NCBI GenBank assembly: GCA_001044195.1
Contig: LFCU01000241.1
Span: 1 to 20,221 of the forward strand
Source: Candidatus Achromatium palustre
GTDB lineage: Bacteria > Pseudomonadota > Gammaproteobacteria > Chromatiales > Chromatiaceae
DNA: 20,221 nucleotides
Reading direction: 5' to 3'
Part shown: positions 1 to 20,221 of the stretch, one piece after another
How positions within the stretch are numbered: the first letter of the stretch is position 1
How the letters are laid out: each line of letters begins with the position of its first letter
The notes under the pieces: model-generated
Seen by the model: the letters and a program-made list of their open reading frames with translations, nothing else
Told to the model about the DNA's origin: nothing
Database searches by the model: none
Program-made: the position numbers and the translations under genes

Positions 1-84
1 TAAATTTTATTTGCCTATCAAAATGTTAGGTAAGGGGGAACTTTTGACTGTCCAGATGATAATTACTTTGTACTGAGTGGCAAT

Positions 85-327
85 TTGGTTTATAACAGTG
101 AAGTAGAGGCACTGAAGGCCAAATTAACCCCCCTGTTAAATATGACCAAACAAGAATTGAAGGATTACTATAAAGAACAACGACGCAAAAAGCGTGATGG
201 TACGATCCTAAAAGGGGCAGGATTAGGTTTAATAGAGATGGCACGAAAATCGAGTAAGCCGTTAGCCTTTAGCTTTCAAAAGCTAGACGAGGAATTGTCT
301 TTCTTCTCGATTAATACAATTATTTAA
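85..327 (+). pseudogene. C-terminal fragment of a SiaB/DUF6272-like histidine-kinase-like ATPase (partner-switch kinase). The ATP-lid G-box GAGLGL is retained and about 100 N-terminal residues are missing.
   Basis: The translation aligns with residues about 105-184 of the full-length paralog at 9832-10386 (LTPxELKxYYKEQ...GAGLGLI...). The ORF begins with TTG at 85. There are in-frame stops at 1-3 and 31-33, and stops in the other two forward frames within the first 84 nt, so no N-terminal half is contiguous in this window. Confidence 0.5.
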
Positions 328-340
328 ATGGCGGTATAAC

Positions 341-730
341 ATGGAAAACCTTTATGTTGCCGCAACTAAATCATCTCCAGAGATTAATTTTGATTGTAAA
401 AACAATATTCTCGAGATTAAGGGCGAATCATATCCAGAAAACACGGCAAAGTTTTATACACCCGTTATATCCTGGCTTAACGAATATGTTGATGCTTTAG
501 ATGCAGAGCAAGTAACTGTAAATATAGAACTTATTTATTTTAATAGTAGTTCATCAAAAGTCCTGTTAGACATATTTGATATATTTGATGAGTTAGCAGG
601 TCAAGGCAAGCAAATCACTCTCAATTGGATTTTTGATGTAGAAAATGAAAATGTTGAAGAAGCTGGCGAGGAATTTCAAGAGGATTTTGAATCACTTACA
701 TTTAATTTAGTCCCCAAAGAAGAAGATTAG
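341..730 (+). CDS. SiaC-like DUF1987 partner-switch phospho-protein (129 aa)
   Basis: Carries the GESYPEN motif and has an acidic C-terminus. It is about 40 percent identical to the paralog at 10391-10780 (LKGxSYPEN, NxSSSK, ITLNW conserved). It lies immediately downstream of the SiaB-like fragment. Confidence 0.8.
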   Translation: MENLYVAATKSSPEINFDCKNNILEIKGESYPENTAKFYTPVISWLNEYVDALDAEQVTVNIELIYFNSSSSKVLLDIFDIFDELAGQGKQITLNWIFDVENENVEEAGEEFQEDFESLTFNLVPKEED

Positions 731-854
731 AACTACTCAAAATCAGGAGTTATGCAGAGAGCTTGCGGCACTTACAATGCCGCTATCTGCAATCCTTCAA
801 TGTTTAACACAAATGAATATACTTTACACAATACAATATTAGCAGAAAAATTGC

Positions 855-1847
855 ATGCCTATAAATAAGTTACATTCTAATGAAGATGAATCATCAAATC
901 TATTCAAACAAGAAGATAATATATGTCGCCGTTCTGAAGAGATTATTAGAAATAAAACAGAAAACATAAGTAATGAAGAATATAGTCTGCTTGCCAAGAA
1001 TTATAAAAAATTACTTAAGCAGACCAAAAGACTGATTAGAATAGGCGACATGCAGCAACTAAAATTAGATCAGGCTAATAAGGAGCTATCTGAAAAAAAT
1101 CAACAAATTACTGATAGTATTTACTATGCTCGACGTATCCAACAGGCTATGCTACCGAGCAAGGACGCAACACAGGAAGCATTTGGCGAAAATGCCTTTG
1201 TTATCTATCGTCCGCATAGCATTGTTTCAGGTGATTTTTATTGGTTGACTCATACTGAACGAAAAATTTTGATTGCGGCAATAGATTGTACTGGACATGG
1301 GGTGTCTGGAGCGTTTTTGTCTATGATAGGGAATACCCTGTTAAACAAAATTGTCTTAAAAGATCGGATACATAATCCAGCACGTATCTTAGAACAATTG
1401 CATCGAGGAGTGCGTAGCGAATTACAACAAGAAACCGGAAATATTAGCGATGGTATGGATGTTTGTCTATGCTGCATTGATGGAATTAACGTAACCTTTG
1501 CTGGAGCCAAACGACCTTTATATTATTTTTCGCAGCAACAACTGCAAGAACTTAAGGGGGATCGGAAATCTATCGGTGGTCGTCAAAAAGAAGAACAACG
1601 CACATTTACCAATCAAGAAATTATATTGAATCCTGGCGATACCCTGTATCTAAGTAGTGACGGGATAGCTGATCAACCAAATCCACAGGGAAAAAGGTTT
1701 GGCTCCAGACGGCTGAAAGCACTGTTAAATGAGATAGCACCCTACTCAATGACAAAACAGGAACATCTAATTCGGATTCAGCTTGAAATGCACCAACAGG
1801 ACGAACTCCAACGGGACGATATTACATTACTTGGTGTCCGTGTTTAA
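855..1847 (+). CDS. PP2C/SpoIIE-family serine phosphatase with an N-terminal coiled-coil (SiaA/RsbU-like partner-switch phosphatase, 330 aa)
   Basis: PP2C/SpoIIE-like motifs are present: SGDFYW, AIDCTGHGVSGAF, LSSDGIADQ. The N-terminus is coiled-coil with heptad-like K/E/L-rich sequence. It is adjacent to the SiaB/SiaC-like genes. Confidence 0.85.
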   Translation: MPINKLHSNEDESSNLFKQEDNICRRSEEIIRNKTENISNEEYSLLAKNYKKLLKQTKRLIRIGDMQQLKLDQANKELSEKNQQITDSIYYARRIQQAMLPSKDATQEAFGENAFVIYRPHSIVSGDFYWLTHTERKILIAAIDCTGHGVSGAFLSMIGNTLLNKIVLKDRIHNPARILEQLHRGVRSELQQETGNISDGMDVCLCCIDGINVTFAGAKRPLYYFSQQQLQELKGDRKSIGGRQKEEQRTFTNQEIILNPGDTLYLSSDGIADQPNPQGKRFGSRRLKALLNEIAPYSMTKQEHLIRIQLEMHQQDELQRDDITLLGVRV

Positions 1848-1880
1848 CTTACAGATAGAGGAGGAATTGTGAATAATATT

Positions 1881-1907
1881 GGCAACCTTCATTTACAGTA
1901 AACACTT
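1881..1907 (-). repeat. Copy of a dispersed bipartite intergenic motif: Y-unit AAGTGTTTACTGT plus X-unit AAATGAAGGTTGCC, read on the minus strand
   Basis: The same X unit (AAATGAAG[GA][AT]TGCC) and Y unit (AGTGTAAACT-like) recur at 9102-9130, 9401-9433, 9521-9597 and 15134-15225. Confidence 0.5.
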
Positions 1908-1937
1908 GAGGGATTGTTCCTACGTTACTGTGGGTTA

Positions 1938-1948
1938 GGGGGGGGGGG
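1938..1948. repeat. Homopolymeric G11 tract (C11 on the minus strand)
   Basis: Eleven consecutive G in an otherwise AT-rich intergenic spacer. The spacer lies between convergent genes, with the phosphatase stop at 1847 and the small ORF stop at 1971. Confidence 0.9.
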
Positions 1949-1970
1949 TGTTCTATGCTACAAAACCTTT

Positions 1971-2219
1971 TTAACTATATTCTAAAACCGTATCCCACTG
2001 TTCAGAACTAAGCAAAGAATCTTCAAGATCAGATGAGTCTGTGTCATCGAAAAACACGGATGTATCCTCTCTAATTTCTGCATAAATGACTTTTAATCGT
2101 TCACGCTCAAAATCAAATTCGGATCGTATTGCATCTACATCAACTGGTAGTGTTGCATTGATATTGTTTTTTAACCAATTTTCAATATCTAGGCTGCGTT
2201 TTGTCCATTTATCAATCAT
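1971..2219 (-). CDS. Small acidic protein (82 aa), paralog of the ORF at 3153-3407. It is translationally coupled to the upstream MotB-like gene.
   Basis: Its start overlaps the MotB-like stop by ATGA (2216-2219). The first 30 aa are identical to the paralog, and the acidic S/T-rich tail DDTDSSDLEDSLL is conserved. No TM helix or signal peptide is present. Confidence 0.6.
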   Translation of the reverse strand: MIDKWTKRSLDIENWLKNNINATLPVDVDAIRSEFDFERERLKVIYAEIREDTSVFFDDTDSSDLEDSLLSSEQWDTVLEYS

Positions 2220-3109
2220 TGCGTTGTTCCCAAGGCTTTTTGGGGCTTATTCCTTTTGGTGAAGCGTAGTTCAATGCGTCTTCGAGAAGGGACGTTTTTA
2301 TTTTGGGCACCCTGCAATATGTTATTGTTTGGGGAAATAAGTTGTGATCCTGAGTAAACTCTAAAAACAAGTTGTTTTAAGCGTGGATCATTTGATCTTG
2401 CAAATATATTAAACAATGCTGCCGCAACAGATAAGGCGCGAGCTAGTCCGAGATCTGCATTTGAGCCAATTTGTAGTTGTCTAATCACGTTTGCTGATGT
2501 AGGTCCGAATTGAAAATTTCTTAATTTGGTATCCAGATTGGATGCTCTAGATCTTACTGGTATTCCATCAGTATGCCCTATAACTTCTATTACTTCGATT
2601 GGATAATCTTTAATGATAGCTAATATTTTGGGAACTATGTTTTGTTCTAAACGGCCTTCAAATTCAGGAGATACATTACTACTTCCAGATGTAAAAACAT
2701 AACCTGAAGCTTCTTGTAATGGAAATACTAAGGGCTTATCTGGCCTACGTTTTAATTCACCTTCTAAACCTTTAATGCGAGCTGTGTAATGGGATCGATA
2801 GGTTTGCAGTCTTTCTACTAATCTTTCTAATTCAGCCTCTAAAACTTGAATACGGTTTGCGCTATCTGTACGATTTGTTCTACAAGTTTGCAGTGTTTGT
2901 TCTAAATTTTCAATATTTTGTGAAGAATTTAATTGATGTCGAGTTAATTCTATTCCTAATCTTTTTATCTCTTGTTTTAATTTTTGCAGTATACCAAAAT
3001 GCATGGTATTATCCACCACCCATAAAATCAATACTAACATCAATATTGCTAAAATTAGATCTGTTAATGATGGCCAAAATGACACTTCATCTTTCTGTTT
3101 GTTAAACAT
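2216..3109 (-). CDS. MotB/ZorB-like stator subunit (about 298 aa). It has an N-terminal TM helix with a conserved Asp, an approximately 90-aa coiled-coil linker, and a C-terminal OmpA-like peptidoglycan-binding domain.
   Basis: The TM segment is LTDLILAILMLVLILW, with the D-x12-W spacing seen in MotB. The OmpA motif GHTDG...NxxLGLARALSVAAAL is present. The start was chosen at the internal Met (MFNKQKDEVSFWPS, ATG at 3109) by homology with the N-terminus of the paralog (MFRKYQEEVSFWPS). The 339-aa track ORF from 3235 would overlap the upstream small ORF. Confidence 0.75.
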   Translation of the reverse strand: MFNKQKDEVSFWPSLTDLILAILMLVLILWVVDNTMHFGILQKLKQEIKRLGIELTRHQLNSSQNIENLEQTLQTCRTNRTDSANRIQVLEAELERLVERLQTYRSHYTARIKGLEGELKRRPDKPLVFPLQEASGYVFTSGSSNVSPEFEGRLEQNIVPKILAIIKDYPIEVIEVIGHTDGIPVRSRASNLDTKLRNFQFGPTSANVIRQLQIGSNADLGLARALSVAAALFNIFARSNDPRLKQLVFRVYSGSQLISPNNNILQGAQNKNVPSRRRIELRFTKRNKPQKALGTTQ

Positions 3110-3152
3110 AAACAAGCATCCTGAATTGTTGTACCTAAAAATAGATAGCTTA

Positions 3153-3407
3153 TTACTGTAATTTGTATTCCAGTACCATGTCCCACTGTTCAGGATTAAG
3201 CAAAGAATCTTCAAGATCAGATGAATCGGTATCATCTAAAAAAACAGCCATATCACCTTCAATTGTTACATAAATATTTTCTAAACGTTCTAATTCGGTA
3301 TCAAATACATATCGCATTGCATCTACATCAACTGGTAGTGTTGCATTGATATTGTTTTTTAACCAATTTTCAATATCTAGGCTGCGTTTTGTCCATTTAT
3401 CAATCAT
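3153..3407 (-). CDS. Small acidic protein (84 aa), paralog of 1971-2219. It is translationally coupled to the upstream MotB-like gene.
   Basis: There is an ATGA start/stop overlap with 3404-4045. The N-terminal 30 aa are identical to the paralog, and the acidic tail DDTDSSDLEDSLL is conserved. Confidence 0.6.
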   Translation of the reverse strand: MIDKWTKRSLDIENWLKNNINATLPVDVDAMRYVFDTELERLENIYVTIEGDMAVFLDDTDSSDLEDSLLNPEQWDMVLEYKLQ

Positions 3408-4045
3408 TGCGTTGTTCCCAATACTGTTTGGGGTTTATTCCTTTTGGTGAAGCGTAGTTCAATGCGTCTTCGAGAAGGGACGTTTTTATTTTGGGCACCC
3501 TGCAATATGTTATTGTTTGGGGAAATAAGTTGTGATCCTGAGTAAACTCTAAAAACAAGTTGTTTTAAGCGTGGATCATTTGATCTTGCAAATATATTAA
3601 ACAATGCTGCCGCAACAGATAAGGCGCGGGCTAGTCCAAGATCTGCATTTGAGCCAATTTGTAGTTGTCTAATCACGTTTGCTGATGTAGGTCCGAATTG
3701 AAAATTTCTTAATTTGGTATCCAGATTGGATGCTCTAGATCTTACTGGTATTCCATCAGTATGCCCTATAACTTCTATTACTTCGATTGGATAATCTTTA
3801 ATGATAGCTAATATTTTGGGAACTATGTTTTGTTCTAAACGGCCTTCAAATTCAGGAGATACATTACTACTTCCAGATGTAAAAACATAACCTGAAGCTT
3901 CTTGTAATGGAAATACTAAGGGCTTATCTGGCCGGCGCATTGAAATATCTACTATCCATAAAATCAACACTAATAACAATACTGCTAAAATTAAATCTGT
4001 TAATGAGGGCCAAAATGATACTTCTTCTTGGTATTTACGAAACAT
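3404..4045 (-). CDS. MotB/ZorB-like stator subunit, short form (213 aa). The TM helix is joined directly to the OmpA-like domain, so it lacks the coiled-coil linker of its paralog.
   Basis: The TM segment is LTDLILAVLLLVLILW. The OmpA-like domain is nearly 100 percent identical to that of the paralog. The RRPDKPLVF junction follows immediately after the TM helix. Confidence 0.75.
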   Translation of the reverse strand: MFRKYQEEVSFWPSLTDLILAVLLLVLILWIVDISMRRPDKPLVFPLQEASGYVFTSGSSNVSPEFEGRLEQNIVPKILAIIKDYPIEVIEVIGHTDGIPVRSRASNLDTKLRNFQFGPTSANVIRQLQIGSNADLGLARALSVAAALFNIFARSNDPRLKQLVFRVYSGSQLISPNNNILQGAQNKNVPSRRRIELRFTKRNKPQTVLGTTQ

Positions 4046-4150
4046 AATGCTTTAATGAAATTATTAAGAATCACTATTAAATGATTTAATAGTTTGATTT
4101 ATAAATGTTTGTATATAATATTATATGGTTTATTGTATGAAATGTAGGTA

Positions 4151-5962
4151 CTACCCATTCCACCACTTAGATAATTTTGAACTTGAAACTTTAGTATTAG
4201 TCTGGTTTAGTACGTTAGAGAGATTTGCAATAGATACCTGCAATAACTTCATGTCATCATGGAAATTTTTATCGTATTGATGAGATGGGTTAGCACTACT
4301 TAACAATGAACCAATTTTTGTTTGCAATTCCGAAGCCATAGCATTTGCAAATACCGTTGGTAAATTTTGTAGAAGAGTTTGATGTAATTGTTGTTGAGTT
4401 GATATTGCGGTCTTAATTGCGCTGGAAAAATTGCGAAACTCGGTAATAAGGCTGGTATTATGTTGACTAGAAACGTTTGTACTATTTGCTAATGAATCAA
4501 GCTCCGCTTGTAACTTAGAAGTTATGGCATCTGCAATTATCATTGGTAGATCTTCTAACAGATTTTTAGTGTTTGCGGCTTCTGTCGTGACTGTATTTGA
4601 AAAATTGCTAAATTCAGTATTAAAGTTCGTTAGTTCCGTTTTCCATTGTACTGTAATGCTGTTTAACAATTTGCCATATTTATCAATGTTGCTAGTTGTT
4701 ACAGCTAAACTATCAATAACAGTTTGCAAGCTTTTAACTGAATTGGTTGCTTCCGTAGCAGTATCTAAGACAGATTTGGTTAAATTAGCTGTCTCCTGGT
4801 GCAAGATAAACAATTCTTTGTTTTGGGCAGTTGAAAGCTCTTGCATTTTTACTACAGCATCTTGTAATTGGGCATAACGCTGTTCTGCTGGACTAACCGC
4901 CTGATATAGTTTATCCATAGCTTGCAAAAAAGGGGCATTTGAGGCAACACTTTTATCGAAACGATTAGCTGCGGTATTAAGAGTATTTGCCGCTTGCCCT
5001 ATACTCTGTATAATTGGTGACAAAGCTGCTGCAAATTGGGTCATAGCATCTGTTGTATTTTGGGCTGATTTATTAATGGCTGCTATGGCACTATTGTTGG
5101 TATTATTGATGTTCTTAGCAGAAGTGTCAAAAGCATCAGACAATAGTTCACTTCCTATTGAAATTGTATCCATAAATTCAGTTATAGATTTATTAGTATT
5201 TGCAGCTAATTGGTTAATACCCGTTATGGCACTATCGCTTGTATTATTGATGTTTGTAGTATAAGTATCAAAGGCTTCAGATATTTCTTGGCTTTTTGTT
5301 GAAATAGTATCACCAAGTTTAGAGATAGATTCTTCGGTTTTTTCTGATTGAGTTTCTATTATTTTAATTTTATTGCTATCATTCCATGGAATTAAAACTT
5401 TGCTGGCAAAATTTACAAAATTTCGTGCAGCTATATTGTATGTAGGATCAAGCAATCCGAAGCGAATAGCCTGTAATATCAGCGTTGCAATGACTCCAAA
5501 GATGCTAGGCCAAAACGCACTAGTAAGTGCCTCTTGTAATTGTTGATAGGTATCTTGATTTATTCCCTCTGGAACAGCATAATGTAACGAAAATAAGGTA
5601 CCAGCGATACCACATAGCAACACTACTGAAATGGCATATCTTCTAATACCAATAAGAATCTTAATCCATAACTCATTTGGCTCAATAAGATCAATAGCCG
5701 CTTCTGGTGCATGATCAGTTGCCAAAATTCGATTAAATGCTGGTCTTAATGGGTGATTTTTTCCTATTTTGCGATCTAGCCAAGCTCGCATATTAGTAGG
5801 ATCAGTATTTCGTAAATCATATTCAAGATCTGCAATAACTTTGGACTGAGTATACCAAAACCGGATCTCCAAAATAAAACCAATAATAGCTGAAATACTT
5901 AAGATAGCTATTATTCCTATAAATATTATAGAAGCTGTAGACATGTTTAAAAGTATAGACAT
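4151..5962 (-). CDS. MotA/ExbB/TolQ-like membrane protein with a roughly 420-aa low-complexity helical C-terminal tail (603 aa). It looks like a ZorA-like motor subunit.
   Basis: It has three predicted TM helices in ExbB-like topology: residues 10-32, then around 100-125 (LLCGIAGTLFSL), then around 150-175 (IFGVIATLILQAIRFGL). The tail from about residue 190 to 603 is rich in N/T/S/A/Q, contains internal imperfect repeats (for example SxAFDTxxxNINNT), and has no TM. The gene sits directly upstream of two MotB-like genes and directly downstream of the kinase, with a 27-bp gap. Confidence 0.7.
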   Translation of the reverse strand: MSILLNMSTASIIFIGIIAILSISAIIGFILEIRFWYTQSKVIADLEYDLRNTDPTNMRAWLDRKIGKNHPLRPAFNRILATDHAPEAAIDLIEPNELWIKILIGIRRYAISVVLLCGIAGTLFSLHYAVPEGINQDTYQQLQEALTSAFWPSIFGVIATLILQAIRFGLLDPTYNIAARNFVNFASKVLIPWNDSNKIKIIETQSEKTEESISKLGDTISTKSQEISEAFDTYTTNINNTSDSAITGINQLAANTNKSITEFMDTISIGSELLSDAFDTSAKNINNTNNSAIAAINKSAQNTTDAMTQFAAALSPIIQSIGQAANTLNTAANRFDKSVASNAPFLQAMDKLYQAVSPAEQRYAQLQDAVVKMQELSTAQNKELFILHQETANLTKSVLDTATEATNSVKSLQTVIDSLAVTTSNIDKYGKLLNSITVQWKTELTNFNTEFSNFSNTVTTEAANTKNLLEDLPMIIADAITSKLQAELDSLANSTNVSSQHNTSLITEFRNFSSAIKTAISTQQQLHQTLLQNLPTVFANAMASELQTKIGSLLSSANPSHQYDKNFHDDMKLLQVSIANLSNVLNQTNTKVSSSKLSKWWNG

Positions 5963-5989
5963 GTTTATAAATAATCCCTAATTTATTAA

Positions 5990-7354
5990 TTATATCGAAT
6001 TTGTCATTGGTTCAATAGATACTCGCCCGTGTGCAAAGTCAAACGCCCTTACTCCTACAAACCGAAATGCGTGATTACGTTTACATCGTAGTTGCCTCCC
6101 AGAAGCAAGATGCACAATCCAGGTATCATTGCTTAAATTTTTGAGAGTCATCCCACGTTCTGGTGTCTCTTTTATTTCGGCCATTGGACGCTTAAATTGA
6201 AATTCCTGATTATCCAAATGGTGCTCATAGAGTTTGCGTCCATGAGTCGCTAAAATTTTAGTACCATTAGAAAATTTTAAATACCAACGTTTATTTGGAT
6301 GCTTGGTATCGCAAAATAGACATGTACAATTCTGATCGGAGATAAAAAAACGTTGGTGACAATTAGAGCATTCCGCCATACATTCCAACGCTTGCCAAAA
6401 TTCTCTAGCCCAAGTTGCCGCTGAATGGCGTTTTGTAGGATTTTTAAGCCCAATGGTGAATACTTGTTGAAATCTAGTTTGCATGGACTTTGGCAAATGA
6501 GCAAATGGAATACCATTAGTAGTAAAACGATTCCTACTATCTGTAGGATGTTCAGTAAAGATAGCACTAGTACCAAGTCCCTCATCTTCAGTCATGTAAT
6601 CCAAATTAAAATTCGGATCAACATCGCCTATAAATGGATGCCTAAACATGACTAAATAAAACAGTAGTACGGCCAAACTATGTCGATCCGTTTCCGCAGA
6701 TGGATGTGGATGTTGTGCTGTTATAAGCTCTGGTGCTCTAAAACCAGGAGTTCCAGCTACTTTTACTGGCAGATAGTTACTATTCCCACATGCAAGATTA
6801 TCGCAATCAATAAGACATATACTACCATCAGAGGTATTAAAAAATACATTACCCAAAGATAAATCGCAATGAGTCATCCCATGGCTATGAATCATCCGTA
6901 ACGCTTGCGAAAGGTAGAAGCCTGCTAATAAAAAATGATGATATTTATCATAATTGCTAAGTACAGAACGCAGGGCTGCACTTATAAATGGATTGGGTTG
7001 GTCATAAGGATCTGTAAGTAATGAATCGTGATTCAGTGGTTTACCTATCGCCAATTCCATTAGTACGCCAAATTCATTAGCAGAACTATATATAGCTCTG
7101 GGAAAGCAAACTTGGGCTTGGGGTAAAGTCCTGGCAATTTCTTTGGCAACATCGATGATTGTTTCTAGGCGTTCTTGCTGTTGATATAGTTCTGCTTGAG
7201 CGGGTAGTTTTTTAAATAATTTAAGGGCCATTTTATGGCTATCATGAGTGCGCTGGACTTGCCAGACATCAGCCTGTTGTCCAGAGCCTAGTGCAGCTTT
7301 ATACTTATATTCTTCGCCGTTAGTTGTAGTAAAGTTGGAGTTTTCTGTAGGCAT
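5990..7354 (-). CDS. Hanks-type Ser/Thr protein kinase (454 aa) with a C-terminal Cys-rich zinc-ribbon and an additional uncharacterised roughly 100-aa domain
   Basis: Kinase motifs are present: a G-loop LGSGQQADVW, the lysine in ALKLF, the catalytic loop HCDLSLGNV, a DFG-like DCD, and GTPGFRAPE. Cys clusters include CMAECSNCH and CTCLFCDTKH. Confidence 0.85.
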   Translation of the reverse strand: MPTENSNFTTTNGEEYKYKAALGSGQQADVWQVQRTHDSHKMALKLFKKLPAQAELYQQQERLETIIDVAKEIARTLPQAQVCFPRAIYSSANEFGVLMELAIGKPLNHDSLLTDPYDQPNPFISAALRSVLSNYDKYHHFLLAGFYLSQALRMIHSHGMTHCDLSLGNVFFNTSDGSICLIDCDNLACGNSNYLPVKVAGTPGFRAPELITAQHPHPSAETDRHSLAVLLFYLVMFRHPFIGDVDPNFNLDYMTEDEGLGTSAIFTEHPTDSRNRFTTNGIPFAHLPKSMQTRFQQVFTIGLKNPTKRHSAATWAREFWQALECMAECSNCHQRFFISDQNCTCLFCDTKHPNKRWYLKFSNGTKILATHGRKLYEHHLDNQEFQFKRPMAEIKETPERGMTLKNLSNDTWIVHLASGRQLRCKRNHAFRFVGVRAFDFAHGRVSIEPMTNSI

Positions 7355-7366
7355 GATATTAATAGG

Positions 7367-8272
7367 TTACAGATTGTAAAATACAGCTACCAGTGTTTTA
7401 TCATCATCAGAAAATTTATGTTCTTCCCAGTAATTACAATATGCTGTGGCATATTCTTCTAAAGCTACTGGATCATCTAAGCATTGTTTTAATTTTGGCC
7501 ATATAGCACTAAAATATAAGTTGGGATCGCCAATACTTTCACTCAGCCCATCGGTCATAAGGCAGAAACCTACACTATCTTTGTATTCAGTTATTCCAGG
7601 ACTTGACTCTGCAAAACCACGTTGCCATTCAGTGTTGGTTAACGGTCGAACTTCATTGACAAAGCCTTCACGTATATTTTCAGTTAAAAGCTGTGCTGCA
7701 ACTTTATCATCTGGTCTTGAAGAGATTTTATATATAGCACCATCTCCAACGATTGCTGCCCAGTAACCTTCAGAGTTTAAATATAGTAGTAATGCTGTTG
7801 TGGCGTATTCTGTTAAGTAGCCATCTACTAATGTTTGTGAAGATGTTTTTATATCCTGGGTATCATCTTTATTTTTATGACCAGTTTTATTTTGCTCGTT
7901 ATCTTCTTGGCATAATATTACAAACTTATCTCTAGCGTCAGTAAAGTAGTCTTTCAATTGATTGCTATTAAGAATACTTGTGCTTGCACCACTAAATACT
8001 TGACCCAGGGCAGTACAAGCACATTCAGCTCCTTTACGAGAGCGTGATCTGGTACTTACTCCATCTGCTACGGTTAGAGTCAGTGATTTAATATCATCTA
8101 CTTTTGTAGGTGTAGGCCAGTAAGCAGTAAAATCTTGGCATTCTGTACTTTGATCCACATGAGCTTTACCACGCCAAGAAAACGTTACAATTGCTATACT
8201 TTTGCCAGATATGTTGTAACGTTTAATTTTTGGAGGTATGCTAAAATGCTCAGAATTTAAATAAGCAGTCAT
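7367..8272 (-). CDS. PP2C-family Ser/Thr phosphatase (301 aa), the TerY-P phosphatase component
   Basis: Metal-binding Asp/Gly motifs are present: VADGVS, VGDGAIY and LMTDGLSE. It lies 8 bp after the vWA gene and 12 bp before the kinase gene. Confidence 0.8.
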   Translation of the reverse strand: MTAYLNSEHFSIPPKIKRYNISGKSIAIVTFSWRGKAHVDQSTECQDFTAYWPTPTKVDDIKSLTLTVADGVSTRSRSRKGAECACTALGQVFSGASTSILNSNQLKDYFTDARDKFVILCQEDNEQNKTGHKNKDDTQDIKTSSQTLVDGYLTEYATTALLLYLNSEGYWAAIVGDGAIYKISSRPDDKVAAQLLTENIREGFVNEVRPLTNTEWQRGFAESSPGITEYKDSVGFCLMTDGLSESIGDPNLYFSAIWPKLKQCLDDPVALEEYATAYCNYWEEHKFSDDDKTLVAVFYNL

Positions 8273-8279
8273 AGTGCTT

Positions 8280-8954
8280 TTAATTAACTAACTGAGTTCC
8301 AGGAATCTCACTTATGGGTCGTTTTTCTGAAATTTCTACTGTCAATGTCCTTAAATTTTTAAAAAAGCCACTGATAGTAGCTTGATCTTTCAGTCTAACA
8401 ATGTGCGATTTTTCTCTACCCTTATGGTAAAAGGCAGTTAAAACCGAATCGTTTATATCATCACCGGCTCCAGCAATTACTCTAATTCCAGCGACTCTAC
8501 CTGATGGTCTAGTGCCTATAAGAGGATTTTCATTCATAAGCTGTAATTGATCTTTCCAAGCTTGTTCGGAGCAATTAGGGTTACCATCGGTGATAAATAC
8601 AAATAATGGTTCTTTGCCTTTTTTTAATTCGTTTTTATTACGTTCTACTAATGCTAATACTTCTGCTAAACCTGCATCAAGGTTTGTGTATCCTGCTCCC
8701 ACTTCAATTTGAGGAATATCTATAGAGCCAATAGGTTGATGTTCAATGATAGTCTCAGCAATATCGCTAAAAGTTATCACCGATATAAAGACAGAATCAC
8801 GGGTATCTTCATTGCTTTGCAATTCTTCGATGTAATCACGAATGCCATTATTAGCCTGTTGTATACCAACTGGCTCCATACTATAAGATACGTCTACTAA
8901 CAATATAATGGGTATGGGTTTACGTGCAGTTGCACCATCTGGTATTTCAATCAT
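8280..8954 (-). CDS. TerY-like von Willebrand factor A domain protein (224 aa) with a MIDAS motif. It is the first gene of the operon.
   Basis: The MIDAS motif DxSxS is present as ILLVDVSYSM, with downstream FITDG. An AGGAA ribosome-binding site lies about 10 nt upstream of the ATG. An 876-bp AT-rich non-coding region lies upstream. Confidence 0.85.
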   Translation of the reverse strand: MIEIPDGATARKPIPIILLVDVSYSMEPVGIQQANNGIRDYIEELQSNEDTRDSVFISVITFSDIAETIIEHQPIGSIDIPQIEVGAGYTNLDAGLAEVLALVERNKNELKKGKEPLFVFITDGNPNCSEQAWKDQLQLMNENPLIGTRPSGRVAGIRVIAGAGDDINDSVLTAFYHKGREKSHIVRLKDQATISGFFKNLRTLTVEISEKRPISEIPGTQLVN

Positions 8955-9011
8955 GCTTTATTTATTCCTAATATATTACGACAAATAGTGGATTTCATTT
9001 TGTTTCTACTT

Positions 9012-9041
9012 ATTCTACATATTAATAGGCACAAAGATCAA
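9012..9041 (-). promoter_or_regulatory. Candidate sigma70-type promoter for the TerY-P/ZorAB-like operon (TTGATC-N18-TAGAAT on the minus strand)
   Basis: A -35-like TTGATC (reverse complement at 9036-9041) and a -10-like TAGAAT (reverse complement at 9012-9017) are separated by an 18-nt spacer, about 60 nt upstream of the vWA start codon. This was found by eye only. Confidence 0.25.
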
Positions 9042-9101
9042 CTACTTTCCAATTGCACTATAAAGGTCAAATTGTATTTGACACTATCTATATCAATTTT
9101 A

Positions 9102-9130
9102 GGGCATCCTTCATTTCTCAGTGTACAATT
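9102..9130 (-). repeat. Copy of the dispersed bipartite X/Y motif (reverse complement: AATTGTACACTGAG-AAATGAAGGATGCC)
   Basis: Its X unit matches AAATGAAGGATGCC at 9539-9552, and its organisation matches 1881-1907 and 15189-15225. Confidence 0.5.
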
Positions 9131-9400
9131 TATAGATTGGTTATATTTTTAGCATTCTTTATCAATACCTCGATGCTCAAAAGTTAGAAAACGCTTATAT
9201 ACTTAGATATGTTGACATTACATATTTTAATTAGATTTTTACTTGATTAGCTCTACTCAATATTGTATACGTTCTATCCTGTAGAAGCCTTATAGCTTAA
9301 GTAATTAAAATATTACCTAATACTAACTTTTGAACATCAAGAATGCTGATGCGAATATCCTATTTCCAATTCAAAAAGTGGGCATCATTCACCAACACCC

Positions 9401-9433
9401 AAAAGTAGTTTACACTTTAAGAAGGATGACGAC
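9401..9433 (-). repeat. Y-unit (AAAGTGTAAACTACTTT, reverse complement) plus a degenerate X-like unit (GAAGGATGAC). It forms a 17-bp inverted repeat with 9556-9572.
   Basis: AAAGTAGTTTACACTTT at 9401-9417 is the exact reverse complement of AAAGTGTAAACTACTTT at 9556-9572. Confidence 0.5.
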
Positions 9434-9520
9434 AAGTAAAATAAATTTTTTCTTAACTTGAAACATCTGATATATAAACACTTTTTAGAAATAAAAAATA
9501 TTTTCAATTTTTAATGTCCT

Positions 9521-9597
9521 TAAAAAGTGTTAACCGACAAATGAAGGATGCCAAAAAGTGTAAACTACTTTGTAGACGGAAATAAAGAATGCCACGA
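9521..9597 (+). repeat. Cluster of X/Y motif units: a Y-like unit, X (CAAATGAAGGATGCC), Y (AAAAAGTGTAAACTACTTTG), then an X-like unit (AAATAAAGAATGCC)
   Basis: The units were read directly from the sequence. They sit in the 876-bp intergenic region between the vWA gene and the second SiaB-like gene. Confidence 0.5.
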
Positions 9598-9720
9598 TTA
9601 AAATTGGATATGATTTCTTCCCCAATTATAACTTTATGCTTATTAAACAGGGAGAGGTTTTTAAATAATATCTAATGTTACAAATTTAATTTGGAAAAGT
9701 AGAATTTCTTAACAGAACAA

Positions 9721-9786
9721 TATAATGCGCATTAAACTTGATATGCACCAACGGGATGATATCACATTACTTGGTGTACGTATTTA
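9721..9786 (+). pseudogene. Relic 3' end of a PP2C/SpoIIE phosphatase gene (encodes MRIKLDMHQRDDITLLGVRI-stop). It is an imperfect direct repeat of 1771-1847.
   Basis: It is about 85 percent nucleotide identical to the last roughly 25 codons of the phosphatase gene at 855-1847 (IRIQLEMHQQDELQRDDITLLGVRV-stop). It carries a 15-nt in-frame deletion flanked by CCAAC microhomology. The final 35 nt are 31/35 identical. Confidence 0.6.
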
Positions 9787-9831
9787 AATATAGATAAAGA
9801 TTACCATAAACTTAAAATAGAGACAAAAATT

Positions 9832-10386
9832 ATGGATAATTTCGATGTTTTCGAATTTTATCAATTTATGCAAAGACAAAATGTGATTCTATCCTTCAAG
9901 GGAGAAATGTCACAGCAAATACTGGTTAATATTGGTGATTTATTGAAAGAAAAATTAGCATCTGAAGATACGGAAAAACAGGTCACTAAAAAAGTATTCT
10001 TCATTTTCGTTGAATTGGCGCAAAATATTCACCGTTATTCCGCTGATCGAGGCATTGAAGATAAAAAACGAGCAGGTACAGGTGTGTTATTTGTTAAAGA
10101 ATCTGCCAATTATTTCACAATTTTTGCTGGCAATAGAGTTGCTCCTCTGGAAGCAAAAGTGACCACCGAGCAATGTTTGGCAATTAGCCGATTAACGCCA
10201 AATGAACTGAAGCTATATTATAAAGAACAACTAAAACAACCGCGTGAAGATGAAACCTCTGGTGCTGCTGGTCTTGGACTTATTAGTATCGTCCGTAAAG
10301 CCGAAAACCCAATTGTTGCGTATACTATAGACATTGATACCAATGAAACTTTTTTGGTACTATCAGTTCAAGTGAATAAGGAATAA
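9832..10386 (+). CDS. SiaB/DUF6272-like histidine-kinase-like ATPase (partner-switch Ser/Thr kinase, 184 aa)
   Basis: The sequence has a GHKL-type N-box-like stretch (ELAQNIHRY), a G1-like stretch (TGVLFV) and a G2-box (GAAGLGLI). It is followed 4 nt later by a SiaC-like gene. Confidence 0.8.
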   Translation: MDNFDVFEFYQFMQRQNVILSFKGEMSQQILVNIGDLLKEKLASEDTEKQVTKKVFFIFVELAQNIHRYSADRGIEDKKRAGTGVLFVKESANYFTIFAGNRVAPLEAKVTTEQCLAISRLTPNELKLYYKEQLKQPREDETSGAAGLGLISIVRKAENPIVAYTIDIDTNETFLVLSVQVNKE

Positions 10387-10390
10387 ACCA

Positions 10391-10780
10391 ATGCAAGATC
10401 TAAAGATTGTTGGCACAAAAGATACATTAACCGTAAATTTTATAGTAGAATCTGGTATCTTGACATTGAAAGGAGCCTCTTATCCAGAAAATCCTGTTAA
10501 TTTTTTTGATCCGCTCTATACATGGATTACAACATATACACAAGAAATCCATAATACATTAACCGTGAATATGACGATTAATTATGTGAATACTAGTTCA
10601 TCTAAATGCTTACTTGATTTTTTAGAATTACTGGAAAATTATCATAATTCAGGCGGAAAGATTACGCTTAATTGGTACTATGAAGAGGATGATGAAGACA
10701 TGTTAGAGTGTGGTGAAGAATTGTGCGAAGATCTAAAGCTGCCCTACTCAATGATTCCAATTGTTGGGAATCCTGAATAA
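10391..10780 (+). CDS. SiaC-like DUF1987 partner-switch phospho-protein (129 aa)
   Basis: It has the LKGASYPEN motif and an acidic C-terminus, and is paralogous to 341-730. Confidence 0.8.
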   Translation: MQDLKIVGTKDTLTVNFIVESGILTLKGASYPENPVNFFDPLYTWITTYTQEIHNTLTVNMTINYVNTSSSKCLLDFLELLENYHNSGGKITLNWYYEEDDEDMLECGEELCEDLKLPYSMIPIVGNPE

Positions 10781-10956
10781 TTCGTATTTTATAGGATTTA
10801 CGCACTGATAACATAATCTTCCCGTATTTTGATGTAACTGTTTATAAAAATATAGAAATATTGTAAATTTTTATTTATCAATGCATAAATCCGATATTAT
10901 ATCTACCCGAAACCGCAAATTTAGCGAGTTACGTTAAACGTAATTCTTCTTAGTAG

Positions 10957-10981
10957 TAGGGTGCGCAATGCGCACCCTACC
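10957..10981. terminator. Perfect palindromic hairpin (11-bp GC-rich stem GTAGGGTGCGC, loop AAT) between convergent genes. It may act as a bidirectional terminator or RNA-stability element.
   Basis: GTAGGGTGCGCAATGCGCACCCTAC is a perfect palindrome. It lies between the SiaC-like stop at 10780 and the caspase-Sel1 gene stop at 11245. No strong T-tract follows on either strand. Confidence 0.4.
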
Positions 10982-11074
10982 TGGATTAATTATTTAGGAT
11001 ACTACGATAATGAATACGGTGTGGTTGATTTGCGTCATTACCTAAACGACTTTGACGATCCTGTTCATAACCCA

Positions 11075-11218
11075 TAGGATGGGTAGAGCGAAGCGAAACC
11101 CATCAAATCCATCTCATAATCTATTACGCCCAAAGTTTTTTGTCATTACTTTGGATTGATGTAAAGGTTGCAAATATAATTTTTGAATGATGGGTTTCGC
11201 TTCGCTCTACCCATCCTA
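11075..11218. mobile_element. MITE-like element of about 144 bp, with 30-bp perfect terminal inverted repeats (TAGGATGGGTAGAGCGAAGCGAAACCCATC) and an 84-bp AT-rich core
   Basis: Positions 11075-11104 are the exact reverse complement of 11189-11218. The core has its own 7-bp stem (CCAAAGT...ACTTTGG) and no ORF. It lies 27 bp downstream of the caspase-Sel1 stop codon. Confidence 0.5.
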
Positions 11219-11244
11219 CCGTGCTATGCATTTTAAATGCCTAA

Positions 11245-14200
11245 TTATTGCTTTATAAGTTTTTCGAGTTTTTCTACCTCATTCTTTGCGTTAGTATGTC
11301 CCTGAGCAGCAGCCTTTTGGTACCACTTTAGAGCCTCTTTGTAATCTTGAGTGACTCCGTCGCCATTGTCATACATAACGCCAATATTGTATTGCGCATC
11401 AGCATCCCCTTGAGCAGCAGCCTTTTGATACCACTTTAGAGCCTCTTTGTAATCTTGAGGTACTCCTTGGCCATTGTCATACATAAATCCAATCTGTAAT
11501 TGTGCATTAGCATTCCCTCTAGCAGCGGCCTTTTGAAACCACTTTAGAGCTTCTTTGTAATCTTGAGATACGCCTTGGCCATTTGCATACATAAATCCAA
11601 TATAAATTTGAGCATCAGTATGTCCCTGAGCAGCAGCCTTTTGATACCACTTTAGAGCCTCTTTGTAGCTTTGATGGACTCCTTGACCATTGTAATACAT
11701 AAGACCAATATTGTATTGCGCACCAACATTCCCTTGAGCAGCGGCCTTGCGATACCAATTTAGAGCCTTTTTATAATCTTTAGGCACTCCTTGTCCATTT
11801 GCATACATAACACCAATATTGTATTGCGCATACGCATCACCTTGAGCAGCAGCTTTTTGAAACCATTTTAATGCTTGATTGTAATCTTGAGGTATACCCT
11901 TGCCACTAAGGTATATATCACCTATCCCATTTTGTGCATCGGCATTACCTTGATATGCGGCTTTATTCCACCACTCTAATGCATCCGCGTAGTTTTGATA
12001 TATTCCTTGGCCACTGTAGTACATAAAACCAATATTGTATTGCGCATCAGCATTCCCTTGAGCAGCGGCCTTGTGATACCACTTTAGTGCCTCTTTATAG
12101 TCTTGAGGTACGCCTTGACCGTTGTGATACATAACACCAATATTGTATTGCGCATTAACATACCCTTGAGCAGCGGCCTTTTGATACCACTTTAGAGCCT
12201 CTTTGTAATTTTGAGGTACTCCTTGGCCATTGTAATACATAAGACCAATATTGGATTGCGCACCAACATTCCCTTGAGCAGCAGCCTTTTGATACCACTT
12301 TAGAGCCTCTTTGTAATTTTGAGGTACTCCTTTACCAATGTTATACAGGGCACCAATATTGCTTTGTGCTTTAGCATTCCCTTGAGCAGCAGCCTTTTGG
12401 TACCACTTTAGAGCCTCTTTGTAATCTTGAGATACGCCTTGGCCATTTGCATACATAACACCTATCCCATTTTGTGCATCGGCATTACCTTGAGCAGCGG
12501 CCTTGTGATACCACTTTAGTGCCTCTTTATAGTCTTGAGGTACGCCTTGACCGTTGTGATACATAACACCAATATTGTATTGCGCATTAACATACCCTTG
12601 AGCAGCGGCCTTTTGATACCACTTTAGAGCCTCTTTGTAATTTTGAGGTACTCCTTGGCCATTGTAATACATAAGACCAATATTGGATTGCGCACCAACA
12701 TTCCCTTGAGCAGCGGCCTTGCTCCACAATTTGAATGCCTCTTTGTAGCTTTGAGGAACACCTTTACCCAAAGCGTACATCAATCCAATATTGCTTTGTG
12801 CTGTAGCATTCCCTTGAGCAGCGGCCTTGCGATACCAATTTAGAGCCTCTTTGTAATCTTGAGATACGCCTTGGCCATTTGCATACATAAATCCAATCTG
12901 TAATTGTACATTAGCATTCCCTTGAGCAACAGCCTTTTTATACCACTTTAGAGCCTCTTTGTAATTTTGAGGTACACCTTGGCCATTGTAATACAGCCCA
13001 CCAATATTGTATTGCGCACCAACATGCCCTTGAGCAGCAGCCTTTTGGTACCACTTTAGAGCCTCTTTGTAATTTTGAGGTACTCCTTGGCCATTGTGGT
13101 ACATCCAACCAATATTGTTTTGAGCAGATTTAAGTCCTTGAGCAGCAGCTTTGTGGAACCATTTCAAGGCTTTTTTGTAATTTTGAGTTACATTTTTGCC
13201 AAGATAATAAGTAATGCCAATATTAAATTGCGCATTAGCATATCCTTGAGCTGCTGCTTTATGAAACCATTTTAGAGCCTTCTTAGGATCTTTAGGTATA
13301 CCTTTACCATCACGATACATAACACCAATATTGTGTTGCGCCTCAACATGACCTTGAGCAGCAGCTTTGCGATACCAATTTAGAGCTTCTTTATAATCTT
13401 TAGATACACCTTGGCCATGGTGGTACATCCAGCCAACACCGACTTGCGCAATAGCATCACCTTGAGCAGCAGCTTTGTGGAACCATTTCAAGGCTTTTTT
13501 GTAATTTTGAGGTACACCTTGGCCATTGTAATACAGGCTACCAATATTGTATTGCGCACCAACATCTCCTTGAGCTGCTGCTTTATGAAACCATCTAAGA
13601 GCTTCTTTGTAGTCTTTGGTTACGCCTTCACCATTGCGGTACACCAGACCAATATTGTTTTGTGCTCTAGCATTTCCTTGGGCTGCTGCTTTGTGATACC
13701 ATTTAAGAGCTTCTTTGTAATCTTTGGCTACGCCTTCACCTGAACTATAAGCAATGCCGACAGCATTTTGTCCGTTACTATTATTTTGCGCAGCAGACAG
13801 ACGAAACCATTTCAATGCCTCTTTAGAATTCTGGGCTACGCCTAGCCCCATAGCATATATTTTACCAAGCTCATATTGAGCTTCAGCATCACCGTGAGCT
13901 GCTGCTTTGCGATATTTTTTTAGAGCCGCTGCTTGATCTTGGGGAGAACTTGAAGAATTATCCTCATGTTTCGGAGCCTCTAACTTTGCTAGTTTTAATT
14001 CCATACTCGCTGTTGTGGCCTTAAACTGTTGCTGCATCTGTTGCATACGTGATTCTAACTGCTGACGCTGTTGGCGTTCGGCAGCTAGTTGAGATTGTAA
14101 TCTAGCAACTTGCGGATTTTCTACAACTGGTGGGCTGGAGAGATACAGGGCATCTTCTAAAGAGGAAGAATCCCAAGGGATTTGAAAGCCTCTGGTCTCT

Positions 14201-15090
14201 TGCTTTACATCCTTACGTACCTTACGCAGAACAAACTGAATATCCCCTGGAGTATTGATATATTTGAGGAGATGCTTGGTAAAAGTACCATTACGACCAT
14301 GACCATCCTCAGCTACACTATTAGGACTCGTTGCATAGACTAATAGAGTATCCGATGGAGTATTCATCCTTGCCAAACCTGAACGCATTCTCCGGCCCTT
14401 GACACCACGGCTTAAAAATGGATTATTACGACAGGCATCTAAAAAAACTATTTTAGTTTTGGCCGCTTTAATCTTAATCAATAATTGACTGGCACGAATA
14501 GCTTGGCGTTCGATTTGATCTTCACGCTTAAAATACGCATCTACTGGTAATAGATAATTTTCGCCCTTGACCTGAACACCATGTCCTGAATAATAGACTA
14601 AAGCTATATCACCAGCCTGTAATTGCAGACCAAAATTATGGATCGCATCATCCATCTCTAACAACTTGGCATCTTTGAGCAATGCAACTTTAAAACCTAA
14701 ACCTTGCAAGGCATTGCTCATATCCTCGGCATCGTTAGCTGGATTTAATAATGGCGGTAAATCACTCGGCATGGCACTGTAGGCTGAATTACCGATTACC
14801 AGAGCCATACGGCGACTGGTAACTCTTCCTAATGCTTTAGTTTGGGTAGGTTTGGTAACAGGAGGCTTATTGGCTATAGCACCAGAATCACCAGTATTTC
14901 TGGTAGCTATTTTGGTAGCTATTGGAGTAGATTGTTTAGGCTTGCTAGCAACTATAGTACTAGGTTTTTTAGTATCTTTAGTAAACAGATTATTGTTGCA
15001 GCCAGTAATCAATAGAGTTAGGCCGATGCTACATAGCCATAATGGCCATGCAGACAACTGGAGAGTTTTAATTAGTTGTTTTAGAAACAT
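11245..15090 (-). CDS. Large lipoprotein (1281 aa) with four parts: signal peptide and lipobox, a caspase-like peptidase C14 domain, a coiled-coil, and about 25 Sel1-like repeats
   Basis: The N-terminus MFLKQ...LLITGCNNN ends in an LITGC lipobox. The caspase His/Cys dyad is present in YYSGHGVQ and VFLDACRNNPF. A Q/R-rich coiled-coil occupies about residues 320-390. A 36-aa Sel1 consensus (AQYNIGVMYxNGQGVPQDYKEALKWYQKAAAQGN) is repeated through to the C-terminus. Confidence 0.85.
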   Translation of the reverse strand: MFLKQLIKTLQLSAWPLWLCSIGLTLLITGCNNNLFTKDTKKPSTIVASKPKQSTPIATKIATRNTGDSGAIANKPPVTKPTQTKALGRVTSRRMALVIGNSAYSAMPSDLPPLLNPANDAEDMSNALQGLGFKVALLKDAKLLEMDDAIHNFGLQLQAGDIALVYYSGHGVQVKGENYLLPVDAYFKREDQIERQAIRASQLLIKIKAAKTKIVFLDACRNNPFLSRGVKGRRMRSGLARMNTPSDTLLVYATSPNSVAEDGHGRNGTFTKHLLKYINTPGDIQFVLRKVRKDVKQETRGFQIPWDSSSLEDALYLSSPPVVENPQVARLQSQLAAERQQRQQLESRMQQMQQQFKATTASMELKLAKLEAPKHEDNSSSSPQDQAAALKKYRKAAAHGDAEAQYELGKIYAMGLGVAQNSKEALKWFRLSAAQNNSNGQNAVGIAYSSGEGVAKDYKEALKWYHKAAAQGNARAQNNIGLVYRNGEGVTKDYKEALRWFHKAAAQGDVGAQYNIGSLYYNGQGVPQNYKKALKWFHKAAAQGDAIAQVGVGWMYHHGQGVSKDYKEALNWYRKAAAQGHVEAQHNIGVMYRDGKGIPKDPKKALKWFHKAAAQGYANAQFNIGITYYLGKNVTQNYKKALKWFHKAAAQGLKSAQNNIGWMYHNGQGVPQNYKEALKWYQKAAAQGHVGAQYNIGGLYYNGQGVPQNYKEALKWYKKAVAQGNANVQLQIGFMYANGQGVSQDYKEALNWYRKAAAQGNATAQSNIGLMYALGKGVPQSYKEAFKLWSKAAAQGNVGAQSNIGLMYYNGQGVPQNYKEALKWYQKAAAQGYVNAQYNIGVMYHNGQGVPQDYKEALKWYHKAAAQGNADAQNGIGVMYANGQGVSQDYKEALKWYQKAAAQGNAKAQSNIGALYNIGKGVPQNYKEALKWYQKAAAQGNVGAQSNIGLMYYNGQGVPQNYKEALKWYQKAAAQGYVNAQYNIGVMYHNGQGVPQDYKEALKWYHKAAAQGNADAQYNIGFMYYSGQGIYQNYADALEWWNKAAYQGNADAQNGIGDIYLSGKGIPQDYNQALKWFQKAAAQGDAYAQYNIGVMYANGQGVPKDYKKALNWYRKAAAQGNVGAQYNIGLMYYNGQGVHQSYKEALKWYQKAAAQGHTDAQIYIGFMYANGQGVSQDYKEALKWFQKAAARGNANAQLQIGFMYDNGQGVPQDYKEALKWYQKAAAQGDADAQYNIGVMYDNGDGVTQDYKEALKWYQKAAAQGHTNAKNEVEKLEKLIKQ
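11270..13910. repeat. 108-bp tandem DNA repeat of about 24 units encoding the Sel1 repeats, with higher-order near-identical 432-bp (4-unit) duplications
   Basis: For example, 12049-12290 is near-identical to 12481-12722 (offset 432). The protein shows a 4-repeat block duplicated almost verbatim (NVGAQSNIGLMYYNGQGVPQNYKEALKWYQKAAAQGYVNAQYNIGVMYHNGQGVPQDYKEALKWYHKAAAQGNADAQ occurs twice). Confidence 0.85.
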
Positions 15091-15133
15091 TATTAATCTT
15101 CTTTTGATAGTAAAATTTCTCTATAGATATAAA

Positions 15134-15225
15134 GGTGTCCTTCAGTTTACACTTTTTTTATCGTTCCCACGCTCTGCGTGTGAACGATTAGTGTAAAGTA
15201 CTGTTGAAGACAAATGAAGAATGCC
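15134..15225. repeat. Two copies of the X/Y motif in inverted orientation in the caspase-Sel1 gene upstream region. 15134-15158 is the reverse complement of AAAAAGTGTAAACTGAAGGACACC, and 15189-15225 reads TAGTGTAAAGTACTGTTGAAGACAAATGAAGAATGCC.
   Basis: The motif was read from the sequence. GTTTACACT at 15147-15155 and AGTGTAAAG at 15190-15198 form an inverted pair. The X unit CAAATGAAGAATGCC matches 9538-9552 and 9581-9594. Confidence 0.5.
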
Positions 15226-15398
15226 GATATATAGTTAAGAATTGTGCCAATTATCCAACAGATATGACACTTGGCTGATATACATCAGTGAAAATATTTT
15301 AGTCTAGTCTACTACAATAGTACAAAATTGTAAATTTTTTTGAGATCATACCCACCTTACATGTCTAATGTCCATTTAGAACTTCATTTGCAAAAATT

Positions 15399-15794
15399 TT
15401 AGACAGGTTCCACAACCACTAATTCAATATCGCCATTCTCTAGCACTTTTTCTTCCTCAATAATCAACCCCTGTTCTGCTACCTGTTTTTTGATTGCCAA
15501 ATGTGCGTAAACACGATTTACATCCTGCATAAATTCTTCTTCCTGAATTTTAGTAGTTCGTTTAATACCCCACCAATCAGTACAAACGGCGTAAGTGTTA
15601 TCTTCTTGACGTTGAAAACCAATGCTATATCTCCCACCAGTGTCGACTACAATCTGGCCGAGTTCAGTATTGTCTTGATAGCCATAGATTGGTAAATCTT
15701 CACCAGTCTGAAATTCATATTCTAATTGACGTAAAGTCTCCTCTAATAGTATTTGGTCGGTAATTTGGGTTTTAACTTGAGAAAAATGAGACAT
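15399..15794 (-). CDS. DUF1257/Ycf35-like small protein (132 aa from the internal start MSHFSQVKTQI...)
   Basis: From memory, the N-terminus MSHFSxxKTQIxD resembles the Ycf35/DUF1257 family found in cyanobacteria and plastids. An AGGAA ribosome-binding site lies about 9 nt upstream of the ATG at 15794. The longer 153-aa ORF from 15860 lacks a ribosome-binding site and adds a non-conserved extension. Confidence 0.55.
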   Translation of the reverse strand: MSHFSQVKTQITDQILLEETLRQLEYEFQTGEDLPIYGYQDNTELGQIVVDTGGRYSIGFQRQEDNTYAVCTDWWGIKRTTKIQEEEFMQDVNRVYAHLAIKKQVAEQGLIIEEEKVLENGDIELVVVEPV

Positions 15795-15929
15795 ATTAGG
15801 GTTCCTAAAAAATAATTTAAATGTATTATACTCGACTATCCAGTTTTTTTGACTTGACAAATTTGTAGGGCGGGAGAACGAAGTGATCCAGCCTTCTATA
15901 TAAGTTTACTATTTTGCAATAATGTTGGA

Positions 15930-15947
15930 TTGCCAAACAGATGGCAA
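15930..15947. promoter_or_regulatory. Inverted repeat TTGCCA-N6-TGGCAA in the divergent intergenic region between the DUF1257-like and vault-protein genes. It is a candidate operator.
   Basis: The sequence reads ttgccaaacagatggcaa, and the arms extend to 8 bp with one mismatch (GATTGCCA/TGGCAACC). It lies about 100 bp upstream of the MVP start codon. Confidence 0.3.
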
Positions 15948-16045
15948 CCCAACCTACGATGCTTATTGACAAGTGACATTATTCTGGTACATTTTCTTAT
16001 AAACATCCTAAATTTAACTTAAATATAATATTTTAAATAATAAAT

Positions 16046-18562
16046 ATGGAAGACCGAAACTCCAAACGCGACCTGGTGCTAGCCCCAGGTGAATACGCTT
16101 ATATGCAAGATGTCACTAAAGGCGTGATCAAAACTTACACCGGTCCTACAGTGATTAATCCCACCGCTCAAGAACGTGCAGTCTCTTTTAATGAAGCTAG
16201 CAAACGTTTTGAACCTTGTCAAATTGAGCAAGCCGTACAACGATGCGCCATTGCACCTGAAGGCTATTATATTATCCTCAAAAATCCTGCGGTCAAAGGA
16301 GATTTTCCACCCTTTGGCGGAGTATTTCCATCTCCAGATCTAGACGTAGGTAAAAAGATCAATCTCACAGGTCCCTGCATGTTTTCCCTGTGGCCAGGCC
16401 AGATCTTTAAGCTAGTCCAAGGTCATCATTTACGCTCCAATCAGTATCTATTAGTAAGAGTATATAATGAAGACGAAGCCAGGCGTAACTGGACCAAAGC
16501 CATTGTAAAACCAGCAACCACAGATGGCCAAGCTGAAACCACGGATATTATGAGCGATGCCCCACGTGATCTCAACGTGGGCAGCCTCTTTATCATCAAA
16601 GGTACTGATGTCTCATTCTACATCCCACCAACTGGAGTCGGAGTGGTACCAGATGAACATGGCCAATACGTGCGCGATGCCCTTACCTTAGAACGATTAG
16701 AATACTGTATTCTAGTAGATCAAAATGGCAAAAAACGCTTTGAACGAGGCCCTCAAGTAGTCTTCCCTGAACCTACAGAATCATTTATTACCCGTGATAG
16801 CCAACGCAAATACAGAGCTTTAGAACTAAATGAGATTCAGGGTTTACACATCAAAGTCATCGCCCCCTATACTGAAGGCGAACGCCAATACAAAGAAGGT
16901 AATGAAATATTTATCACTGGTAAAGAAACGGCTATCTATTTTCCGCGTGAAGAGCACTCATTGGTACGCTATGATGGTAGAGATAAACACTTTGCCGTAG
17001 CCATTCCCTCTGGAGAAGCTCGCTATGTGATGAATCGCAAGACAGGAGCTATCCACATGGTACCTGGTCCGGCCATGTTATTACCTAATCCTGTAGATGA
17101 GGTGATAGTACGCCGTGTGCTATCTGAAAAAGAATGTAGCACCTGGTATCCAAGCAGCAAAGAGGCTCTAGCCTATAATCGTAGTCTCTACCAATTAGCT
17201 TCTGTAACCCCCACCACCCGCTCTGGTGCTGTATCTGAAGGCGATGTCCAACGCAGCCGCCGTCGTGCTGGAAAAAATGCACCACAGGCATCAGTAGCAA
17301 TGGAAGCTAGTGCAGTAAGCCGTGACACTAACACTATGGCTGGAGATATAGTAGAACGTGGTTCTACATTTACCCAGCCCCGTACTCTAATTTTTAATAC
17401 CAAATTTGAAGGAGTACCCAATGTTAATGTGTGGGTAGGCTATGCCATAATGATTGTCAATAAGCAGGGACAGAGACGTGTTGAACAAGGCCCTAAAAAT
17501 ATCTTGCTAGAATATGATGAAACTTTACAAGCGATTTCATTATCTCGAGGTCGTCCCAAATCTACATCACAATGTTTAGAAACAGTATATTTACGAGTTT
17601 TAAATAATCAAATTAGTGATCGCTGCACAGTAGACACCAGCGATTATGTACGGGTACGTTTAGAATATGCTTTGCGAGTAAACTTTGTAGGTGAACCCAA
17701 TCGTTGGTTTGAAGTTGAAAATTATGTGCAATTTTTGTGTGATCATGTTCGAGCGATACTTAAAGGTGCCATCAAGCATTATAATATCGAAACGCTATTA
17801 GCTGGTGCCTTTGAAATTCTCCACGATATCGTCTTAGGGCCATTAGCAGATGGGAAGCGTACTGGTATGACCTTTGCTGAGAATGGAATGCAGGTAACTG
17901 ACATTGAAGTACTTGAAGTTGCTATTGAGGACAAAGCTACTTCAAATCTGTTAGATAAAGCGCAACAGGAAGTAGTTGAAAACAATGTCGCCTTAGCACG
18001 TGCTAATAGAGAACTTGAAGTGACTCGGCAACGTGAAGCCATTGCACGGCAGATGTTAACTGCTAAAGCTGAAACTTCACAACATCAAAATCAGTTAGCC
18101 ATAAATGTGGTGCAAGAGCAGCTAGAGCTACAGCTAGCTAAAATCCGTTCAGAAATCAATACTCACACAGAAACCGAACAGGCTCATAAAGCAAAACAAC
18201 AAATGTTGGATGTAGAACATCAGGCTAAAATCGAACGTGATAAACAAAGTGCTGATCTACAGCATACCATAGCGAGTCGTAAGCAGGAGTTGCAGCTTGA
18301 GACTCTTAAAGCCGAGGTAGCAAGTGCAGTACAGAGATTTGAGGCTGCCCAAAGTGGATTCTCCGAAGCTCTCTTGGCATTGAATAATCATGAAACCCTA
18401 ATTAAGATTGCCGAGGCTATGAGTGTGCAAAATTTTGTCGGTGGTCGTAGTTTAACTGACGTATTAGATAAGATCTTTACTGATACTCCACTACAGTCTC
18501 TATTAGAAACCGTAAAAAACAAGGCTAGTTTGCCAAATTCTATCACTAAGTCCAGCTCGTAG
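16046..18562 (+). CDS. Major vault protein (MVP) homolog, 838 aa. It has N-terminal MVP repeat domains, a shoulder domain and a C-terminal coiled-coil cap-helix region.
   Basis: The N-terminal repeats match the eukaryotic MVP repeat signature (LAPGEYAYMQDVTKGVIKTYTGP...ERAV; APEGYYIILKNPAV). The shoulder-domain region SLSRGRPKSTSQCLETVYLRV...YVRVRLEYALRVNF closely parallels human MVP [21 protein letters not shown]...HARLQLQLAYNWHF. The last roughly 200 aa are a Q/E/A-rich coiled-coil. Confidence 0.85.
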   Translation: MEDRNSKRDLVLAPGEYAYMQDVTKGVIKTYTGPTVINPTAQERAVSFNEASKRFEPCQIEQAVQRCAIAPEGYYIILKNPAVKGDFPPFGGVFPSPDLDVGKKINLTGPCMFSLWPGQIFKLVQGHHLRSNQYLLVRVYNEDEARRNWTKAIVKPATTDGQAETTDIMSDAPRDLNVGSLFIIKGTDVSFYIPPTGVGVVPDEHGQYVRDALTLERLEYCILVDQNGKKRFERGPQVVFPEPTESFITRDSQRKYRALELNEIQGLHIKVIAPYTEGERQYKEGNEIFITGKETAIYFPREEHSLVRYDGRDKHFAVAIPSGEARYVMNRKTGAIHMVPGPAMLLPNPVDEVIVRRVLSEKECSTWYPSSKEALAYNRSLYQLASVTPTTRSGAVSEGDVQRSRRRAGKNAPQASVAMEASAVSRDTNTMAGDIVERGSTFTQPRTLIFNTKFEGVPNVNVWVGYAIMIVNKQGQRRVEQGPKNILLEYDETLQAISLSRGRPKSTSQCLETVYLRVLNNQISDRCTVDTSDYVRVRLEYALRVNFVGEPNRWFEVENYVQFLCDHVRAILKGAIKHYNIETLLAGAFEILHDIVLGPLADGKRTGMTFAENGMQVTDIEVLEVAIEDKATSNLLDKAQQEVVENNVALARANRELEVTRQREAIARQMLTAKAETSQHQNQLAINVVQEQLELQLAKIRSEINTHTETEQAHKAKQQMLDVEHQAKIERDKQSADLQHTIASRKQELQLETLKAEVASAVQRFEAAQSGFSEALLALNNHETLIKIAEAMSVQNFVGGRSLTDVLDKIFTDTPLQSLLETVKNKASLPNSITKSSS

Positions 18563-18582
18563 GGTGGCAAGGTTATGGCCCA

Positions 18583-18621
18583 AAGATTAGTGATATACTA
18601 TAAAGATTATTGATATACTAT
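18583..18621. repeat. Tandem direct repeat of 2 x 19 nt, period 20 (AAGATTAGTGATATACTAT / AAGATTATTGATATACTAT)
   Basis: Read from the sequence. It lies in the convergent intergenic region between the MVP stop at 18562 and the solute-binding-protein stop at 18752. Confidence 0.6.
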
Positions 18622-18751
18622 GTAGATATCAACATGAAATGTAATTGAGACAATTTAGATGATATGTTTAAAATGCGGCTCATCAATCAATTAAAAATCA
18701 CTAACCCTTGGGCAACAACCCGCAAATAAGTAGCACACCCTACCTTTATTT

Positions 18752-20044
18752 CTAGGCTAAAAGCAATTCATTCCAACGTGGCAAAGAATAATCATAAGAA
18801 GCCATAACAGTATTCCAAACCGCTACATGATTAAAACGTTCCCAATAAGAACCACCATTACGCCGTTCTCCAGCACGAACAATAATGCGGTTTCGATTAT
18901 CCACAAGATCATGCACTGCTACCTTACCTTGATACCAATAATCCCATTCCGCATCTGACATATAAGGCTTAACTCGGTCTGGTACTGATATATAATATCC
19001 TTGCCGCGCCACATAGGCCCCTGGCCAACCAGATAACCACCAGTTCATATATTCATAAGCCGCATCACGTACCCGGCCCTTGGTACGTTTTGAAAGACAT
19101 AAAACTCCATGCCAAGCACGATAGCCTTCTCGAGGCGCAGCATAGACTACAGGCATACCTTGGGCATTAAGAGAAACAGCGGCAGGTTCAAACATACTAG
19201 AAATTACCGAGCGGCCTTCTAACATGTATTCAGCAGAAACTGGAATAGCATCCCAAAAGCCACTAAAATGTCCAAGCTGTTTTTTGCTGATCAGTAAAGC
19301 GAAAAGTTGATCTAGCTCTGGTTTTGTTAAGTCTCCTAAGTCTTTAAAATTAAGTAATCCTGTAGCTTGTGCGGCTAATGCCATATCAAATAAGCCGATA
19401 GTGGGGTCATTTACTAATGCTACTTTGCCGCGCCACTTATCATCAAGTAGCCAGCTCCAAGATTCAGTGTCATAAGGCTGCCCTCTAGGTATTATTTGGG
19501 TGTTATAACCAAAGGAATCTACATTGTGGACGTAGGGTACAAAGCTAATATAATTTGAAGGTTGGTTGCTTAGAGTGCGATTGTTTTGGACATAGAGCAG
19601 CTCATAAGGTCTATCCCCTAAACCTAATGGTGCATGAGGTGAAAGTCTCCCCATTTTGGTTAAGGAATTAATTTCATCCCAAAGTGGAATGCGTTTCCAT
19701 TCGATAGGTTGGATGGCTTCAGCATCCCATAAAATATTAATGCTATTAGACCATTGTTCATAAACATCAAAAGTTTCAGGTCGCATGGAGGCTTTTTGTA
19801 GTACCTGGGTATTGCCTCCAGCTTCAAAAATGATGTTGATTCCTAGATCTTGCATCACCTGTTGGCGAATTGGTTCTTGGAGGGTGGCATGAGTTCCTAT
19901 AACTCTAAGGGTAGGTTTTGTTGCTGTATGTACCCAAGGGGCGTTTATTAGGGTAAGTCCACCTAATATATTAGCTGTTTGGGTTAGGAATTTGCGACGC
20001 TGTAGGTTTGGTGTATCGCTAATTGCTAAATTTTGTTCTTTCAA
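18752..20044 (-). CDS. Periplasmic ABC-type solute-binding protein (430 aa) with a twin-arginine (Tat) signal peptide
   Basis: The N-terminus has a Tat motif QRRKFLTQTANILGGLTL followed by a hydrophobic h-region. Its size and Trp/Tyr-rich composition are typical of family-1 extracellular solute-binding proteins. The ligand class cannot be assigned from the sequence alone. Confidence 0.55.
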   Translation of the reverse strand: MKEQNLAISDTPNLQRRKFLTQTANILGGLTLINAPWVHTATKPTLRVIGTHATLQEPIRQQVMQDLGINIIFEAGGNTQVLQKASMRPETFDVYEQWSNSINILWDAEAIQPIEWKRIPLWDEINSLTKMGRLSPHAPLGLGDRPYELLYVQNNRTLSNQPSNYISFVPYVHNVDSFGYNTQIIPRGQPYDTESWSWLLDDKWRGKVALVNDPTIGLFDMALAAQATGLLNFKDLGDLTKPELDQLFALLISKKQLGHFSGFWDAIPVSAEYMLEGRSVISSMFEPAAVSLNAQGMPVVYAAPREGYRAWHGVLCLSKRTKGRVRDAAYEYMNWWLSGWPGAYVARQGYYISVPDRVKPYMSDAEWDYWYQGKVAVHDLVDNRNRIIVRAGERRNGGSYWERFNHVAVWNTVMASYDYSLPRWNELLLA

Positions 20045-20171
20045 TGTTACACTATTCCAAATATTAGCTATGGATCTGGTAACTCAATATTATCATCTAT
20101 GCTTAAAAAATATGAATACTATGGTTCTTTGGACTTTAATGTACAAATCAGATAAGGTATGGTCACAAAAA

Positions 20172-20213
20172 ATATAGAAATATATTGACAATATAAAAAT
20201 ATTTCTATATATA
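20172..20213 (+). promoter_or_regulatory. Near-consensus sigma70 promoter (TTGACA-N17-TATATA) reading rightward out of the window, embedded in an inverted repeat (ATATAGAAATAT / ATATTTCTATAT)
   Basis: TTGACA lies at 20185-20190, followed by a 17-nt spacer and TATATA at 20208-20213. The flanking 12-bp inverted-repeat arms are at 20172-20183 and 20199-20210. The left arm AATATAGAAATAT also occurs at 10847-10859. Confidence 0.4.
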
Positions 20214-20221
20214 CGTTTCCA

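What the first reader, a model, noticed from the sequence alone, without database searches (positions are those of the whole stretch)
1771..9786. A roughly 7.9-kb island carrying the TerY-P/ZorAB-like operon is bracketed by imperfect direct repeats of a phosphatase gene 3' end, inside a rearranged partner-switch locus
What the sequence shows: the last roughly 77 nt of the PP2C gene (1771-1847, ...MHQQDELQRDDITLLGVRV-stop) recur at 9721-9786 (MRIKLDMHQRDDITLLGVRI-stop). The identity is about 85 percent, with a 15-nt deletion flanked by CCAAC microhomology. The second copy sits immediately upstream of the second SiaB/SiaC-like pair and has no upstream phosphatase body.

This nucleotide identity is far higher than the roughly 40 percent amino-acid identity between the two SiaB/SiaC paralog pairs. 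The repeat is therefore not simply an old paralog.

Inference: the canonical order is phosphatase, then SiaB, then SiaC. The segment 1848-9720, holding the defence-like operon plus an 876-bp AT-rich region, therefore appears to have been inserted between the phosphatase gene and its cognate kinase/substrate genes, duplicating the target end. Alternatively, the locus recombined between two phosphatase genes. The same locus also has a 5'-truncated SiaB-like fragment at 85-327, consistent with repeated rearrangement.
Basis: partly seen in the sequence, partly recalled or inferred. Interest (0 to 1): 0.65.

Follow-up and report, generated by a model that had tools for sequence, protein, structure and literature searches.

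The report
Defence island inserted in phosphatase gene tail
A 7.9-kb cassette of phage-defence-like genes sits inside the tail of a phosphatase gene in one Achromatium genome and is absent from the same spot in a sister genome; it is a well-documented example of an ordinary kind of genomic island, unusual only in having no recombinase gene of its own.

Summary
The last 92 nt of the SpoIIE/PP2C gene (1756-1847) recur at 9711-9787. Identity is 66 of 76 aligned bases (87%), with one 15-nt gap between two CCAAC words.

Achromatium sp. WMS3 is 97-98% identical in the flanks. It has SiaB1-SiaC1-PP2C-SiaB2-SiaC2 with one copy of the tail and no island.

That single copy is copy-A type to the left of a 5-nt GATAT and copy-B type to the right. 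The two states therefore differ by one reciprocal crossover inside the repeat, with 7,940 nt extra in the window. The phosphatase reading frame stays intact at 330 aa in both states.

More distant relatives keep PP2C-SiaB-SiaC adjacent. The cassette's relatives lie in unrelated contexts. So the cassette's presence here is derived.

The island is a conserved six-gene module: a VWA/PP2C/kinase "TerY-P"-type triad, a MotA/ExbB-like protein with a long tail, a MotB/OmpA-like protein and a small protein. It has no integrase, transposase or terminal inverted repeats, and its composition is host-like.

Insertion versus excision, and the enzyme responsible, cannot be settled from two genomes. The closest known cases are e14 in icd/icdC and integrase-less CIMEs. 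This is a new member of a known kind, of moderate-low interest.

The parts
55..327 (+). 3' fragment of SiaB1 (DUF6272 / SiaB-family kinase), truncated at a synteny break about 50-55 nt from the contig end
   Evidence: Pfam DUF6272, profile positions 63-134 only. WMS3 has the full 185-aa gene. blastn homology starts at window 55, and the alignment shows divergence upstream of about 52.
341..730 (+). SiaC1 (partner-switch phosphoprotein, first pair)
   Evidence: Pfam SiaC, 7.8e-46. It differs from the WMS3 copy by 2 synonymous changes.
855..1847 (+). SpoIIE/PP2C phosphatase (SiaA-like catalytic domain), 330 aa, intact
   Evidence: Pfam SpoIIE, 2.6e-22. NCBIfam SiaA phosphatase domain 210 bits, below the equivalog cut-off. 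It is 68% identical to the L001 phosphatase that precedes SiaB-SiaC. It is 330 aa in WMS3 too.
1756..1847 (+). Repeat copy A (attL-like): the functional tail of the phosphatase gene
   Evidence: Alignments. Left of GATAT it matches WMS3. Right of it, three differences (1823, 1838, 1842) set it apart from WMS3 and from copy B.
1818..1822 (+). Crossover interval GATAT in copy A (partner interval 9758-9762 in copy B; 4131-4135 in L007)
   Evidence: It is bounded by diagnostic differences 1817C/9757T and 1823T/9763C. WMS3 carries C at both positions, so it is A-type at the first and B-type at the second (coordinates).
1823..9762 (.). The 7,940 nt present in the window and absent from WMS3 (equivalently 1818-9757)
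   Evidence: blastn: L007 2369-4169 matches window 55-1857, and L007 4121-5215 matches window 9748-10846. The two matches overlap by 49 nt in L007.
1971..2219 (-). Small conserved protein (82 aa), last gene of the cassette
   Evidence: A protein of 78-83 aa occupies the same position in L009, L012 and L013. No Pfam or PADLOC hit.
2216..3235 (-). MotB/ZorB-like protein (339 aa): N-terminal membrane helix with Asp, coiled coil, OmpA-like domain
   Evidence: Pfam OmpA 2.4e-4, below cut-off. PADLOC ZorB 5.7e-8. NCBIfam MotB family 1.6e-6.
3153..4045 (-). Tandem duplicate of the previous two genes (84-aa protein at 3153-3407; 213-aa MotB/ZorB-like protein lacking the coiled coil at 3404-4045)
   Evidence: 1978-2745 and 3166-3933 are 94.1% identical. 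3001-3111 and 3937-4047 are 82% identical.
4151..5962 (-). 603-aa membrane protein: MotA/TolQ/ExbB-like N-terminal domain plus a roughly 400-residue helical tail (ZorA-like architecture)
   Evidence: AlphaFold2 pLDDT is about 80-87 for residues 10-200, and the rest is helical at low confidence. Top Foldseek PDB hits are TolQ and ExbB (probability 1.0, E 3e-3, TM about 0.5 on the target). PADLOC ZorA hits are weak, 2e-5, in the tail only.
5990..7354 (-). Ser/Thr protein kinase (454 aa)
   Evidence: Pfam Pkinase, 1.3e-17. It is 25-27% identical to kinases of ter loci on plasmids.
7367..8272 (-). PP2C_2 phosphatase (301 aa)
   Evidence: Pfam PP2C_2, 8.5e-24.
8280..8954 (-). VWA (TerY-like) protein (224 aa), first gene of the cassette
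   Evidence: Pfam VWA, 5.9e-10.
8955..9710 (.). AT-rich (27% GC) non-coding stretch between the cassette's first gene and copy B
   Evidence: GC 0.274. No ORF of note. No similarity to the empty site. No Rfam family or tRNA. Promoter-like sites are no more frequent than in shuffles.
9711..9787 (+). Repeat copy B (attR-like relic): a phosphatase tail without a gene body, 44 nt upstream of SiaB2
   Evidence: Right of GATAT it is identical to WMS3 and continues into the shared intergenic region. Left of GATAT it is diverged, has the 15-nt gap, and has an in-frame TAA (9710-9712) overlapping the left edge of the homology.
9832..10386 (+). SiaB2 (SiaB-family kinase), intact
   Evidence: NCBIfam SiaB_fam_kinase 161 bits against a cut-off of 85. 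It is 66% identical to L001. Against WMS3 it has 12 synonymous changes and 1 non-synonymous.
10391..10780 (+). SiaC2, intact
   Evidence: Pfam SiaC, 2.1e-39. It is 67% identical to the L001 SiaC.

Best explanation
The window is a whole 20.2-kb contig of an Achromatium genome, closely related to Achromatium sp. WMS3.

A 7,940-nt non-autonomous island sits in the last 30 nt of a SpoIIE/PP2C phosphatase gene. The island is a six-gene cassette: a TerY-P-type triad plus a MotAB/ZorAB-like pair and a small protein. Its last two genes are tandemly duplicated, and it includes about 750 nt of AT-rich DNA.

The island is bracketed by two diverged direct copies (87% identity) of the tail of that gene.

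The occupied state (window) and the unoccupied state (WMS3) differ by one reciprocal, Campbell-type crossover between the two tails. The exchange falls within a 5-nt GATAT.
- Copy A is the chromosomal left half joined to the other tail's right half. It keeps the phosphatase reading frame whole at 330 aa.
- Copy B is the reciprocal product. It is a dead tail fragment left in front of SiaB2.

The event splits the ancestral PP2C-SiaB2-SiaC2 transcription unit. SiaB2-SiaC2 now lie 8 kb downstream, behind a convergent operon and an AT-rich spacer.

Shown: the repeats, the empty site, the position of the exchange, the orthology of the split genes, and the absence of any recombinase or transposon ends in the island.

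Inferred:
- The island entered as a circular molecule carrying its own copy of a phosphatase tail.
- The exchange was made by a site-specific recombinase encoded elsewhere or since lost. This is the e14/icd or CIME pattern, as opposed to general recombination.
- The direction of the event, gain in the window lineage or loss in WMS3, is open.
For: **Empty site.** L007 and L008 carry SiaB1-SiaC1-PP2C-SiaB2-SiaC2, with a 40-nt PP2C-SiaB2 spacer. L007 2369-4169 matches window 55-1857 at 98.4%. L007 4121-5215 matches window 9748-10846 at 97.0%. The two matches overlap by 49 nt in L007.

**Reciprocal pattern.** Of the four A/B differences right of the gap, WMS3 is A-type at 1817 and B-type at 1823, 1838 and 1842. 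These last three are 3 of the 15 window-versus-WMS3 differences in the 993-nt gene. They fall in its last 25 nt, whereas 1368-1801 has none.

**Adjacency is ancestral.**
- L001 and L002 have V4R, HAMP-SpoIIE, SiaB, SiaC and HisK in that order, with 21-nt and 52-nt spacers between phosphatase and SiaB.
- L006 has the same order.
- Identities to L001 are 68% (PP2C), 66% (SiaB2) and 67% (SiaC2), against 37% for SiaC1.

**The cassette is a portable module.** The same six genes in the same order occur in L009-L014 with unrelated flanks. No Achromatium copy exists other than the window's.

**Not a transposon.**
- There are no terminal inverted repeats, with the score at shuffle level.
- There is no transposase or integrase among the ORFs.

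**Not an assembly collapse.**
- The longest exact A/B match is 14 nt.
- Two independent assemblies agree on the empty site.
- No kinase at 90% identity or more exists in the WMS3 data.

**The reading frame is preserved** at 330 aa in both states.

[quoted passage not shown] Excision recombines them into a functional chimera (PMC13626634). CIMEs keep attL and attR but have lost their integration genes (PMC5704250).
Against: - No recombinase gene lies in the island or anywhere on the contig, so the enzymology is pure inference.
- Homology between the tails extends on both sides of the exchange point (about 60 nt to the left, 25 nt to the right). A classical attP that only restores a gene's end needs the right side alone.
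- The divergence left of the exchange (10 of 47, plus the 15-nt gap) and right of it (3 of 25) are not significantly different. The two tails could therefore equally be an old local duplication.
- The island's GC (35.9%), GC3 (25%) and codon usage (r = 0.8 with the flanks) are host-like. Its nearest relatives have 50-55% GC. This argues against recent arrival from a distant donor and allows long residence followed by loss in WMS3.
- The dyad ACTCCAA/TTGGTGT centred on the exchange is not significant, with a background of 8.5%.
- No circular junction or second occupied site was found.
- The WMS3 assembly, and probably the window's too, comes from amplified single cells.
Confidence: 0.75

Rival explanations
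1. Loss, not gain. The common ancestor of the window and WMS3 already had the island and both tails. The tails would be either an old duplication or the last remnant of a second phosphatase gene. WMS3 later deleted the island by recombination between the two direct repeats, producing the hybrid single copy. The hybrid would then be a consequence of the deletion and would say nothing about how the island first arrived.
For: - The hybrid A-left/B-right structure of WMS3 is exactly what a deletion between A and B gives.
- The island is fully adapted to host composition, while its relatives are at 50-55% GC.
- The A/B divergence (13%, plus indels) is more than twice the synonymous divergence between the two genomes (pS 0.059). 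The repeats are therefore older than the strain split unless one copy was imported already diverged.
- Copy B carries a 15-nt slippage-type deletion, and an in-frame stop overlaps its left edge. Both fit a decaying fragment.
- e14 excision produces just such chimeras.
Against: - It still needs an earlier insertion between PP2C and SiaB2, because adjacency is the state in all other relatives. It therefore changes the timing, not the nature, of the event.
- No remnant of a second phosphatase body exists upstream of copy B.
- No relative has two phosphatase genes in this arrangement.
- The exchange lies in a 5-nt interval and not in the 14-nt identical run that general recombination would favour.
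Confidence: 0.3
2. The island was integrated or excised by the host's general or illegitimate recombination, with no dedicated recombinase. A circular or sister-chromosome copy carrying a homeologous phosphatase tail recombined with the chromosome. This fits a polyploid cell whose chromosome copies differ.
For: - No recombinase gene is present.
- Homology lies on both sides of the exchange.
- Achromatium cells are reported to hold many non-identical chromosomes with frequent rearrangement and interrupted operons (PMC5587575).
- The same 11-kb region shows two further synteny breaks between 97-98% identical genomes.
Against: - The substrate is only about 77-92 nt at 87% identity, and its longest identical run is 14 nt. 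That is poor material for RecA-type recombination.
- The exchange sits in a 5-nt interval flanked by mismatches.
Confidence: 0.2
3. Transposon-type insertion with a target-site duplication that has since diverged.
For: Direct repeats flank the extra DNA.
Against: - The repeat is 77-92 nt, far longer than transposase-made duplications.
- The repeat copies are 13% diverged.
- The island ends carry no inverted repeats.
- No transposase is present.
- WMS3 is a hybrid of the two copies rather than equal to one of them.
Confidence: 0.03
4. Artefact. Either the contig is a chimera from single-cell amplification or assembly, or the WMS3 contig is an assembly collapse across the repeat.
For: The WMS3 genome comes from an MDA-amplified single cell and is a fragmented assembly. 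The window is a short contig that ends 54 nt beyond a synteny break.
Against: - Two chimeric joints would both have to fall in homologous positions of a diverged repeat.
- Copy B's left half is a diverged homologue that a chimera cannot create.
- The longest shared exact word is 14 nt, below assembler k-mer sizes.
- The empty site is found in two independent assemblies.
- No island gene appears in the WMS3 read set.
Confidence: 0.03

Closest known systems
e14 cryptic prophage in the icd gene of E. coli K-12 (icd / icdC)
   Same: The element sits in the 3' end of a protein-coding gene. The gene stays functional because its tail is supplied by the other repeat copy. A homologous C-terminal fragment (icdC) is left at the far end. 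Excision recombines the two into a chimeric but intact gene (PMC13626634). Here PP2C stays at 330 aa in both states, and WMS3 carries the chimeric tail.
   Different: e14 encodes its own integrase and excises on SOS induction. This island has no recombinase or phage genes. The repeat here is shorter (77-92 nt), and most of the homology lies upstream of the exchange point, not downstream.
CIMEs (cis-mobilizable elements): decayed integrative elements that keep attL and attR but lack integration and transfer genes
   Same: The island is flanked by att-like direct repeats at the 3' end of a target gene and has no integrase or transfer genes (definition in PMC5704250).
   Different: CIMEs are defined by descent from an ICE or IME, and by mobilisation when a related ICE integrates next to them. 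Neither could be tested here. No trace of conjugation or integration genes remains, and the host is a gammaproteobacterial giant sulfur bacterium, not a streptococcus.
TerY-P triad (vWA TerY + PP2C phosphatase + Ser/Thr kinase) of ter loci
   Same: The same three domains occur in the same order, VWA then PP2C then kinase. The kinase is 25-27% identical (E 2e-32) to kinases that follow VWA/TerY-C/PP2C genes in ter loci of IncHI plasmids and of Azospirillum.
   Different: There are no TerD, TerC or TerY-C genes. The triad is instead joined to a MotA/ExbB-like and MotB-like pair and a small protein in a fixed six-gene module. No defence activity has been tested.
ZorAB core of Zorya anti-phage systems
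   Same: One membrane protein has a MotA/TolQ/ExbB-type domain followed by a very long helical tail. Its partner has a membrane helix and an OmpA-like peptidoglycan-binding domain. ZorA5B2 is described with exactly these features (PMC11946911).
   Different: Sequence matches to the ZorA and ZorB models are weak (2e-5 and 3e-8), and for ZorA they fall only in the coiled-coil tail. None of the soluble Zorya partners (ZorC, ZorD and the like) is present. Stoichiometry and function are unknown.
SiaABC partner-switch module of Pseudomonas aeruginosa
   Same: It contains a SiaB-family kinase (NCBIfam 161 bits against a cut-off of 85), a SiaC-family phosphoprotein (Pfam 1e-39 to 1e-46) and a SiaA-like PP2C domain.
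   Different: No SiaD diguanylate cyclase is present. There are two paralogous SiaB/SiaC pairs around one short phosphatase. The phosphatase lacks the HAMP-containing N-terminus of its 394-aa orthologues.

Membership tests
Integrative element in the 3' end of a protein-coding gene (e14/icd type) | Direct repeats at both ends: one is the working tail of the target gene, the other a tail fragment without a gene body | tested here: met
   Copy A is 1756-1847 inside the intact 330-aa gene. Copy B is 9711-9787 with no upstream phosphatase sequence.
Integrative element in the 3' end of a protein-coding gene (e14/icd type) | Unoccupied site in a close relative with a single repeat copy that is a hybrid of the two | tested here: met
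   WMS3 loci L007 and L008 are A-type at 1817 and B-type at 1823, 1838 and 1842.
Integrative element in the 3' end of a protein-coding gene (e14/icd type) | Element-encoded integrase or recombinase next to an att site | tested here: not met
   No recombinase domain appears in any ORF of 1848-9710 or of the rest of the contig, using Pfam, PADLOC and NCBIfam. The AT-rich spacer has no ORF of 60 aa or more, and its short ORFs were not searched against any family library.
Integrative element in the 3' end of a protein-coding gene (e14/icd type) | Excision to a circular form with an attP junction | not testable with these tools
   An exact-pattern scan of metagenome contigs for the core found nothing. 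Read data were not available.
CIME (cis-mobilizable element) | attL and attR retained; integration and transfer genes absent | tested here: met
   The repeats are present. No integration or transfer genes were found.
CIME (cis-mobilizable element) | Derived from a decayed ICE or IME and mobilised in cis by a related element | not testable with these tools
   No remnant of such genes is present. No second element is on the contig, and the contig ends at both sides.
Transposon / insertion sequence | Terminal inverted repeats, a transposase, and a short identical target duplication | tested here: not met
   The comparison of the island ends scores at shuffle level, 17 against a mean of 17.2. No transposase is present. 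The repeats are 77-92 nt and 13% diverged.
TerY-P triad | Adjacent genes for a vWA (TerY) protein, a PP2C phosphatase and a Ser/Thr kinase | tested here: met
   Pfam VWA 5.9e-10, PP2C_2 8.5e-24 and Pkinase 1.3e-17, in that gene order. The kinase is related to ter-locus kinases.
TerY-P triad | Anti-phage activity | not testable with these tools
   This needs an experiment. PADLOC has no hit for the VWA and PP2C_2 proteins.
Zorya (ZorAB core plus subtype-specific soluble partners) | ZorA: MotA-type membrane domain with a long cytoplasmic helical tail | tested here: inconclusive
   The fold of residues 1-220 matches TolQ and ExbB (probability 1.0, E 3e-3, TM about 0.5). The tail is predicted helical at low confidence. 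ZorA profile hits are weak and fall in the tail only.
Zorya (ZorAB core plus subtype-specific soluble partners) | ZorB: membrane helix plus peptidoglycan-binding domain | tested here: inconclusive
   ZorB1 profile 5.7e-8. OmpA Pfam 2.4e-4, below cut-off. MotB family 1.6e-6.
Zorya (ZorAB core plus subtype-specific soluble partners) | ZorC/ZorD, ZorE or ZorF/ZorG partner genes | tested here: not met
   No such hits among the cassette proteins. The partners here are the VWA/PP2C/kinase triad.
SiaABC-type partner switch | SiaB-family kinase, SiaC phosphoprotein and PP2C phosphatase encoded together | tested here: met
   NCBIfam SiaB_fam_kinase 161 bits (cut-off 85). Pfam SiaC 134-155 bits (cut-off 24.5). 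SpoIIE 80 bits (cut-off 25). The genes are adjacent in WMS3 and in L001, L002 and L006.

The most novel reading that the evidence does not exclude
This reading has two linked parts.

1. The cassette is a recombinase-less, "homology-tagged" mobile unit. It carries a diverged copy of the tail of its target gene. It hops between the non-identical chromosome copies or cells of polyploid Achromatium using host recombination or a trans-acting enzyme. That would make it a concrete, testable case of the intracellular gene transfer proposed for this genus.

2. Its cargo is an undescribed defence architecture, in which a ZorAB-like ion-driven stator with a long tail is wired to a TerY-P phospho-signalling triad in place of the ZorC/D-type effectors.
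Probability: 0.15. Interest if true: 0.65.

Novelty: new member of a known kind. Interest (0 to 1): 0.35.

Why it matters
The finding gives a base-exact pair of occupied and empty alleles for a defence-type island in Achromatium. This genus has been proposed to shuffle genes among many unlike chromosome copies within one cell. The predicted junction sequences (attB, attL, attR and a hypothetical attP) can be tested directly by PCR or read mapping in single cells.

It also shows how an island can cut a partner-switch operon in two without destroying any gene.

Finally, it draws attention to a conserved six-gene module that joins a TerY-P triad to a MotAB/ZorAB-like pair. The paper library searched here holds no paper that mentions TerY together with ZorA or ZorB.

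None of this overturns current understanding. Islands in gene tails with a leftover tail fragment have been known since e14/icd.

Tried and rejected
1. **Homology past the stop codon.** In the MAFFT alignment, copy A's homology appeared to continue past the stop codon into a SiaB-like ribosome-binding site and start (1848-1885). The Smith-Waterman score was 18 against a shuffle mean of 16.6, so the idea was dropped.
2. **AT-rich spacer (8955-9682).** I looked for a decayed phosphatase or integrase here. Neither tblastn, Smith-Waterman nor the ORF listing showed anything. An apparent second relic at 9589-9650, seen by eye, did not survive alignment.
3. **Exact look-up of the window's proteins.** The look-up of encoding contigs had no record. 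The relatives came from the listing of cluster members instead.
4. **Metagenome scan.** An exact scan for the repeat core gave 0 hits.
5. **Viral contigs.** A viral-contig scan with the kinase found no relatives. In phage records, matches were only 23-26% identical.
6. **Composition.** GC, GC3 and codon usage of the island against the flanks gave no foreign signal.
7. **Regulatory and RNA scans.** Promoter and terminator scans at both junctions were at shuffle level. Rfam and tRNA scans found nothing.
8. **Dyad symmetry around the exchange point.** ACTCCAA/TTGGTGT matches at 6 of 7 positions, but 8.5% of random 5-nt intervals do as well.
9. **Terminal inverted repeats or an extra direct repeat at the island ends.** None was found.
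10. **Source of copy B's left half.** I looked for it among 120 family members. All of them keep the five residues that are missing from the relic. Only the Achromatium proteins share the RI.L.MHQ motif, so no distinct donor gene was identified.

Full report
**Layout of the window.** The window equals the longest contig recorded for its own proteins (20,221 nt), so it is a complete contig with no further flank. On the plus strand it carries:
- a 3' fragment of a SiaB-family gene (85-327);
- SiaC1 (341-730);
- a 330-aa SpoIIE/PP2C phosphatase (855-1847).

On the minus strand it carries eight genes from 8954 down to 1971:
- a VWA protein;
- a PP2C_2 phosphatase;
- a Ser/Thr kinase;
- a 603-aa membrane protein;
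- two copies each of an OmpA-like (MotB/ZorB-like) protein and a small protein of about 83 aa.

Then come about 750 nt of 27%-GC non-coding DNA, the relic, SiaB2 (9832-10386) and SiaC2 (10391-10780). Unrelated genes follow.

- Copy A is 1756-1847 and copy B is 9711-9787.
- The two are offset by 7,940 nt.
- They share 66 of 76 aligned bases (86.8%), with one 15-nt gap between two CCAAC words and two single-base gaps.
- A 25-nt degenerate core matches only these two places, against none in 100 shuffles.
- The whole relic scores 58 against a shuffled maximum of 33.
- The part left of the gap alone scores 42 against a shuffled maximum of 28.
- Nothing else upstream of copy B resembles a phosphatase gene.

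**The empty site.** An exact look-up of the window's proteins in their 90%-identity clusters led to Achromatium sp. WMS3 (KOR32089.1 and KOR32088.1, adjacent locus tags). Its contig JXSO01000192.1 (L007) and an independent Logan assembly of run SRR1771809 (L008) carry the order SiaB1 (full length, 185 aa), SiaC1, PP2C (330 aa), SiaB2, SiaC2. Only 40 nt separate the phosphatase stop from the SiaB2 start.

By blastn, L007 2369-4169 equals window 55-1857 at 98.4%. L007 4121-5215 equals window 9748-10846 at 97.0%. The two matches overlap by 49 nt in L007, which is the single copy of the repeat. Synonymous divergence between the two genomes in the four shared genes is 0.059, and non-synonymous divergence is 0.003.

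**Where the exchange lies.** Right of the 15-nt gap, copies A and B differ at four positions: 1817C/9757T, 1823T/9763C, 1838C/9778A and 1842G/9782A. WMS3 has the A-type base at the first and the B-type base at the other three. It then continues into the intergenic sequence that follows copy B.

The two genomes therefore differ by one reciprocal exchange within GATAT (1818-1822 / 9758-9762). This is consistent with the distribution of differences in the phosphatase gene. Three of the 15 window-versus-WMS3 differences fall in its last 25 nt, while the 434 nt before position 1802 have none. The phosphatase is 330 aa in both states and ends in ...GVRV or ...GVRI.

**Which state is derived.** The closest non-Achromatium relatives of SiaB2 (66% and 62% identity) lie in operons ordered V4R, HAMP-SpoIIE, SiaB, SiaC and histidine kinase. 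The phosphatase stop is 21 or 52 nt before SiaB. A cyanobacterium-like contig has the same order.

The window's phosphatase is 68% identical to the L001 phosphatase over residues 69-330. This matches SiaB2 (66%) and SiaC2 (67%), while SiaC1 is only 37% identical. So PP2C-SiaB2-SiaC2 is an old unit, and the cassette between them is a derived state.

The cassette itself recurs as the same six genes in the same order in five other contigs with unrelated neighbours. Kinase identity to those copies is 54-68%. No other Achromatium copy was found.

What cannot be told from two genomes is the direction of the event. The window lineage may have gained the island after the split. Alternatively, the common ancestor had it and WMS3 lost it by recombination between the repeats. 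Both routes give the same hybrid.

**Clues on timing.** The island is compositionally host-like.
- Its GC is 35.9% against 36.7% and 33.5% in the flanks.
- Its GC3 is 25% against 28-32%.
- Its codon-usage correlation with the flanks is 0.8, as high as between the flanks themselves.
- The nearest cassettes are at 50-55% GC.
- The A/B divergence exceeds the synonymous divergence between the genomes.

Either the island has long resided in low-GC genomes of this kind, or one tail copy arrived already diverged. Divergence left and right of the exchange point is not significantly different, so a gradient cannot be claimed.

**Mechanism.** A transposon is excluded.
- The repeat is 77-92 nt long and its copies have diverged.
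- The island ends carry no inverted repeats.
- No transposase is present.

An assembly artefact is unlikely.
- The longest exact A/B word is 14 nt.
- Copy B's left half is a diverged homologue that a chimera cannot create.
- Two assemblies agree on the empty site.
- The WMS3 data hold no island kinase.

The structure is that of a Campbell-type single crossover between two gene tails. The textbook case is e14 in icd. There the prophage is flanked by icd and by the icdC tail pseudogene, and excision yields a working chimeric icd (PMC13626634). Integrase-less islands that keep attL and attR are known as CIMEs (PMC5704250).

I favour a site-specific recombinase acting in trans or since lost, for two reasons. 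The exchange falls in a 5-nt interval flanked by mismatches, not in the 14-nt identical run. And 87% identity over fewer than 100 nt is a poor substrate for general recombination. This step is inference. No recombinase is on the contig, homology lies on both sides of the exchange, and a dyad centred on it (ACTCCAA/TTGGTGT) is not significant.

The host matters here. Achromatium cells are reported to carry many non-identical chromosomes, with frequent rearrangement and interrupted operons (PMC5587575). The same 11 kb shows two more synteny breaks between these two genomes, at about 52-55 and at 10846/10847.

WMS3 is reported as closest to Candidatus Achromatium palustre (99% 16S identity, PMC4530308). 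That the window comes from that organism is my inference, not a result.

**The cargo.**
- The VWA, PP2C_2 and kinase genes form the TerY-P-type triad in the canonical order.
- The kinase is 25-27% identical to kinases that follow VWA, TerY-C and PP2C genes in ter loci of IncHI plasmids and of Azospirillum.
- The 603-aa protein has a confidently predicted N-terminal membrane domain whose best structural matches are TolQ and ExbB. A helical tail of about 400 residues follows.
- Its neighbour has a MotB/ZorB-like membrane helix and an OmpA-like domain.

This is the architecture described for ZorA5B2 (PMC11946911). However, profile matches to Zor models are weak and no ZorC/D/E/F/G partner is present, so I do not file it as Zorya. 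In the paper library searched, none of the listed best-ranked papers mentions TerY together with ZorA or ZorB. That is only an absence of evidence.

**Consequences for the host locus.** In WMS3 the phosphatase and SiaB2-SiaC2 can be read as one transcript. In the window they are separated by a convergent operon and an AT-rich spacer. Consensus scans give no promoter or terminator signal above chance, so how SiaB2-SiaC2 are now expressed is open. Both genes remain under purifying selection between the two genomes.

**Verdict.** The finding is a new, cleanly delimited member of a known kind: an island in a gene tail with a leftover tail fragment and no recombinase of its own. The direction of the event and the enzyme remain unresolved.

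Noticed in passing
window 1971-8954 (minus strand); L009 8433-14181, L012 820-6730, L013 8451-14232, L014 1088-5655: The island's genes form a fixed six-gene module found in at least five other contigs with unrelated flanks. The order is VWA, PP2C_2, Ser/Thr kinase, a 542-603-aa MotA/ExbB-like protein with a long helical tail, a MotB/OmpA-like protein, and a protein of about 83 aa. A TerY-P triad joined to a ZorAB-like pair was not mentioned in any paper of the searched library.
   Followed up: partly
window 1978-2745 and 3166-3933; also 3001-3111 and 3937-4047: The last two cassette genes are tandemly duplicated (94.1% identity over 768 nt). The second MotB/ZorB-like copy (213 aa) lacks the coiled-coil segment of the first (339 aa). 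Relatives have one copy of 302-356 aa.
   Followed up: partly
window 1-55; L007 706-2641: There is a second synteny break. Homology with WMS3 starts only at about 52-55, which cuts SiaB1 to its last 80 codons. WMS3 has a full 185-aa SiaB1 preceded by a 406-aa histidine kinase. The 54 nt at the contig end match nothing fetched.
   Followed up: partly
window 10847-11250: There is a third synteny break, 66 nt after SiaC2. The sequence beyond it differs from WMS3. It holds a GC-rich hairpin (about 10958-10979) and a perfect 31-nt inverted repeat (11075-11105 / 11188-11218, 82 nt apart), possibly a small mobile or regulatory element.
   Followed up: no
window 855-1058 (phosphatase residues 1-68); L004 4203-5213: The phosphatase lacks the HAMP-containing N-terminus of its 394-aa orthologues. 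A 336-aa relative (P0012, 54% identical over the full length) has the same short form. It sits in a differently ordered operon: V4R, SiaB, SpoIIE-393, SiaC, SpoIIE-336, HisK. This shows that gene order in the family is plastic.
   Followed up: partly
window 11245-15090 (minus strand): A 1,281-aa protein has an N-terminal caspase (Peptidase_C14) domain and 24 Sel1 repeats, encoded by a very regular 108-nt DNA repeat (60-91% identity between units).
   Followed up: no
window 15399-15860 (minus strand) and 16046-18562 (plus strand): A DUF1257 protein lies next to an 838-aa protein with major-vault-protein shoulder and vault repeat domains. That is an unusual domain for a bacterium.
   Followed up: no
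window 18682-18720; L007 157-195: A 39-nt intergenic motif (95% identical) is shared between otherwise unrelated positions of the two Achromatium contigs. It is probably a short dispersed repeat.
   Followed up: no
L006 7895-8551: In a cyanobacterium-like relative, the phosphatase-SiaB spacer is 657 nt long. It is filled with short tandem and palindromic repeats (GGGGGATTTAGGGGG units and GTAGGGT heptamers). The same junction has therefore been invaded by small repeats in another lineage.
   Followed up: no

Follow-up and report, generated by a model that had tools for sequence, protein, structure and literature searches.

Well-known examples of bacterial MITEs are the Correia elements of Neisseria, RUP of Streptococcus pneumoniae and Nezha of cyanobacteria, all of which involve IS630/Tc1-like transposases and TA duplications. 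Members of the IS256 family have bipartite TIRs with a subterminal TGTAAA hexamer, produce 8-bp target-site duplications (TSDs) and use AT-rich targets; ISCth4, a member of this family, is 1503 bp long and encodes a 47-kDa transposase (PMC7780238). MITE-like arrays have also been described in Thiohalocapsa PB-PSB1, where they are linked to structural variation between strains (PMC10907252). Here, we analysed a 20,221-nt stretch of Achromatium DNA (hereafter, the window), in which an earlier note had described a dispersed family of two short repeats, X and Y, around a defence-like operon, and had offered shared regulator sites, decayed small MITEs or recombination hot-spots as explanations. We put a probability of about 90% on the second of these, more exactly that the repeats are the ends of MITEs left by a divergent, so far unannotated IS256-like IS, and are ordinary selfish DNA rather than regulatory sites.

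The repeats clearly exceed chance. With up to two mismatches allowed, X (AAATGAAGGATGCC) occurs five times in the window (at 1881, 9103, 9539, 9580 and 15212; 0.18 expected, five or more in 0/100 shuffles) and Y (AAAAAGTGTAAACT) four times (at 9407, 9522, 9553 and 15144; 0.42 expected, four or more in 0/100 shuffles). All five loci listed earlier (1881-1907, 9102-9130, 9401-9433, 9521-9597 and 15134-15225) are present, and the 17-nt inverted repeat described as perfect is indeed exact (9402-9418 / 9555-9571; 0 expected). We found, however, that X and Y are not separate units: they form one oriented unit, Y-spacer-X, in which X is always outermost. From the inside out, each end begins with the subterminal box, Y (AAAGTGTAAACT), which a spacer separates from the terminal box, X (ATGAAGGATGCC); the last base of X is the tip of the element. 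Two types of end can be distinguished: Y lies 26-27 nt from the tip in short (S) ends and 35-36 nt from it in long (L) ends, where the additional 9 nt form a small hairpin (AAAGT-GTAAACT-ACTTT). The four boxes of the 9521-9597 cluster, previously given as Y', X, Y, X', are all on the plus strand and make up two neighbouring ends (C, 9522-9552; D, 9553-9593), while a seventh end on the minus strand (G, 9381-9418) accounts for the 9401-9433 locus. Note that the earlier exclusion of HIP1 holds insofar as the octamer (GCGATCGC) has 0 occurrences in the window; its cyanobacterial premise was wrong, the host being Achromatium.

In a scan covering one genome per species, we found ends of the same type in more than 117 contigs, which represent several phyla and include Desulfobacterales, Thiotrichaceae and methanotrophs; across these, similarity stops precisely past ...GATGCC, and the inner flank is kept within subfamilies. 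Among 452 candidate inverted pairs, 52 have matching 8-bp flanks (≤1 mismatch), as compared to 3 when the flanks were shifted by 8 nt, 0 when they were shifted by 16 nt and 3 in a reverse-complement comparison. The TSD-flanked pairs delimit elements of about 100-533 nt, and their TSD logo, S-AAA-TTT-S, has 26% GC vs. 45% for the loci around them. Both ends could be classified in 49 of 53 TSD-flanked elements, and every one of these 49 combines a long with a short end (49/49 L+S; 0 L+L; 0 S+S). The ends in the window pair by the same rule: G(L) with C(S), E(S) with F(L) and B(S) with D(L). A profile built from the other genomes recognised ends B, C, D, F and G at E=1e-3 to 6e-8 and end E at 0.016; end A was the weakest (E=1.3-4).

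The window contains three small elements, the second of which is inserted in the third, as well as a solo end. The first is a complete 92-nt MITE (15134-15225) located 44 nt upstream of the start codon of a caspase-Sel1 gene (15090), with a very short S-type end E on the minus strand (15134-15157; profile match E=0.016), a central palindrome (15161-15192) and an L-type end F on the plus strand (15190-15225; E=1e-3). Its strand folds into a hairpin (-15.9 kcal/mol, z=-4.5), and the 22-nt short form of end E occurs three further times in a second locus (L143). Its TSD matches at 7/8 bases in the window (GATATAAA at 15126-15133, GATATATA at 15226-15233) and is perfect at the orthologous site of Achromatium sp. 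WMS3, where TATATATC stands on either side. The second is a complete 172-nt MITE (9381-9552), with L-type end G on the minus strand (9381-9418; E=6e-8), S-type end C on the plus strand (9522-9552; E=1.6e-7) and a perfect 8-bp TSD (AAAAAGTG at 9373-9380 and 9553-9560). It is nested in the third, an outer MITE (9103-9593) bounded by S-type end B on the minus strand (9103-9131; E=5.5e-5) and L-type end D on the plus strand (9553-9593; E=6.7e-6), the Y box of which served as its target site; deleting 9381-9560 in silico gives back a normal L end (...AAAAAGTGTAAACTACTTTGTAGACGGAAATAAAGAATGCC) and, with the nested element and one TSD copy subtracted, an outer element of 311 nt. The outer MITE has no TSD (its flanks, aattttag and acgattaa, differ), and B and D were therefore paired by the one-long-one-short rule only. 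The solo end, A (1881-1907, minus strand), is a decayed S-type end with X' at 1881-1894 (1 mismatch) and a Y'-like box at 1897-1907; it adjoins the remnant of a siaB-like 5' end (1848-1880), and no partner for it was found. All of these elements are intergenic, presumably because insertions in genes are selected against, and all are somewhat decayed. There is no transposase gene in the window, and we regard the elements as old and probably immobile insertions.

In other contigs, we found two full-length parents that carry these ends. Both of them, a 1892-nt element (L241, 1188-3079; TSD matching at 6/8 bases) and a 1913-nt element (L242, 2805-4717; no TSD), have the short end upstream and the long end downstream of a transposase gene, and in two further loci (L240 and L128) the long end lies just beyond the stop codon of this gene. 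The protein, mostly 529 aa, is represented by more than 500 cluster representatives, typically on contigs of ~2 kb, and is annotated as hypothetical everywhere. Weakly but consistently, its sequence points to a distant Mutator/IS256 relative of the DDE type: 32/37 members match Pfam PF00872 (Transposase_mut; best E=1.1e-7), and four carry a precomputed assignment to that family. Against it, P0266 falls just under the Pfam cut-off (20.5 bits vs. 21), the frameshifted orfA of L241 reaches 16.8 bits where the NCBIfam IS256 model has 150, and a search of the PDB gave no sequence match. Residues D162, D216 and E453 are invariant, and a D237xxH240 motif lies 21 residues past the second D, a spacing equal to that from D241 to C262xxH265 in ISCth4 (PMC7780238). 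In the AlphaFold model, residues 238-442, within the segment from DxxH to E453, are confidently helical; the catalytic core is poorly modelled.

These results suggest that a 1.9-kb IS, consisting of a short end, the 529-aa DDE transposase gene and a long end, gave rise to the small elements by internal deletions. Insertion would occur into AT-rich DNA through cuts staggered by 8 bp, and would therefore leave 8-bp TSDs. By analogy with ISCth4 (PMC7780238), the catalytic domain of the transposase would contact terminal box X; the assignment of protein domains to boxes, and a copy-out/paste-in route, are likewise modelled on IS256-family biochemistry.

We also considered whether ends A (short, 1881) and D (long, 9593) could be those of a single 7.7-kb composite or cargo transposon that delivered the defence-like operon. 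The two are correctly inverted with X outermost, they differ in type (short and long), in keeping with the pairing rule of the family, and the entire segment between them is missing from WMS3, which is otherwise about 98% identical to the window. However, their flanks share no TSD (ataatatt vs. acgattaa, 3/8), end A is the weakest of all (E=1.3) and 0/52 TSD-flanked elements of other genomes exceed 533 nt. Moreover, the segment missing from WMS3 is 7.9 kb long (1858-9747) and extends beyond A by 23 nt and beyond D by 154 nt, so that all X/Y copies near the operon fall inside it. The WMS3 contig (L243) aligns with window positions 55-1857 and 9748-10846 with an overlap of 49 nt, and the breakpoints sit in a 49-nt imperfect direct repeat that derives from the siaA 3' end (1809-1857, plus strand; right copy, 9748-9796) and lies outside the X/Y family. 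A three-way alignment shows the WMS3 junction to be a chimera of both copies, which points to homologous recombination, and we therefore consider a cargo transposon very unlikely.

Slighter still are the chances that X and Y are operators of a transcription factor shared by the VWA/PP2C/kinase/OmpA operon and the caspase-Sel1 gene. The positions would suit such sites, 9103-9593 being upstream of the operon start (8954) and 15134-15225 upstream of the caspase-Sel1 start, and the 92-nt copy, the sole orthologous comparison possible and fixed in both Achromatium strains, is 100% conserved; yet the adjacent intergenic DNA is 98% identical too. Against this reading, the distance of the copies from the start codon and their orientation to it change from locus to locus, promoter-like sites are not enriched around the copies (8 vs. 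7.1 expected; 3 vs. 1.9), target DNA is duplicated on either side of the boxes, one copy is nested inside another, and the same sharply ending sequences lie beside unrelated genes in the other contigs and also bound a transposase gene. The regulatory proposal is thus largely refuted, and the elements in the window are best read as something other than functional signals of the neighbouring operons. We give the least credence of all to site-specific or homologous recombination at X/Y itself as what delimits the island, since, for all that copies lie close to both ends of the variable segment, the breakpoints are at the siaA repeats, the segment carries no integrase or recombinase gene, and A and B, which both lie within it, have the same orientation.

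The MITEs described here and their parents resemble the IS256 family, of which ISCth4 is the structurally studied member (PMC7780238), in their 8-bp TSDs, their AT-rich targets, their bipartite ends, in which a terminal box is accompanied by a subterminal one containing TGTAAA, and the imperfect symmetry of their left and right ends. They differ in that sequence similarity is marginal (near the cut-off for PF00872, 16.8 vs. 150 bits for NCBIfam IS256) and annotation pipelines label the protein hypothetical, in size (529 aa and 1.9 kb vs. about 400 aa and 1.2-1.5 kb in IS256 members), in the helical insertion (~200 aa vs. 65), and in the constant 9-nt difference between ends with its conserved small hairpin in the L end. 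TGTAAA also points tipward here, apparently opposite to ISCth4, judging by the description of the junction promoter in that paper rather than by a figure (PMC7780238).

Like other bacterial MITEs, the elements are non-coding, 90-530 nt long, intergenic and hairpin-capable, with terminal inverted repeats and TSDs, occur in several copies per genome and have ends in common with autonomous ISs. Unlike Correia, RUP and Nezha, they have 8-bp TSDs and an IS256-like parent; moreover, a long end is strictly paired with a short one, and the interiors of subfamilies are very different, only the ~30-40-nt ends being kept across phyla. The arrays of Thiohalocapsa PB-PSB1 are similar in that short inverted repeats match the ends of ISs located elsewhere, and in that the loci next to them are vWA-containing conflict systems, the hosts being large or multicellular sulfur bacteria (PMC10907252). 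Those arrays, however, involve other IS families and sequences and replaced functional DGR parts (PMC10907252), whereas the Achromatium copies are intergenic and the difference between the Achromatium strains arose from recombination in a gene-derived repeat.

Both 14-mers that the earlier note had proposed as a dispersed repeat family are truly enriched in the window, far above chance: X (AAATGAAGGATGCC, ≤2 mismatches) has five matches against 0.18 expected, and Y (AAAAAGTGTAAACT, ≤2 mismatches) has four against 0.42. The repeats exist as described, but they are not independent units, since X and Y always belong to one oriented module, Y-spacer-X. Reading the loci directly, we found seven such modules, four on the minus strand (A, 1881-1907; B, 9103-9131; G, 9381-9418; and E, 15134-15157) and three on the plus strand (C, 9522-9552; D, 9553-9593; and F, 15190-15225). 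These were recovered, with varying strength, by profiles of a short-type (S) and a long-type (L) end that had been built solely from other genomes and then searched against the window (S profile: C, E=1.6e-7; B, E=5.5e-5; E, E=0.016; and A, also of S type, E=1.3 only; L profile: G, E=6e-8; D, E=7e-6; and F, E=1e-3). Because a minus-strand unit always precedes a plus-strand unit, X is outermost in each pair, and the pairs G/C, E/F, and B/D form terminal inverted repeats, each of one L and one S end. The inverted repeat of 17 nt reported earlier is also present and is perfect (9402-9418 and 9555-9571); its two arms are the hairpin regions of the L ends G and D.

The X boxes of the window copies carry 0-2 mismatches, and several of the Y boxes up to ~3 mismatches to the 12-nt consensus AAAGTGTAAACT; the copies are best seen as somewhat decayed relics. 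Insertions are tolerated in intergenic regions, which is why the copies mark them. No transposase similarity or remnant was found anywhere in the window, and the spacer at 8955-9831 holds only ORFs of 20-54 aa. The window likewise contains no Rfam family and no tRNA, and a plasmid collection gave no match to it (9380-9600 returned AT-rich noise only). The cyanobacterial octamer HIP1 (GCGATCGC) has 0 occurrences in the window, as had been stated.

Outside the window, the bare 14-mer X gave random single matches only in big collections, and we therefore used a 22-base bipartite pattern instead (AAAGTGTAAACT-N(0-20)-RAAGRAYRCC), scanned over one genome per species, for which ~23 chance matches were estimated. 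It matched in at least 117 contigs. The matches listed came mostly from Desulfobacterales and other Thermodesulfobacteriota (including Desulfonema magnum, Desulfamplus, Desulfococcaceae HSG2/8/9, SEEP-SRB2), with Thiotrichaceae, Cocleimonas, Methylomonas, Methyloprofundus, Sedimenticola, and Campylobacterota also among them; single genomes held multiple loci (at least seven each in E20SeepSRB2 and GMC6.concoct.177, and at least five in HSG2). A viral collection gave 0 matches to the same pattern. Nearly all of the matches listed carry the full consensus GAAGGATGCC. Similarity between them ends exactly after ...GATGCC, with the inner side kept within subfamilies, which places the tip of a mobile element at this base. 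Many of these matches lie at contig ends, as expected for assembly-breaking repeats, and the elements thus fragment the assemblies of Desulfobacterales and sulfur oxidisers.

The matches listed form inverted pairs ~100-533 nt apart with X outermost, and the 8-bp flanks agree (≤1 mismatch) in 52 of 452 candidate pairs among them, against 3 when the flanks were shifted by 8 nt, 0 when shifted by 16 nt, and 3 when reverse-complemented. The duplicated targets are AT-rich (consensus S-AAA-TTT-S; 26% GC vs. 45% in the surrounding loci). These repeats are MITEs whose transposase makes target cuts staggered by 8 bp. The earlier note had listed decayed small MITEs among its explanations, and this is the one that is borne out, by the inverted ends, the 8-bp target-site duplications (TSDs), nesting, lengths of 92, 172, and 311 nt, the lack of coding capacity, and the existence of parents with the same ends. 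REP/REPIN sequences of the RAYT-mobilised kind were also considered and rejected, as the ends are not palindromic overall, the elements have 8-bp TSDs, and the protein of the parent is of DDE rather than Y1 type. Nor does a reading as cyanobacterial small dispersed repeats (SDR families of 21-27 nt) fit, the host being Achromatium.

The two ends of an element differ in a regular way. The S end reads AAAGTGTAAACTGnnnnATGAAGGATGCC, with Y 26-27 nt from the tip; the L end reads AAAAGTGTAAACTACTTTT-n8-ATGAAGGATGCC, with Y 35-36 nt from the tip. Both ends could be typed in 49 of 53 TSD-flanked elements, and there was exactly one L and one S end in every case (49/49). The nine extra nucleotides of the L end give a conserved 5-6-bp stem (AAAGT/ACTTT) with the loop GTAAACT. 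When a longer, covarying stem was tested for, this core alone was generally conserved; an element-specific extension was seen in ~30% of elements, where swapped flanks would predict 10%, and is suggestive only and not general to the elements.

Three elements and one single end can be resolved in these 20 kb, with no further copies in ~5 kb of additional Achromatium sequence. Ends E and F bound a 92-nt element (15134-15225) that is flanked by GATATAAA and GATATATA, a TSD of 7/8; at the orthologous site of Achromatium sp. WMS3, a close relative, the 92-nt element is identical and the TSD is perfect (8/8). This was the sole orthologous site available for comparison, and both strains carry the MITE there. 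The 92-nt element folds as a hairpin (z=-4.5), and its end E is a very short S end (AAAGTGTAAACTGAAGG...), a variant that occurs three times in another retrieved locus (L143). Ends G and C bound a 172-nt element (9381-9552) with a perfect 8-bp TSD, AAAAAGTG. This 8-mer belongs to the Y box of end D, and the 172-nt element was therefore inserted into another copy; once the nest and one copy of the TSD are taken out, an outer element bounded by B and D (9103-9593) is left, 311 nt long and with a normal L end restored. With flanks that do not match, this outer element has no TSD; B and D were paired solely by the one-L-one-S rule. A nested insertion with a perfect TSD inside the Y box of another copy shows past mobility.

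The centre of the 92-nt MITE (15161-15192) is a palindrome, CGTTCCCACGC-NNN-GCGTGGGAACG. Scanned alone against metagenomes, it was found in at least 120 stretches (L246-L365; median GC 61%), and among the matches listed it often occurred as two copies 80-110 nt apart, with inner GACGCTCYGCGTC palindromes, and had an X-like box nearby in only 1 of 141 copies; it is a different, very widespread GC-rich repeat family that was captured inside the MITE. Related GC-rich palindromes (TTCCCAGGCAGAGCCTGGGAA and GTCCCGTAGGGAC) adjoin the L end in other subfamilies (loci L156, L160, and L165).

End A is a solo, decayed S end. An alternative is that A (S) and D (L) together bound a single cargo transposon, as an older event, which would give A a partner of the opposite type; the flanks of such an element show no TSD, and it lacks a precedent, as none of the 52 verified elements is longer than 533 nt; we give it a slim chance. 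Slimmer still is the chance that X and Y are binding sites of a shared regulator, an explanation that the earlier note had put forward. The TSDs and the nested copy are signs of insertion, the same ends occur across phyla beside unrelated genes and bound transposase-bearing parents, and distance and orientation vary between loci; nor are promoter-like sites enriched (8 vs. 7.1 expected, and 3 vs. 1.9). What is removed with this reading, and with that of island limits taken up below, is a tempting false lead, in that the repeats hold no regulatory code linking envelope and defence genes and mark no island boundary. For the window itself, MITE copies are ordinary selfish-DNA relics.

A comparison with WMS3 bears on the segment that carries most of the ends. 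The host is Achromatium, a giant sulfur gammaproteobacterium and no cyanobacterium; the window (one entire contig of 20,221 nt; 37.7% GC) is 97-98% identical in DNA to WMS3 contigs, and its proteins share clusters of at least 90% identity with WMS3 proteins, some being identical. A stretch of 7.9 kb (1858-9747), comprising the VWA, PP2C, Ser-Thr kinase, 603-aa, and two OmpA-like genes together with ends A, B, G, C, and D, is absent from both the WMS3 contig (L243) and a Logan assembly contig (L244), where siaA is followed directly by siaB and siaC; no WMS3 protein matched the VWA or PP2C gene products at ≥90% identity. Both breakpoints fall within an imperfect direct repeat, 49 nt long and drawn from the 3' end of siaA (1809-1857 and 9748-9796). 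At its junction, WMS3 has a chimera of the two copies, left-like up to GGGAC and right-like from ATATC on, which points to homologous recombination between them. That X and Y are recombination hot-spots delimiting the island is thus the least probable reading of all, as the WMS3 breakpoints sit in the siaA repeat, with the nearest X/Y ends 23 nt and 154 nt inside the segment.

Several further features of this region were observed. Decayed sia remnants adjoin the ends (a siaB-like start codon region at 1848-1880 beside end A, and two siaA-like 3' ends, 9594-9675 and 9706-9787, to the right of end D), and the spacer formerly contained more tandem siaA-siaB-siaC units. The operon has a 300-nt direct repeat of 86% identity (1978-2277 and 3166-3465), in which a small ORF, together with the beginning of the two OmpA-like genes, is duplicated in tandem. 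Colinearity with WMS3 ends at 10846, where L243 (5216-5957) has a different sequence, a second structural difference between the strains. At 11075-11218, just 3' of the caspase-Sel1 gene, lies a perfect inverted repeat with 31-nt arms (TAGGATGGGTAGAGCGAAGCGAAACCCATCA) that are 82 nt apart; it is a second MITE-like element, unrelated to the X/Y family, with no obvious TSD. The caspase-Sel1 gene (11245-15090) has a 1281-aa product, a caspase (Peptidase_C14) that carries 24 Sel1 repeats; these are encoded by a very regular 108-nt tandem array (60-91% identity between copies). A gene at 16046-18562 encodes a major-vault-protein-like product of 838 aa with MVP shoulder and Vault_3 domains, whose closest relatives outside Achromatium are at most 77% identical; those that bear a name come mostly from Myxococcota MAGs, suggestive of horizontal transfer.

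Under a looser partner detection, almost every end in the 117 listed loci has a partner within 600 nt, from which it follows that parents are rare, and no common transposase was found beside the solo ends in these loci. On one contig, from a Desulfamplus MAG (L128), an unpaired L end at position 3162 is followed by a truncated ORF with the C-terminus ...SSAMVECINSIIRPYLN...HNHRRY.... This ORF matched no Pfam or NCBIfam family; it has many homologues, annotated as hypothetical and on short contigs, and it was these contigs that revealed the full element. One copy (L241, 1188-3079; 1892 nt) consists of an S end, a frameshifted gene (302+251 aa), and an L end, with a TSD of 6/8; another (L242, 2805-4717; 1913 nt) carries an intact 529-aa gene between its S and L ends. 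A third contig (L240) has a partial copy with the L end just past the gene, and L128 is likewise partial. The L end is 3' of the stop codon in all four copies, and the S end is 5' of the start codon in both full-length ones. Autonomous elements with the same ends as the MITEs exist.

An ISAs1-type DDE_Tnp_1 ORF beside the L128 end was rejected as the parent, being part of a separate IS with its own CAGGG end. That IS (L128, 3732-4855; DDE_Tnp_1_assoc and DDE_Tnp_1, beginning CAGGG) is itself inserted in the IS256-like parent copy, and in L240 the 5' half of the transposase gene is missing because a Tn3-family transposon occupies its place; both genomes are dense with nested mobile elements. 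In L241, the ORFs of 302 and 251 aa overlap by 22 nt (2196-2217) in the -1 frame. Several database entries also contain a 251-aa ORF, with a single 529-aa ORF in most relatives; the split may reflect programmed frameshifting or a frameshift mutation that has arisen repeatedly.

The family of the 529-aa protein comprises more than 500 cluster representatives, most of exactly 529 aa, on contigs of ~2 kb, and none is functionally named; distant relatives on Acaryochloris plasmids are likewise annotated as hypothetical. A widespread transposase is labelled hypothetical throughout, seen marginally by Pfam and missed by NCBIfam in the partial ORFs scanned, and this is an annotation gap. The S and L profiles can be used to mask the elements or to mark horizontal exchange between co-resident sediment bacteria, and the one-L-one-S rule offers a clean natural data set on how IS256-like transposases distinguish their ends.

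Elements of this kind, MITEs and IS256-like, are well known and not new. This particular family seems undescribed (a literature search with the terminal sequences gave no relevant match, primer noise only); its S/L end architecture and its spread among sediment bacteria should mildly interest mobile-DNA specialists. We envisage that the transposase would be supplied in trans by a full-length copy, that its N-terminal domains may bind box Y and so place the catalytic domain on box X, and that insertion would take place into AT-rich DNA with an 8-bp stagger; the route is probably copy-out/paste-in, by analogy with IS256. A broader reading is tentative, and we consider it rather unlikely as a whole: that the 529-aa transposase and its elements constitute a deep branch of the Mutator/IS256 superfamily that has gone unrecognised, with the rank of a new IS family or subgroup, a ~200-aa helical insertion domain, and strictly asymmetric ends, that the nine extra nucleotides of the L end with the AAAGT-GTAAACT-ACTTT hairpin are a functional signal (e.g. 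for discrimination of donor and recipient ends in copy-out/paste-in, or as a terminator behind the transposase gene), and that horizontal transfer has distributed the family among sediment bacteria that are filamentous, multicellular, or giant (Desulfonema, Desulfamplus, Thiotrichaceae, Achromatium).

The assignment of the parent draws on several comparisons. Pfam PF00872 (Transposase, Mutator family) matched 32 of 37 members at E≤0.01 (best 1.1e-7), one 529-aa member (P0266) scored 20.5 bits against a cut-off of 21, and four members carry a precomputed PF00872 assignment. The NCBIfam model transpos_IS256 (NF033543) gave the 302-aa first ORF of the frameshifted L241 copy 16.8 bits, below its cut-off of 150, and a profile search of PDB sequences with the transposase found no match. 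The pLDDT averages 61.5 over the AlphaFold model and is <50 in the catalytic core, and a Foldseek search of the PDB with this low-confidence core found no meaningful match. Weighing the marginal PF00872 matches, the motif spacing, and the end architecture against these weak scores, we call the parent a divergent IS256-like (Mutator-superfamily) IS, leaving strict membership of the family aside.

In the alignment, D162, D216, and E453 are invariant and D237xxH240 nearly so; we infer these to be the catalytic residues and the accompanying motif. ISCth4, a structurally studied IS256-family transposase, has catalytic D175, D241, and E348, with C262xxH265 opening an alpha-helical insertion domain (PMC7780238), and the distance from the second D to the motif is 21 residues in both (D216 to D237 here; D241 to C262 in ISCth4; PMC7780238). 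Residues 238-442, from the DxxH motif to E453, are confidently predicted to be all-helical (AlphaFold), which would fit an enlarged insertion domain. The element and its protein are larger than is usual for the IS256 family, and TGTAAA here reads towards the tip, apparently opposite to ISCth4, whose orientation we took from the text of PMC7780238. Terminal inverted repeats of the IS256 family are bipartite with a conserved subterminal TGTAAA, and ISCth4 makes 8-bp TSDs in AT-rich targets (PMC7780238); the repeats described here share the 8-bp TSD in AT-rich targets, and X and Y appear to map onto the bipartite repeat, with TGTAAA contained in Y (AAAGTGTAAACT) in the apparently opposite orientation.

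Follow-up and report, generated by a model that had tools for sequence, protein, structure and literature searches.

A conserved, horizontally mobile cassette in Candidatus Achromatium palustre combining a vWA/PP2C/kinase trio, a Zorya-like stator pair and a small acidic protein

The window analysed here, a stretch of 20,221 nucleotides from Candidatus Achromatium palustre (contig LFCU01000241.1), carries eight co-directional open reading frames on its minus strand at positions 1971–8954 (Table 1), and the gene row announced in a preliminary description of this DNA was confirmed. The eight genes are separated by seven junctions, consisting of gaps of 7, 12, 27, 105 and 43 nt and two 4-nt ATGA overlaps; the eight spacings given earlier were right for 12, 27, 105, 43 and both overlaps, and wrong for a gap of 8 nt (really 7) and for a second gap of 43 nt. 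For the long B subunit the mechanical reading frame extends to position 3235, and the public record also gives 297 aa. No nuclease was found in the eight-gene cassette. Apart from a caspase-like protein, no known defence system was found in the flanks, which counts against a reading as a defence locus. The flanking genes include SiaC, SpoIIE and DUF6272 partner-switching genes, of a signalling flavour.

Table 1 Features of the cassette, listed in gene order (positions in the window)
Feature	Position	Strand	Remark
TerY-like vWA protein, first cassette gene	8954–8280	−	224 aa
PP2C-family Ser/Thr phosphatase	8272–7367	−	301 aa
Hanks-type Ser/Thr kinase with zinc ribbon	7354–5990	−	454 aa
A subunit, membrane protein with tail	5962–4151	−	603 aa
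A subunit, N-terminal 200 aa	5363–5962	−	3-TM TolQ/ExbB/ZorA-fold domain
A subunit, C-terminal cytoplasmic tail	4151–5362	−	residues ~200–603
B subunit, short paralogue, MotB-like	4045–3404	−	213 aa
Small acidic protein, copy 1	3407–3153	−	84 aa
B subunit, long paralogue, MotB-like	3109–2216	−	297 aa
Small acidic protein, copy 2	2219–1971	−	82 aa
Tandem duplication of the B/small-protein pair	1971–4045	−	copies 4045–3153 and 3109–1971

The three upstream genes were assigned as previously proposed. The first product was matched by Pfam VWA (5.9e-10) and VWA_2 (5.4e-8), with an intact MIDAS motif DVSYSM (residues 21–26), and its best plasmid matches are TerY paralogues of ter-operon plasmids (26–28% identity over 83–92% of the protein, E 1e-10; 2290 records), which sit upstream of a PP2C and a kinase gene on those plasmids; orthologues occur in every cassette locus. 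The phosphatase was matched by Pfam PP2C_2 (8.5e-24), and each cassette locus has an orthologue in this place (E 1e-74 to 1e-95). The kinase, which is better conserved (53–65% identity) than any other cassette gene, was matched by Pfam Pkinase (1.3e-17) and resembles defence kinases of the PADLOC collection (mad6, 3e-16; PD-T4-6, 4e-13). Invariant in the alignment are K45, HCDLSxxN (162–169), DxDN (183–186), GTPGF..PE and the four cysteines C329, C332, C345 and C348 (CxxC...CxxC) of the zinc ribbon, which is followed by a beta-rich domain without an assigned fold.

The 603-aa A subunit had been described as MotA/ExbB-like. Direct assignment failed, as Pfam gave no match, MotA_ExbB included, and structure prediction was therefore required; the AF2 model (pLDDT 93, pTM 0.84) has the MotA/ExbB/TolQ/ZorA fold, and the top Foldseek matches are exclusively TolQ, ExbB or ZorA, so that the claim stands at the level of the fold. 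The N-terminal domain of 200 aa comprises TM1 (residues ~9–33), a small helical cytoplasmic domain (34–97), TM2 (98–129) and TM3 (~151–175), with the ion-conducting residues Thr122, Ser153 and Thr160 conserved. Direct matches to its transmembrane part are also lacking among the PADLOC ZorA models, whose weak matches (2e-5) are confined to the tail, and since neither Pfam nor PADLOC reached this part directly, the A subunit is a distinct and distant branch and, strictly speaking, does not belong to the ZorA family. The tail of about 430 aa is rich in Ala, Ser, Thr, Asn and Gln and all alpha-helical; the AF2 model of the full-length protein has continuous helices at 136–587 with four short breaks, at a pLDDT of only 42–55. 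A mid-tail motif, RFDKSVASNAPFLQAMDKLYQAVSPAE (residues 334–360), and the C-terminal Trp W600 are kept across the wider family.

The MotB-like proteins were recovered as such by ZorB, MotB and OmpA models. The transmembrane segment of the B subunit, FWPSLTDLILAVLLLVLILW, carries an invariant Asp, and the peptidoglycan-binding motifs read GHTD...NADLGLARALSV; by sequence, its best match in the PDB is the 'Motility protein B-like N-terminal domain-containing protein' chain of 8vvi, a type II ZorAB entry. In the short B subunit the OmpA-type peptidoglycan-binding domain is attached directly to the N-terminal TM helix with Asp17; it was matched by PADLOC ZorB1 (2.9e-8) and the NCBIfam MotB family (2.4e-6), fell under the cut-off for Pfam OmpA (9e-5) and contains the GHTD and NxxLGxxRAxxV signatures. 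A linker of 85–140 aa is found in every B orthologue but missing from this protein. The long B subunit has the TM helix with Asp, a coiled-coil linker of ~85 aa and the OmpA-type domain; it was matched by PADLOC ZorB1 (5.7e-8, profile positions 10–219 of 232), aligns end to end, at 44–50% identity, with the one B gene that other cassettes have and is the paralogue that corresponds to the orthologous form.

The small acidic protein (copy 1) had no family match in Pfam, PADLOC or NCBIfam; every complete cassette has an orthologue of 78–92 aa immediately 3' of its B gene, with W5 and D67 invariant and LL(T/S)xEQW conserved. In both pairs its start overlaps the stop of the B subunit (ATGA), to which it is translationally coupled. 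An acidic Ser/Thr patch, previously noted as an S/T-rich tail and plausible kinase substrate, is conserved in part, and its Ser is not universal. Copy 2 is 78% identical to copy 1 and belongs to the same family. The two B/small-protein pairs are direct repeats with an offset of 1188 nt, ~99% identical across ~600 bp (3938–3330 versus 2750–2142) and 73–86% identical elsewhere, and all other loci have one pair only; from these alignments the second pair is assigned to a lineage-specific tandem duplication. Of the two B subunits that it left, one has a coiled-coil linker in the periplasm and the other lacks it. All four proteins of the preliminary description are thus present, but the second pair is a copy of the first and adds no further kind of component.

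That description had made its reading depend on the family placement of the stator proteins, given above, and on whether the triad and the stator genes occur together in other genomes; the outcome favours it on both counts. Every close homologue locus that was recovered carries the triad and the stator genes together and in this order, and the linkage persists in two loci in which the A subunit is only ~22% identical (N-terminal domain). The six-gene order recurs in at least ten other contigs, mainly from Verrucomicrobia and in unrelated neighbourhoods; it is identical in loci L001–L003 and L006–L009 and in two JGI contigs, and the distant loci L004 and L005, which are incomplete (a short contig, or a contig with an inserted IS), keep the order of the genes they hold. 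In loci with called genes, the spacings from kinase to A and from A to B are both 13–28 nt. Chance adjacency of two unrelated operons, one with the TerY-P triad and one with a MotAB-like pair, divided at the 105-nt gap at 4046–4150, could appeal to this gap being the largest of the cluster and to stator pairs of the A/B family that occur without the triad. It is contradicted by the synteny, since the same order in about ten contigs with differing flanks and at ~22% identity shows that the adjacency is not due to chance; the short spacings in other loci also stand against it, as does the lack of a minus-strand terminator-like site in the 105-nt gap, and we consider it highly improbable. A signalling trio, a Zorya-like stator and an acidic protein of ~80 aa thus make up a single conserved cassette that moves horizontally.

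The rarity of the cassette speaks against the reading favoured below: it forms 11 clusters at 90% identity and was found in 4 of 185,579 species genomes, in one more metagenome locus and in no viral contig. Hints of a role in defence come from TIR, PDDEXK and DUF2971 genes next to it in locus L001, from a TIR_2 neighbour in a further contig, from transposase genes (IS66 and Y1) on its borders in L002 and from the likeness of the kinase to defence kinases. Four Verrucomicrobia loci have housekeeping-type neighbours instead of defence genes, which counts against defence. These last neighbours would suit a non-immune device for envelope homeostasis or membrane remodelling, in which a wall-anchored motor is tuned by Ser/Thr phosphorylation, comparable to Tol-Pal or FtsZl1 operons, and so would the SiaC/SpoIIE/DUF6272 genes in the present contig and the more than 1500 homologues of the B subunit, many of them in non-flagellated cyanobacteria. 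Distant A/B relatives moreover adjoin an FtsZl1 tubulin and a large OmpA protein, in the layout [unknown]-[FtsZl1]-[large OmpA protein]-[A]-[B]. For FtsZl1 operons, whose partners include vWA and OmpA-like proteins, protein kinases and unassigned membrane proteins, a membrane remodelling role was proposed by Makarova and Koonin in 2010 (PMC2875224). However, later work re-read both themes, FtsZl1/tubulin and kinase-PP2C-vWA, as parts of conflict systems; Kaur et al. (2020) found the tubulin theme and the kinase(ZnR + beta-rich)/PP2C/vWA theme, non-overlapping, among the linked genes of one class of GAP1-N2 GTPase conflict systems (PMC7159879). A housekeeping role would also predict vertical conservation, whereas the cassette is patchy and rare, with differing insertion sites and transposases nearby, and TIR and PDDEXK genes are close to it in two loci; we regard such a role as unlikely.

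The A/B pair family also adjoins a response-regulator/Schlafen-AlbA_2 gene, and with its relatives beside such varied partners the layout mirrors the modularity of Zorya. In a rival reading with the wiring reversed, the TerY-P trio would sense, as it may do in CoCoNuT systems and in stand-alone TerY-P defence, and the stator would be the effector, the phosphorylated A tail or small protein opening an ion path; the infected cell would then lose its membrane potential and die or stall, as in abortive infection. Conservation of the ion-conducting residues of A and of the Asp of B would agree with this, as would the Ser/Thr-rich A tail, the partly conserved acidic Ser patch and the fact that Pfam, PADLOC and NCBIfam revealed no other obvious toxic effector in the cassette; TerY-P triads, moreover, join many partner systems, are seen as a regulatory switch, and TerY-P-like modules defend alone (PMC11090510). 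But a simple pore needs neither a long conserved tail nor a wall anchor, and in Zorya, for which a ZorAB sensor-and-tail model has been put forward, tests of a depolarising channel led to its rejection, and a sensor role was preferred (PMC11946911). The stator family also combines with cytoplasmic proteins as unlike as tubulin and a Schlafen response regulator, which fits a constant sensor with variable output better than a constant effector. Reversed wiring seems doubtful to us.

We favour, with a probability of about one in two, the reading that this mobile cassette is an envelope-sensing A5B2 motor wired to a kinase/phosphatase/vWA switch as a defence; a role in defence is probable, and that the motor senses and the kinase outputs is the direction we infer. 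By analogy with other members of the fold, A and B would assemble as a wall-anchored, ion-driven A5B2 motor. Disturbance of the envelope, most plausibly by phage entry, would cause ion flow and move the tail bundle, which could then recruit or activate the cytoplasmic trio. The metal site of the vWA protein would serve as a docking adaptor, with the invariant Asp of the small acidic protein as a possible ligand, the kinase would be the output and arrest infection by phosphorylating host or phage proteins, and the PP2C phosphatase would reset the switch. The kinase switch would thus occupy the place held in Zorya by the ZorC/D nucleases.

Zorya systems consist of a ZorAB core with ZorC/D, ZorE or ZorF/G. 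The cassette has none of ZorC/D/E/F/G, in agreement with the earlier claim, as profile search detected no ZorC/D/E-like effector; instead it has the vWA/PP2C/kinase trio upstream and the small acidic protein downstream. Its A subunit also differs in lacking a direct ZorA HMM match in the TM domain and in a shorter tail (~340–430 versus ~500 aa), and the canonical B subunit has the coiled-coil linker of 85–140 aa that ZorB lacks, which counts against likeness. The membrane-proximal cytoplasmic domain, small and all helical in the AF2 model, is without the beta-sheet elements that mark ZorA (PMC12505986), a further point against a Zorya-like reading. From the FtsZl1 (Tubulin_2) and GAP1-N2 systems the cassette in the window is set apart by having neither a tubulin nor a GTPase gene.

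The TerY-P triad was reportedly described by Anantharaman, Iyer and Aravind in 2012, and TerY-P-like defence modules are said to go back to Gao et al. in 2020. The cassette shares with the triad a vWA protein with MIDAS, a PP2C phosphatase, a kinase with a C-terminal zinc ribbon and the vWA-PP2C-kinase order of ter plasmids; its trio, however, has a membrane stator pair as partner, where other triads have ter genes, McrBC/HEPN nucleases or no partner. TerY-P triads are reported as add-ons to CoCoNuT restriction systems (type II/III-A), and TerY-P-like modules with the kinase fused to an OB fold as stand-alone anti-phage systems (PMC11090510); in the cassette, the kinase ends in the zinc ribbon and beta-rich domain and not, as in the stand-alone systems validated by experiment, in an OB fold. 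The combination of triad and stator, put forward as undescribed, has stayed so in the literature searched, whose reach stopped short of Anantharaman et al. 2012 and in which no link of TerY-P to MotA or Zorya was found; 'MotA' has zero occurrences in Makarova and Koonin 2010 (PMC2875224) and Kaur et al. 2020 (PMC7159879).

From TolQR, ExbBD and MotAB the cassette differs by its context, which is without TolA, TonB, Pal or flagellar genes, and by the A tail of ~430 aa, missing from these motors; the B subunit is not of the ExbD/TolR type, and the A subunit has three TM helices instead of four and no torque-generating domain. It resembles these 5:2 motors in the A-subunit fold (Foldseek top matches TolQ), the conserved Gly/Thr motifs in TM2 and TM3 and the Asp in the TM helix of B, which, as in MotB, ends in an OmpA-type domain past a linker.

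The eight cassette genes were confirmed by ORF listing to be co-directional on the minus strand from 8954 to 1971. The preliminary description had listed six gaps and two overlaps, which is one junction too many, and its gap of 8 should read 7; the junctions are 7, 12, 27, 105 and 43 nt plus two 4-nt ATGA overlaps. The promoter scan returned what is expected by chance and no terminator was present in the 105-nt gap, so that the scan is silent on operon structure. Coordinates of the features are collected in the table.

Features of the window and of related loci
Contig	Position	Strand	Feature
Window	341–730	+	SiaC
Window	855–1847	+	SpoIIE/PP2C phosphatase
Window	1938–1948	−	run of 11 C
Window	3109–1971	−	second direct repeat (B and small gene)
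Window	2216–3109	−	B subunit, 297 aa
Window	2142–2750		repeat stretch ~99% identical to 3330–3938
Window	4045–3153	−	first direct repeat (B and small gene)
Window	3404–4045	−	B subunit, 213 aa
Window	3330–3938		repeat stretch ~99% identical to 2142–2750
Window	4151–5962	−	A subunit, 603 aa
Window	4160–4162	−	C-terminal Trp W600 of the A subunit
Window	4884–4964	−	mid-tail motif of the A subunit (residues 334–360)
Window	5990–7354	−	kinase, 454 aa
Window	7367–8272	−	PP2C, 301 aa
Window	8280–8954	−	vWA, 224 aa
Window	8955–9831		spacer upstream of vWA, 877 bp
Window	9832–10386	+	DUF6272
Window	10391–10780	+	second SiaC paralogue
Window	11245–15090	−	caspase protein, 1281 aa
Window	15399–15860	−	DUF1257 protein
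Window	16046–18562	+	vault-protein homologue, 838 aa
L008	130–922		vWA split into two ORFs
L009	11499–12651		B gene in two overlapping ORFs
L010	814–8769		tubulin/OmpA operon
L011	1013–8779		tubulin/OmpA operon
L017	2–3494		tubulin/OmpA operon
L012	5146–8924		response-regulator/Schlafen gene with A/B pair

The three genes at the 5′ end encode proteins matching VWA (5.9e-10, with the MIDAS motif DVSYSM), PP2C_2 (8.5e-24) and Pkinase (1.3e-17). In the kinase, K45, HCDLSxxN, DxDN, GTPGF..PE and four invariant Cys are retained, and its beta-rich C-terminal domain is conserved as well. When the vWA was searched against plasmids using tblastn, 2290 records were matched; in all 25 sampled rows the best place was a protein annotated as ‘TerY-C metal binding domain-containing’ or ‘VWA domain-containing’, and 24 of the 25 were enterobacterial. 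Identity to the TerY paralogues of ter plasmids was 26–28% over 83–92% of the protein, and on the one ter plasmid inspected (NZ_CP074367) TerY-like genes are followed by PP2C and kinase genes. The same trio was termed the TerY-P triad by Bell et al. (PMC11090510). The earlier assignment of the trio to TerY-P is thus borne out by the best vWA matches, by the PP2C_2 and Pkinase domains, by the four Cys and by the shared gene order. Missing PADLOC matches for the window vWA and PP2C were dropped as counter-evidence, since canonical ter-plasmid TerY and PP2C were likewise unmatched and the blank is therefore uninformative.

The A subunit gave only coiled-coil noise in Pfam and NCBIfam, with no ZorA match in the latter, and PDB sequence searches with full-length and N-terminal profiles retrieved no stator (noise: spike HR1, alpha-synuclein, SMC). 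PADLOC ZorA matches (2e-5 to 8e-4) covered tail residues ~197–493 only and were rejected as evidence on the TM domain, being weak and located in the low-complexity tail. Homologues formed only 11 clusters among 5.8 billion proteins; in their alignment the N-terminal 200 aa are extremely conserved, with the motifs RRYAISVVLLCGIAGTLFSL and LQPALANAFWPSIFGVIATL, and the tail is more variable. A profile of the N-terminal domain, run against 1.84 billion representatives, retrieved 39 proteins of 326–684 aa at ~20% identity, with a few fragments besides, which have LLxxGxxGT and AFxxS..G...T in common. With these homologues as input alignment, residues 1–200 were modelled as a monomer using AlphaFold2 (pLDDT 93, pTM 0.84), yielding a TM1 made of one long helix, a cytoplasmic part of three short helices, a hairpin of TM2 and TM3, and no strand. 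Nearly all top Foldseek matches in the PDB were TolQ, ExbB and ZorA, the best being TolQ (E 6e-4, TM-score 0.56–0.63). Two distant relatives (P0021 and P0037) match the TM2–TM3 part of PADLOC ZorA1 at 2e-6, so that by sequence the A subunit is linked to ZorA transitively only. The placement of this protein in the MotA/ExbB family, as initially proposed, was therefore supported by predicted fold and Foldseek and went unsupported by the direct Pfam and ZorA TM-domain models: the models point to a tailed TolQ/ExbB/ZorA-fold protein, and its branch lies outside the reach of current ZorA and MotA_ExbB models.

In the full-length monomer model the chain is helical over residues 136–587 with four short breaks, at a pLDDT of 42–55, a low value that is expected where a single chain of an oligomeric bundle is modelled. 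The tail comprises ~430 residues past TM3, predicted helical at low pLDDT; orthologue tails have ~340 aa. Its most conserved part is a mid-tail motif, RFDKSVASNAPFL...SPAE, with the Pro-containing consensus RFDKSVASNxPFLxAMxxLYxAxSPAE. A recognisable form of it (F..s.g..SPf...L) and the C-terminal Trp, located in a basic tip, are both kept in family members from tubulin-bearing operons, which makes them features of the family and not of one partner. They may serve as a hinge or docking site of the whole stator family.

Both B subunits matched PADLOC ZorB1 (2.9e-8 for the 213-aa and 5.7e-8 for the 297-aa protein) and, falling short of the Pfam cut-off, Pfam OmpA (9e-5 and 2.4e-4). They start with MF(R/N)K...EVSFWPSLTDLILAVLLLVLILW, and the TM Asp17 is invariant in alignment A3, which holds the two window copies and two orthologues. 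Further along they bear GHTD and NADLGLARALSV, the latter fitting the pattern NxxLGxxRAxxV; together these form the OmpA/MotB peptidoglycan-binding signature. The best PDB sequence match of the B-family profile, aligned over the TM segment at E 0.009, was a chain of the type II ZorAB complex 8vvi named ‘Motility protein B-like N-terminal domain-containing protein’. With matches to MotB, ZorB1 and OmpA models, the proteins fall within MotB/OmpA as first described. The B family had 1555 matches, many in non-flagellated cyanobacteria and often annotated as ‘flagellar motor protein MotB’ or ‘OmpA-like’. In every complete cassette the B gene is directly followed by a gene for a small protein of 78–92 aa, in which W5 and D67 are invariant, LL(T/S)xEQW is conserved and an acidic-patch Ser is present in most copies, though not all. 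Neither small protein of the window matched a Pfam or NCBIfam family.

The two B/small pairs of the window are direct repeats. The copies are ~99% identical across ~600 bp that span the peptidoglycan-binding domain and the beginning of the small gene, and 73–86% identical elsewhere (TM segment, remainder of the small gene); such mosaic identity between duplicated copies points to gene conversion. Between TM helix and OmpA-type domain, the B protein of the downstream copy has a coiled-coil linker of ~85 aa, and that of the upstream copy is entirely without one. All other cassette loci carry a single B gene, whose product invariably has a linker of 85–140 aa, and a single small gene, from which an ancestral cassette of six genes is deduced. 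The linker-less paralogue has ZorB-like geometry, and both B forms are kept in the window.

The six-gene order (vWA, PP2C, kinase, A, B, small gene) is identical at L001 (a 154-kb contig), L002 and L003, at four Verrucomicrobia MAG loci (L006–L009) and, by gene listing without DNA, on two JGI contigs. At L004 the N-terminal domain of A is only ~22% identical; the triad lies upstream, with an IS inserted. At L005 the upstream ORF is partial and corresponds to the C-terminal end of the kinase (31% identity, E 1e-16); A, B and a gene for 92 aa come after it. Flanks are different at every locus: PSCyt/PSD genes, AcrB, FtsK and FecR in Verrucomicrobia, IS66 and Y1 transposases at L002, and PDDEXK, TIR and DUF2971 at L001; in another contig a TIR_2 gene lies beside the cassette. 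Triad and stator might in principle have become neighbours by chance, yet their order recurs amid unrelated flanks and extends to the ~22%-identical L004, by which chance adjacency is essentially excluded and the expected co-location in other genomes is established. The same combination of conserved order and differing flanks marks the cassette as a mobile unit. It is also rare: a locus search with a narrower alignment gave four genomes, one metagenome locus and 0 viral contigs. Megablast of the window against plasmids gave no match, and exact-sequence look-up of the window vWA gave no record. A conserved seventh gene upstream of vWA was considered and rejected, the L001 and L002 ORFs of 86–88 aa being only 26% identical and absent in the window. 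At L008 the vWA is split into ORFs of 166 and 89 aa, and at L009 the B N-terminus lies in a separate 92-aa ORF overlapping one of 320 aa; both are frameshifts, by decay or MAG assembly error.

In the window, the cassette is flanked by SiaC and SpoIIE/PP2C phosphatase genes on one side and by DUF6272 and a second SiaC paralogue on the other. Such partner-switching-type neighbours were found at no other cassette locus, and insertion of the cassette into a Sia-like signalling locus is a possibility. The spacer upstream of vWA, which presumably holds the promoter, is AT-rich (~28–32% GC) with no ORF >54 aa, and Rfam and tRNA scans found nothing in it; upstream spacers at other cassette loci are much shorter. 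The run of 11 C, located 23 nt past the stop codon that ends the cassette, may be prone to slippage or may be an artefact of assembly. The window forms a complete contig of 20,221 bp, recorded at both NCBI and JGI. For a solute-binding protein encoded nearby, the closest matches are Magnetococcales and Chromatiales proteins at 60–65% identity. The 1281-aa protein, with an N-terminal caspase domain (Peptidase_C14 2.6e-46) and ~24 Sel1 repeats, matches PADLOC ‘caspase’ at 2.8e-10 and is a possible conflict-system protein; it is not beside the cassette in other genomes. The DUF1257 protein adjoins the 838-aa protein, a bacterial vault-protein homologue with Vault_3 repeat domains and a shoulder domain of Major Vault Protein (2.9e-18).

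Distant A homologues were found with other partners. Three of them (P0020, P0028 and P0019) lie in operons of the layout [~255 aa]-[Tubulin_2, ~990 aa]-[OmpA protein, 660–690 aa]-[A]-[B]. Makarova and Koonin described operons of this kind as FtsZl1 operons (2010, ‘membrane remodelling’), and distant A and B homologues occupy them at L010, L011 and L017. For these operons vWA, OmpA-like proteins, kinases and unassigned membrane proteins were listed, with no MotA-like component (PMC2875224); the unassigned membrane protein and the gene after it seem to make up a tailed stator pair. At L012, in a gammaproteobacterial MAG, a response-regulator receiver fused to Schlafen/AlbA_2 is encoded directly upstream of another A/B pair, which looks like a third partner module of the same stator family; the B protein of this locus occurred in 58 collection blocks, and 24 contigs bearing it were read. 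One contig from Okeania has a B homologue ~1.1 kb past the gene for a 486-aa protein, whose A-profile match is weak and above the inclusion threshold. Tubulin and kinase/PP2C/vWA were described by Kaur et al. as non-overlapping themes of the linked genes in one class of GTPase conflict systems (PMC7159879), and these themes are mirrored by the partners around the stator here.

Domain content, folds, ion-path residues, wall-binding signature, linkage and mobility of the cassette stand as observations, and its composition as described is given a probability of about 0.9. That all six genes act as one functional unit is highly probable, and a defence role is slightly favoured. The proposed mechanism draws on ZorAB (PMC11946911) and other 5:2 motors. 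An A5B2 complex would be anchored to peptidoglycan; envelope perturbation would trigger ion flow through the stator, the pentameric tail would move on this flow, and its movement would recruit or activate the cytoplasmic trio, with the kinase as favoured output and PP2C as reset. The wiring may instead run in reverse, with the stator as a depolarising effector; the kinase is favoured as output because the stator is constant and its partners variable, as in Zorya, and because no other effector is encoded. The sensor-to-kinase direction is put forward tentatively, at less than even odds, and a non-immune envelope function is a rival to the defence role. The metal site of vWA domains is classically bound by an acidic side chain of the ligand, which makes the invariant Asp67 of the small acidic protein a candidate vWA ligand, by way of speculation.

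More broadly, tailed 5:2 motors could extend beyond Zorya and form a wide, mostly unannotated family of wall-anchored envelope sensors with swappable cytoplasmic outputs, the cassette being a Zorya-like defence type with a TerY-P phospho-switch, not a nuclease, and sister branches driving FtsZl1 tubulin or response-regulator/Schlafen proteins; we regard this as possible, at somewhat less than even odds. If true, TerY-P triads and FtsZl1 operons would gain a concrete upstream signal. To our knowledge, TerY-P triads are widespread yet without an identified input or output; FtsZl1 operons, published in 2010, are still without an established mechanism; and Zorya is the sole immune system with a rotary-motor-type sensor complex. 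The cassette bears on how the Zorya tail signals to soluble partners. A Zorya-like stator hard-wired to a kinase/phosphatase/vWA switch would be a compact, testable system with obvious mutation targets (B Asp17, kinase Lys45, MIDAS residues, tail), in which activation of the motor could readily be followed through phosphorylation. Should the stator be a general envelope sensor with swappable outputs, a functional context would emerge for >1500 genes labelled ‘MotB-like’ or ‘OmpA-like’ in non-flagellated bacteria. The pairing of TerY-P with a MotA/Zorya-type stator, initially thought to be undescribed, had no mechanistic coupling in the literature searched, the founding TerY-P paper lying outside it; that this paper already lists the neighbourhood is unlikely. 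Kinase partners are unmentioned in two Zorya structure papers.

Compared with known systems, the cassette belongs neither with flagellar motors nor with those of the Tol and Ton systems. Flagellar MotAB has a four-TM MotA with a torque-generating cytoplasmic domain, whereas the cassette A has three TM helices, its cytoplasmic domain is small and helical, it gave no Pfam MotA_ExbB match, and the window has no flagellar genes. ExbBD and TolQR use an ExbD/TolR-type B and a TonB or TolA partner, whereas the cassette B carries an OmpA-type domain matching MotB and ZorB models; TonB, TolA and Pal genes were not found in the window. FtsZl1 operons include a tubulin-like GTPase gene, which the cassette lacks: Tubulin_2 matched no window protein and occurred only beside distant A/B homologues. 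With the TerY-P triad, the cassette trio shares all structural features, including a TerY-like MIDAS vWA and the order vWA-PP2C-kinase (zinc ribbon) at gaps of 7 and 12 nt; validated TerY-P-like defence modules have a kinase with an OB fold. With Zorya, it shares the predicted three-TM MotA/ExbB/TolQ-fold A domain, a long alpha-helical cytoplasmic A tail (predicted, low pLDDT) and a B with TM Asp and peptidoglycan-binding domain. ZorAB assembles as A5B2, its tails forming a pentameric bundle, and the peptidoglycan-binding domain of ZorB is fused to the TM helix without linker (PMC11946911), as only in the 213-aa paralogue; the 297-aa B and all orthologues have a linker. ZorA sequence models do not match over the membrane domain, and the beta-sheet of the ZorA cytoplasmic domain (PMC12505986) has no counterpart in residues 1–200, which model without strand. 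ZorC/ZorD, ZorE or ZorF/ZorG effectors are absent as well: PADLOC found no ZorC–G match among the eight cassette and eight flanking proteins, in line with the initial reading that a ZorC/D/E-like effector is missing. By analogy, the cassette is probably most Zorya-like in its working, yet it misses several features of membership; both kinds of component were already known, and its new element is the pairing of a Zorya-like stator with a phospho-switch.

What the first reader, a model, noticed from the sequence alone, without database searches (positions are those of the whole stretch)
1971..4045. Tandem, mosaic duplication of the 'MotB-like plus small acidic protein' cassette. One MotB copy has lost, or the other gained, a roughly 90-aa coiled-coil linker.
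What the sequence shows: there are two cassettes at an exact 1188-bp offset. Long blocks are more than 95 percent identical at the nucleotide level (2128-2745 versus 3316-3933). These are interrupted by diverged blocks: the middle of the small ORFs, the N-terminal TM segments and the extreme C-termini. A roughly 250-bp segment (2746-2996), encoding a coiled-coil linker between the TM helix and the OmpA domain, is present only in the downstream copy.

Each MotB-like gene is ATGA-coupled to its own small acidic ORF.

Inference: the mosaic pattern suggests ongoing gene conversion between the copies, with selective maintenance of differences in the linker and in the small-protein core. In Zorya and MotAB, each motor contains two B subunits. 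Two non-identical B paralogs, one with a plug/linker and one without, could form a heterodimer or alternative stators. To my knowledge the small acidic partners have no described homolog.
Basis: seen in the sequence. Interest (0 to 1): 0.7.

Follow-up and report, generated by a model that had tools for sequence, protein, structure and literature searches.

The report
Duplicated ZorB-like gene pair, one linkerless
The last two genes of a Zorya-like membrane-motor operon that is joined to a kinase/phosphatase switch (a peptidoglycan-anchoring B subunit and a tiny uncharacterised partner protein) are present twice in tandem; gene conversion keeps the cores of the two copies almost identical, and one B copy has lost an 84-residue helical linker, so the cell may build two versions of the same envelope sensor.

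Summary
On the minus strand, two cassettes (MotB/ZorB-like gene plus an 82/84-aa ORF, ATGA-coupled) lie 1188 bp apart. A 618-bp core is 99% identical. The flanks are diverged, and B-long carries an extra 252 bp.

Synonymous divergence is 0.5-1.0 in the flanks and 0.017 in the core. This indicates an old duplication homogenised recently by gene conversion. dN/dS is 0.2-0.3 outside the tract, so both copies are maintained.

The linker is ancestral. Its end (RIKGLEGELKRRPDKP) matches relatives, so B-short arose by an in-frame 84-codon deletion.

The cassette ends a conserved operon: TerY-P triad (vWA, PP2C, Ser/Thr kinase with zinc ribbon), a ZorA-like protein, the B subunit and the small protein. 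Among 165 related loci fetched, only this window has two cassettes.

The small protein belongs to a tiny family (about 16-20 clusters) with no match in four domain libraries and none among solved structures.

The functional reading is inferred, not shown: two B isoforms with different periplasmic geometry share one A subunit. Assembly artefact is unlikely but was not testable.

Verdict: a new variant of a known kind, of moderate interest.

The parts
8280..8954 (-). TerY-like vWA protein (224 aa). It is the first gene of the operon.
   Evidence: Pfam VWA, E = 5.9e-10. A DxSxS MIDAS motif (DVSYS) is read directly in the translation. The same gene occupies this position in L001-L009.
7367..8272 (-). 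PP2C-type phosphatase (301 aa).
   Evidence: Pfam PP2C_2, E = 8.5e-24.
5990..7354 (-). Ser/Thr kinase (454 aa) with a zinc-ribbon motif after the kinase domain.
   Evidence: Pfam Pkinase, E = 1.3e-17. The motif CSNCHQRFFISDQNCTCLFCDTKH is read in the translation. This matches the TerY-P definition quoted in PMC10542128.
4151..5962 (-). ZorA-like A subunit (603 aa). It has an N-terminal MotA/ExbB-type membrane domain and a helical tail of about 400 aa.
   Evidence: A profile of 25 homologs hits ZorA structures: 8vvn_C (1.6e-13), 8qyd_A (1.9e-9) and the tail-less 8qyh_A (1.7e-8, membrane domain only). The conserved motifs GL.GTF.G and AF..SL.G appear in the alignment consensus. This gene lies directly upstream of B in about 70 loci.
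3404..4045 (-). B-short (213 aa). A ZorB/MotB-like subunit in which the TM helix joins the peptidoglycan-binding domain with no linker.
   Evidence: PADLOC ZorB1, E = 2.9e-8. Pfam OmpA scores 23.2 bits, below the 27.2-bit cut-off. Asp17 aligns with ZorB Asp26. Short forms are the commonest in the family.
3153..3407 (-). small_up (84 aa). An acidic three-helix protein, ATGA-coupled to B-short. It is the more derived of the two copies.
   Evidence: No library match. It scores 65.7 bits against a family profile built without the window sequences, versus 75.9 bits for small_dn.
3110..3152 (-). A 43-nt spacer between the two cassettes, with AGGA about 10 nt before the B-long ATG.
   Evidence: Read in the sequence. 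No terminator-like site on the minus strand.
2216..3109 (-). B-long (297 aa). The same protein as B-short plus an 84-residue helical linker.
2750..3001 (-). Linker segment (codons 37-120 of B-long), absent from B-short.
   Evidence: Foldseek on the whole model returns only helical hairpins. The end of the linker, RIKGLEGELK, is homologous to relatives. No similarity to anything else in the window or in the 8283 proteins and ORFs compared.
1971..2219 (-). small_dn (82 aa), ATGA-coupled to B-long. It is the copy closer to the family consensus.
3316..3933 (-). Upstream copy of the gene-conversion tract. It covers the peptidoglycan-binding domain and the first 30 codons of the small ORF.
   Evidence: 6 differences in 618 nt. 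dS is 0.017 in the domain and 0 in small-ORF codons 1-30.
2128..2745 (-). Downstream copy of the gene-conversion tract.
   Evidence: Same evidence as for the upstream copy.

Best explanation
Evolutionary history (shown, or directly inferred from the sequences). The last two genes of a six-gene operon were duplicated in tandem in this lineage only. The operon is TerY-P triad, then a ZorA-like A subunit, then a ZorB/MotB-like B subunit, then an ~80-aa partner. The duplication is old: dS is 0.5-1.0 in the unconverted parts. Both copies stayed under purifying selection. In the upstream copy an in-frame deletion removed the 84-residue helical linker between the TM helix and the peptidoglycan-binding domain, and its small partner diverged faster. 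More recently, gene conversion homogenised 618 bp, covering the peptidoglycan-binding domain and the first 30 codons of the small gene. The tract stops at the indel.

Mechanism (inferred, by analogy with the ZorAB and MotAB structures). Both B paralogs keep the pore Asp17, near-identical TM helices and an identical dimerising peptidoglycan-binding domain. Both can therefore plug into the single A pentamer as the B2 dimer of a 5:2 ion-driven unit.
- B-short has the ZorB geometry. The domain sits on the membrane and cannot reach the wall unless the envelope is pushed in.
- B-long carries a periplasmic helical hairpin of about 6 nm, which changes its reach or its gating.

The cell would thus make two kinds of envelope-perturbation sensor, or three if heterodimers form. 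The signal would pass down the long A tail to the vWA/PP2C/kinase switch. Each B is co-translated with its own cytoplasmic small partner. The role of that partner is unknown. An adaptor or a kinase substrate is a guess, based on its acidic Ser/Thr-rich loop.
For: - Repeat geometry and identity.
- dS heterogeneity (0.51 / 0.017 / 0 / 0.99) and dN/dS of 0.30 and 0.22 in the flanks.
- Permutation and Fisher tests.
- The window paralogs are sister to each other in the B tree.
- Only one B gene in every other locus of the 165 fetched, apart from three frameshift-split genes, one distant 62-aa fragment (L112) and L134, which carries two whole A-B pairs.
- The six-gene operon with a single cassette occurs in L001-L009 and L087. 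L086 has the same cassette, but its contig preserves only a kinase remnant, A, B and the small gene.
- The linker end is homologous to relatives.
- small_dn is closer to the family profile than small_up.
- ZorA-like A.
- The ZorB Asp26 equivalent is present.
- MotB/PomB/ZorB fold of the periplasmic domain.
- Hairpin model of the linker.
- ZorB has no linker, MotB has a plug and a long linker, and linker length is proposed to decide whether the wall can be reached: PMC11946911 and PMC11890865.
- Linker length is the main variable in this B family, which runs from about 200 to about 360 aa.
Against: - No expression, read-level or biochemical data are available.
- The contig is the only assembly of this organism found in any collection, so the array rests on one assembly.
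- The hairpin comes from a monomer AF2 model. A parallel dimeric coiled coil would give a different reach.
- Relatives function with one B gene, so two isoforms are not needed by the system.
- Family membership rests on weak sequence scores: Pfam OmpA is below its cut-off, and the PADLOC ZorA hits cover the tail only.
- Nothing links the small protein physically to B apart from translational coupling and synteny.
Confidence: 0.6

Rival explanations
1. Obligate heterodimer. The motor contains one B-long and one B-short. Gene conversion preserves the shared dimer interface of the peptidoglycan-binding domain, while the two subunits contribute asymmetric functions: one hairpin probe and one plain anchor.
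For: - The periplasmic domain is 175/177 identical, so the dimer interface is the same.
- Both keep Asp17.
- There is a precedent for paired, non-identical dimer partners in 5:2 motors: the TPH-vWA genes are 'predominantly found in heterologous pairs' (PMC12204202). AglQ/AglS and ExbD1/ExbD2 are further examples from my own knowledge.
- The two genes are co-transcribed in one operon, with no minus-strand terminator between them.
Against: - Every relative examined has a single B per A, so it works as a homodimer.
- Identical domains are equally compatible with homodimers.
- Gene conversion needs no selective explanation.
Confidence: 0.2
2. Functionally redundant duplicate. The second cassette is a neutral or dosage duplicate kept similar by gene conversion. 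The linker deletion has no adaptive meaning, because linker length drifts freely in this family.
For: - Linker length and sequence are hypervariable across homologs, and linker-less forms are the commonest.
- L086 lost its linker independently.
- The 99%-identical 618-bp direct repeats make the array easy to expand or collapse by recombination.
Against: - dS of 0.5-1.0 with dN/dS of 0.2-0.3 in the unconverted parts of both genes means both copies were kept intact for a long time.
- Both small ORFs and both B ORFs are intact and keep their ATGA coupling.
Confidence: 0.15
3. Assembly artefact. Two strain alleles of a single cassette, or a mis-resolved repeat, were joined in tandem.
For: - The source is a single 20,221-bp draft contig.
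- No second assembly of the organism was found.
- The 618-bp near-identical repeat is longer than short reads, so the copy number could be wrong.
Against: - The array requires a unique stretch of about 570 bp (3315 down to 2746). That stretch runs from the 3' half of small_up, through a unique 43-nt spacer, into the B-long N-terminus and linker.
- Two single-cassette alleles would not contain that join, and no internal repeat occurs there that could create a chimera.
- Both NCBI and JGI carry the same gene calls.
Confidence: 0.05

Closest known systems
Zorya ZorAB (types I and II; structures 8qyd and 8vvn/8vvi)
   Same: - The A subunit has a MotA/ExbB-type membrane domain and a very long helical cytoplasmic tail.
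- The B subunit has one TM helix, with the pore Asp aligned to ZorB Asp26, and a MotB-type peptidoglycan-binding domain.
- B-short, like ZorB, has no linker.
- The A and B genes are adjacent.

   Different: - There is no ZorC/D, ZorE or ZorF/G. A TerY-P triad sits upstream instead.
- Sequence matches to the ZorA/ZorB models are weak.
- An extra ~80-aa partner gene is present.
- There are two B genes, and one has an 84-residue linker.
- No anti-phage activity is known for this system.
Flagellar stator MotAB / PomAB / MotPS
   Same: - B-long, like MotB, has a long segment between the TM helix and the domain, beginning with an amphipathic stretch where the MotB plug lies.
   Different: - There is no flagellar context.
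- The A subunit has a Zorya-type tail.
- The linker is modelled as a helical hairpin rather than a flexible linker.
- Plug function was not tested.
TerY-P triad (Anantharaman et al. 2012, as described in PMC10542128)
   Same: A vWA protein, a PP2C phosphatase and a Ser/Thr kinase with a C-terminal zinc ribbon, in that order, in one operon.
   Different: [quoted passage not shown] Here the triad is joined to a ZorAB-like motor.
- The vWA and PP2C proteins match no PADLOC model.
Motors encoded with two different B-type subunits (AglRQS, ExbB-ExbD1-ExbD2, TolQ-like with paired TPH-vWA genes)
   Same: One A-type gene is accompanied by two paralogous B-type genes. For the TPH-vWA pairs see PMC12204202. 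The Agl and ExbD examples come from my own knowledge.
   Different: - Those paralogs are old and divergent throughout.
- Here the paralogs are in-paralogs of one lineage, identical in the periplasmic domain through gene conversion.
- They differ essentially by one linker indel.
- Each comes with its own small partner gene.

Membership tests
MotB/ZorB-type B subunit of 5:2 ion-driven motors | A single N-terminal TM helix carrying the conserved pore aspartate. | tested here: met
   The profile alignment places FWPSLTDL over ZorB FWISYADL, so Asp17 corresponds to ZorB Asp26. The Asp is present in both paralogs and is nearly invariant in the family.
MotB/ZorB-type B subunit of 5:2 ion-driven motors | A C-terminal OmpA-like peptidoglycan-binding domain. 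| tested here: met
   [not shown]
MotB/ZorB-type B subunit of 5:2 ion-driven motors | An adjacent MotA/ExbB-type A subunit gene. | tested here: met
   The A profile hits the ZorA membrane domain (8qyh_A, E = 1.7e-8). The A gene lies directly upstream of B in about 70 loci.
MotB/ZorB-type B subunit of 5:2 ion-driven motors | A5B2 stoichiometry and ion-driven rotation. | not testable with these tools
   This needs purification, cryo-EM or multimer modelling.
Zorya defence system (types I-III) | A ZorA with a long cytoplasmic tail together with a ZorB. | tested here: inconclusive
   The architecture and the PDB profile hits agree. The PADLOC ZorA models match only the tail (E = 2e-5), and ZorB1 matches at only 3e-8.
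Zorya defence system (types I-III) | Type-specific soluble effectors: ZorC/ZorD, ZorE or ZorF/ZorG. | tested here: not met
   No PADLOC hit to any of these in the operon. The other genes are vWA, PP2C and kinase.
Zorya defence system (types I-III) | Protection against phage. | not testable with these tools
   This needs an experiment. No relative was found on viral contigs, which says nothing either way.
TerY-P triad | A TerY-like vWA, a PP2C phosphatase and a Ser/Thr kinase fused to a C-terminal zinc ribbon, encoded together. | tested here: met
   Pfam VWA, PP2C_2 and Pkinase. A CxxC...CxxC motif follows the kinase domain. The definition is from PMC10542128.
Small ~80-aa partner family (unnamed) | An ~80-aa, three-helix protein with conserved W5, E13, W15, F56, D67, LL69-70 and QW74-75, encoded immediately after the B gene (4-nt overlap in most loci). 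| tested here: met
   Alignments. AF2 model. Synteny in the window, L001-L009 and L086, with an ATGA-type 4-nt overlap in all except L003, where the small gene starts 8 nt after the B stop. The family has 20 clusters at 90% identity and about 16 representatives at 50% identity.

The most novel reading that the evidence does not exclude
The conserved operon is an undescribed Zorya-like system. In this reading, a ZorAB-type envelope-sensing rotary unit signals through its long tail to a TerY-P phosphorylation switch instead of to nuclease effectors, and a dedicated ~80-aa partner protein takes part. This genome has evolved two B-subunit isoforms, one linker-less and one bearing a hairpin. They would set two different mechanical thresholds or triggers for the same motor. 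That would be a natural test of the proposal that the membrane-to-wall distance gates ZorB.
Probability: 0.3. Interest if true: 0.75.

Novelty: new variant of a known kind. Interest (0 to 1): 0.5.

Why it matters
Current Zorya models propose that the absence of a linker in ZorB keeps the motor off until the envelope is deformed. Here, one genome carries two B subunits that are identical in the pore region and in the wall-binding domain and differ only by an 84-residue linker. This gives a ready-made isogenic pair for testing that idea.

The context is also of interest. A ZorAB-like module joined to a TerY-P kinase/phosphatase switch recurs in about 25 of the 165 loci fetched. It was absent from every paper retrieved here. 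It would extend the Zorya principle from nuclease effectors to phospho-signalling.

The small partner protein is a new, very narrowly distributed family.

Tried and rejected
The genome, metagenome and viral scans did not recover the window's own organism either; the best relatives are 48-50% identical.
- A word-based search with one small protein found only the two paralogs. Homologs appeared only through synteny and a profile.
- Foldseek of the small-protein model against the PDB gave no match.
- The linker was searched against the whole window and against 8283 proteins and ORFs for a donor sequence. None was found.
- I first took L086 (short B, same GC content) as the sister lineage, which suggested that the linker had been gained. 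Trees show L086, the Verrucomicrobia clade and the window to be roughly equidistant, and the linker-end motif reverses the polarity.
- A small hairpin just upstream of each small-ORF start, which contains three of the four clustered differences at 2234-2246, is no more stable than shuffled sequence (z = 0.08 and -0.42). I dropped it.
- The promoter and terminator scan gave no more promoter-like sites than shuffles, and no minus-strand terminator inside the array.
- The idea that small-protein helix 2 co-varies with the cytoplasmic N-terminus of B is not separable from tract geometry, so I do not claim it.
Full report
**1. The observation**

All genes of the region lie on the minus strand. In transcription order they are:

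- vWA, 8954-8280
- PP2C, 8272-7367
- Ser/Thr kinase, 7354-5990
- a 603-aa membrane and coiled-coil protein (A), 5962-4151
- B-short, 4045-3404 (213 aa)
- small_up, 3407-3153 (84 aa)
- B-long, 3109-2216 (297 aa)
- small_dn, 2219-1971 (82 aa)

The mechanical ORF of B-long extends to 3235. Homology to every relative starts at the ATG at 3109, and so does the public gene call P0156. Each B stop codon overlaps the start of its small ORF as ATGA.

The identity profile at offset 1188 is near-perfect from 2128 to 2745. It falls to 60-80% in 1971-2127. The B N-termini align at a different offset, 936, with 20 differences in 109 nt; the repeat family reported there is 82% identical over 111 nt. B-long therefore carries 252 extra bases, codons 37-120 (2750-3001).

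At protein level:

- The periplasmic domains are 175/177 identical.
- The N-termini are 27/37 identical.
- The small proteins are 64/81 identical, and their first 30 residues are identical.

**2. More than chance, and what kind of mosaic**

There are 72 differences over 887 aligned sites. The longest identical run is 295 nt, against a maximum of 141 in 20,000 permutations. The core has 6/618 differences, against 42/154 and 20/109 in the flanks (Fisher p = 1e-25 and 7e-13).

The contrast holds at synonymous sites:

| Segment | dS | dN/dS |
|---|---|---|
| B codons 1-36 | 0.51 | 0.30 |
| Periplasmic domain | 0.017 | - |
| Small-ORF codons 1-30 | 0 | - |
| Small-ORF codons 31-81 | 0.99 | 0.22 |

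Selection on the protein cannot create a 30- to 60-fold difference in synonymous divergence. The duplication is therefore old, and a 618-bp tract was homogenised recently by gene conversion.

The left end of the tract lies 6 nt from the indel. The two Arg codons next to it already differ synonymously (CGC CGG versus CGT AGG). Heterology would stop a heteroduplex at about that point.

A patch of four differences in 13 nt (2234-2246) interrupts the tract. This fits patchy mismatch repair or two separate events.

The dN/dS values below 1 in the unconverted parts say that both copies are kept functional. They do not show diversifying selection.

**3. What the genes are**

*The B proteins*

- Pfam OmpA scores 22-23 bits, below the 27.2-bit cut-off. 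The PADLOC ZorB1 model matches at E = 3e-8.
- A profile of 22 homologs aligns the N-terminus to E. coli ZorB, so that Asp17 of both paralogs falls on ZorB Asp26, the proton-binding residue.
- An AF2 model of B-long (pLDDT 79) has helices at 12-78 and 84-121 followed by an alpha/beta domain.
- Foldseek on the whole model returned only designed helical hairpins. The linker is therefore modelled as an antiparallel hairpin of about 40 residues per arm, with the loop NRTDS.

*The 603-aa A protein*

- It has no Pfam hit.
- A profile of 25 homologs hits ZorA structures, including a tail-less construct matched over the membrane domain only (8qyh_A, E = 1.7e-8).
- The alignment shows the GL.GTF.G and AF..SL.G motifs typical of MotA/ExbB/TolQ.

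A and B are therefore a ZorAB-like 5:2-motor pair.

*The three upstream genes*

They fit the definition of the TerY-P triad: a vWA protein, a PP2C phosphatase, and a kinase with a C-terminal zinc ribbon.

**4. The small proteins**

- They match nothing in Pfam, NCBIfam, PADLOC or PHROGs.
- A single-sequence search found only the two paralogs.
- Synteny then revealed homologs: an 78-92-aa ORF directly after the B gene in L001-L009 and L086, overlapping its stop by 4 nt in all except L003.
- A profile search found 20 clusters among 5.8 billion proteins.
- A full HMMER scan of 1.84 billion representatives found 19 hits, about 16 of them genuine ~80-aa members.
- Conserved positions are W5, E13, W15, F56, D67, L69-L70 and Q74-W75.
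- The AF2 model (pLDDT 78, pTM 0.35) has three helices and an acidic, Ser/Thr-rich loop. It has no match in the PDB.
- The protein has no signal peptide or TM segment, so it is presumably cytoplasmic.

Homologs do exist, always in this operon position.

**5. One or two cassettes elsewhere**

I fetched 165 loci. I scanned all their ORFs with iterated profiles of the six proteins.

- Every locus other than the window has one B gene. The exceptions are three genes split by frameshifts (L007, L041, L055), a distant 62-aa fragment (L112), and L134.
- L134 carries two complete and divergent A-B pairs (B 48% and A 40% identical) flanking a TerY-P triad.
- The six-gene operon with a single cassette is found in Verrucomicrobia MAGs (L001-L009, L087). 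L086, a Logan contig with the same 37.7% GC as the window, has the same single cassette, but its contig preserves only a truncated kinase remnant, A, B and the small gene. It has no second B in the 284 bp after its small gene.
- The tandem cassette is therefore specific to this lineage in the present sample.
- The TerY-P triad accompanies the A-B pair in about 25 loci. These include loci named as Blastocatellia, Desulfobacterales, Caldora, Rivularia, Stigonema and Iningainema.
- In the other loci the A-B pair has different neighbours.
- No relative lies on a viral contig.

**6. Linker lost or gained**

The two window B proteins are sister to each other. The window, L086 and the Verrucomicrobia clade are roughly equidistant, with L003 outside them.

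L003 and the Verrucomicrobia proteins have long linkers. L086 has none.

The linkers are not alignable over most of their length, but their last helix is. B-long reads RIKGLEGEL-KRRPDKP. P0002 reads HIKGLEDEL-KRRPDKP, and other relatives read RIKELEDEL-KRRPDKP.

B-short retains only RRPDKP. L086 retains NGL-KNRPDKP, with different boundaries.

The linker is therefore ancestral. B-short is an in-frame deletion of 84 codons, and L086 lost its linker independently.

Consistently, small_dn (the partner of B-long) scores 75.9 bits against a family profile built without the window sequences, while small_up scores 65.7 bits. The upstream cassette is the derived one. The two B N-termini score equally.

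**7. Mechanism**

*Shown*

- The architecture.
- The age structure of the duplicate.
- The gene-conversion tract.
- Purifying selection on both copies.

*Taken from the literature*

- In E. coli ZorAB the peptidoglycan-binding domains are fused to the TM helices without a linker. They are thought to be unable to reach the wall until infection deforms the envelope.
- MotB has a plug and a long linker (PMC11946911; PMC11890865).

*Inferred*

- Both paralogs keep the pore Asp, almost the same TM helix and the same dimerising domain. Both should therefore fit the single A pentamer.
- B-short would behave like ZorB.
- B-long adds a periplasmic hairpin of about 6 nm. The hairpin may extend reach, act as a plug or probe, or form a four-helix bundle in a homodimer.
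- The outcome is two sensor variants, or three with heterodimers, feeding one tail and one kinase/phosphatase switch.

Linker length is the main variable of this family. Of 149 distinct B proteins, 70 are 190-230 aa, 38 are 230-270 aa and 32 are longer. This supports the view that linker length is a tuned parameter.

The role of the small protein is open. Translational coupling suggests that it is made in proportion to B.

**8. Rival explanations**

- *Obligate heterodimer.* This is possible. PMC12204202 reports paired, non-identical dimer partners for TolQ-like pentamers. However, all relatives work with one B.
- *Redundant duplicate.* The long retention of both copies under constraint argues against it.
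- *Assembly artefact.* This cannot be excluded without reads. However, the array needs a unique stretch of about 570 bp that joins the 3' end of a small ORF, through a unique spacer, to a B 5' end. Two single-cassette alleles would not contain that join. The copy number could still be underestimated.

**9. Comparison with what is known, and novelty**

The module works like ZorAB. It is not a member of Zorya types I-III, because it lacks their effectors.

The TerY-P membership test is met.

Four full-text searches completed, two of them aimed at the ZorAB / TerY-P combination. Neither retrieved a paper that links ZorAB or Zorya with TerY, PP2C or vWA-kinase modules. This is absence of evidence within one library only.

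Duplicated B-type subunits are known in the superfamily. The particular form seen here is new:

- The copies are in-paralogs.
- Gene conversion keeps them identical in the wall-binding domain.
- They differ by one linker indel.
- Each comes with its own small partner.

Verdict: the finding is real and is a new variant of a known kind. Its interest is moderate. It would be higher if the system proves to be a Zorya-like sensor coupled to phospho-signalling.

Noticed in passing
window 85-730, 855-1847 and 9832-10780: Two DUF6272 + SiaC gene pairs and a SpoIIE/PP2C phosphatase flank the operon. The pairs are 85-327 + 341-730 and 9832-10386 + 10391-10780. The first DUF6272 ORF matches only the C-terminal half of the model. 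The phosphatase is at 855-1847. Together they look like partner-switching phospho-signalling modules duplicated on both sides of the TerY-P/ZorAB-like genes.
   Followed up: partly
window 11245-15090 (-): A 1281-aa protein with a caspase (Peptidase_C14) domain followed by 24 Sel1 repeats.
   Followed up: no
window 16046-18562 (+) and 15399-15860 (-): An 838-aa bacterial protein matching the major-vault-protein shoulder and Vault_3 repeat domains, next to a DUF1257 gene.
   Followed up: no
window ~1945-1955: A homopolymer of 11 C on the minus strand, about 20 nt after the small_dn stop codon. It could be a slippage-prone tract or simply the end of the operon.
   Followed up: no
window 5033-5314: An internal 141-nt tandem repeat (70% identical) inside the helical tail of the ZorA-like gene. 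A second 47-nt repeat pair lies at 4410-4456 and 4584-4630. The tail seems to have grown by internal duplication.
   Followed up: no
window 4046-4150: The gap between A and B-short is 105 nt and very AT-rich. In relatives, A and B are about 10-20 nt apart or overlap. No convincing promoter was found here.
   Followed up: partly
L134 8837-10648 and 18222-19865: A metagenome contig (CAJHXH010000180.1) has two complete, divergent A-B pairs flanking a TerY-P triad. One B has a coiled-coil linker (257 aa) and the other a short Pro-rich one (216 aa). Both have Glu where the pore Asp is expected. This is a different route to two stator variants.
   Followed up: partly
L086 1-2990: In this close relative with a single, linker-less B, the kinase gene is truncated to its C-terminal 226 aa. 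A 563-aa ORF on the opposite strand lies upstream, so the operon may be disrupted there.
   Followed up: no
L019-L084 (many cyanobacterial and Thiotrichales loci): The same A-B pair occurs without a TerY-P triad and without the small protein. In Nostocales it sits next to a divergently oriented ~340-aa kinase-like gene. The module therefore has several alternative partner sets.
   Followed up: no

Follow-up and report, generated by a model that had tools for sequence, protein, structure and literature searches.

A rare ExbB/TolQ/ZorA-like membrane protein with a long helical tail, encoded in a TerY-P phosphorylation cassette of Candidatus Achromatium palustre

A six-gene cassette and its neighbours

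The window analysed here is the whole of a 20,221-nucleotide stretch of DNA from Candidatus Achromatium palustre (contig LFCU01000241.1). It contains a fixed six-gene cassette in which a membrane protein, A, and a downstream partner, B, are encoded together with a TerY-P phospho-switch and a small acidic protein; a second B gene and a second small acidic protein gene lie beyond it.

8280..8954, minus strand: TerY-like vWA protein, 224 aa, first gene of the cassette (VWA, E 5.9e-10)
7367..8272, minus strand: PP2C-family phosphatase, 301 aa (PP2C_2, E 8.5e-24)
5990..7354, minus strand: Ser/Thr kinase, 454 aa, with a C-terminal zinc ribbon (Pkinase, E 1.3e-17)
4151..5962, minus strand: A subunit gene, a 603-aa ZorA/ExbB/TolQ-like membrane protein with a long tail (reading frame, fold matches, family alignment)
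3404..4045, minus strand: B1, a 213-aa ZorB/MotB-like subunit (Pfam OmpA, E 9e-5; PADLOC ZorB1, E 2.9e-8)
3153..3407, minus strand: small acidic protein, 84 aa (20 D+E, 7 K+R), its start overlapping the B1 stop by 4 nt
2216..3109, minus strand: B2, a second ZorB-like subunit, 297 aa from M43 of a 339-aa reading frame (PADLOC ZorB1, E 5.7e-8)
1971..2219, minus strand: second small acidic protein, 82 aa, 79% identical to the first by sequence comparison

When the reading frame of A was re-called, it ran on the minus strand from an ATG at 5962 to a stop at 4151-4153 and encoded 603 aa, in agreement with the coordinates of the original prediction. The true start may be M7 (nt 5944), because homologues begin at the equivalent position. 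The A family is scarce: 39 proteins were found in 1.84 billion representatives, and scans for related loci found four in genomes and one in metagenomes. Close homologues with an organism name come from Verrucomicrobiota MAGs.

The order vWA-PP2C-STK-A-B is constant in all 10 related loci, and the gaps between the first four genes of the window cassette are 7, 12, and 27 nt. The small acidic protein is the conserved sixth gene, with a recognizable homologue after B in seven of the 10 loci (L002-L007 and L013), and has no family match in Pfam or NCBIfam. Upstream of P0016, a more distant member of the A family, lies a homologous kinase, represented by its C-terminal part. Among the soluble partners, the vWA protein has its MIDAS motif intact (DVSYS, residue 21), and the zinc ribbon of the kinase is assigned by motif only, from CxxC pairs at 329 (CSNC) and 345 (CLFC). 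The kinase C-terminal domain extends about 100 aa beyond the ribbon; a by-eye guess that it is FHA-like found no support in profile searches. Against PADLOC models, the vWA and PP2C proteins have no match at E<0.1, the kinase matches only mad6, PD-T4-6, and MkoA, and none of the six operon proteins scanned matches ZorC, ZorD, ZorE, ZorF, or ZorG.

A ZorB-like partner follows A. In B1, an N-terminal transmembrane (TM) helix containing Asp17 is joined without a linker to an OmpA-like peptidoglycan-binding domain, and NCBIfam matches are to the MotB family and TssL OmpA. Asp17 is almost invariant among 10 B proteins, which share the motifs GHTD...SNADLGL...RRIE. The PADLOC ZorB1 match to B2 likewise runs from the TM helix into the peptidoglycan-binding domain, and in B2 the two are separated by an 85-aa coiled-coil linker. 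The peptidoglycan-binding domains of B1 and B2 are 99% identical, and the organism has two alternative B subunits, one with a linker and one without.

A divergent membrane-motor core

The first 170 residues of A form the membrane-embedded part of the protein.

5453..5962, minus strand: motor core, residues 1-170 (TM1, cytoplasmic loop, TM2, TM3)
nt 5867-5938, minus strand: TM1, residues 9-32 (hydropathy)
Within the core, minus strand: helical cytoplasmic loop, residues 33-106 of A (model)
nt 5582-5644, minus strand: TM2, residues 107-127, with the invariant motif LLCGIAGT (hydropathy, alignment)
nt 5459-5527, minus strand: TM3, residues 146-168, with the motif AFWPS (hydropathy, alignment)

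Hydropathy places these three segments at about 9-32, 107-127, and 146-168 and finds none past residue 172, which bears out the three-TM core and TM-free tail described in the original prediction. K+R residues number 0 in the N-terminus, 10 in loop 1, 0 in loop 2, and 5 where the tail starts, and the positive-inside rule accordingly predicts an N-out, C-in topology with a cytoplasmic tail. We reject the opposite arrangement, with a periplasmic tail, from the same rule and from homology.

An AF2 model of the core, built with 35 family sequences, has a pLDDT of 89 and a pTM of 0.78. It shows the fold characteristic of the MotA/ExbB/TolQ superfamily, in which TM1 leads into a helical domain in the cytoplasm and TM2 and TM3 form a hairpin that extends into the cytoplasm. 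The best 50 Foldseek matches to this model are all TolQ, ExbB, ZorA, or MotA (TM-score at most 0.66), and the full-length model also finds folds of this type; the highest matches are TolQ and ExbB, not ZorA. In the model, the loop at 33-106 consists solely of short helices (pLDDT 75-96) and resembles that of ExbB/TolQ. In ZorA, the membrane-proximal cytoplasmic domain has a beta-hairpin and a Ca2+ site (PMC11946911, PMC12505986); the loop of A is shorter, and neither element is present in the AF2 core model.

Links at the level of sequence are weaker. A whole-protein alignment searched against PDB sequences with hmmsearch returned nothing but coiled-coil noise, with matches to coronavirus spike HR1 and alpha-synuclein, for instance, and the search was then redone with a core-only profile of 35 sequences. 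Among 177,635 PDB sequences, this profile matched five ZorA chains, the only motor proteins found, and one unrelated sequence; the ZorA matches are weak (E 0.026-1.1), and their alignments cover the GxxGT motif of TM2 and the AFxxS motif of TM3. Across the 35 family sequences, G118 and G121 never vary, and conservation reaches at least 90% at T122, A149, F150, and S153. In hhalign, TM2-TM3 of A falls in register with TM2-TM3 of TolQ, including its GLFGT motif, at a probability of only 15% with a single TolQ sequence. Distant members of the family give transitive support, with P0033, P0039, and P0036 matching PADLOC ZorA1, ZorA2, and ZorA3 at E 1e-11 to 1e-7 over regions that include TM2-TM3.

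The original prediction had treated a MotA-family profile match as deciding, and none was found over the core in Pfam, NCBIfam, or PADLOC. The core of A has no match at E<0.1 in Pfam, where the relevant family is MotA_ExbB (PF01618), or in NCBIfam, and none of the 39 family members matches MotA_ExbB at E<0.01. No PADLOC model, including those for ZorA, spans the core; ZorA models match in the tail only (residues 197-493, E 2e-5 to 8e-4). These tail matches were rejected as homology and are probably compositional, because SMC-like coiled coils, LmuB and JetC, score alike. Superfamily membership of A rests on the fold, the weak PDB profile matches to ZorA, and the transitive matches. The proposed ZorA-like identity survives in this form but not as a direct MotA-family assignment: A is a rare and very divergent relative of the ExbB/TolQ/ZorA membrane motors.

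The cytoplasmic tail and its duplications

Beyond the core, A continues for some 433 residues, in which several features can be recognized.

4154..5452, minus strand: cytoplasmic tail, residues 171-603 (~433 aa), predicted all-helical, amphipathic, and rich in S/T/A/N/Q
5318..5377, minus strand: lineage-specific 20-aa insertion at the start of the tail, residues 196-215 (gap in all homologues)
5033..5314, minus strand: repeat A, two tandem 47-aa copies, residues 217-263 and 264-310 (141-nt direct repeat, protein z=15)
4874..4972, minus strand: mid-tail motif RFDKSVASNxPFLxAMxxLYxAxSPAExRY, residues 331-363 (block conservation)
4268..4627, minus strand: repeat B, two tandem copies of ~58-62 aa, residues ~446-503 and 504-565 (174-nt spacing, protein z=15)

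The tail had been described as low-complexity and rich in N/T/S/A/Q. The compositional bias is real, these residues making up 51% of positions 186-603 and S+T 23%, compared with 32% and 11% in the other 13 window proteins together. The low complexity is not extreme, however, with an entropy in 40-residue windows of 3.51 bits against 3.6-3.9 in the other window proteins. Asparagine stands at 10.4% for A of the window and at 7.6% for P0010, compared with 1.7-3.8% in other homologues; this richness, limited to the two proteins, probably reflects AT-rich DNA.

The expectation of a helical tail agrees with the AF2 model, in which DSSP assigns helix throughout, at low pLDDT, with breaks at 341-343, 353-360, 492-499, 556-562, and 587-594. 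Hydrophobic residues recur with a period of 3.55-3.63, close to that of an alpha-helix (3.6), and this periodicity is stronger than in almost every shuffle, both for the window protein and for 10 of 10 homologues.

The two recurring motifs reported in the original prediction are genuine and are copies of one 47-aa tandem duplication, repeat A. Its 141-nt copies are 70% identical at the nucleotide level, and their protein alignment scores 110 compared with 29±5 in shuffles, none of 500 reaching that value. Both copies align gap-free to homologues, in which internal similarity is faint (z 0.5-4.5). Repeat B, with a period of 58 aa, was not among the motifs noted originally. Its first copy is a lineage-specific insertion, opposite which every one of the 10 distinct close homologues aligned has a gap of 58 columns; locus L013 likewise codes for a protein of 541 aa. 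Apart from repeat B, the insertion at 196-215 is the block of lowest conservation. No further internal repeat in A is significant, and Tandem Repeats Finder reported nothing on the DNA. The internally repetitive tail is thus made of two local two-copy duplications covering about half its length and not of a long repeat array.

Tail length does vary by repeat gain, as had been anticipated, since other members (P0024, P0033, and P0037) carry independent tail duplications (40, 43, and 104 aa) and the 58-aa copy is missing from the 10 homologues. Converted at 3.6 residues per helical turn, each of the five duplication periods comes to within about 0.1 turn of a whole number. Tail length can change in evolution through tandem duplications that add near-whole helical turns. 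The idea of a repeat-built rod does not extend to the tail in general: homologues show repeat A at most faintly, and the tail has invariant prolines and a conserved motif outside the repeats.

Within this motif, at residues 331-363, P344 and P358 are invariant, and block conservation is 0.92, the level of TM2-TM3, compared with 0.56-0.81 elsewhere in the tail. Two of the helix breaks in the AF2 model, at 341-343 and 353-360, fall inside the motif. Conserved prolines and the mid-tail motif split the tail into segments, and the motif is a candidate hinge or docking site.

A possible motor coupled to a phosphorylation switch

Among characterized motors, the long tail is a hallmark of ZorA that ExbB and TolQ lack (PMC11946911). 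ExbB and TolQ stop soon after TM3, and their partners ExbD and TolR have a periplasmic domain different from the OmpA-like domain of B1 and B2. ZorA of Zorya types I-III (PDB 8QYD, 8VVN; PMC11946911, PMC11890865) shares with A a helical cytoplasmic tail after TM3, of 507 aa in E. coli ZorA and 433 aa here, and ZorB shares with the B subunits a TM aspartate and a peptidoglycan-binding domain (PADLOC ZorB1, E 3e-8). Zorya signalling needs the ZorA tail, the solved portion of which is a parallel pentamer (PMC11946911). Both systems are modular operons with soluble partners. Those of the window differ, with ZorC, ZorD, ZorE, ZorF, and ZorG absent and their place taken by the vWA/PP2C/kinase triad, which lies upstream of A and B, and the small acidic protein.

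The triad itself resembles TerY-P triads (Anantharaman, Iyer and Aravind 2012; Gao et al. 2020; PMC11090510) in its MIDAS vWA protein, PP2C phosphatase, and zinc-ribbon Ser/Thr kinase, in that order and tightly linked. Known triads occur alone or with CoCoNuT/McrBC and DNA-processing systems, whereas the triad here accompanies a stator pair, and the kinase C-terminus in the Gao 2020 systems is fused to an OB fold. Stand-alone TerY-P-like triads are reported to be anti-phage (PMC11090510, citing Gao 2020). In the literature that we searched, which did not include Anantharaman et al. 2012 (PMC4104200), no triad is described in association with a MotA/ZorA-like stator pair. Since A shares its operon with the kinase/phosphatase/vWA switch, the cassette suggests a Zorya-like defence system of an undescribed type.

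To our knowledge, Zorya is the only immune system built on a flagellar-stator-like motor. On balance, and with moderate confidence, we favour the view that A serves as the A subunit of an ion-driven motor in the inner membrane, of the ExbB/TolQ/ZorA type (a 5:2 stator), in which it would act with the downstream ZorB-like B, reach into the cytoplasm through its helical tail, and work with the TerY-P cassette, most plausibly as an anti-phage switch. The 5:2 assembly, rotation, bundling of the tails, coupling to TerY-P, and a role in defence are all inferred. If the tails bundle as in ZorA, five of them, fully extended, would make a rod of about 60 nm. Disturbance of the envelope might lead B to anchor to peptidoglycan and open the ion path, whereupon the A pentamer and its tail would move. 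The tail could then recruit or release the vWA/kinase/phosphatase module through the mid-tail motif or its tip, and the module would give a phosphorylation-based response, most plausibly directed against phage. For the contact between tail and TerY-P proteins, which the original prediction had raised, strict synteny is the one argument.

A bolder version of this model, which we offer tentatively and regard as less likely than not, would make the system a fourth Zorya-like class. Here the rotary motor, a 5:2 assembly driven by protons and carrying a cytoplasmic rod of about 60 nm, would control a Ser/Thr phosphorylation switch of vWA, PP2C, and zinc-ribbon kinase rather than nucleases, and its reach would be tuned by in-phase tandem duplications in the A tail on the cytoplasmic side and in the B linker in the periplasm. 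If true, this would be the first link of an ion-driven rotary stator to protein-phosphorylation signalling, and the same architecture with a wholly different output module would show that motor plus tail is a portable sensor. A kinase read-out would be easier to assay than nuclease recruitment, and the whole-turn tail duplications, together with a pair of B subunits with and without a linker, would be natural material for tests of length and function.

The closest competing explanation, which we judge unlikely, is that A and B form an energizer of the ExbBD/TolQR type for envelope or membrane remodelling and not an immune sensor, with the tail as a scaffold for vWA, kinase, or FtsZl1 partners and the triad as its regulator. 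The all-helical loop of A and the ranking of TolQ and ExbB above ZorA in Foldseek suit such a role. So does the genomic setting: the surroundings of the cassette in the window have a regulatory and not a defence-like character, including SiaC/SpoIIE partner-switch genes and genes for a caspase-Sel1 protein and a vault-like protein, and do not form a classical defence island. The distant members P0020, P0033, and P0019 adjoin a PBP-OmpA protein, and P0020 also adjoins a Tubulin_2/FtsZl1 gene. Operons of vWA, kinase, OmpA, and FtsZl1 were predicted by Makarova and Koonin in 2010 to remodel membranes (PMC2875224). Distant A-family members and B-like proteins occur in these operons, which share vWA, kinase, and OmpA-domain components with the window cassette; the cassette, however, lacks an FtsZl1, GTPase, or PBP-OmpA gene. 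The 2010 paper left the membrane proteins uncharacterized and noted no MotA/ExbB relationship (PMC2875224), and they would now gain a structural identity. Several observations weigh against an energizer: the long ZorA-like tail, the family profile that finds only ZorA among PDB motor proteins, and the anti-phage activity reported for TerY-P-like triads (PMC11090510). In addition, homologous loci are rare and patchy and are flanked by mobile and defence-type genes (IS66 and Y1 transposases; PDDEXK, TIR, and NERD-UvrD).

We consider it improbable that the tail is a biased, largely disordered or passive spacer whose repeats and N-richness reflect neutral slippage in AT-rich DNA and whose length is irrelevant. 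Tail pLDDT in the AF2 monomer is low (40-50), the lineage-specific N-richness follows an A-gene GC of 33-35%, Pfam matches of the A family in the tail are to generic coiled-coil or apolipoprotein-like families only, and A evolves faster across loci than the triad proteins (29-45% compared with 45-69% identity). A spacer of this kind is nevertheless hard to reconcile with the all-helix DSSP assignment, an amphipathic period kept in every homologue, duplications close to whole turns, and prolines and a mid-tail motif whose conservation equals that of the TM core. A long tail is also present in all 37 full-length members (219-495 aa, median 353).

There is likewise little probability that the tail doubles back at the mid-tail motif as a chemoreceptor-like hairpin, giving a bundle of half the length and twice the thickness, although conserved Pro/Gly breaks lie near its middle (341-360), a conserved basic/aromatic C-terminus (KKKWY..W) returned to the membrane could bind lipid head groups, two family members match MCPsignal at E 5e-6, and the ZorA tail resembles chemoreceptors by HHpred (PMC11946911). 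Against this arrangement stands the solved part of the ZorA tail, a parallel pentamer (PMC11946911). It is disfavoured because its arms would be unequal, at about 141 and 167 helical residues in homologues and 161 and about 225 in the window protein, and because the 58-aa duplication extends the distal arm alone, a change that an antiparallel hairpin would tolerate poorly.

Operon organization and related loci

The gene for the long-tailed protein A is the fourth in a minus-strand operon, the members of which are, in order:

8280-8954, minus strand: vWA protein with MIDAS motif DVSYS (gene 1)
7367-8272, minus strand: PP2C phosphatase (gene 2)
5990-7354, minus strand: Ser/Thr kinase (STK) with two CxxC pairs at residues 329 and 345 (gene 3)
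4151-5962, minus strand: A, ATG start, 603 aa
3404-4045, minus strand: B1, 213 aa, N-terminal TM helix with Asp17, then an OmpA-like peptidoglycan (PG)-binding domain
3153-3407, minus strand: 84-aa acidic protein
2216-3109, minus strand: B2
1971-2219, minus strand: 82-aa acidic protein (last gene)

Gaps of 7, 12, 27, and 105 nt separate the first five genes; the next pair overlaps by 4 nt, 43 nt lie before B2, and the last pair again overlaps by 4 nt. M7 of A coincides in the alignment with the start position of its homologues, and the true start may lie there, six codons further in. An AT-rich intergenic region of 880 nt (8955-9831, GC ∼28%) separates the vWA gene from a divergent DUF6272 gene, and presumably contains the promoter of the cassette.

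Genes 1-3 agree with the published make-up of the TerY-P triad, in which a vWA protein is accompanied by a PP2C phosphatase and by a kinase bearing a zinc ribbon at its C-terminus (PMC11090510, summarizing Anantharaman 2012 and Gao 2020). The ∼100 residues after the zinc ribbon of the kinase (window 5990-6300, residues ∼350-454) gave no family or PDB sequence match, and an FHA-like beta domain suggested by eye at this C-terminus was supported by no tool.

Ten related loci were compared (L001-L007, L010, L013, and a JGI contig for which there is no DNA), and all share the order vWA-PP2C-STK-A-B; seven have a recognizable homologue of the small protein after B. Upstream of P0016, a more distant A-family member, lies a fragment that corresponds to the C-terminal portion of a homologous kinase. 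Close homologues with an organism name come from Verrucomicrobiota MAGs, and the rest from metagenome contigs. Identity across loci is higher for the triad proteins (45-69%) than for A (29-45%). Genes flanking the homologous loci encode IS66 and Y1 transposases, PDDEXK, TIR, and DUF2971. The A family is very small and highly divergent: 11 proteins were recovered from a database of 5.8 billion sequences, and 39 with a core-only profile from 1.84 billion cluster representatives (E ≤ 1e-3), none of these 39 matching Pfam MotA_ExbB.

A full-text literature search found no link between ZorA-like or MotA-like proteins and TerY-P, and no description of Zorya types beyond I-III; an earlier mention of such a link in the original TerY-P paper is possible. 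The cassette pairs a motor and tail of Zorya-like kind with an output module of another sort, based on phosphorylation, and its A family is both very rare and strongly diverged. This system-level association is more interesting than the composition and repeats of the tail, which the original prediction had stressed.

Motor-like core and partner subunits

An ExbB-like core with three TM segments had been predicted, followed by a tail free of them. Hydropathy agrees, with hydrophobic segments at residues ∼9-32, 107-127, and 146-168 of A and none beyond residue 172. Profile searches did not recover the core, as residues 1-190 matched no MotA/ExbB domain in Pfam, NCBIfam, or PADLOC. PADLOC ZorA matches to A (E 2e-5 to 8e-4) were set aside as compositional, because they fall wholly within the tail and LmuB and JetC coiled coils score alike.

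Conservation among 35 family members peaks at LLxxG(L/I)xGT in TM2 and AFxxS in TM3. Searched against all PDB sequences, a profile of these 35 cores recovered five ZorA chains (8vvn, 8vvi, 8qyh, 8qyy, and 8qyk; E 0.026-1.1), the alignments of which span precisely these two motifs, and one further, unrelated match. E. coli TolQ aligned to the family with TM2-TM3 in register, at a probability of just 15% (hhalign). The distant members P0033, P0039, and P0036 match the PADLOC ZorA1, ZorA2, and ZorA3 models over TM2-TM3 and the tail (E 1e-11 to 1e-7). With an AF2 model of residues 1-205 (35-sequence alignment; pLDDT 89, pTM 0.78), all 50 top Foldseek matches were TolQ, ExbB, ZorA, or MotA (probability ∼1, TM-scores ≤0.66), and the full-length model found the same families. 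Predicted structure thus speaks much more clearly than sequence profiles for a MotA/ExbB-type core. The distribution of K+R (N-terminus 0, loop 1 10, loop 2 0, post-TM3 5) implies, by the positive-inside rule, an N-out, C-in topology that matches ExbB, TolQ, and ZorA, and so would place the tail in the cytoplasm, as opposed to the periplasm.

B1 matches Pfam OmpA, PADLOC ZorB1 (E 2.9e-8), and the NCBIfam MotB family. Ten aligned B proteins retain the aspartate almost without exception and show little or no variation in the PG-binding signatures GHTD, SNADLGL.RA, and RRIE.RF. By these features B1 is the B subunit that a 5:2 stator calls for.

B and the small acidic gene are duplicated in tandem (window 1971-4045, minus strand), with 99% identity between the PG-binding domains of B1 and B2 and 79% between the two small proteins; a second B gene is absent from every homologous locus examined. 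The TM helix of B1 is joined straight to the PG-binding domain, while in B2 (297 aa from M43) a coiled-coil linker of 85 aa lies between them. The two genes, with and without a linker, may therefore provide one motor with alternative B subunits that differ in periplasmic reach. This linker is hypervariable among homologues, from 0 to ∼150 aa. The homologue B genes compared were:

L002:11648-12718
L005:9639-10601
L007:9689-10651

Verrucomicrobiota B linkers consist of tandem 'VVKKADWEKRVE'-like units that vary in copy number by locus (356 vs 320 aa), so that B, like the A tail, varies in length as repeats are gained or lost.

The best-supported reading is of an ion-driven, ZorAB-like A5B2 unit that would rotate, and whose long cytoplasmic A tails, presumably bundled, would pass envelope sensing on to the TerY-P phospho-switch as their putative contact partner. 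Such a system would most plausibly serve phage defence. What the data show is the core fold, the features of B, the predicted topology, a helical and amphipathic tail with its history of repeats, and the synteny; stoichiometry, rotation, bundling of tails, their contact partner, and the role in the cell are inferred. In the main rival reading, an ExbB/TolQ-type unit would energize a process of the envelope or of membrane remodelling, and the triad would regulate that process. This rival is favoured by the cytoplasmic TM1-TM2 loop of A, which is modelled as short helices without the beta-hairpin of ZorA (PMC11946911, PMC12505986), and in this respect the modelled core is nearer to ExbB and TolQ. 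The FtsZl1 setting of distant relatives also favours it: P0019, P0020, and P0033 come after a PBP_like_2-OmpA protein, and P0020 also after Tubulin_2 (FtsZl1). These distant members sit in the vWA/kinase/OmpA/FtsZl1 operons reported by Makarova and Koonin in 2010 (PMC2875224), a paper with no mention of MotA or TolQ, and the uncharacterized membrane proteins of those operons thereby gain a stator-like identity. Distant members occupy a different cassette at L009:814-8769, L011, and L012, which runs from Tubulin_2/FtsZl1 (996 aa) through PBP_like_2+OmpA (692 aa) and an A-like to a B-like gene.

Composition, duplication, and segmentation of the tail

The A tail (residues 186-603) is indeed rich in N/T/S/A/Q, at 51% (S+T 23%) compared with 32% (11%) in the 13 other window proteins pooled. 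Its supposed low complexity holds as a bias in composition but not as a strong loss of complexity, since local sequence entropy falls only moderately (3.51 bits vs 3.6-3.9 elsewhere). N-richness is not a family trait (10.4% in the window protein, 7.6% in P0010, 1.7-3.8% in other homologues) and is probably owed to the 33-35% GC of the gene; Ala and Gly are abundant in its place in homologue tails. Common to the family are S+T of 17-23% and small polar residues of 40-47%.

Repetition takes the form of two local duplications over about half of the tail, and not of an array. Repeat A consists of tandem 47-aa copies at residues 217-263 and 264-310 (protein z = 15; score matched by 0 of 500 shuffles), which are the two recurring motifs quoted in the original prediction; its DNA copies of 141 nt are 70% identical. 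Repeat B is a tandem pair at ∼446-503 and 504-565 (period 58 aa, z = 15). No other significant self-similarity was found in the tail, and Tandem Repeats Finder reported nothing on the DNA.

Compared with each of the 10 distinct close homologues (522-554 aa) and with the L013 protein (541 aa), the window protein has insertions of 20 aa (residues 196-215) and 58 aa, the latter being exactly one copy of repeat B. The columns of repeat A are filled gap-free in every homologue, where its halves are faintly alike (z 0.5-4.5), so that repeat A is either an old duplication homogenized in the window lineage or a recent replacement. Tails in the wider family have a median length of 353 aa (219-495), and three members carry tail duplications of their own:

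P0024: 43 aa, z = 18
P0033: 40 aa, z = 22
P0037: 104-aa offset, z = 15

Together with the 58-aa copy, these bear out the suggestion that tail length changes by repeat gain. Folding of the tail into a hairpin is disfavoured, because the arms would be of unequal length and the duplication extends the distal arm only.

In the AF2 prediction the tail is helical throughout, apart from breaks at 341-343, 353-360, 492-499, 556-562, and 587-594, at the low confidence (pLDDT 40-50) expected of a monomer model of a would-be oligomeric bundle. Fourier analysis gives a coherent hydrophobicity period of 3.55-3.63 residues in the window protein and all ten homologues, with the observed peak reached by 0-7 of 200 shuffles. 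Such a period characterizes long amphipathic helices that pack with little supercoiling. A mid-tail motif, RFDKSVASNxPFLxAMxxLYxAxSPAExRY (residues 331-363; P344 and P358 invariant), is conserved at the level of TM2-TM3 (0.92, compared with 0.56-0.81 in the remaining tail). Prolines 192, 316, and 535 are also invariant, and the C-terminus has a conserved basic/aromatic motif, KKKWY..W. Conservation of periodicity and motifs makes a passive disordered spacer unlikely. The uneven conservation, invariant prolines, and mid-tail motif point to a helical rod made up of segments, in which at least one site is a candidate for a hinge or for docking; of the repeat-built rod originally envisaged, the predicted rod stands and the uniform repeat polymer is rejected. 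If stretched as the ZorA tail is (507 aa for ∼70 nm; PMC11946911), the 433-residue tail would reach ∼60 nm.

The five duplication periods (40, 43, 47, 58, and 104) each lie within ∼0.1 turn of whole turns at 3.6 residues per turn (rms deviation 0.09; random expectation 0.29; neighbouring periods tried, 0.17-0.38). With five values and a chosen period, this is suggestive of duplications that add whole helical turns; the 20-aa insertion does not fit whole turns.

Neighbouring genes

On both sides of the cassette, plus-strand regions (341-1847 and 9832-10780) hold two SiaC-family (PF09345) genes, one DUF6272 gene, and one gene for a SpoIIE-type PP2C phosphatase, which look like partner-switching regulatory modules. 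A 1281-aa protein (11245-15090, minus strand) combines a caspase domain (Peptidase_C14, E 3e-46) with 24 Sel1 repeats, of which many are near-identical to one another, and its N-terminus is signal- or anchor-like. Beyond it, at 15399-18562, the gene for an 838-aa bacterial homologue of MVP, the major vault protein (matches to MVP_shoulder, E 3e-18, and Vault_3), adjoins a DUF1257 gene.

Follow-up and report, generated by a model that had tools for sequence, protein, structure and literature searches.

A single reading frame of 3.8 kb, without a frame break, lies on the minus strand at positions 11245-15090 of contig LFCU01000241.1 of Candidatus Achromatium palustre, whose 20,221 nucleotides were analysed in full and are referred to here as the window. 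The ORF list and its translation give an intact protein of 1281 aa, and no start codon precedes the ATG at 15090 once the in-frame stop upstream of it has been passed. A lipoprotein signal, a T/K/P-rich tether, a Peptidase_C14 domain, a heptad helix and a Sel1 array follow one another in that order. The gene appears to be monocistronic, and two promoter matches fall in the 308-bp region upstream of its coding sequence. The features are as follows.

15306-15374, minus strand: two sigma-70-like promoter matches (consensus scan, 10/12 and 9/12; weak evidence)
11245-15090, minus strand: complete coding sequence of the caspase-Sel1 lipoprotein, 1281 codons plus the stop at 11245-11247
14998-15090, minus strand: predicted lipoprotein signal peptide, residues 1-31 (scripted PROSITE-type lipobox pattern)
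14827-14997, minus strand: low-complexity tether, residues 32-88, 57 aa (T/K/P/A-rich composition)
14143-14814, minus strand: Peptidase_C14 (caspase/orthocaspase) domain, residues 93-316 (Pfam, E=2.6e-46)
13975-14115, minus strand: Q-rich, heptad-patterned alpha-helical linker, residues 326-372 (heptad scan)
11248-13938, minus strand: Sel1-like array, residues 385-1281 (Pfam Sel1, 24 stretches, E=5e-273)
12056-12282, no strand assigned: exact 227-bp duplication, copy A (from the end of unit 18 through the whole of unit 17 to the start of unit 16)
12488-12714, no strand assigned: exact 227-bp duplication, copy B (units 14-13-12)

The flanks are as the first-pass annotation described them, with SiaB-like and SiaC (partner-switch) genes on one side, convergent with the caspase gene, and an MVP-like (vault) gene on the other, divergently transcribed, with a DUF1257 gene and 308 bp in between; 2.3 kb from the caspase gene is a vWA-PP2C-kinase cluster. 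Homologues of 12 neighbouring genes were found at none of the 96 related-caspase loci (934 kb), and two other MVP loci have no caspase neighbour. Given this lack of conservation, the convergent SiaB/SiaC genes and the separated MVP gene, no functional meaning of the location between partner-switch and vault-like genes is detectable.

The C-terminal array comprises 24 complete 36-aa units and a truncated 25th, which ends in a C-terminal capping helix; at 897 aa (24.5 units) and without any indel, it agrees with the roughly 890 aa and 25 units of 36-residue repeats noted at first sight. The unit consensus is DYKEALKWYxKAAAQGNAxAQxNIGxMYxNGQGVPQ, in which per-column conservation marks the scaffold positions as conserved and about 10 columns as variable (positions 10, 17-19, 22-23, 26, 29-30 and 35). 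A phmmer search matched the array to the solved SLR proteins 6OK3 and 4BWR at E about 1e-93 (down to 6e-94).

At the DNA level the proposed 108-bp period was recovered by TRF (22.5 copies, 76% matches), but the description of the array as near-identical higher-order repeats was not borne out: pairs of units are on average 72.5% identical, only the pair 13/17 is fully so, and the remaining pairs range from 49 to 93%. Nor are four-unit blocks of 432 bp duplicated almost perfectly, as had been suggested, since identity at offset 432 (0.74) is no better than at 108 (0.73) or 324 (0.74), and units 12-15 are 88, 100, 83 and 62% identical to units 16-19. The example given for such duplication, 12049-12290 versus 12481-12722, is itself correct (237 of 242 positions identical) and contains the exact 227-bp duplication, which was defined by an offset-432 scan with 0 mismatches, is about two units long and resembles a tract left by gene conversion or recent duplication. 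At all other offsets exact matches reach at most 56 bp. Between units pS is 0.49 and pN 0.185 (pN/pS 0.38); the Sel1 units are old at synonymous sites.

The warning that the array might be unstable and mis-assembled thus applies in part: a change of plus or minus 432 bp (4 units) is possible at the 227-bp tract, and instability is confined to it because the rest of the array is only about 73% identical. A short-read assembly graph would loop at an exact 227-bp duplicate, so the protein could be real but its repeat count wrong, with 20.5 or 28.5 units in truth, or with a count that varies among the many chromosome copies of one cell. The copies lie 432 bp apart, the assembly is probably an Achromatium draft made with MiSeq and SPAdes from MDA-amplified DNA of a single cell (PMC4806510), and Achromatium cells are described as hyperpolyploid and heterozygous (10.1101/2020.06.06.138032). 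Against this, units differing by about 27%, with exact matches no longer than 56 bp, would have been assembled unambiguously from MiSeq reads outside the tract, and the ORF is unbroken over its whole length. MiSeq v2 reads extend up to 250 nt and could bridge 227 bp. We regard a wrong count as unlikely, if not negligibly so.

The N-terminus carries the lipoprotein signal ending in LITGC that had been reported. In this Sec/lipoprotein signal, SIGLTLLITGC fits the PROSITE PS51257-type pattern, Cys31 (codon 14998-15000) is the predicted lipidated residue, the n-region holds the basic residues K4 and K8, and the 12-mer Kyte-Doolittle maximum is 2.3. Canonical lipoboxes occur in at least 14 homologues, and of the 108 homologues whose N-termini are complete, 91 begin with a hydrophobic segment. 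Because the +2 residue after Cys31 is N32, not Asp, the protein would be placed on the outer membrane if the E. coli sorting rule applies. The tether that follows (T10 K9 P6 A6 N5) had no match in the Pfam search; exported and lipidated, the protein would hang in the periplasm by this flexible segment.

The first-pass annotation had also proposed a C14 His/Cys dyad, and this is well founded. The Peptidase_C14 match is full-length (profile positions 1-233 of 233) and includes both His170 (YYSGHG, codon 14581-14583) and Cys220 (FLDACRN, codon 14431-14433), with which YYAGHG and LLDMCRK of human MALT1 align (phmmer, E=1e-12, about 26% identity; the alignment ends at the catalytic Cys), bringing the G-H-G and D-x-C-R motifs into register. 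The AF2 model of the protease domain (pLDDT 78, pTM 0.82; model residues 137-153 are of low confidence) matched MALT1 in Foldseek at E=2e-16 and TM 0.77-0.78. The protein is classed as a caspase-family cysteine protease (MEROPS C14), a prokaryotic orthocaspase of the DxCR type, and judged by the model and the alignment, the MALT1 paracaspase (PDB 3V4O, 3UO8 and others) is its best match among solved structures in sequence and fold. MALT1 is a cytosolic protein that bears death and Ig domains and gains its activity in the CBM signalosome, whereas the Achromatium protein is predicted to be exported and has a Sel1 array.

Three aspartates, D120, D218 and D262, form a predicted acidic S1 pocket; together with the His and Cys they are invariant among 11 relatives in alignment A1 (where they are D35, D133 and D177). 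D120 and D218 align with the MALT1 acidic S1 residues D365 and D462, and D262 would, by manual alignment, be the counterpart of MALT1 E500. The conserved pocket suggests cleavage after Arg or Lys; a P1 preference for these two residues, owing to an acidic pocket, is shared by all C14 members outside the caspases proper that have been characterised (PMC5756287). The catalytic Cys is followed by a basic, low-confidence loop, residues 222-238 (SRGVKGRRMRSGLAR), a candidate for autoprocessing, a step on which the orthocaspase MaOC1 depends (PMC5756287).

Between protease and array, residues 326-372 are helical and heptad-patterned in one dominant register, as the coiled-coil claim implied: L, I, V, M or F occupies 9 of its 13 a/d positions, compared with 7 in one of the six alternative registers and 0-3 in each of the remaining five. 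A single-sequence AF2 model renders the linker as one long helix (pLDDT 60-73), but the predicted structure of helix plus Sel1 region as a whole has a pLDDT of 44, too low to give a solenoid geometry. An analogous A/E/K/Q-rich helical linker is present in the closest homologues, P0002 and P0005. The segment is a probable coiled coil and dimerisation element, to go by its heptads.

The caspase-Sel1 architecture is not new and is already common in bacteria. An N-terminal caspase with 7-19 C-terminal Sel1 repeats was found in at least 15 distinct clusters, and 22 further caspase-Sel1 cases occur among the 96 related loci. Sel1, counted as a protein-interaction domain, is reported in 6% of prokaryotic metacaspases (40 of 671), the third commonest of the domains fused to them (PMC3501461). 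The gene at 11245-15090 is real and its array unusually long; as the combination is common and most of the DNA repeats have diverged well, it encodes a large yet ordinary caspase-Sel1 fusion. Examples include Sulfuritalea hydrogenivorans WP_052473686.1 (785 aa), proteins of Sulfitobacter spp. (~650 aa) and proteins of a Lentisphaerota MAG (1555 aa) and a Thermoguttaceae MAG (1186 aa), all of which share with the Achromatium protein a signal sequence, an N-terminal C14 His/Cys domain, a linker and C-terminal Sel1, in that order. They differ in having a type I signal peptide instead of a lipobox, and the array is longer here (24 Pfam Sel1 stretches versus 7-19 in seven Pfam-scanned relatives). 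Because the caspase domains of long-array caspase-Sel1 proteins are only 32-48% identical to this one, its Sel1 fusion probably arose independently.

The closest caspase domains belong instead to caspase-coiled coil-FGE-sulfatase proteins, P0005 (63%; Gammaproteobacteria bacterium, with a lipobox-like N-terminus, LMLSSGC) and P0002 (61%). Both have the same basic loop behind the catalytic Cys and, beyond the protease, the same long helical linker, but carry a C-terminal FGE-sulfatase (C-type-lectin-like) in place of the Sel1 array, which implies swapping of C-terminal modules. The lipoproteins P0012-P0023 (~520 aa) likewise combine a lipobox, Sel1 and a C14 domain (53-56% identical), with the domain order reversed and just 1-3 Sel1 units. 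The database has many Sel1 arrays of 20-37 units, and Legionella EnhC has about 21 SLRs. Long periplasmic or secreted Sel1 proteins belong to the same repeat family and are exported alpha-solenoids that bind proteins or peptidoglycan enzymes and lack a protease domain; among them are EsiB (4BWR, whose annotation reads E. coli CFT073 locus c5321), 6OK3, H. pylori HcpC (1OUV) and Legionella LpnE (6DEH).

The swappable binding module also accords with another possibility, an extracytoplasmic immune-type or programmed-death sensor-effector in which Sel1 senses an invader or damage ligand and the caspase then cleaves envelope proteins, so that infection is aborted or the cell dies, in parallel with the sensor plus caspase/trypsin conflict systems enriched in multicellular and giant bacteria. 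FGE-sulfatase (C-type-lectin fold subtype) is a proposed antigen sensor in conflict systems (bioRxiv 10.1101/2023.09.22.558884), Achromatium, which is giant and polyploid, is known for its multiple diversity-generating retroelements (DGRs), the PADLOC caspase model gives a weak hit, and the vWA-PP2C-kinase cluster is close by. However, the profile searches proposed at the outset matched Peptidase_C14 and Sel1 (Pfam) but not CHAT; the NCBIfam EACC1-associated caspase model, at 66.9 bits, fell short of its cutoff of 140; and the weak match to the PADLOC caspase model (36 bits, E=9e-10) covers only generic positions 5-130 of 453. The window holds no NTPase, no TIR or effector-associated domain and no gasdermin partner, no DGR is present, the repeats are under purifying, not diversifying, selection, and the gene looks monocistronic with neighbours not conserved in the clade. 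With a protein exported rather than cytoplasmic, the suggested likeness to CHAT/defence-type death effectors finds no direct support, and we consider an immune role quite improbable. A non-catalytic scaffold whose caspase fold only binds partners, like the ~16% of homologues in prokaryotes without the catalytic dyad, is scarcely credible even though catalytic residues are substituted in a substantial share of prokaryotic metacaspase-like proteins (PMC5756287), as His170, Cys220, G-H-G, D-x-C-R and the three acidic pocket residues are all present and invariant among the 11 relatives.

The best functional reading remains the general idea behind the first-pass one, a binding module plus a protease in the envelope, and we think it fairly probable that the gene encodes an exported, lipid-anchored, Arg/Lys-specific orthocaspase that faces the periplasm and uses its Sel1 solenoid as a binding platform. 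Such a protein is probably a zymogen at synthesis and may be activated by helix-mediated dimerisation, by autocleavage in the Arg/Lys-rich loop, or by both. The long Sel1 superhelix would serve as a recognition platform, recruiting periplasmic or envelope proteins, possibly peptidoglycan-associated ones, as substrates or activators; Sel1 is among the peptidoglycan-associating modules of membrane-proximal conflict systems (PMC7159879). Across the clade the C-terminus would be interchangeable between FGE-sulfatase, PEGA, TPR and Sel1, which would make the protease the constant effector and leave the C-terminus to set its target.

The caspase gene is a single long ORF on the - strand (11245-15090), given by the ORF list of the window and its translation as a protein of 1281 aa. 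Pfam placed Peptidase_C14 (PF00656) at residues 93-316, with the profile matched over its full length (1-233 of 233, E=2.6e-46), and returned 24 separately significant stretches of Sel1 (PF08238, E=5e-273). When the protein was cut every 36 residues, the Sel1 register ran perfectly from residue 385 to the C-terminus (897 aa, zero indels), giving 24 complete units and a truncated 25th whose second half passes into a terminal helix. Homology of the array to solved Sel1-like repeat (SLR) proteins (6OK3, E=6e-94; 4BWR, E=1e-93) suggests that it folds as a right-handed alpha/alpha superhelix. Residues 326-372 display one strong heptad register, with L/I/V/M/F at 9 of 13 a/d positions (five of the alternative registers have 0-3 and the sixth has 7). 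In an otherwise poor single-sequence AF2 model (residues 320-1281, mean pLDDT 43.7), residues 326-371 form one long helix.

The N-terminus, MFLKQLIKTLQLSAWPLWLCSIGLTLLITG up to Cys31, fits a PS51257-type lipobox pattern (SIGLTLLITGC); its n-region contains Lys4 and Lys8, its signal hydrophobic core has a KD of 2.3, and Cys31 is directly followed by a Thr/Lys/Pro-rich tether of 57 aa. The caspase-Sel1 protein is accordingly a predicted lipoprotein, having a signal peptide with a lipobox and a basic n-region. Sel1 proteins are typically periplasmic. Among the top homologues with a complete N-terminus, a hydrophobic segment at that end is present in 91 of 108 and a strict lipobox in at least 14, by which predicted export is a property of the caspase clade. 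Clade-wide export makes Met95 a less likely start than the annotated one and speaks against a death or defence effector in the cytoplasm; a start at Met95, which would yield a cytoplasmic protein, is also unlikely because this position holds V/L/I in a conserved 'RRxALVIGN' strand. Since the carbonate bodies of Achromatium reportedly lie in an expanded periplasm (PMC6995342), the exported caspase-Sel1 protein would sit there. The lipoprotein signal, C14 domain, coiled-coil and long Sel1 array described in the first-pass annotation are thus borne out by Pfam, the lipobox pattern and the heptad register.

Several other profile matches were rejected as identities of the protein. The NCBIfam equivalog MerG (phenylmercury resistance protein, NF033786, ~217 aa) scored 442 bits against a curated cutoff of 350, because 16 separate partial Sel1 stretches of the 1281-aa protein were summed, so that the score is an artefact rather than orthology. 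MotX, AlgK and ExoR (NCBIfam) were discarded as Sel1 repeat summation or partial matches, and Flu_M1_C, TPR variants, NIL and other minor Pfam matches, with zero individually significant stretches, as repeat noise. Long Sel1 proteins could be misnamed in this way by automated annotation, for example as NCBIfam MerG. Two antisense ORFs on the + strand (13411-13743 and 14852-15196) look like by-products of repeat composition, and Rfam and tRNA scans of the whole window found no match.

Among solved relatives of the protease domain, the best by sequence were MALT1 paracaspase chains (E=1e-12), with YYSGHG (His170) aligned to MALT1 YYAGHG and FLDACRN (Cys220) to LLDMCRK. In an alignment of the caspase domain with 10 homologues, His170, Cys220 and Asp 120, 218 and 262 are invariant. 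A Foldseek search with an AF2 model of residues 86-321 (pLDDT 78, pTM 0.82) had MALT1 in all of its first 34 places (E down to 2e-16, TM 0.77-0.78), ahead of caspases 1, 7 and 9 and GSU0716 of Geobacter. The predicted structure is a caspase-hemoglobinase fold (p20-type alpha/beta domain) of family C14, and the caspase fold and His-Cys dyad proposed at first reading hold in the full Pfam profile, the MALT1 alignment and the model. In the MALT1 alignment, D120 and D218 stand opposite D365 and D462 (numbering offset derived by hand), residues which we take to belong to the acidic S1 pocket; D262 presumably corresponds to MALT1 E500, by manual alignment only.

The sole low-confidence internal loop of the model (model residues 137-153, protein residues 222-238) lies right after the catalytic Cys and is Arg/Lys-rich (SRGVKGRRMRSGLAR); on the model it is taken to be the counterpart of the caspase intersubunit linker, and it is a candidate autoprocessing site. 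According to a review (PMC5756287), every non-caspase C14 enzyme characterised cleaves behind Arg or Lys by means of an acidic pocket, prokaryotic homologues commonly have the DxCR motif, and MaOC1, the one characterised orthocaspase, requires autoprocessing for activity. When one review was written, biochemical work had characterised only a single orthocaspase, from a cyanobacterium. From the conserved acidic residues, the basic loop and the properties of characterised C14 enzymes, we infer by analogy an Arg/Lys-specific zymogen that may autoprocess in loop 222-238.

A search with the N-terminal 386 aa returned >7000 homologues, none of them a product ~99% identical to the caspase N-terminus in the protein database. 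The nearest were a 230-aa fragment (75% identity) and two proteins combining caspase, coiled coil and FGE-sulfatase (61-63%); the latter thus carry the nearest caspase domains with another C-terminal module than Sel1, which argues for module swapping. Profile and peptide scans found no orthologue above 54% identity in genome contigs or above 48% in metagenome contigs. Look-ups of the caspase, MVP and kinase proteins by identical sequence gave no match, nor did 52-mers sought without mismatch in both contig sets. To survey the architecture, the caspase domain with the linker and seven Sel1 units was used as query in a full-library HMMER search followed by domain mapping and Pfam. Among the top 150 cluster representatives at 50% identity, 20 combine Peptidase_C14 with 8-21 Sel1 units, in the same order (caspase N-terminal, Sel1 C-terminal) in 15 of the 20, and most of these relatives have cleavable signal peptides. 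Three examples are as follows.

Caspase-Sel1 proteins outside Achromatium
Lentisphaerota MAG, 1553-1555 aa
Thermoguttaceae MAG, 1186-1193 aa
Sulfuritalea hydrogenivorans WP_052473686.1, 785 aa

Sel1 units were likewise found in 25 of 103 caspase ORFs from 96 related genomic or metagenomic loci, with the same order in 22 of the 25, and several of these caspase-Sel1 ORFs come from cultured Sulfitobacter species. Among the domains found in fusion with prokaryotic metacaspases, Sel1 ranks third in frequency (40/671, or 6%; PMC3501461), and the fusion is treated further in PMC5756287 and PMC4933709. Arrays of 20-37 Sel1 units are common in the protein library irrespective of caspase, whereas seven Pfam-scanned caspase-Sel1 fusions have 7-19 Sel1 stretches against 24 in the Achromatium protein. 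What is specific to the latter among such fusions is the array length and the lipobox, and the gene is an unusually long member of a documented class, the exported orthocaspase with a Sel1 scaffold.

At the DNA level, the array has a period of 108 bp (TRF, 22.5 copies, 76% matches) in a window of ~38% GC. The first-pass annotation had described near-identical higher-order repeats of four units, citing 12049-12290 and 12481-12722. This pair is real (237 of 242 positions identical), as is the 108-bp period, but the near-identity is confined to one exact tract of 227 bp (12056-12282 = 12488-12714), and exact matches at the remaining multiples of 108 bp do not exceed 56 bp. Higher-order periodicity was rejected, as identity over all multiples of 108 bp is flat (0.54-0.76) and falls only with distance, with no lag-4 peak except the 227-bp tract; mean identity is 0.74 at an offset of 432 bp, 0.73 at 108 bp and 0.74 at 324 bp. 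In a 24x24 unit matrix the mean DNA identity is 72.5% and units 13 and 17 are the only identical pair, units 12-15 and 16-19 being 88, 100, 83 and 62% identical unit by unit. Differences are most numerous at third codon positions (3841, versus 2558 at first and 1784 at second), and units 3-24 have a pS of 0.49 and a pN of 0.185. The array is old and under purifying selection, with one recent gene-conversion or duplication tract.

That the repeat number was miscounted in the assembly is possible, with less weight than the reading of the product as a lipid-anchored protease. The draft of Ca. Achromatium palustre, whose 16S is 99% identical to that of WMS3, is a single-cell MDA/MiSeq/SPAdes assembly (PMC4806510; PMC4530308), and Achromatium is described as hyperpolyploid and heterozygous (10.1101/2020.06.06.138032); in a short-read single-cell assembly of such an organism the 227-bp exact repeat could be mis-resolved. 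The realistic risk of misassembly or instability would be a change of +/-432 bp (four units) mediated by this tract.

An extracytoplasmic immune sensor is a further possible reading, again with less weight than a lipid-anchored protease. Against it, Pfam gave no match to CHAT (PF12770) at E<=0.01, the NCBIfam model caspase_w_EACC1 scored 66.9 bits, under its cutoff of 140, and the PADLOC caspase model matched weakly and generically (36 bits over profile positions 5-130 of 453). The genes around the caspase gene are as follows.

9832-10780, + strand: SiaB-like (DUF6272) and SiaC pair, convergent with the caspase gene
15399-15860, - strand: DUF1257 gene, preceding the caspase gene with a gap of 308 bp
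16046-18562, + strand: gene for a major vault protein (MVP)-like product, divergent from the DUF1257 gene

No defence partner (NTPase, EAD, gasdermin, CRISPR and similar) stands beside the gene, whose flanks are DUF1257, MVP-like, SiaB-like and SiaC. With these thresholds not reached, no partner genes and a protein that is predicted to be exported, the proposed likeness to CHAT or defence effectors is not sustained. The placement between a partner-switch locus and a vault gene was correct as to the flanking genes, but the neighbours do not recur: none of the 12 neighbouring genes had a tblastn match (E<=1e-5) in the 96 related caspase loci (934 kb), and two other bacterial MVP loci are without a caspase or Sel1 neighbour. 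A functional link of the caspase gene to its neighbours was rejected on these grounds, and the gene looks stand-alone, with no operon or system evident.

The MVP homologue is full-length (838 aa, MVP_shoulder and Vault_3) and forms a divergent pair with the DUF1257 gene (15399-18562). One database protein matches it at 100% identity. At E<=0.001 the database contains 4766 homologues, of which the best 120 listed are 60-77% identical; the named ones among these 120 are mostly from Myxococcota-type MAGs (Myxococcales, Kofleriaceae, Nannocystaceae), and its 90% cluster includes a fragment from Achromatium sp. WMS3. A 162-aa protein without Pfam match precedes the MVP gene in three other loci. A Logan contig (SRR1771809) is 99.2% identical to window 15840-20160 over 4.3 kb, covers the MVP and solute-binding-protein genes and extends past the right end of the window to Peptidase_M24 and aldo-keto reductase genes; it breaks at window 15840, within the DUF1257 gene, and does not reach the caspase gene.

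On the other side, a perfect 31-nt inverted repeat (TAGGATGGGTAGAGCGAAGCGAAACCCATCA and its reverse complement, arms 11075-11105 and 11188-11218 around 82 nt) begins 27 nt past the stop codon of the caspase gene; its 24-mer core, with 0 matches in 100 shuffles, would not arise by chance, and the element (11075-11218) looks like a MITE or REP-type element. A hairpin with a 12-bp stem (GTAGGGTGCGCA-T-TGCGCACCCTAC, 10956-10980) lies between the convergent genes. The SiaB-like (DUF6272) and SiaC pair occurs in two copies on the + strand, at 85-1847, where a SpoIIE/PP2C-type phosphatase (SiaA-like) follows, and at 9832-10780, indicating that the partner-switch module is duplicated within 10 kb. The intergenic region 8955-9831 (877 bp) is unusually AT-rich (GC 0.28 over 9001-10000), contains several imperfect inverted repeats and a perfect 17-nt one (9402-9418 and 9555-9571), and has no Rfam or tRNA match. 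A co-directional cluster on the - strand (2216-8954) consists of the following genes.

8280-8954, - strand: vWA protein
7367-8272, - strand: PP2C phosphatase
5990-7354, - strand: Ser/Thr kinase
4151-5962, - strand: 603-aa protein without Pfam match, with weak PADLOC matches to ZorA (MotA/ExbB-like)
3404-4045 and 2216-3235, - strand: two OmpA/MotB-like proteins

This cluster looks like a vWA-phosphatase-kinase triad with a Zorya-like membrane motor module.

The caspase gene is genuine, with an architecture that has been described before and DNA repeats that have mostly diverged. For the product, a lipid-anchored periplasmic protease specific for Arg/Lys is a fairly probable role, in which the Sel1 solenoid would bind substrates or activators and the protease would be switched on through dimerisation or autoprocessing. 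It is quite unlikely, though conceivable, that the protein is an extracytoplasmic surveillance protease of this giant, hyperpolyploid bacterium, triggered by ligand via its long Sel1 solenoid. In such a case, the very long solenoid would have taken the place of the lectin-like FGE sensor of the nearest relatives, and a ligand (part of a phage or predator, damaged peptidoglycan, or a constituent of the periplasmic pockets reported to contain calcium carbonate) would induce coiled-coil-mediated dimerisation and thereby caspase activation outside the cytoplasm, a periplasmic counterpart of proximity activation of the apoptosome or CBM type.

To our knowledge, nearly all that is known of caspase homologues in bacteria relates to roles in death or defence within the cytoplasm. 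If the functional reading as a lipid-anchored protease is true, the Achromatium protein would be an extreme case of a widespread class of exported caspases aimed by interchangeable modules (Sel1, TPR, FGE-sulfatase, PEGA), and a periplasmic caspase that combines Arg/Lys specificity with a scaffold of 24 units would lend itself as a model for the substrates of this class.

Follow-up and report, generated by a model that had tools for sequence, protein, structure and literature searches.

The window, a 20,221-nt stretch of Candidatus Achromatium palustre DNA, contains two divergently oriented genes on either side of a short spacer. On the forward strand, an ORF with an ATG start at 16046-18562 (stop codon included) encodes an 838-aa, 94-kDa protein related to the major vault protein (MVP). 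Its N-terminus, MEDRNSKRDLVLAP, fits the family consensus MDERNxKRDLVLAP, and the ATG at 16046 is thus the correct start codon. The reverse strand carries a DUF1257/Ycf35-family gene at 15399-15794 (131 aa; PF06868, 4.7e-18), the small divergent neighbour already recognised in an earlier note on this DNA. Its enclosing ORF extends over 15399-15860, but translation actually begins with the ATG at 15794, which leaves a divergent spacer of 251 bp (15795-16045), in agreement with the 250 bp reported previously.

Domain plan of the MVP-like protein

A Pfam search for the Vault and MVP_shoulder domains, the check suggested by the earlier note, returned MVP_shoulder (PF11978; 2.9e-18, 66.4 bits versus a cutoff of 25) on aa 520-629, spanning profile positions 2-118 of 118, and Vault_3 (5e-8) on aa 473-509. 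All of the 40 relatives tested match PF11978. Pfam Vault (PF01505) stayed below threshold for the 838-aa protein and is reached by 16 of the 40 relatives. Comparison with rat MVP gave an E-value of 4e-16 by phmmer and of 2.3e-47 with a 94-sequence family profile. The profile alignment is colinear, with aa 469-785 corresponding to MVP 457-802, and covers the cap-helix part; it also pairs aa 225-356 with rat MVP 279-409 (i-E 9e-4), in addition to repeat cross-matches. The shoulder closely parallels that of eukaryotic MVP, as had been claimed: HMMER against rat MVP reproduces the alignment of SLSRGRPKSTSQC with a 13-residue MVP segment and of YVRVRLEYALRVNF with HARLQLQLAYNWHF. A phmmer search of aa 1-215 against PDB sequences yielded chance matches only (E about 0.26) and no MVP, and the N-terminal homology therefore relies on the profile and the predicted fold, with the first 210 residues resembling MVP by predicted fold only.

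The AlphaFold model used here was built from a 96-sequence, more diverse alignment and has a mean pLDDT of 70.5; it replaced an earlier model from 40 close homologs (pLDDT 53) whose N-terminal half was unusable. The pLDDT is near 90 over aa 10-160 and lies at 80-92 over aa 170-210 and aa 320-400, while confidence is low for aa 215-315, aa 410-455 and the C-terminal tail. When the model was searched with Foldseek, the best 16 matches were all MVP. Ranks 1-12 are full-length vault MVP chains (2e-25 to 3e-19), and ranks 13-16 are crystal structures of murine MVP R1-R7 (3gng, 3gf5 and 3gnf; 4e-10 to 4e-9), aligned over about 400 columns. Identity to eukaryotic MVP in these structural alignments is only about 15-17%.

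The N-terminal all-beta repeat region (aa 1-519, 16046-17602) is the counterpart of MVP R1-R9, as indicated by AlphaFold, Foldseek, the profile match and Vault_3; hhalign self-comparison of this region revealed weak internal repeats between aa 179-250 and aa 285-356 (E 0.0025-0.03). The shoulder domain (aa 520-629, 17603-17932) has an SPFH-like alpha/beta fold, assigned by PF11978, Foldseek and the model (pLDDT 80-92). It is followed by the cap helix (aa 630-766, 17933-18343), one continuous 137-residue DSSP helix in the AlphaFold model (pLDDT 76-89) that is also placed by the rat MVP alignment. The long helix described in the earlier note is thus present, at about 137 residues instead of the proposed coiled coil of roughly 200. 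The C-terminal tail (aa 767-838, 18344-18559; pLDDT 35-55) contains short helices and is placed where MVP has its cap ring, and its A775, G799, G800 and T814 are among the family-conserved residues; no direct match between the tail and the cap ring was found.

Eukaryotic MVP (rat, human and rabbit; PDB 4V60, 7PKZ, 9BW5 and 9Z4W) is of similar length (861-893 aa), and in both proteins the repeats end at residue 519 and the shoulder starts near residue 520, with a long cap helix and a tail behind it. The helical and disordered insert of MVP R8 has its counterpart at about aa 360-445. The rat cap helix is about 20 residues longer, however, and the eukaryotic cap ring has no recognisable conservation in the Achromatium protein. 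Together, the Pfam matches, the rat MVP profile alignment and the AlphaFold/Foldseek comparison bear out the repeat domains, the shoulder and the cap helix that the earlier note described in the 838-aa ORF, and demonstrate that it encodes a full-length homolog with the whole MVP domain plan.

Like eukaryotic MVP, which is soluble, the protein is soluble judging from its sequence, without a membrane anchor or signal peptide: its N-terminus is hydrophilic, its maximum Kyte-Doolittle value over 19 residues is 1.43, and it has neither a transmembrane or hydrophobic segment nor an N-terminal membrane anchor. These properties bear on another possible reading, namely an SPFH/band-7-type membrane scaffold, whose cup would be built against the cytoplasmic membrane from the inside, in place of a free two-halved vault. 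The SPFH plus coiled-coil arrangement of the band-7 cage proteins (HflK/C, flotillin, prohibitin, stomatin and QmcA) does resemble the shoulder plus long helix. Stomatin, prohibitin, HflK/C and flotillin are secondary Foldseek matches at about 1e-5 to 1e-3 (3e-5 to 1e-3 for the SPFH cage proteins), 16 of 40 close relatives have weak Band_7 matches in Pfam (best E 3e-5), and some members of the family bear the NCBI label “SPFH domain-containing protein”, where JGI uses “major vault protein”. However, these Foldseek matches involve the shoulder and helix only and are about 20 orders of magnitude weaker than those to MVP, and the 838-aa protein itself stays below the Pfam threshold for Band_7. 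Besides lacking an anchor, it has about 520 residues of MVP-type repeats before the shoulder, as in MVP, which match the R1-R7 crystals. We thus regard a membrane scaffold as quite unlikely and favor a soluble MVP-type protein.

The divergent neighbour and the shared spacer

The DUF1257 protein begins with MSHFSQVKTQ and is identical to TI05_11660 of Achromatium sp. WMS3, the source of the NCBI accessions TI05_11660 and TI05_11665 and the strain to which the window is assigned; homologs with 61-71% identity share its length of 131 aa. The earlier note considered this gene a possible partner of the MVP gene and proposed to judge the pairing from other bacterial MVP loci. With an HMM built from DUF1257 homologs, no DUF1257 was found among the ORFs of 83 informative MVP loci (L001-L080 and L082-L084), and precomputed Pfam tables list none at the MVP loci of Xenobiia, Bacteroidia and the marine bacterium AO1-C (n=3). 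Overall, 0 of 86 other MVP loci carry DUF1257, the closest relatives Achromatium WMS2 and P0002 included. Upstream of their MVP genes, WMS2 has a 168-aa ORF and P0002 has Ham1p-like and RsmJ genes. Since the sequence with a second copy of the window gene (P0122/L081) begins only 208 nt upstream of the gene, it provides no independent confirmation of the adjacency.

The distribution of DUF1257 points in the same direction. Seven places carrying three close DUF1257 homologs contain no MVP gene, and the neighbours there are DUF2997, AAA ATPase, Pkinase-AAA and FGE-sulfatase genes. Cyanobacterial DUF1257 (ycf35) clusters with DUF2997 and fed7 (PMC4284462), and this DUF1257/Ycf35-DUF2997 module is AAA-ATPase-linked in other bacteria. 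The window gene clearly belongs to the DUF1257 family, but no DUF2997 was detected in the window (best HMM E-value 0.82) and no AAA ATPase or FGE-sulfatase gene lies beside it. The gene thus lacks the partner that usually accompanies its family and looks like an orphaned copy.

The spacer does contain the TTGCCA-N6-TGGCAA inverted repeat noticed before, with its core at 15930-15947. The full repeat, GTTGGATTGCCA-N6-TGGCAACCCAAC (15924-15953), has 12-nt arms in which 11 of 12 bases are complementary, and lies between candidate promoters of both strands. Dinucleotide shuffling of the spacer produced an equally good repeat in 70 of 2000 cases, and 11 such repeats occur across the window; the repeat is only mildly unusual and may represent a putative operator. 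As a conserved operator it was rejected, because no counterpart exists upstream of the Achromatium WMS2 ortholog and the repeat is absent from the 90 other loci scanned.

One could read this arrangement as a co-regulated functional pair, in which both genes would share a control region with the repeat as an operator-like element, and the DUF1257 protein would serve the vault as partner or cargo. The divergent orientation at a distance of 251 bp and a repeat matched in only 3.5% of the shuffles are in its favor. Against it stand the 86 MVP loci without DUF1257, the different upstream genes of the closest relatives, the seven DUF1257 places without MVP, the cyanobacterial association and the lack of the repeat in WMS2, and we consider such a pair highly improbable. 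The DUF1257 gene is an unrelated neighbour of the MVP-like gene, and the link is coincidental.

The best sigma-70-like promoter candidate for the MVP-like gene is located at 15966-15993 on the forward strand (TTGACA, 16-nt spacer, TG-extended TACATT). By pattern matching only, it agrees with the consensus at 10 of 12 positions and has the TG motif; it ends 53 nt before the ATG and may be used by the MVP-like gene. A sigma-54 reading of the TGGCA and TTGC motifs in the spacer was discarded on inspection, as their GG-to-GC spacing is 15 nt and not 10.

To identify other neighbours, we clustered the ORFs of 80 MVP loci all against all and found no conserved partner gene. The commonest neighbour cluster, a Ser/Thr kinase, occurs at varying positions in at most 17 of 80 loci, in a clustering of stop-to-stop ORFs that is noisy in 70%-GC DNA and could miss small partners. 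Other shared neighbours reflect sub-lineage synteny only, and the Xenobiia, Bacteroidia and AO1-C loci have no neighbours in common. The MVP-like gene is thus stand-alone, without a conserved neighbour and without a co-encoded cargo or partner gene. Consistent with the earlier finding of no vPARP-, TEP1- or vault-RNA-like partner, the window ORFs include no PARP, TROVE or WD40 protein, and the window has no Rfam match of any kind, vault RNA included, and no tRNA. NCBIfam and PADLOC contain no model for either the MVP-like or the DUF1257 protein, which are therefore not tied to any known defence system.

The bacterial MVP family and the origin of the Achromatium gene

The earlier note took bacterial MVP homologs to be rare, with sporadic reports from cyanobacteria and a few other lineages. 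An exhaustive HMMER scan instead identified 1184 clusters at 50% identity (E<=1e-3), 608 of them with E<=1e-30, and a word-indexed search with clustering at 90% identity gave more than 4700. The members span Myxococcota, Bacteroidota, Eremiobacterota, Desulfobacterales, Chloroflexota and others. Bacterial homologs have been described by Daly et al. 2013 (PMC3762200) and Sokolskyi 2019 (bioRxiv 10.1101/872010), among them the “chemotrophic” proteins of Plesiocystis pacifica (A6FXM1/A6FXE2), Corallococcus (H8MNI3), Saprospira (H6L4P8) and Microscilla (A1ZGE7).

The Achromatium protein is of this “chemotrophic bacteria” type and not of the cyanobacterial or eukaryote-like type (PMC3762200; bioRxiv 10.1101/872010). 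It shares the family and Pfam signature of the chemotrophic homologs and, like them, is about 25% or less identical to eukaryotic MVP; the two paralogs per Myxococcota genome also match the Plesiocystis report. What differs is the low-GC, host-like composition of the gene and its gammaproteobacterial host. The cyanobacterial MVPs (Moorea/Lyngbya F4Y3B4 and Oscillatoria) belong to the bacterial MVP family with the same overall architecture, but share more than 50% identity with eukaryotic MVP; they cluster with eukaryotic sequences (amoebozoa), and a eukaryotic origin has been proposed for them (PMC3762200). The distant relationship of the Achromatium protein to eukaryotic MVP sets it apart from this type.

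The nearest relatives are proteins from Nannocystaceae, Kofleriaceae and Polyangia MAGs, with 60-68% identity. In a neighbour-joining tree without support values, the window protein groups with P0002 and Achromatium WMS2 in one clade, which is nested in Myxococcota paralog 1; about 20 loci (roughly a quarter) were mis-extracted with the wrong ORF, and their artefactual long branches were ignored. Pairwise identities served as a cross-check of this placement: the window protein shares 60-68% identity with paralog 1 and 51-54% with paralog 2, and between the two paralogs of a single MAG the identity is only 52-56%. The GC3 of the MVP-like gene is 0.33, compared with 0.22-0.31 for its neighbours, whereas the Myxococcota loci average 70% GC, and the gene has thus adapted to the composition of its host. 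The nesting of the gene in a Myxococcota clade makes an old horizontal transfer likely. The most likely source from which the Achromatium lineage received its MVP gene, in the distant past, is a Myxococcota-like donor, the direction from Myxococcota to Achromatium being the one that we infer.

The MVP family, its bacterial distribution and the idea of horizontal transfer are already published, and the locus brings no new architecture, partner or mechanism. New are the gammaproteobacterial host, a giant sulfur bacterium that is not mentioned as an MVP host in the literature searched, and the probable transfer from Myxococcota to Achromatium. The earlier picture of the locus is corrected in that the family is large and phylogenetically broad, the gene is stand-alone and the DUF1257 link is coincidental.

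Proposed shell assembly

The eukaryotic vault, a ribonucleoprotein that associates with vPARP, TEP1 and vault RNA, is a closed barrel made of two 39-mer half-shells. For the Achromatium homolog, which is encoded in a gammaproteobacterium, the rat and human vaults suggest the following model of assembly. Many copies of the protein would pack side by side, with the cap helices bundling into the closed pole of the shell and the repeat domains forming a thin wall. The N-terminal ends may connect two half-shells, and the product would be a hollow, soluble, vault-like protein shell in the cytoplasm. Docking in silico of other bacterial homologs predicted lateral association (PMC3762200). We consider it fairly probable that this is a functional stand-alone MVP-homolog gene whose product would most likely be a soluble, self-assembling vault-like shell. 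With a cap helix some 20 residues short of the rat MVP length, any particle could differ in symmetry and size.

In the literature searched, no bacterial MVP homolog has been purified, imaged or seen as a particle, and cage formation is thus an extrapolation. It is conceivable that the protein remains a monomer, an open oligomer or a filament in bacteria, serving as a scaffold or binding platform, and that the closed shell is a eukaryotic innovation. The lack of reported particles, the low identity to eukaryotic MVP, the shorter cap helix and the unmatched tail would fit this alternative. However, the laterally packing repeats, the shoulder and the long cap helix are all conserved and colinear, and the related SPFH proteins also build closed cages. 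Sequence conservation is very strong over the full length of the protein (mean column identity 65% among 40 relatives), including a nearly invariant N-terminus, as expected for extensive self-contacts. A cage-free protein therefore appears unlikely to us, and a vault-like shell remains the preferred reading. The gene itself is under purifying selection, with a dN/dS of 0.15 relative to L081, a second allele or assembly; in the comparisons with Achromatium WMS2 and P0002, pN is 0.09-0.12 and pS is 0.80 (saturated).

Achromatium is a giant, hyperpolyploid sulfur bacterium that deposits calcite. It is tempting to speculate, though somewhat short of an even chance, that it builds true vault-like nanocompartments with a gene taken over from Myxococcota. 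If so, the bacterial MVP family, with its roughly thousand clusters, would be a widespread but overlooked kind of protein shell in prokaryotes, from which the eukaryotic vault evolved. To our knowledge, the function of vaults is still unexplained after nearly 40 years. The bacterial homologs bear on the origin of the eukaryotic vault and offer simple, genetically tractable systems in which vault assembly and function can be tested.

Homology and predicted structure of the MVP-like protein

The large ORF at 16046..18562 on the plus strand (838 aa from an ATG) encodes a homolog of the eukaryotic major vault protein (MVP). Its start codon is correct, since the N-terminus (MEDRNSKRDLVLAP) fits the consensus of 40 relatives, MDERNxKRDLVLAP. 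Pfam, which the earlier note had named as a check on its MVP assignment, matched MVP_shoulder over the full profile length (aa 520-629, 2.9e-18) and Vault_3 (aa 473-509, 5e-8). In a phmmer search of PDB sequences, major vault proteins were the sole matches (4e-16), and both alignment blocks quoted previously were recovered. A profile of 40 close relatives matched MVP at 2.9e-22, and a diverse profile of 94 representatives matched rat MVP at 2.3e-47. With the latter profile, two blocks are colinear with rat MVP: aa 469-785 correspond to MVP 457-802 (R9, shoulder and cap helix) and aa 225-356 to MVP 279-409; the same repeat motif cross-matches R3 and R5 more weakly. Residues 1-215 searched alone gave no significant sequence match.

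With a shallow alignment, AlphaFold gave a poor first model (pLDDT 53), and a second, built from 96 sequences spanning 41-68% identity, reached a pLDDT of 70.5, with about 90 at aa 10-160, 80-92 at aa 170-210 and 320-400, and 76-92 at aa 520-760. Along the chain, the model has all-beta modules as far as aa 357, then helices (aa 361-409) and a disordered loop (aa 410-445); beta modules resume up to aa 519 and are followed by an alpha/beta shoulder and a single 137-residue helix (aa 630-766). The best 12 Foldseek matches in the PDB are full-length vault MVP chains (2e-25 to 3e-19), followed at ranks 13-16 by crystal structures of murine MVP R1-R7 (4e-10 to 4e-9, ~400 columns). TM-scores are low (~0.18), as expected for superposing a 9-domain rod modelled as a bent monomer on the extended chain of the particle; the signal is carried by local 3Di alignments. 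Together, Pfam, the profile match to rat MVP and Foldseek bear out the MVP identity that the earlier note gave to this ORF.

The protein has a mass of 94 kDa, a pI of 6.3 and a maximal Kyte-Doolittle score of 1.43, and no hydrophobic segment was found by this measure. Our results show that it is soluble and conserved, with the full MVP domain plan. By analogy with rat and human vaults, many copies would pack laterally into a hollow shell whose wall would be made of the repeats, with the shoulder at the bend and the cap helices arranged as a helical barrel. We lean towards such a vault-like soluble shell as the probable assembly. The next Foldseek matches after MVP are SPFH cage proteins (flotillin, HflK/C, prohibitin, stomatin and erlin; 3e-5 or weaker), which share the shoulder-plus-helix module and also build closed cages. 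A membrane-associated SPFH-like cup would draw on this shared module, and we consider it quite improbable for a soluble protein that ranks vault chains first. An oligomer that is not a cage could carry the same domain plan; it seems unlikely, closed assemblies being found among the vault and SPFH matches alike.

Family breadth and origin of the gene

KOR31748.1 (TI05_11665) of Achromatium sp. WMS3 belongs to the same 90% cluster as the protein. A word-indexed search for relatives returned more than 4700 clusters at 90% identity. An exhaustive HMMER scan covered 1.84 billion representatives; at a threshold of E<=1e-3 it gave 1184 clusters (50% identity), of which 902 reach E<=1e-10 and 608 reach E<=1e-30. 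Most of the 150 top-scoring members are ~800-980 aa long and a few are shorter, at 38-55% identity. Named members include Myxococcota (Kofleriaceae, Nannocystaceae, Haliangiales, Polyangia), Bacteroidia, Microscillaceae, Eremiobacterota/Xenobiia, Ozemobacteraceae, Desulfobacterales, Anaerolineae and more. JGI already annotates the family as "major vault protein", while NCBI labels some members "SPFH domain-containing protein". Contrary to what had been supposed, bacterial MVP homologs are thus not rare, and they span many phyla.

Daly et al. (2013, PMC3762200) reported homologs ~25% identical to eukaryotic MVP in Plesiocystis (two copies), Corallococcus, Microscilla, Saprospira, Flexibacter and Herpetosiphon, and set these apart from the eukaryote-like MVPs of cyanobacteria. 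Sokolskyi (2019, bioRxiv 10.1101/872010) made the same split, and a 2023 preprint added phage copies. The cyanobacterial framing of the earlier note was therefore wrong, the cyanobacterial proteins being a separate, eukaryote-like type (PMC3762200). In the literature searched we found no paper tying Achromatium to vaults and no experimental study of any bacterial MVP homolog. The gene adds a previously unreported host to an already published, experimentally untouched family; its interest is modest and would grow only with demonstrated bacterial vault particles.

Among 80 MVP loci kept from a one-genome-per-species collection, 79 come from Myxococcota-type metagenome-assembled genomes (MAGs) and one from Achromatium sp. 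WMS2, whose ortholog is 84% identical over aa 1-360, where its contig stops. In a neighbour-joining tree the window protein, the WMS2 ortholog and P0002 (80% identical to the window protein) form one group. The P0002 source is probably another Achromatium-like gammaproteobacterium, given its 41% GC and its RsmJ, Ham1 and Uma2 neighbours. Two MVP-like paralogs usually occur per Myxococcota MAG, on different contigs (L025/L056, L026/L070, L021/L050 and eight other pairs), a pattern that extends what was reported for Plesiocystis pacifica. The Achromatium-like clade adjoins the locus L001 and Nannocystaceae/Polyangia sequences within the first of the two Myxococcota paralog clades. In the 11 MAGs from which both copies were cleanly extracted, paralog 1 and paralog 2 share 52-56% identity. 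The window protein is closer to paralog 1, at 60-64% identity (68% at most, for L001), than to paralog 2, at 51-54%. These identities and the tree suggest that the Achromatium gene split off after the Myxococcota duplication. Judging by this branching, in a distance tree that carries no support values, the Achromatium lineage probably acquired the gene by transfer from Myxococcota.

The transfer would be old, since GC3 of the gene is host-like (0.33 versus 0.22-0.31 in neighbouring genes, with Myxococcota loci averaging 70% GC) and synonymous sites are saturated between the orthologs of WMS2 and WMS3. GC across the window is 0.33-0.43, matching the WMS2 locus at 0.44. Against the WMS2 and P0002 orthologs, pS is 0.80 (saturated) and pN 0.09-0.12. 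An independent assembly of the locus (run SRR1771809) holds an allele that differs at 10 synonymous and 5 non-synonymous positions (dN/dS 0.15). By the evolutionary criteria that such comparisons offer, the gene is functional. The allele shows 15 nucleotide differences over 16046-18562, and one indel and one substitution over the spacer region 15838-16060, a pattern that fits the intracellular allelic diversity reported for Achromatium.

The divergent DUF1257 gene

The divergent minus-strand ORF at 15399..15860 is listed from a TTG, and an internal ATG at 15794 precedes its DUF1257 match. Translation from this ATG gives a 131-aa protein (MSHFSQVKTQ...) identical to TI05_11660 of Achromatium sp. 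WMS3 in NCBI, and every close homolog is likewise 131 aa. With this start, the divergent spacer is 15795-16045, or 251 bp, in agreement with the ~250-bp shared control region described earlier. The TTGCCA-N6-TGGCAA inverted repeat assigned to it is present at 15930-15947 and grows to 12-nt arms (15924-15953, 11/12 bases complementary). It lies 13 nt upstream of the best sigma-70-like candidate for the MVP-like gene, TTGACA-16-TG-TACATT (15966-15993), and weaker minus-strand candidate -35 boxes overlap it. Of 2000 dinucleotide-shuffled spacers, 70 contained an equally good repeat, and 11 comparable ones occur across the window; the inverted repeat is only mildly unusual. No counterpart was found upstream of the WMS2 ortholog or in the other MVP loci scanned.

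The proposed partnership between the two genes is refuted. A DUF1257 HMM built from the homologs, which recovered the window copy and each of the seven controls, found no match in the ORFs of the MVP loci L001-L084, and precomputed Pfam tables listed no DUF1257 at three more MVP loci from other phyla. The genes upstream of MVP differ in the closest relatives: those of WMS2 are HrpA-like, MoxR-like and coiled-coil ORFs, recognised by inspection, and an uncharacterised 168-aa ORF; those of P0002 are Uma2, RsmJ and Ham1p-like genes. Conversely, no MVP gene accompanies the close DUF1257 homologs (61-71% identity), whose clusters contain DUF2997, AAA ATPases, a Pkinase-AAA fusion, FGE-sulfatase and radical-SAM genes. 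These clusters (L085-L091), from high-GC MAGs and sometimes with toxin-antitoxin genes inserted, appear to be a conserved, uncharacterised module; cyanobacteria have a conserved DUF2997-DUF1257(ycf35)-fed7 cluster (PMC4284462). Neither DUF2997 (by HMM) nor an AAA ATPase was found within the window, and its DUF1257 copy looks orphaned.

Genomic context

When every ORF of 90 aa or longer in the 80 MVP loci was clustered, no conserved partner gene emerged, and no neighbour family occurs in more than 17 loci. The commonest family, Ser/Thr kinases (17/80), varies in position and orientation, and the remaining shared neighbours reflect sub-lineage synteny of 5-10 loci. In the Myxococcota loci the distance between a kinase gene and the MVP-like gene is often no more than a few kb, and in a Xenobiia MAG (L092, 2695-5808) two divergent kinases sit directly upstream. 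Ser/Thr kinases are very abundant in Myxococcota, and this proximity may reflect their abundance in these genomes. Intergenic gaps flank the MVP-like gene in every context inspected; in the window its neighbours are the divergent DUF1257 gene on one side and, on the other, a convergent gene for a solute-binding protein (18752..20044, ORF and Pfam), and it is monocistronic. No Rfam family or tRNA was found in the window, bearing out the reported absence of vault RNA, nor was co-encoded cargo found.

Immediately beyond the DUF1257 gene, a minus-strand gene (11245-15090) encodes 1281 aa with a hydrophobic, lipoprotein-like N-terminus, a Peptidase_C14 caspase domain (aa 93-316, 2.6e-46; PADLOC "caspase" match 2.8e-10) and 24 Sel1 repeats. 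A DUF6272 and SiaC gene pair occurs twice (85-327/341-730 and 9832-10386/10391-10780), the first adjoined by a SpoIIE/PP2C phosphatase gene (855-1847); these look like duplicated SiaABC-type partner-switching modules. The ~880 nt at 8955-9831, without an ORF of at least 80 aa or an Rfam family, have the lowest GC of the window (0.28). An operon-like run of six minus-strand genes (2216-8954) encodes VWA (8280-8954), PP2C (7367-8272) and Ser/Thr kinase (5990-7354) proteins, two OmpA-like proteins (3404-4045 and 2216-3235), and a 603-aa coiled-coil protein outside any Pfam family (4151-5962) with weak ZorA/LmuB-like PADLOC matches (~1e-5).
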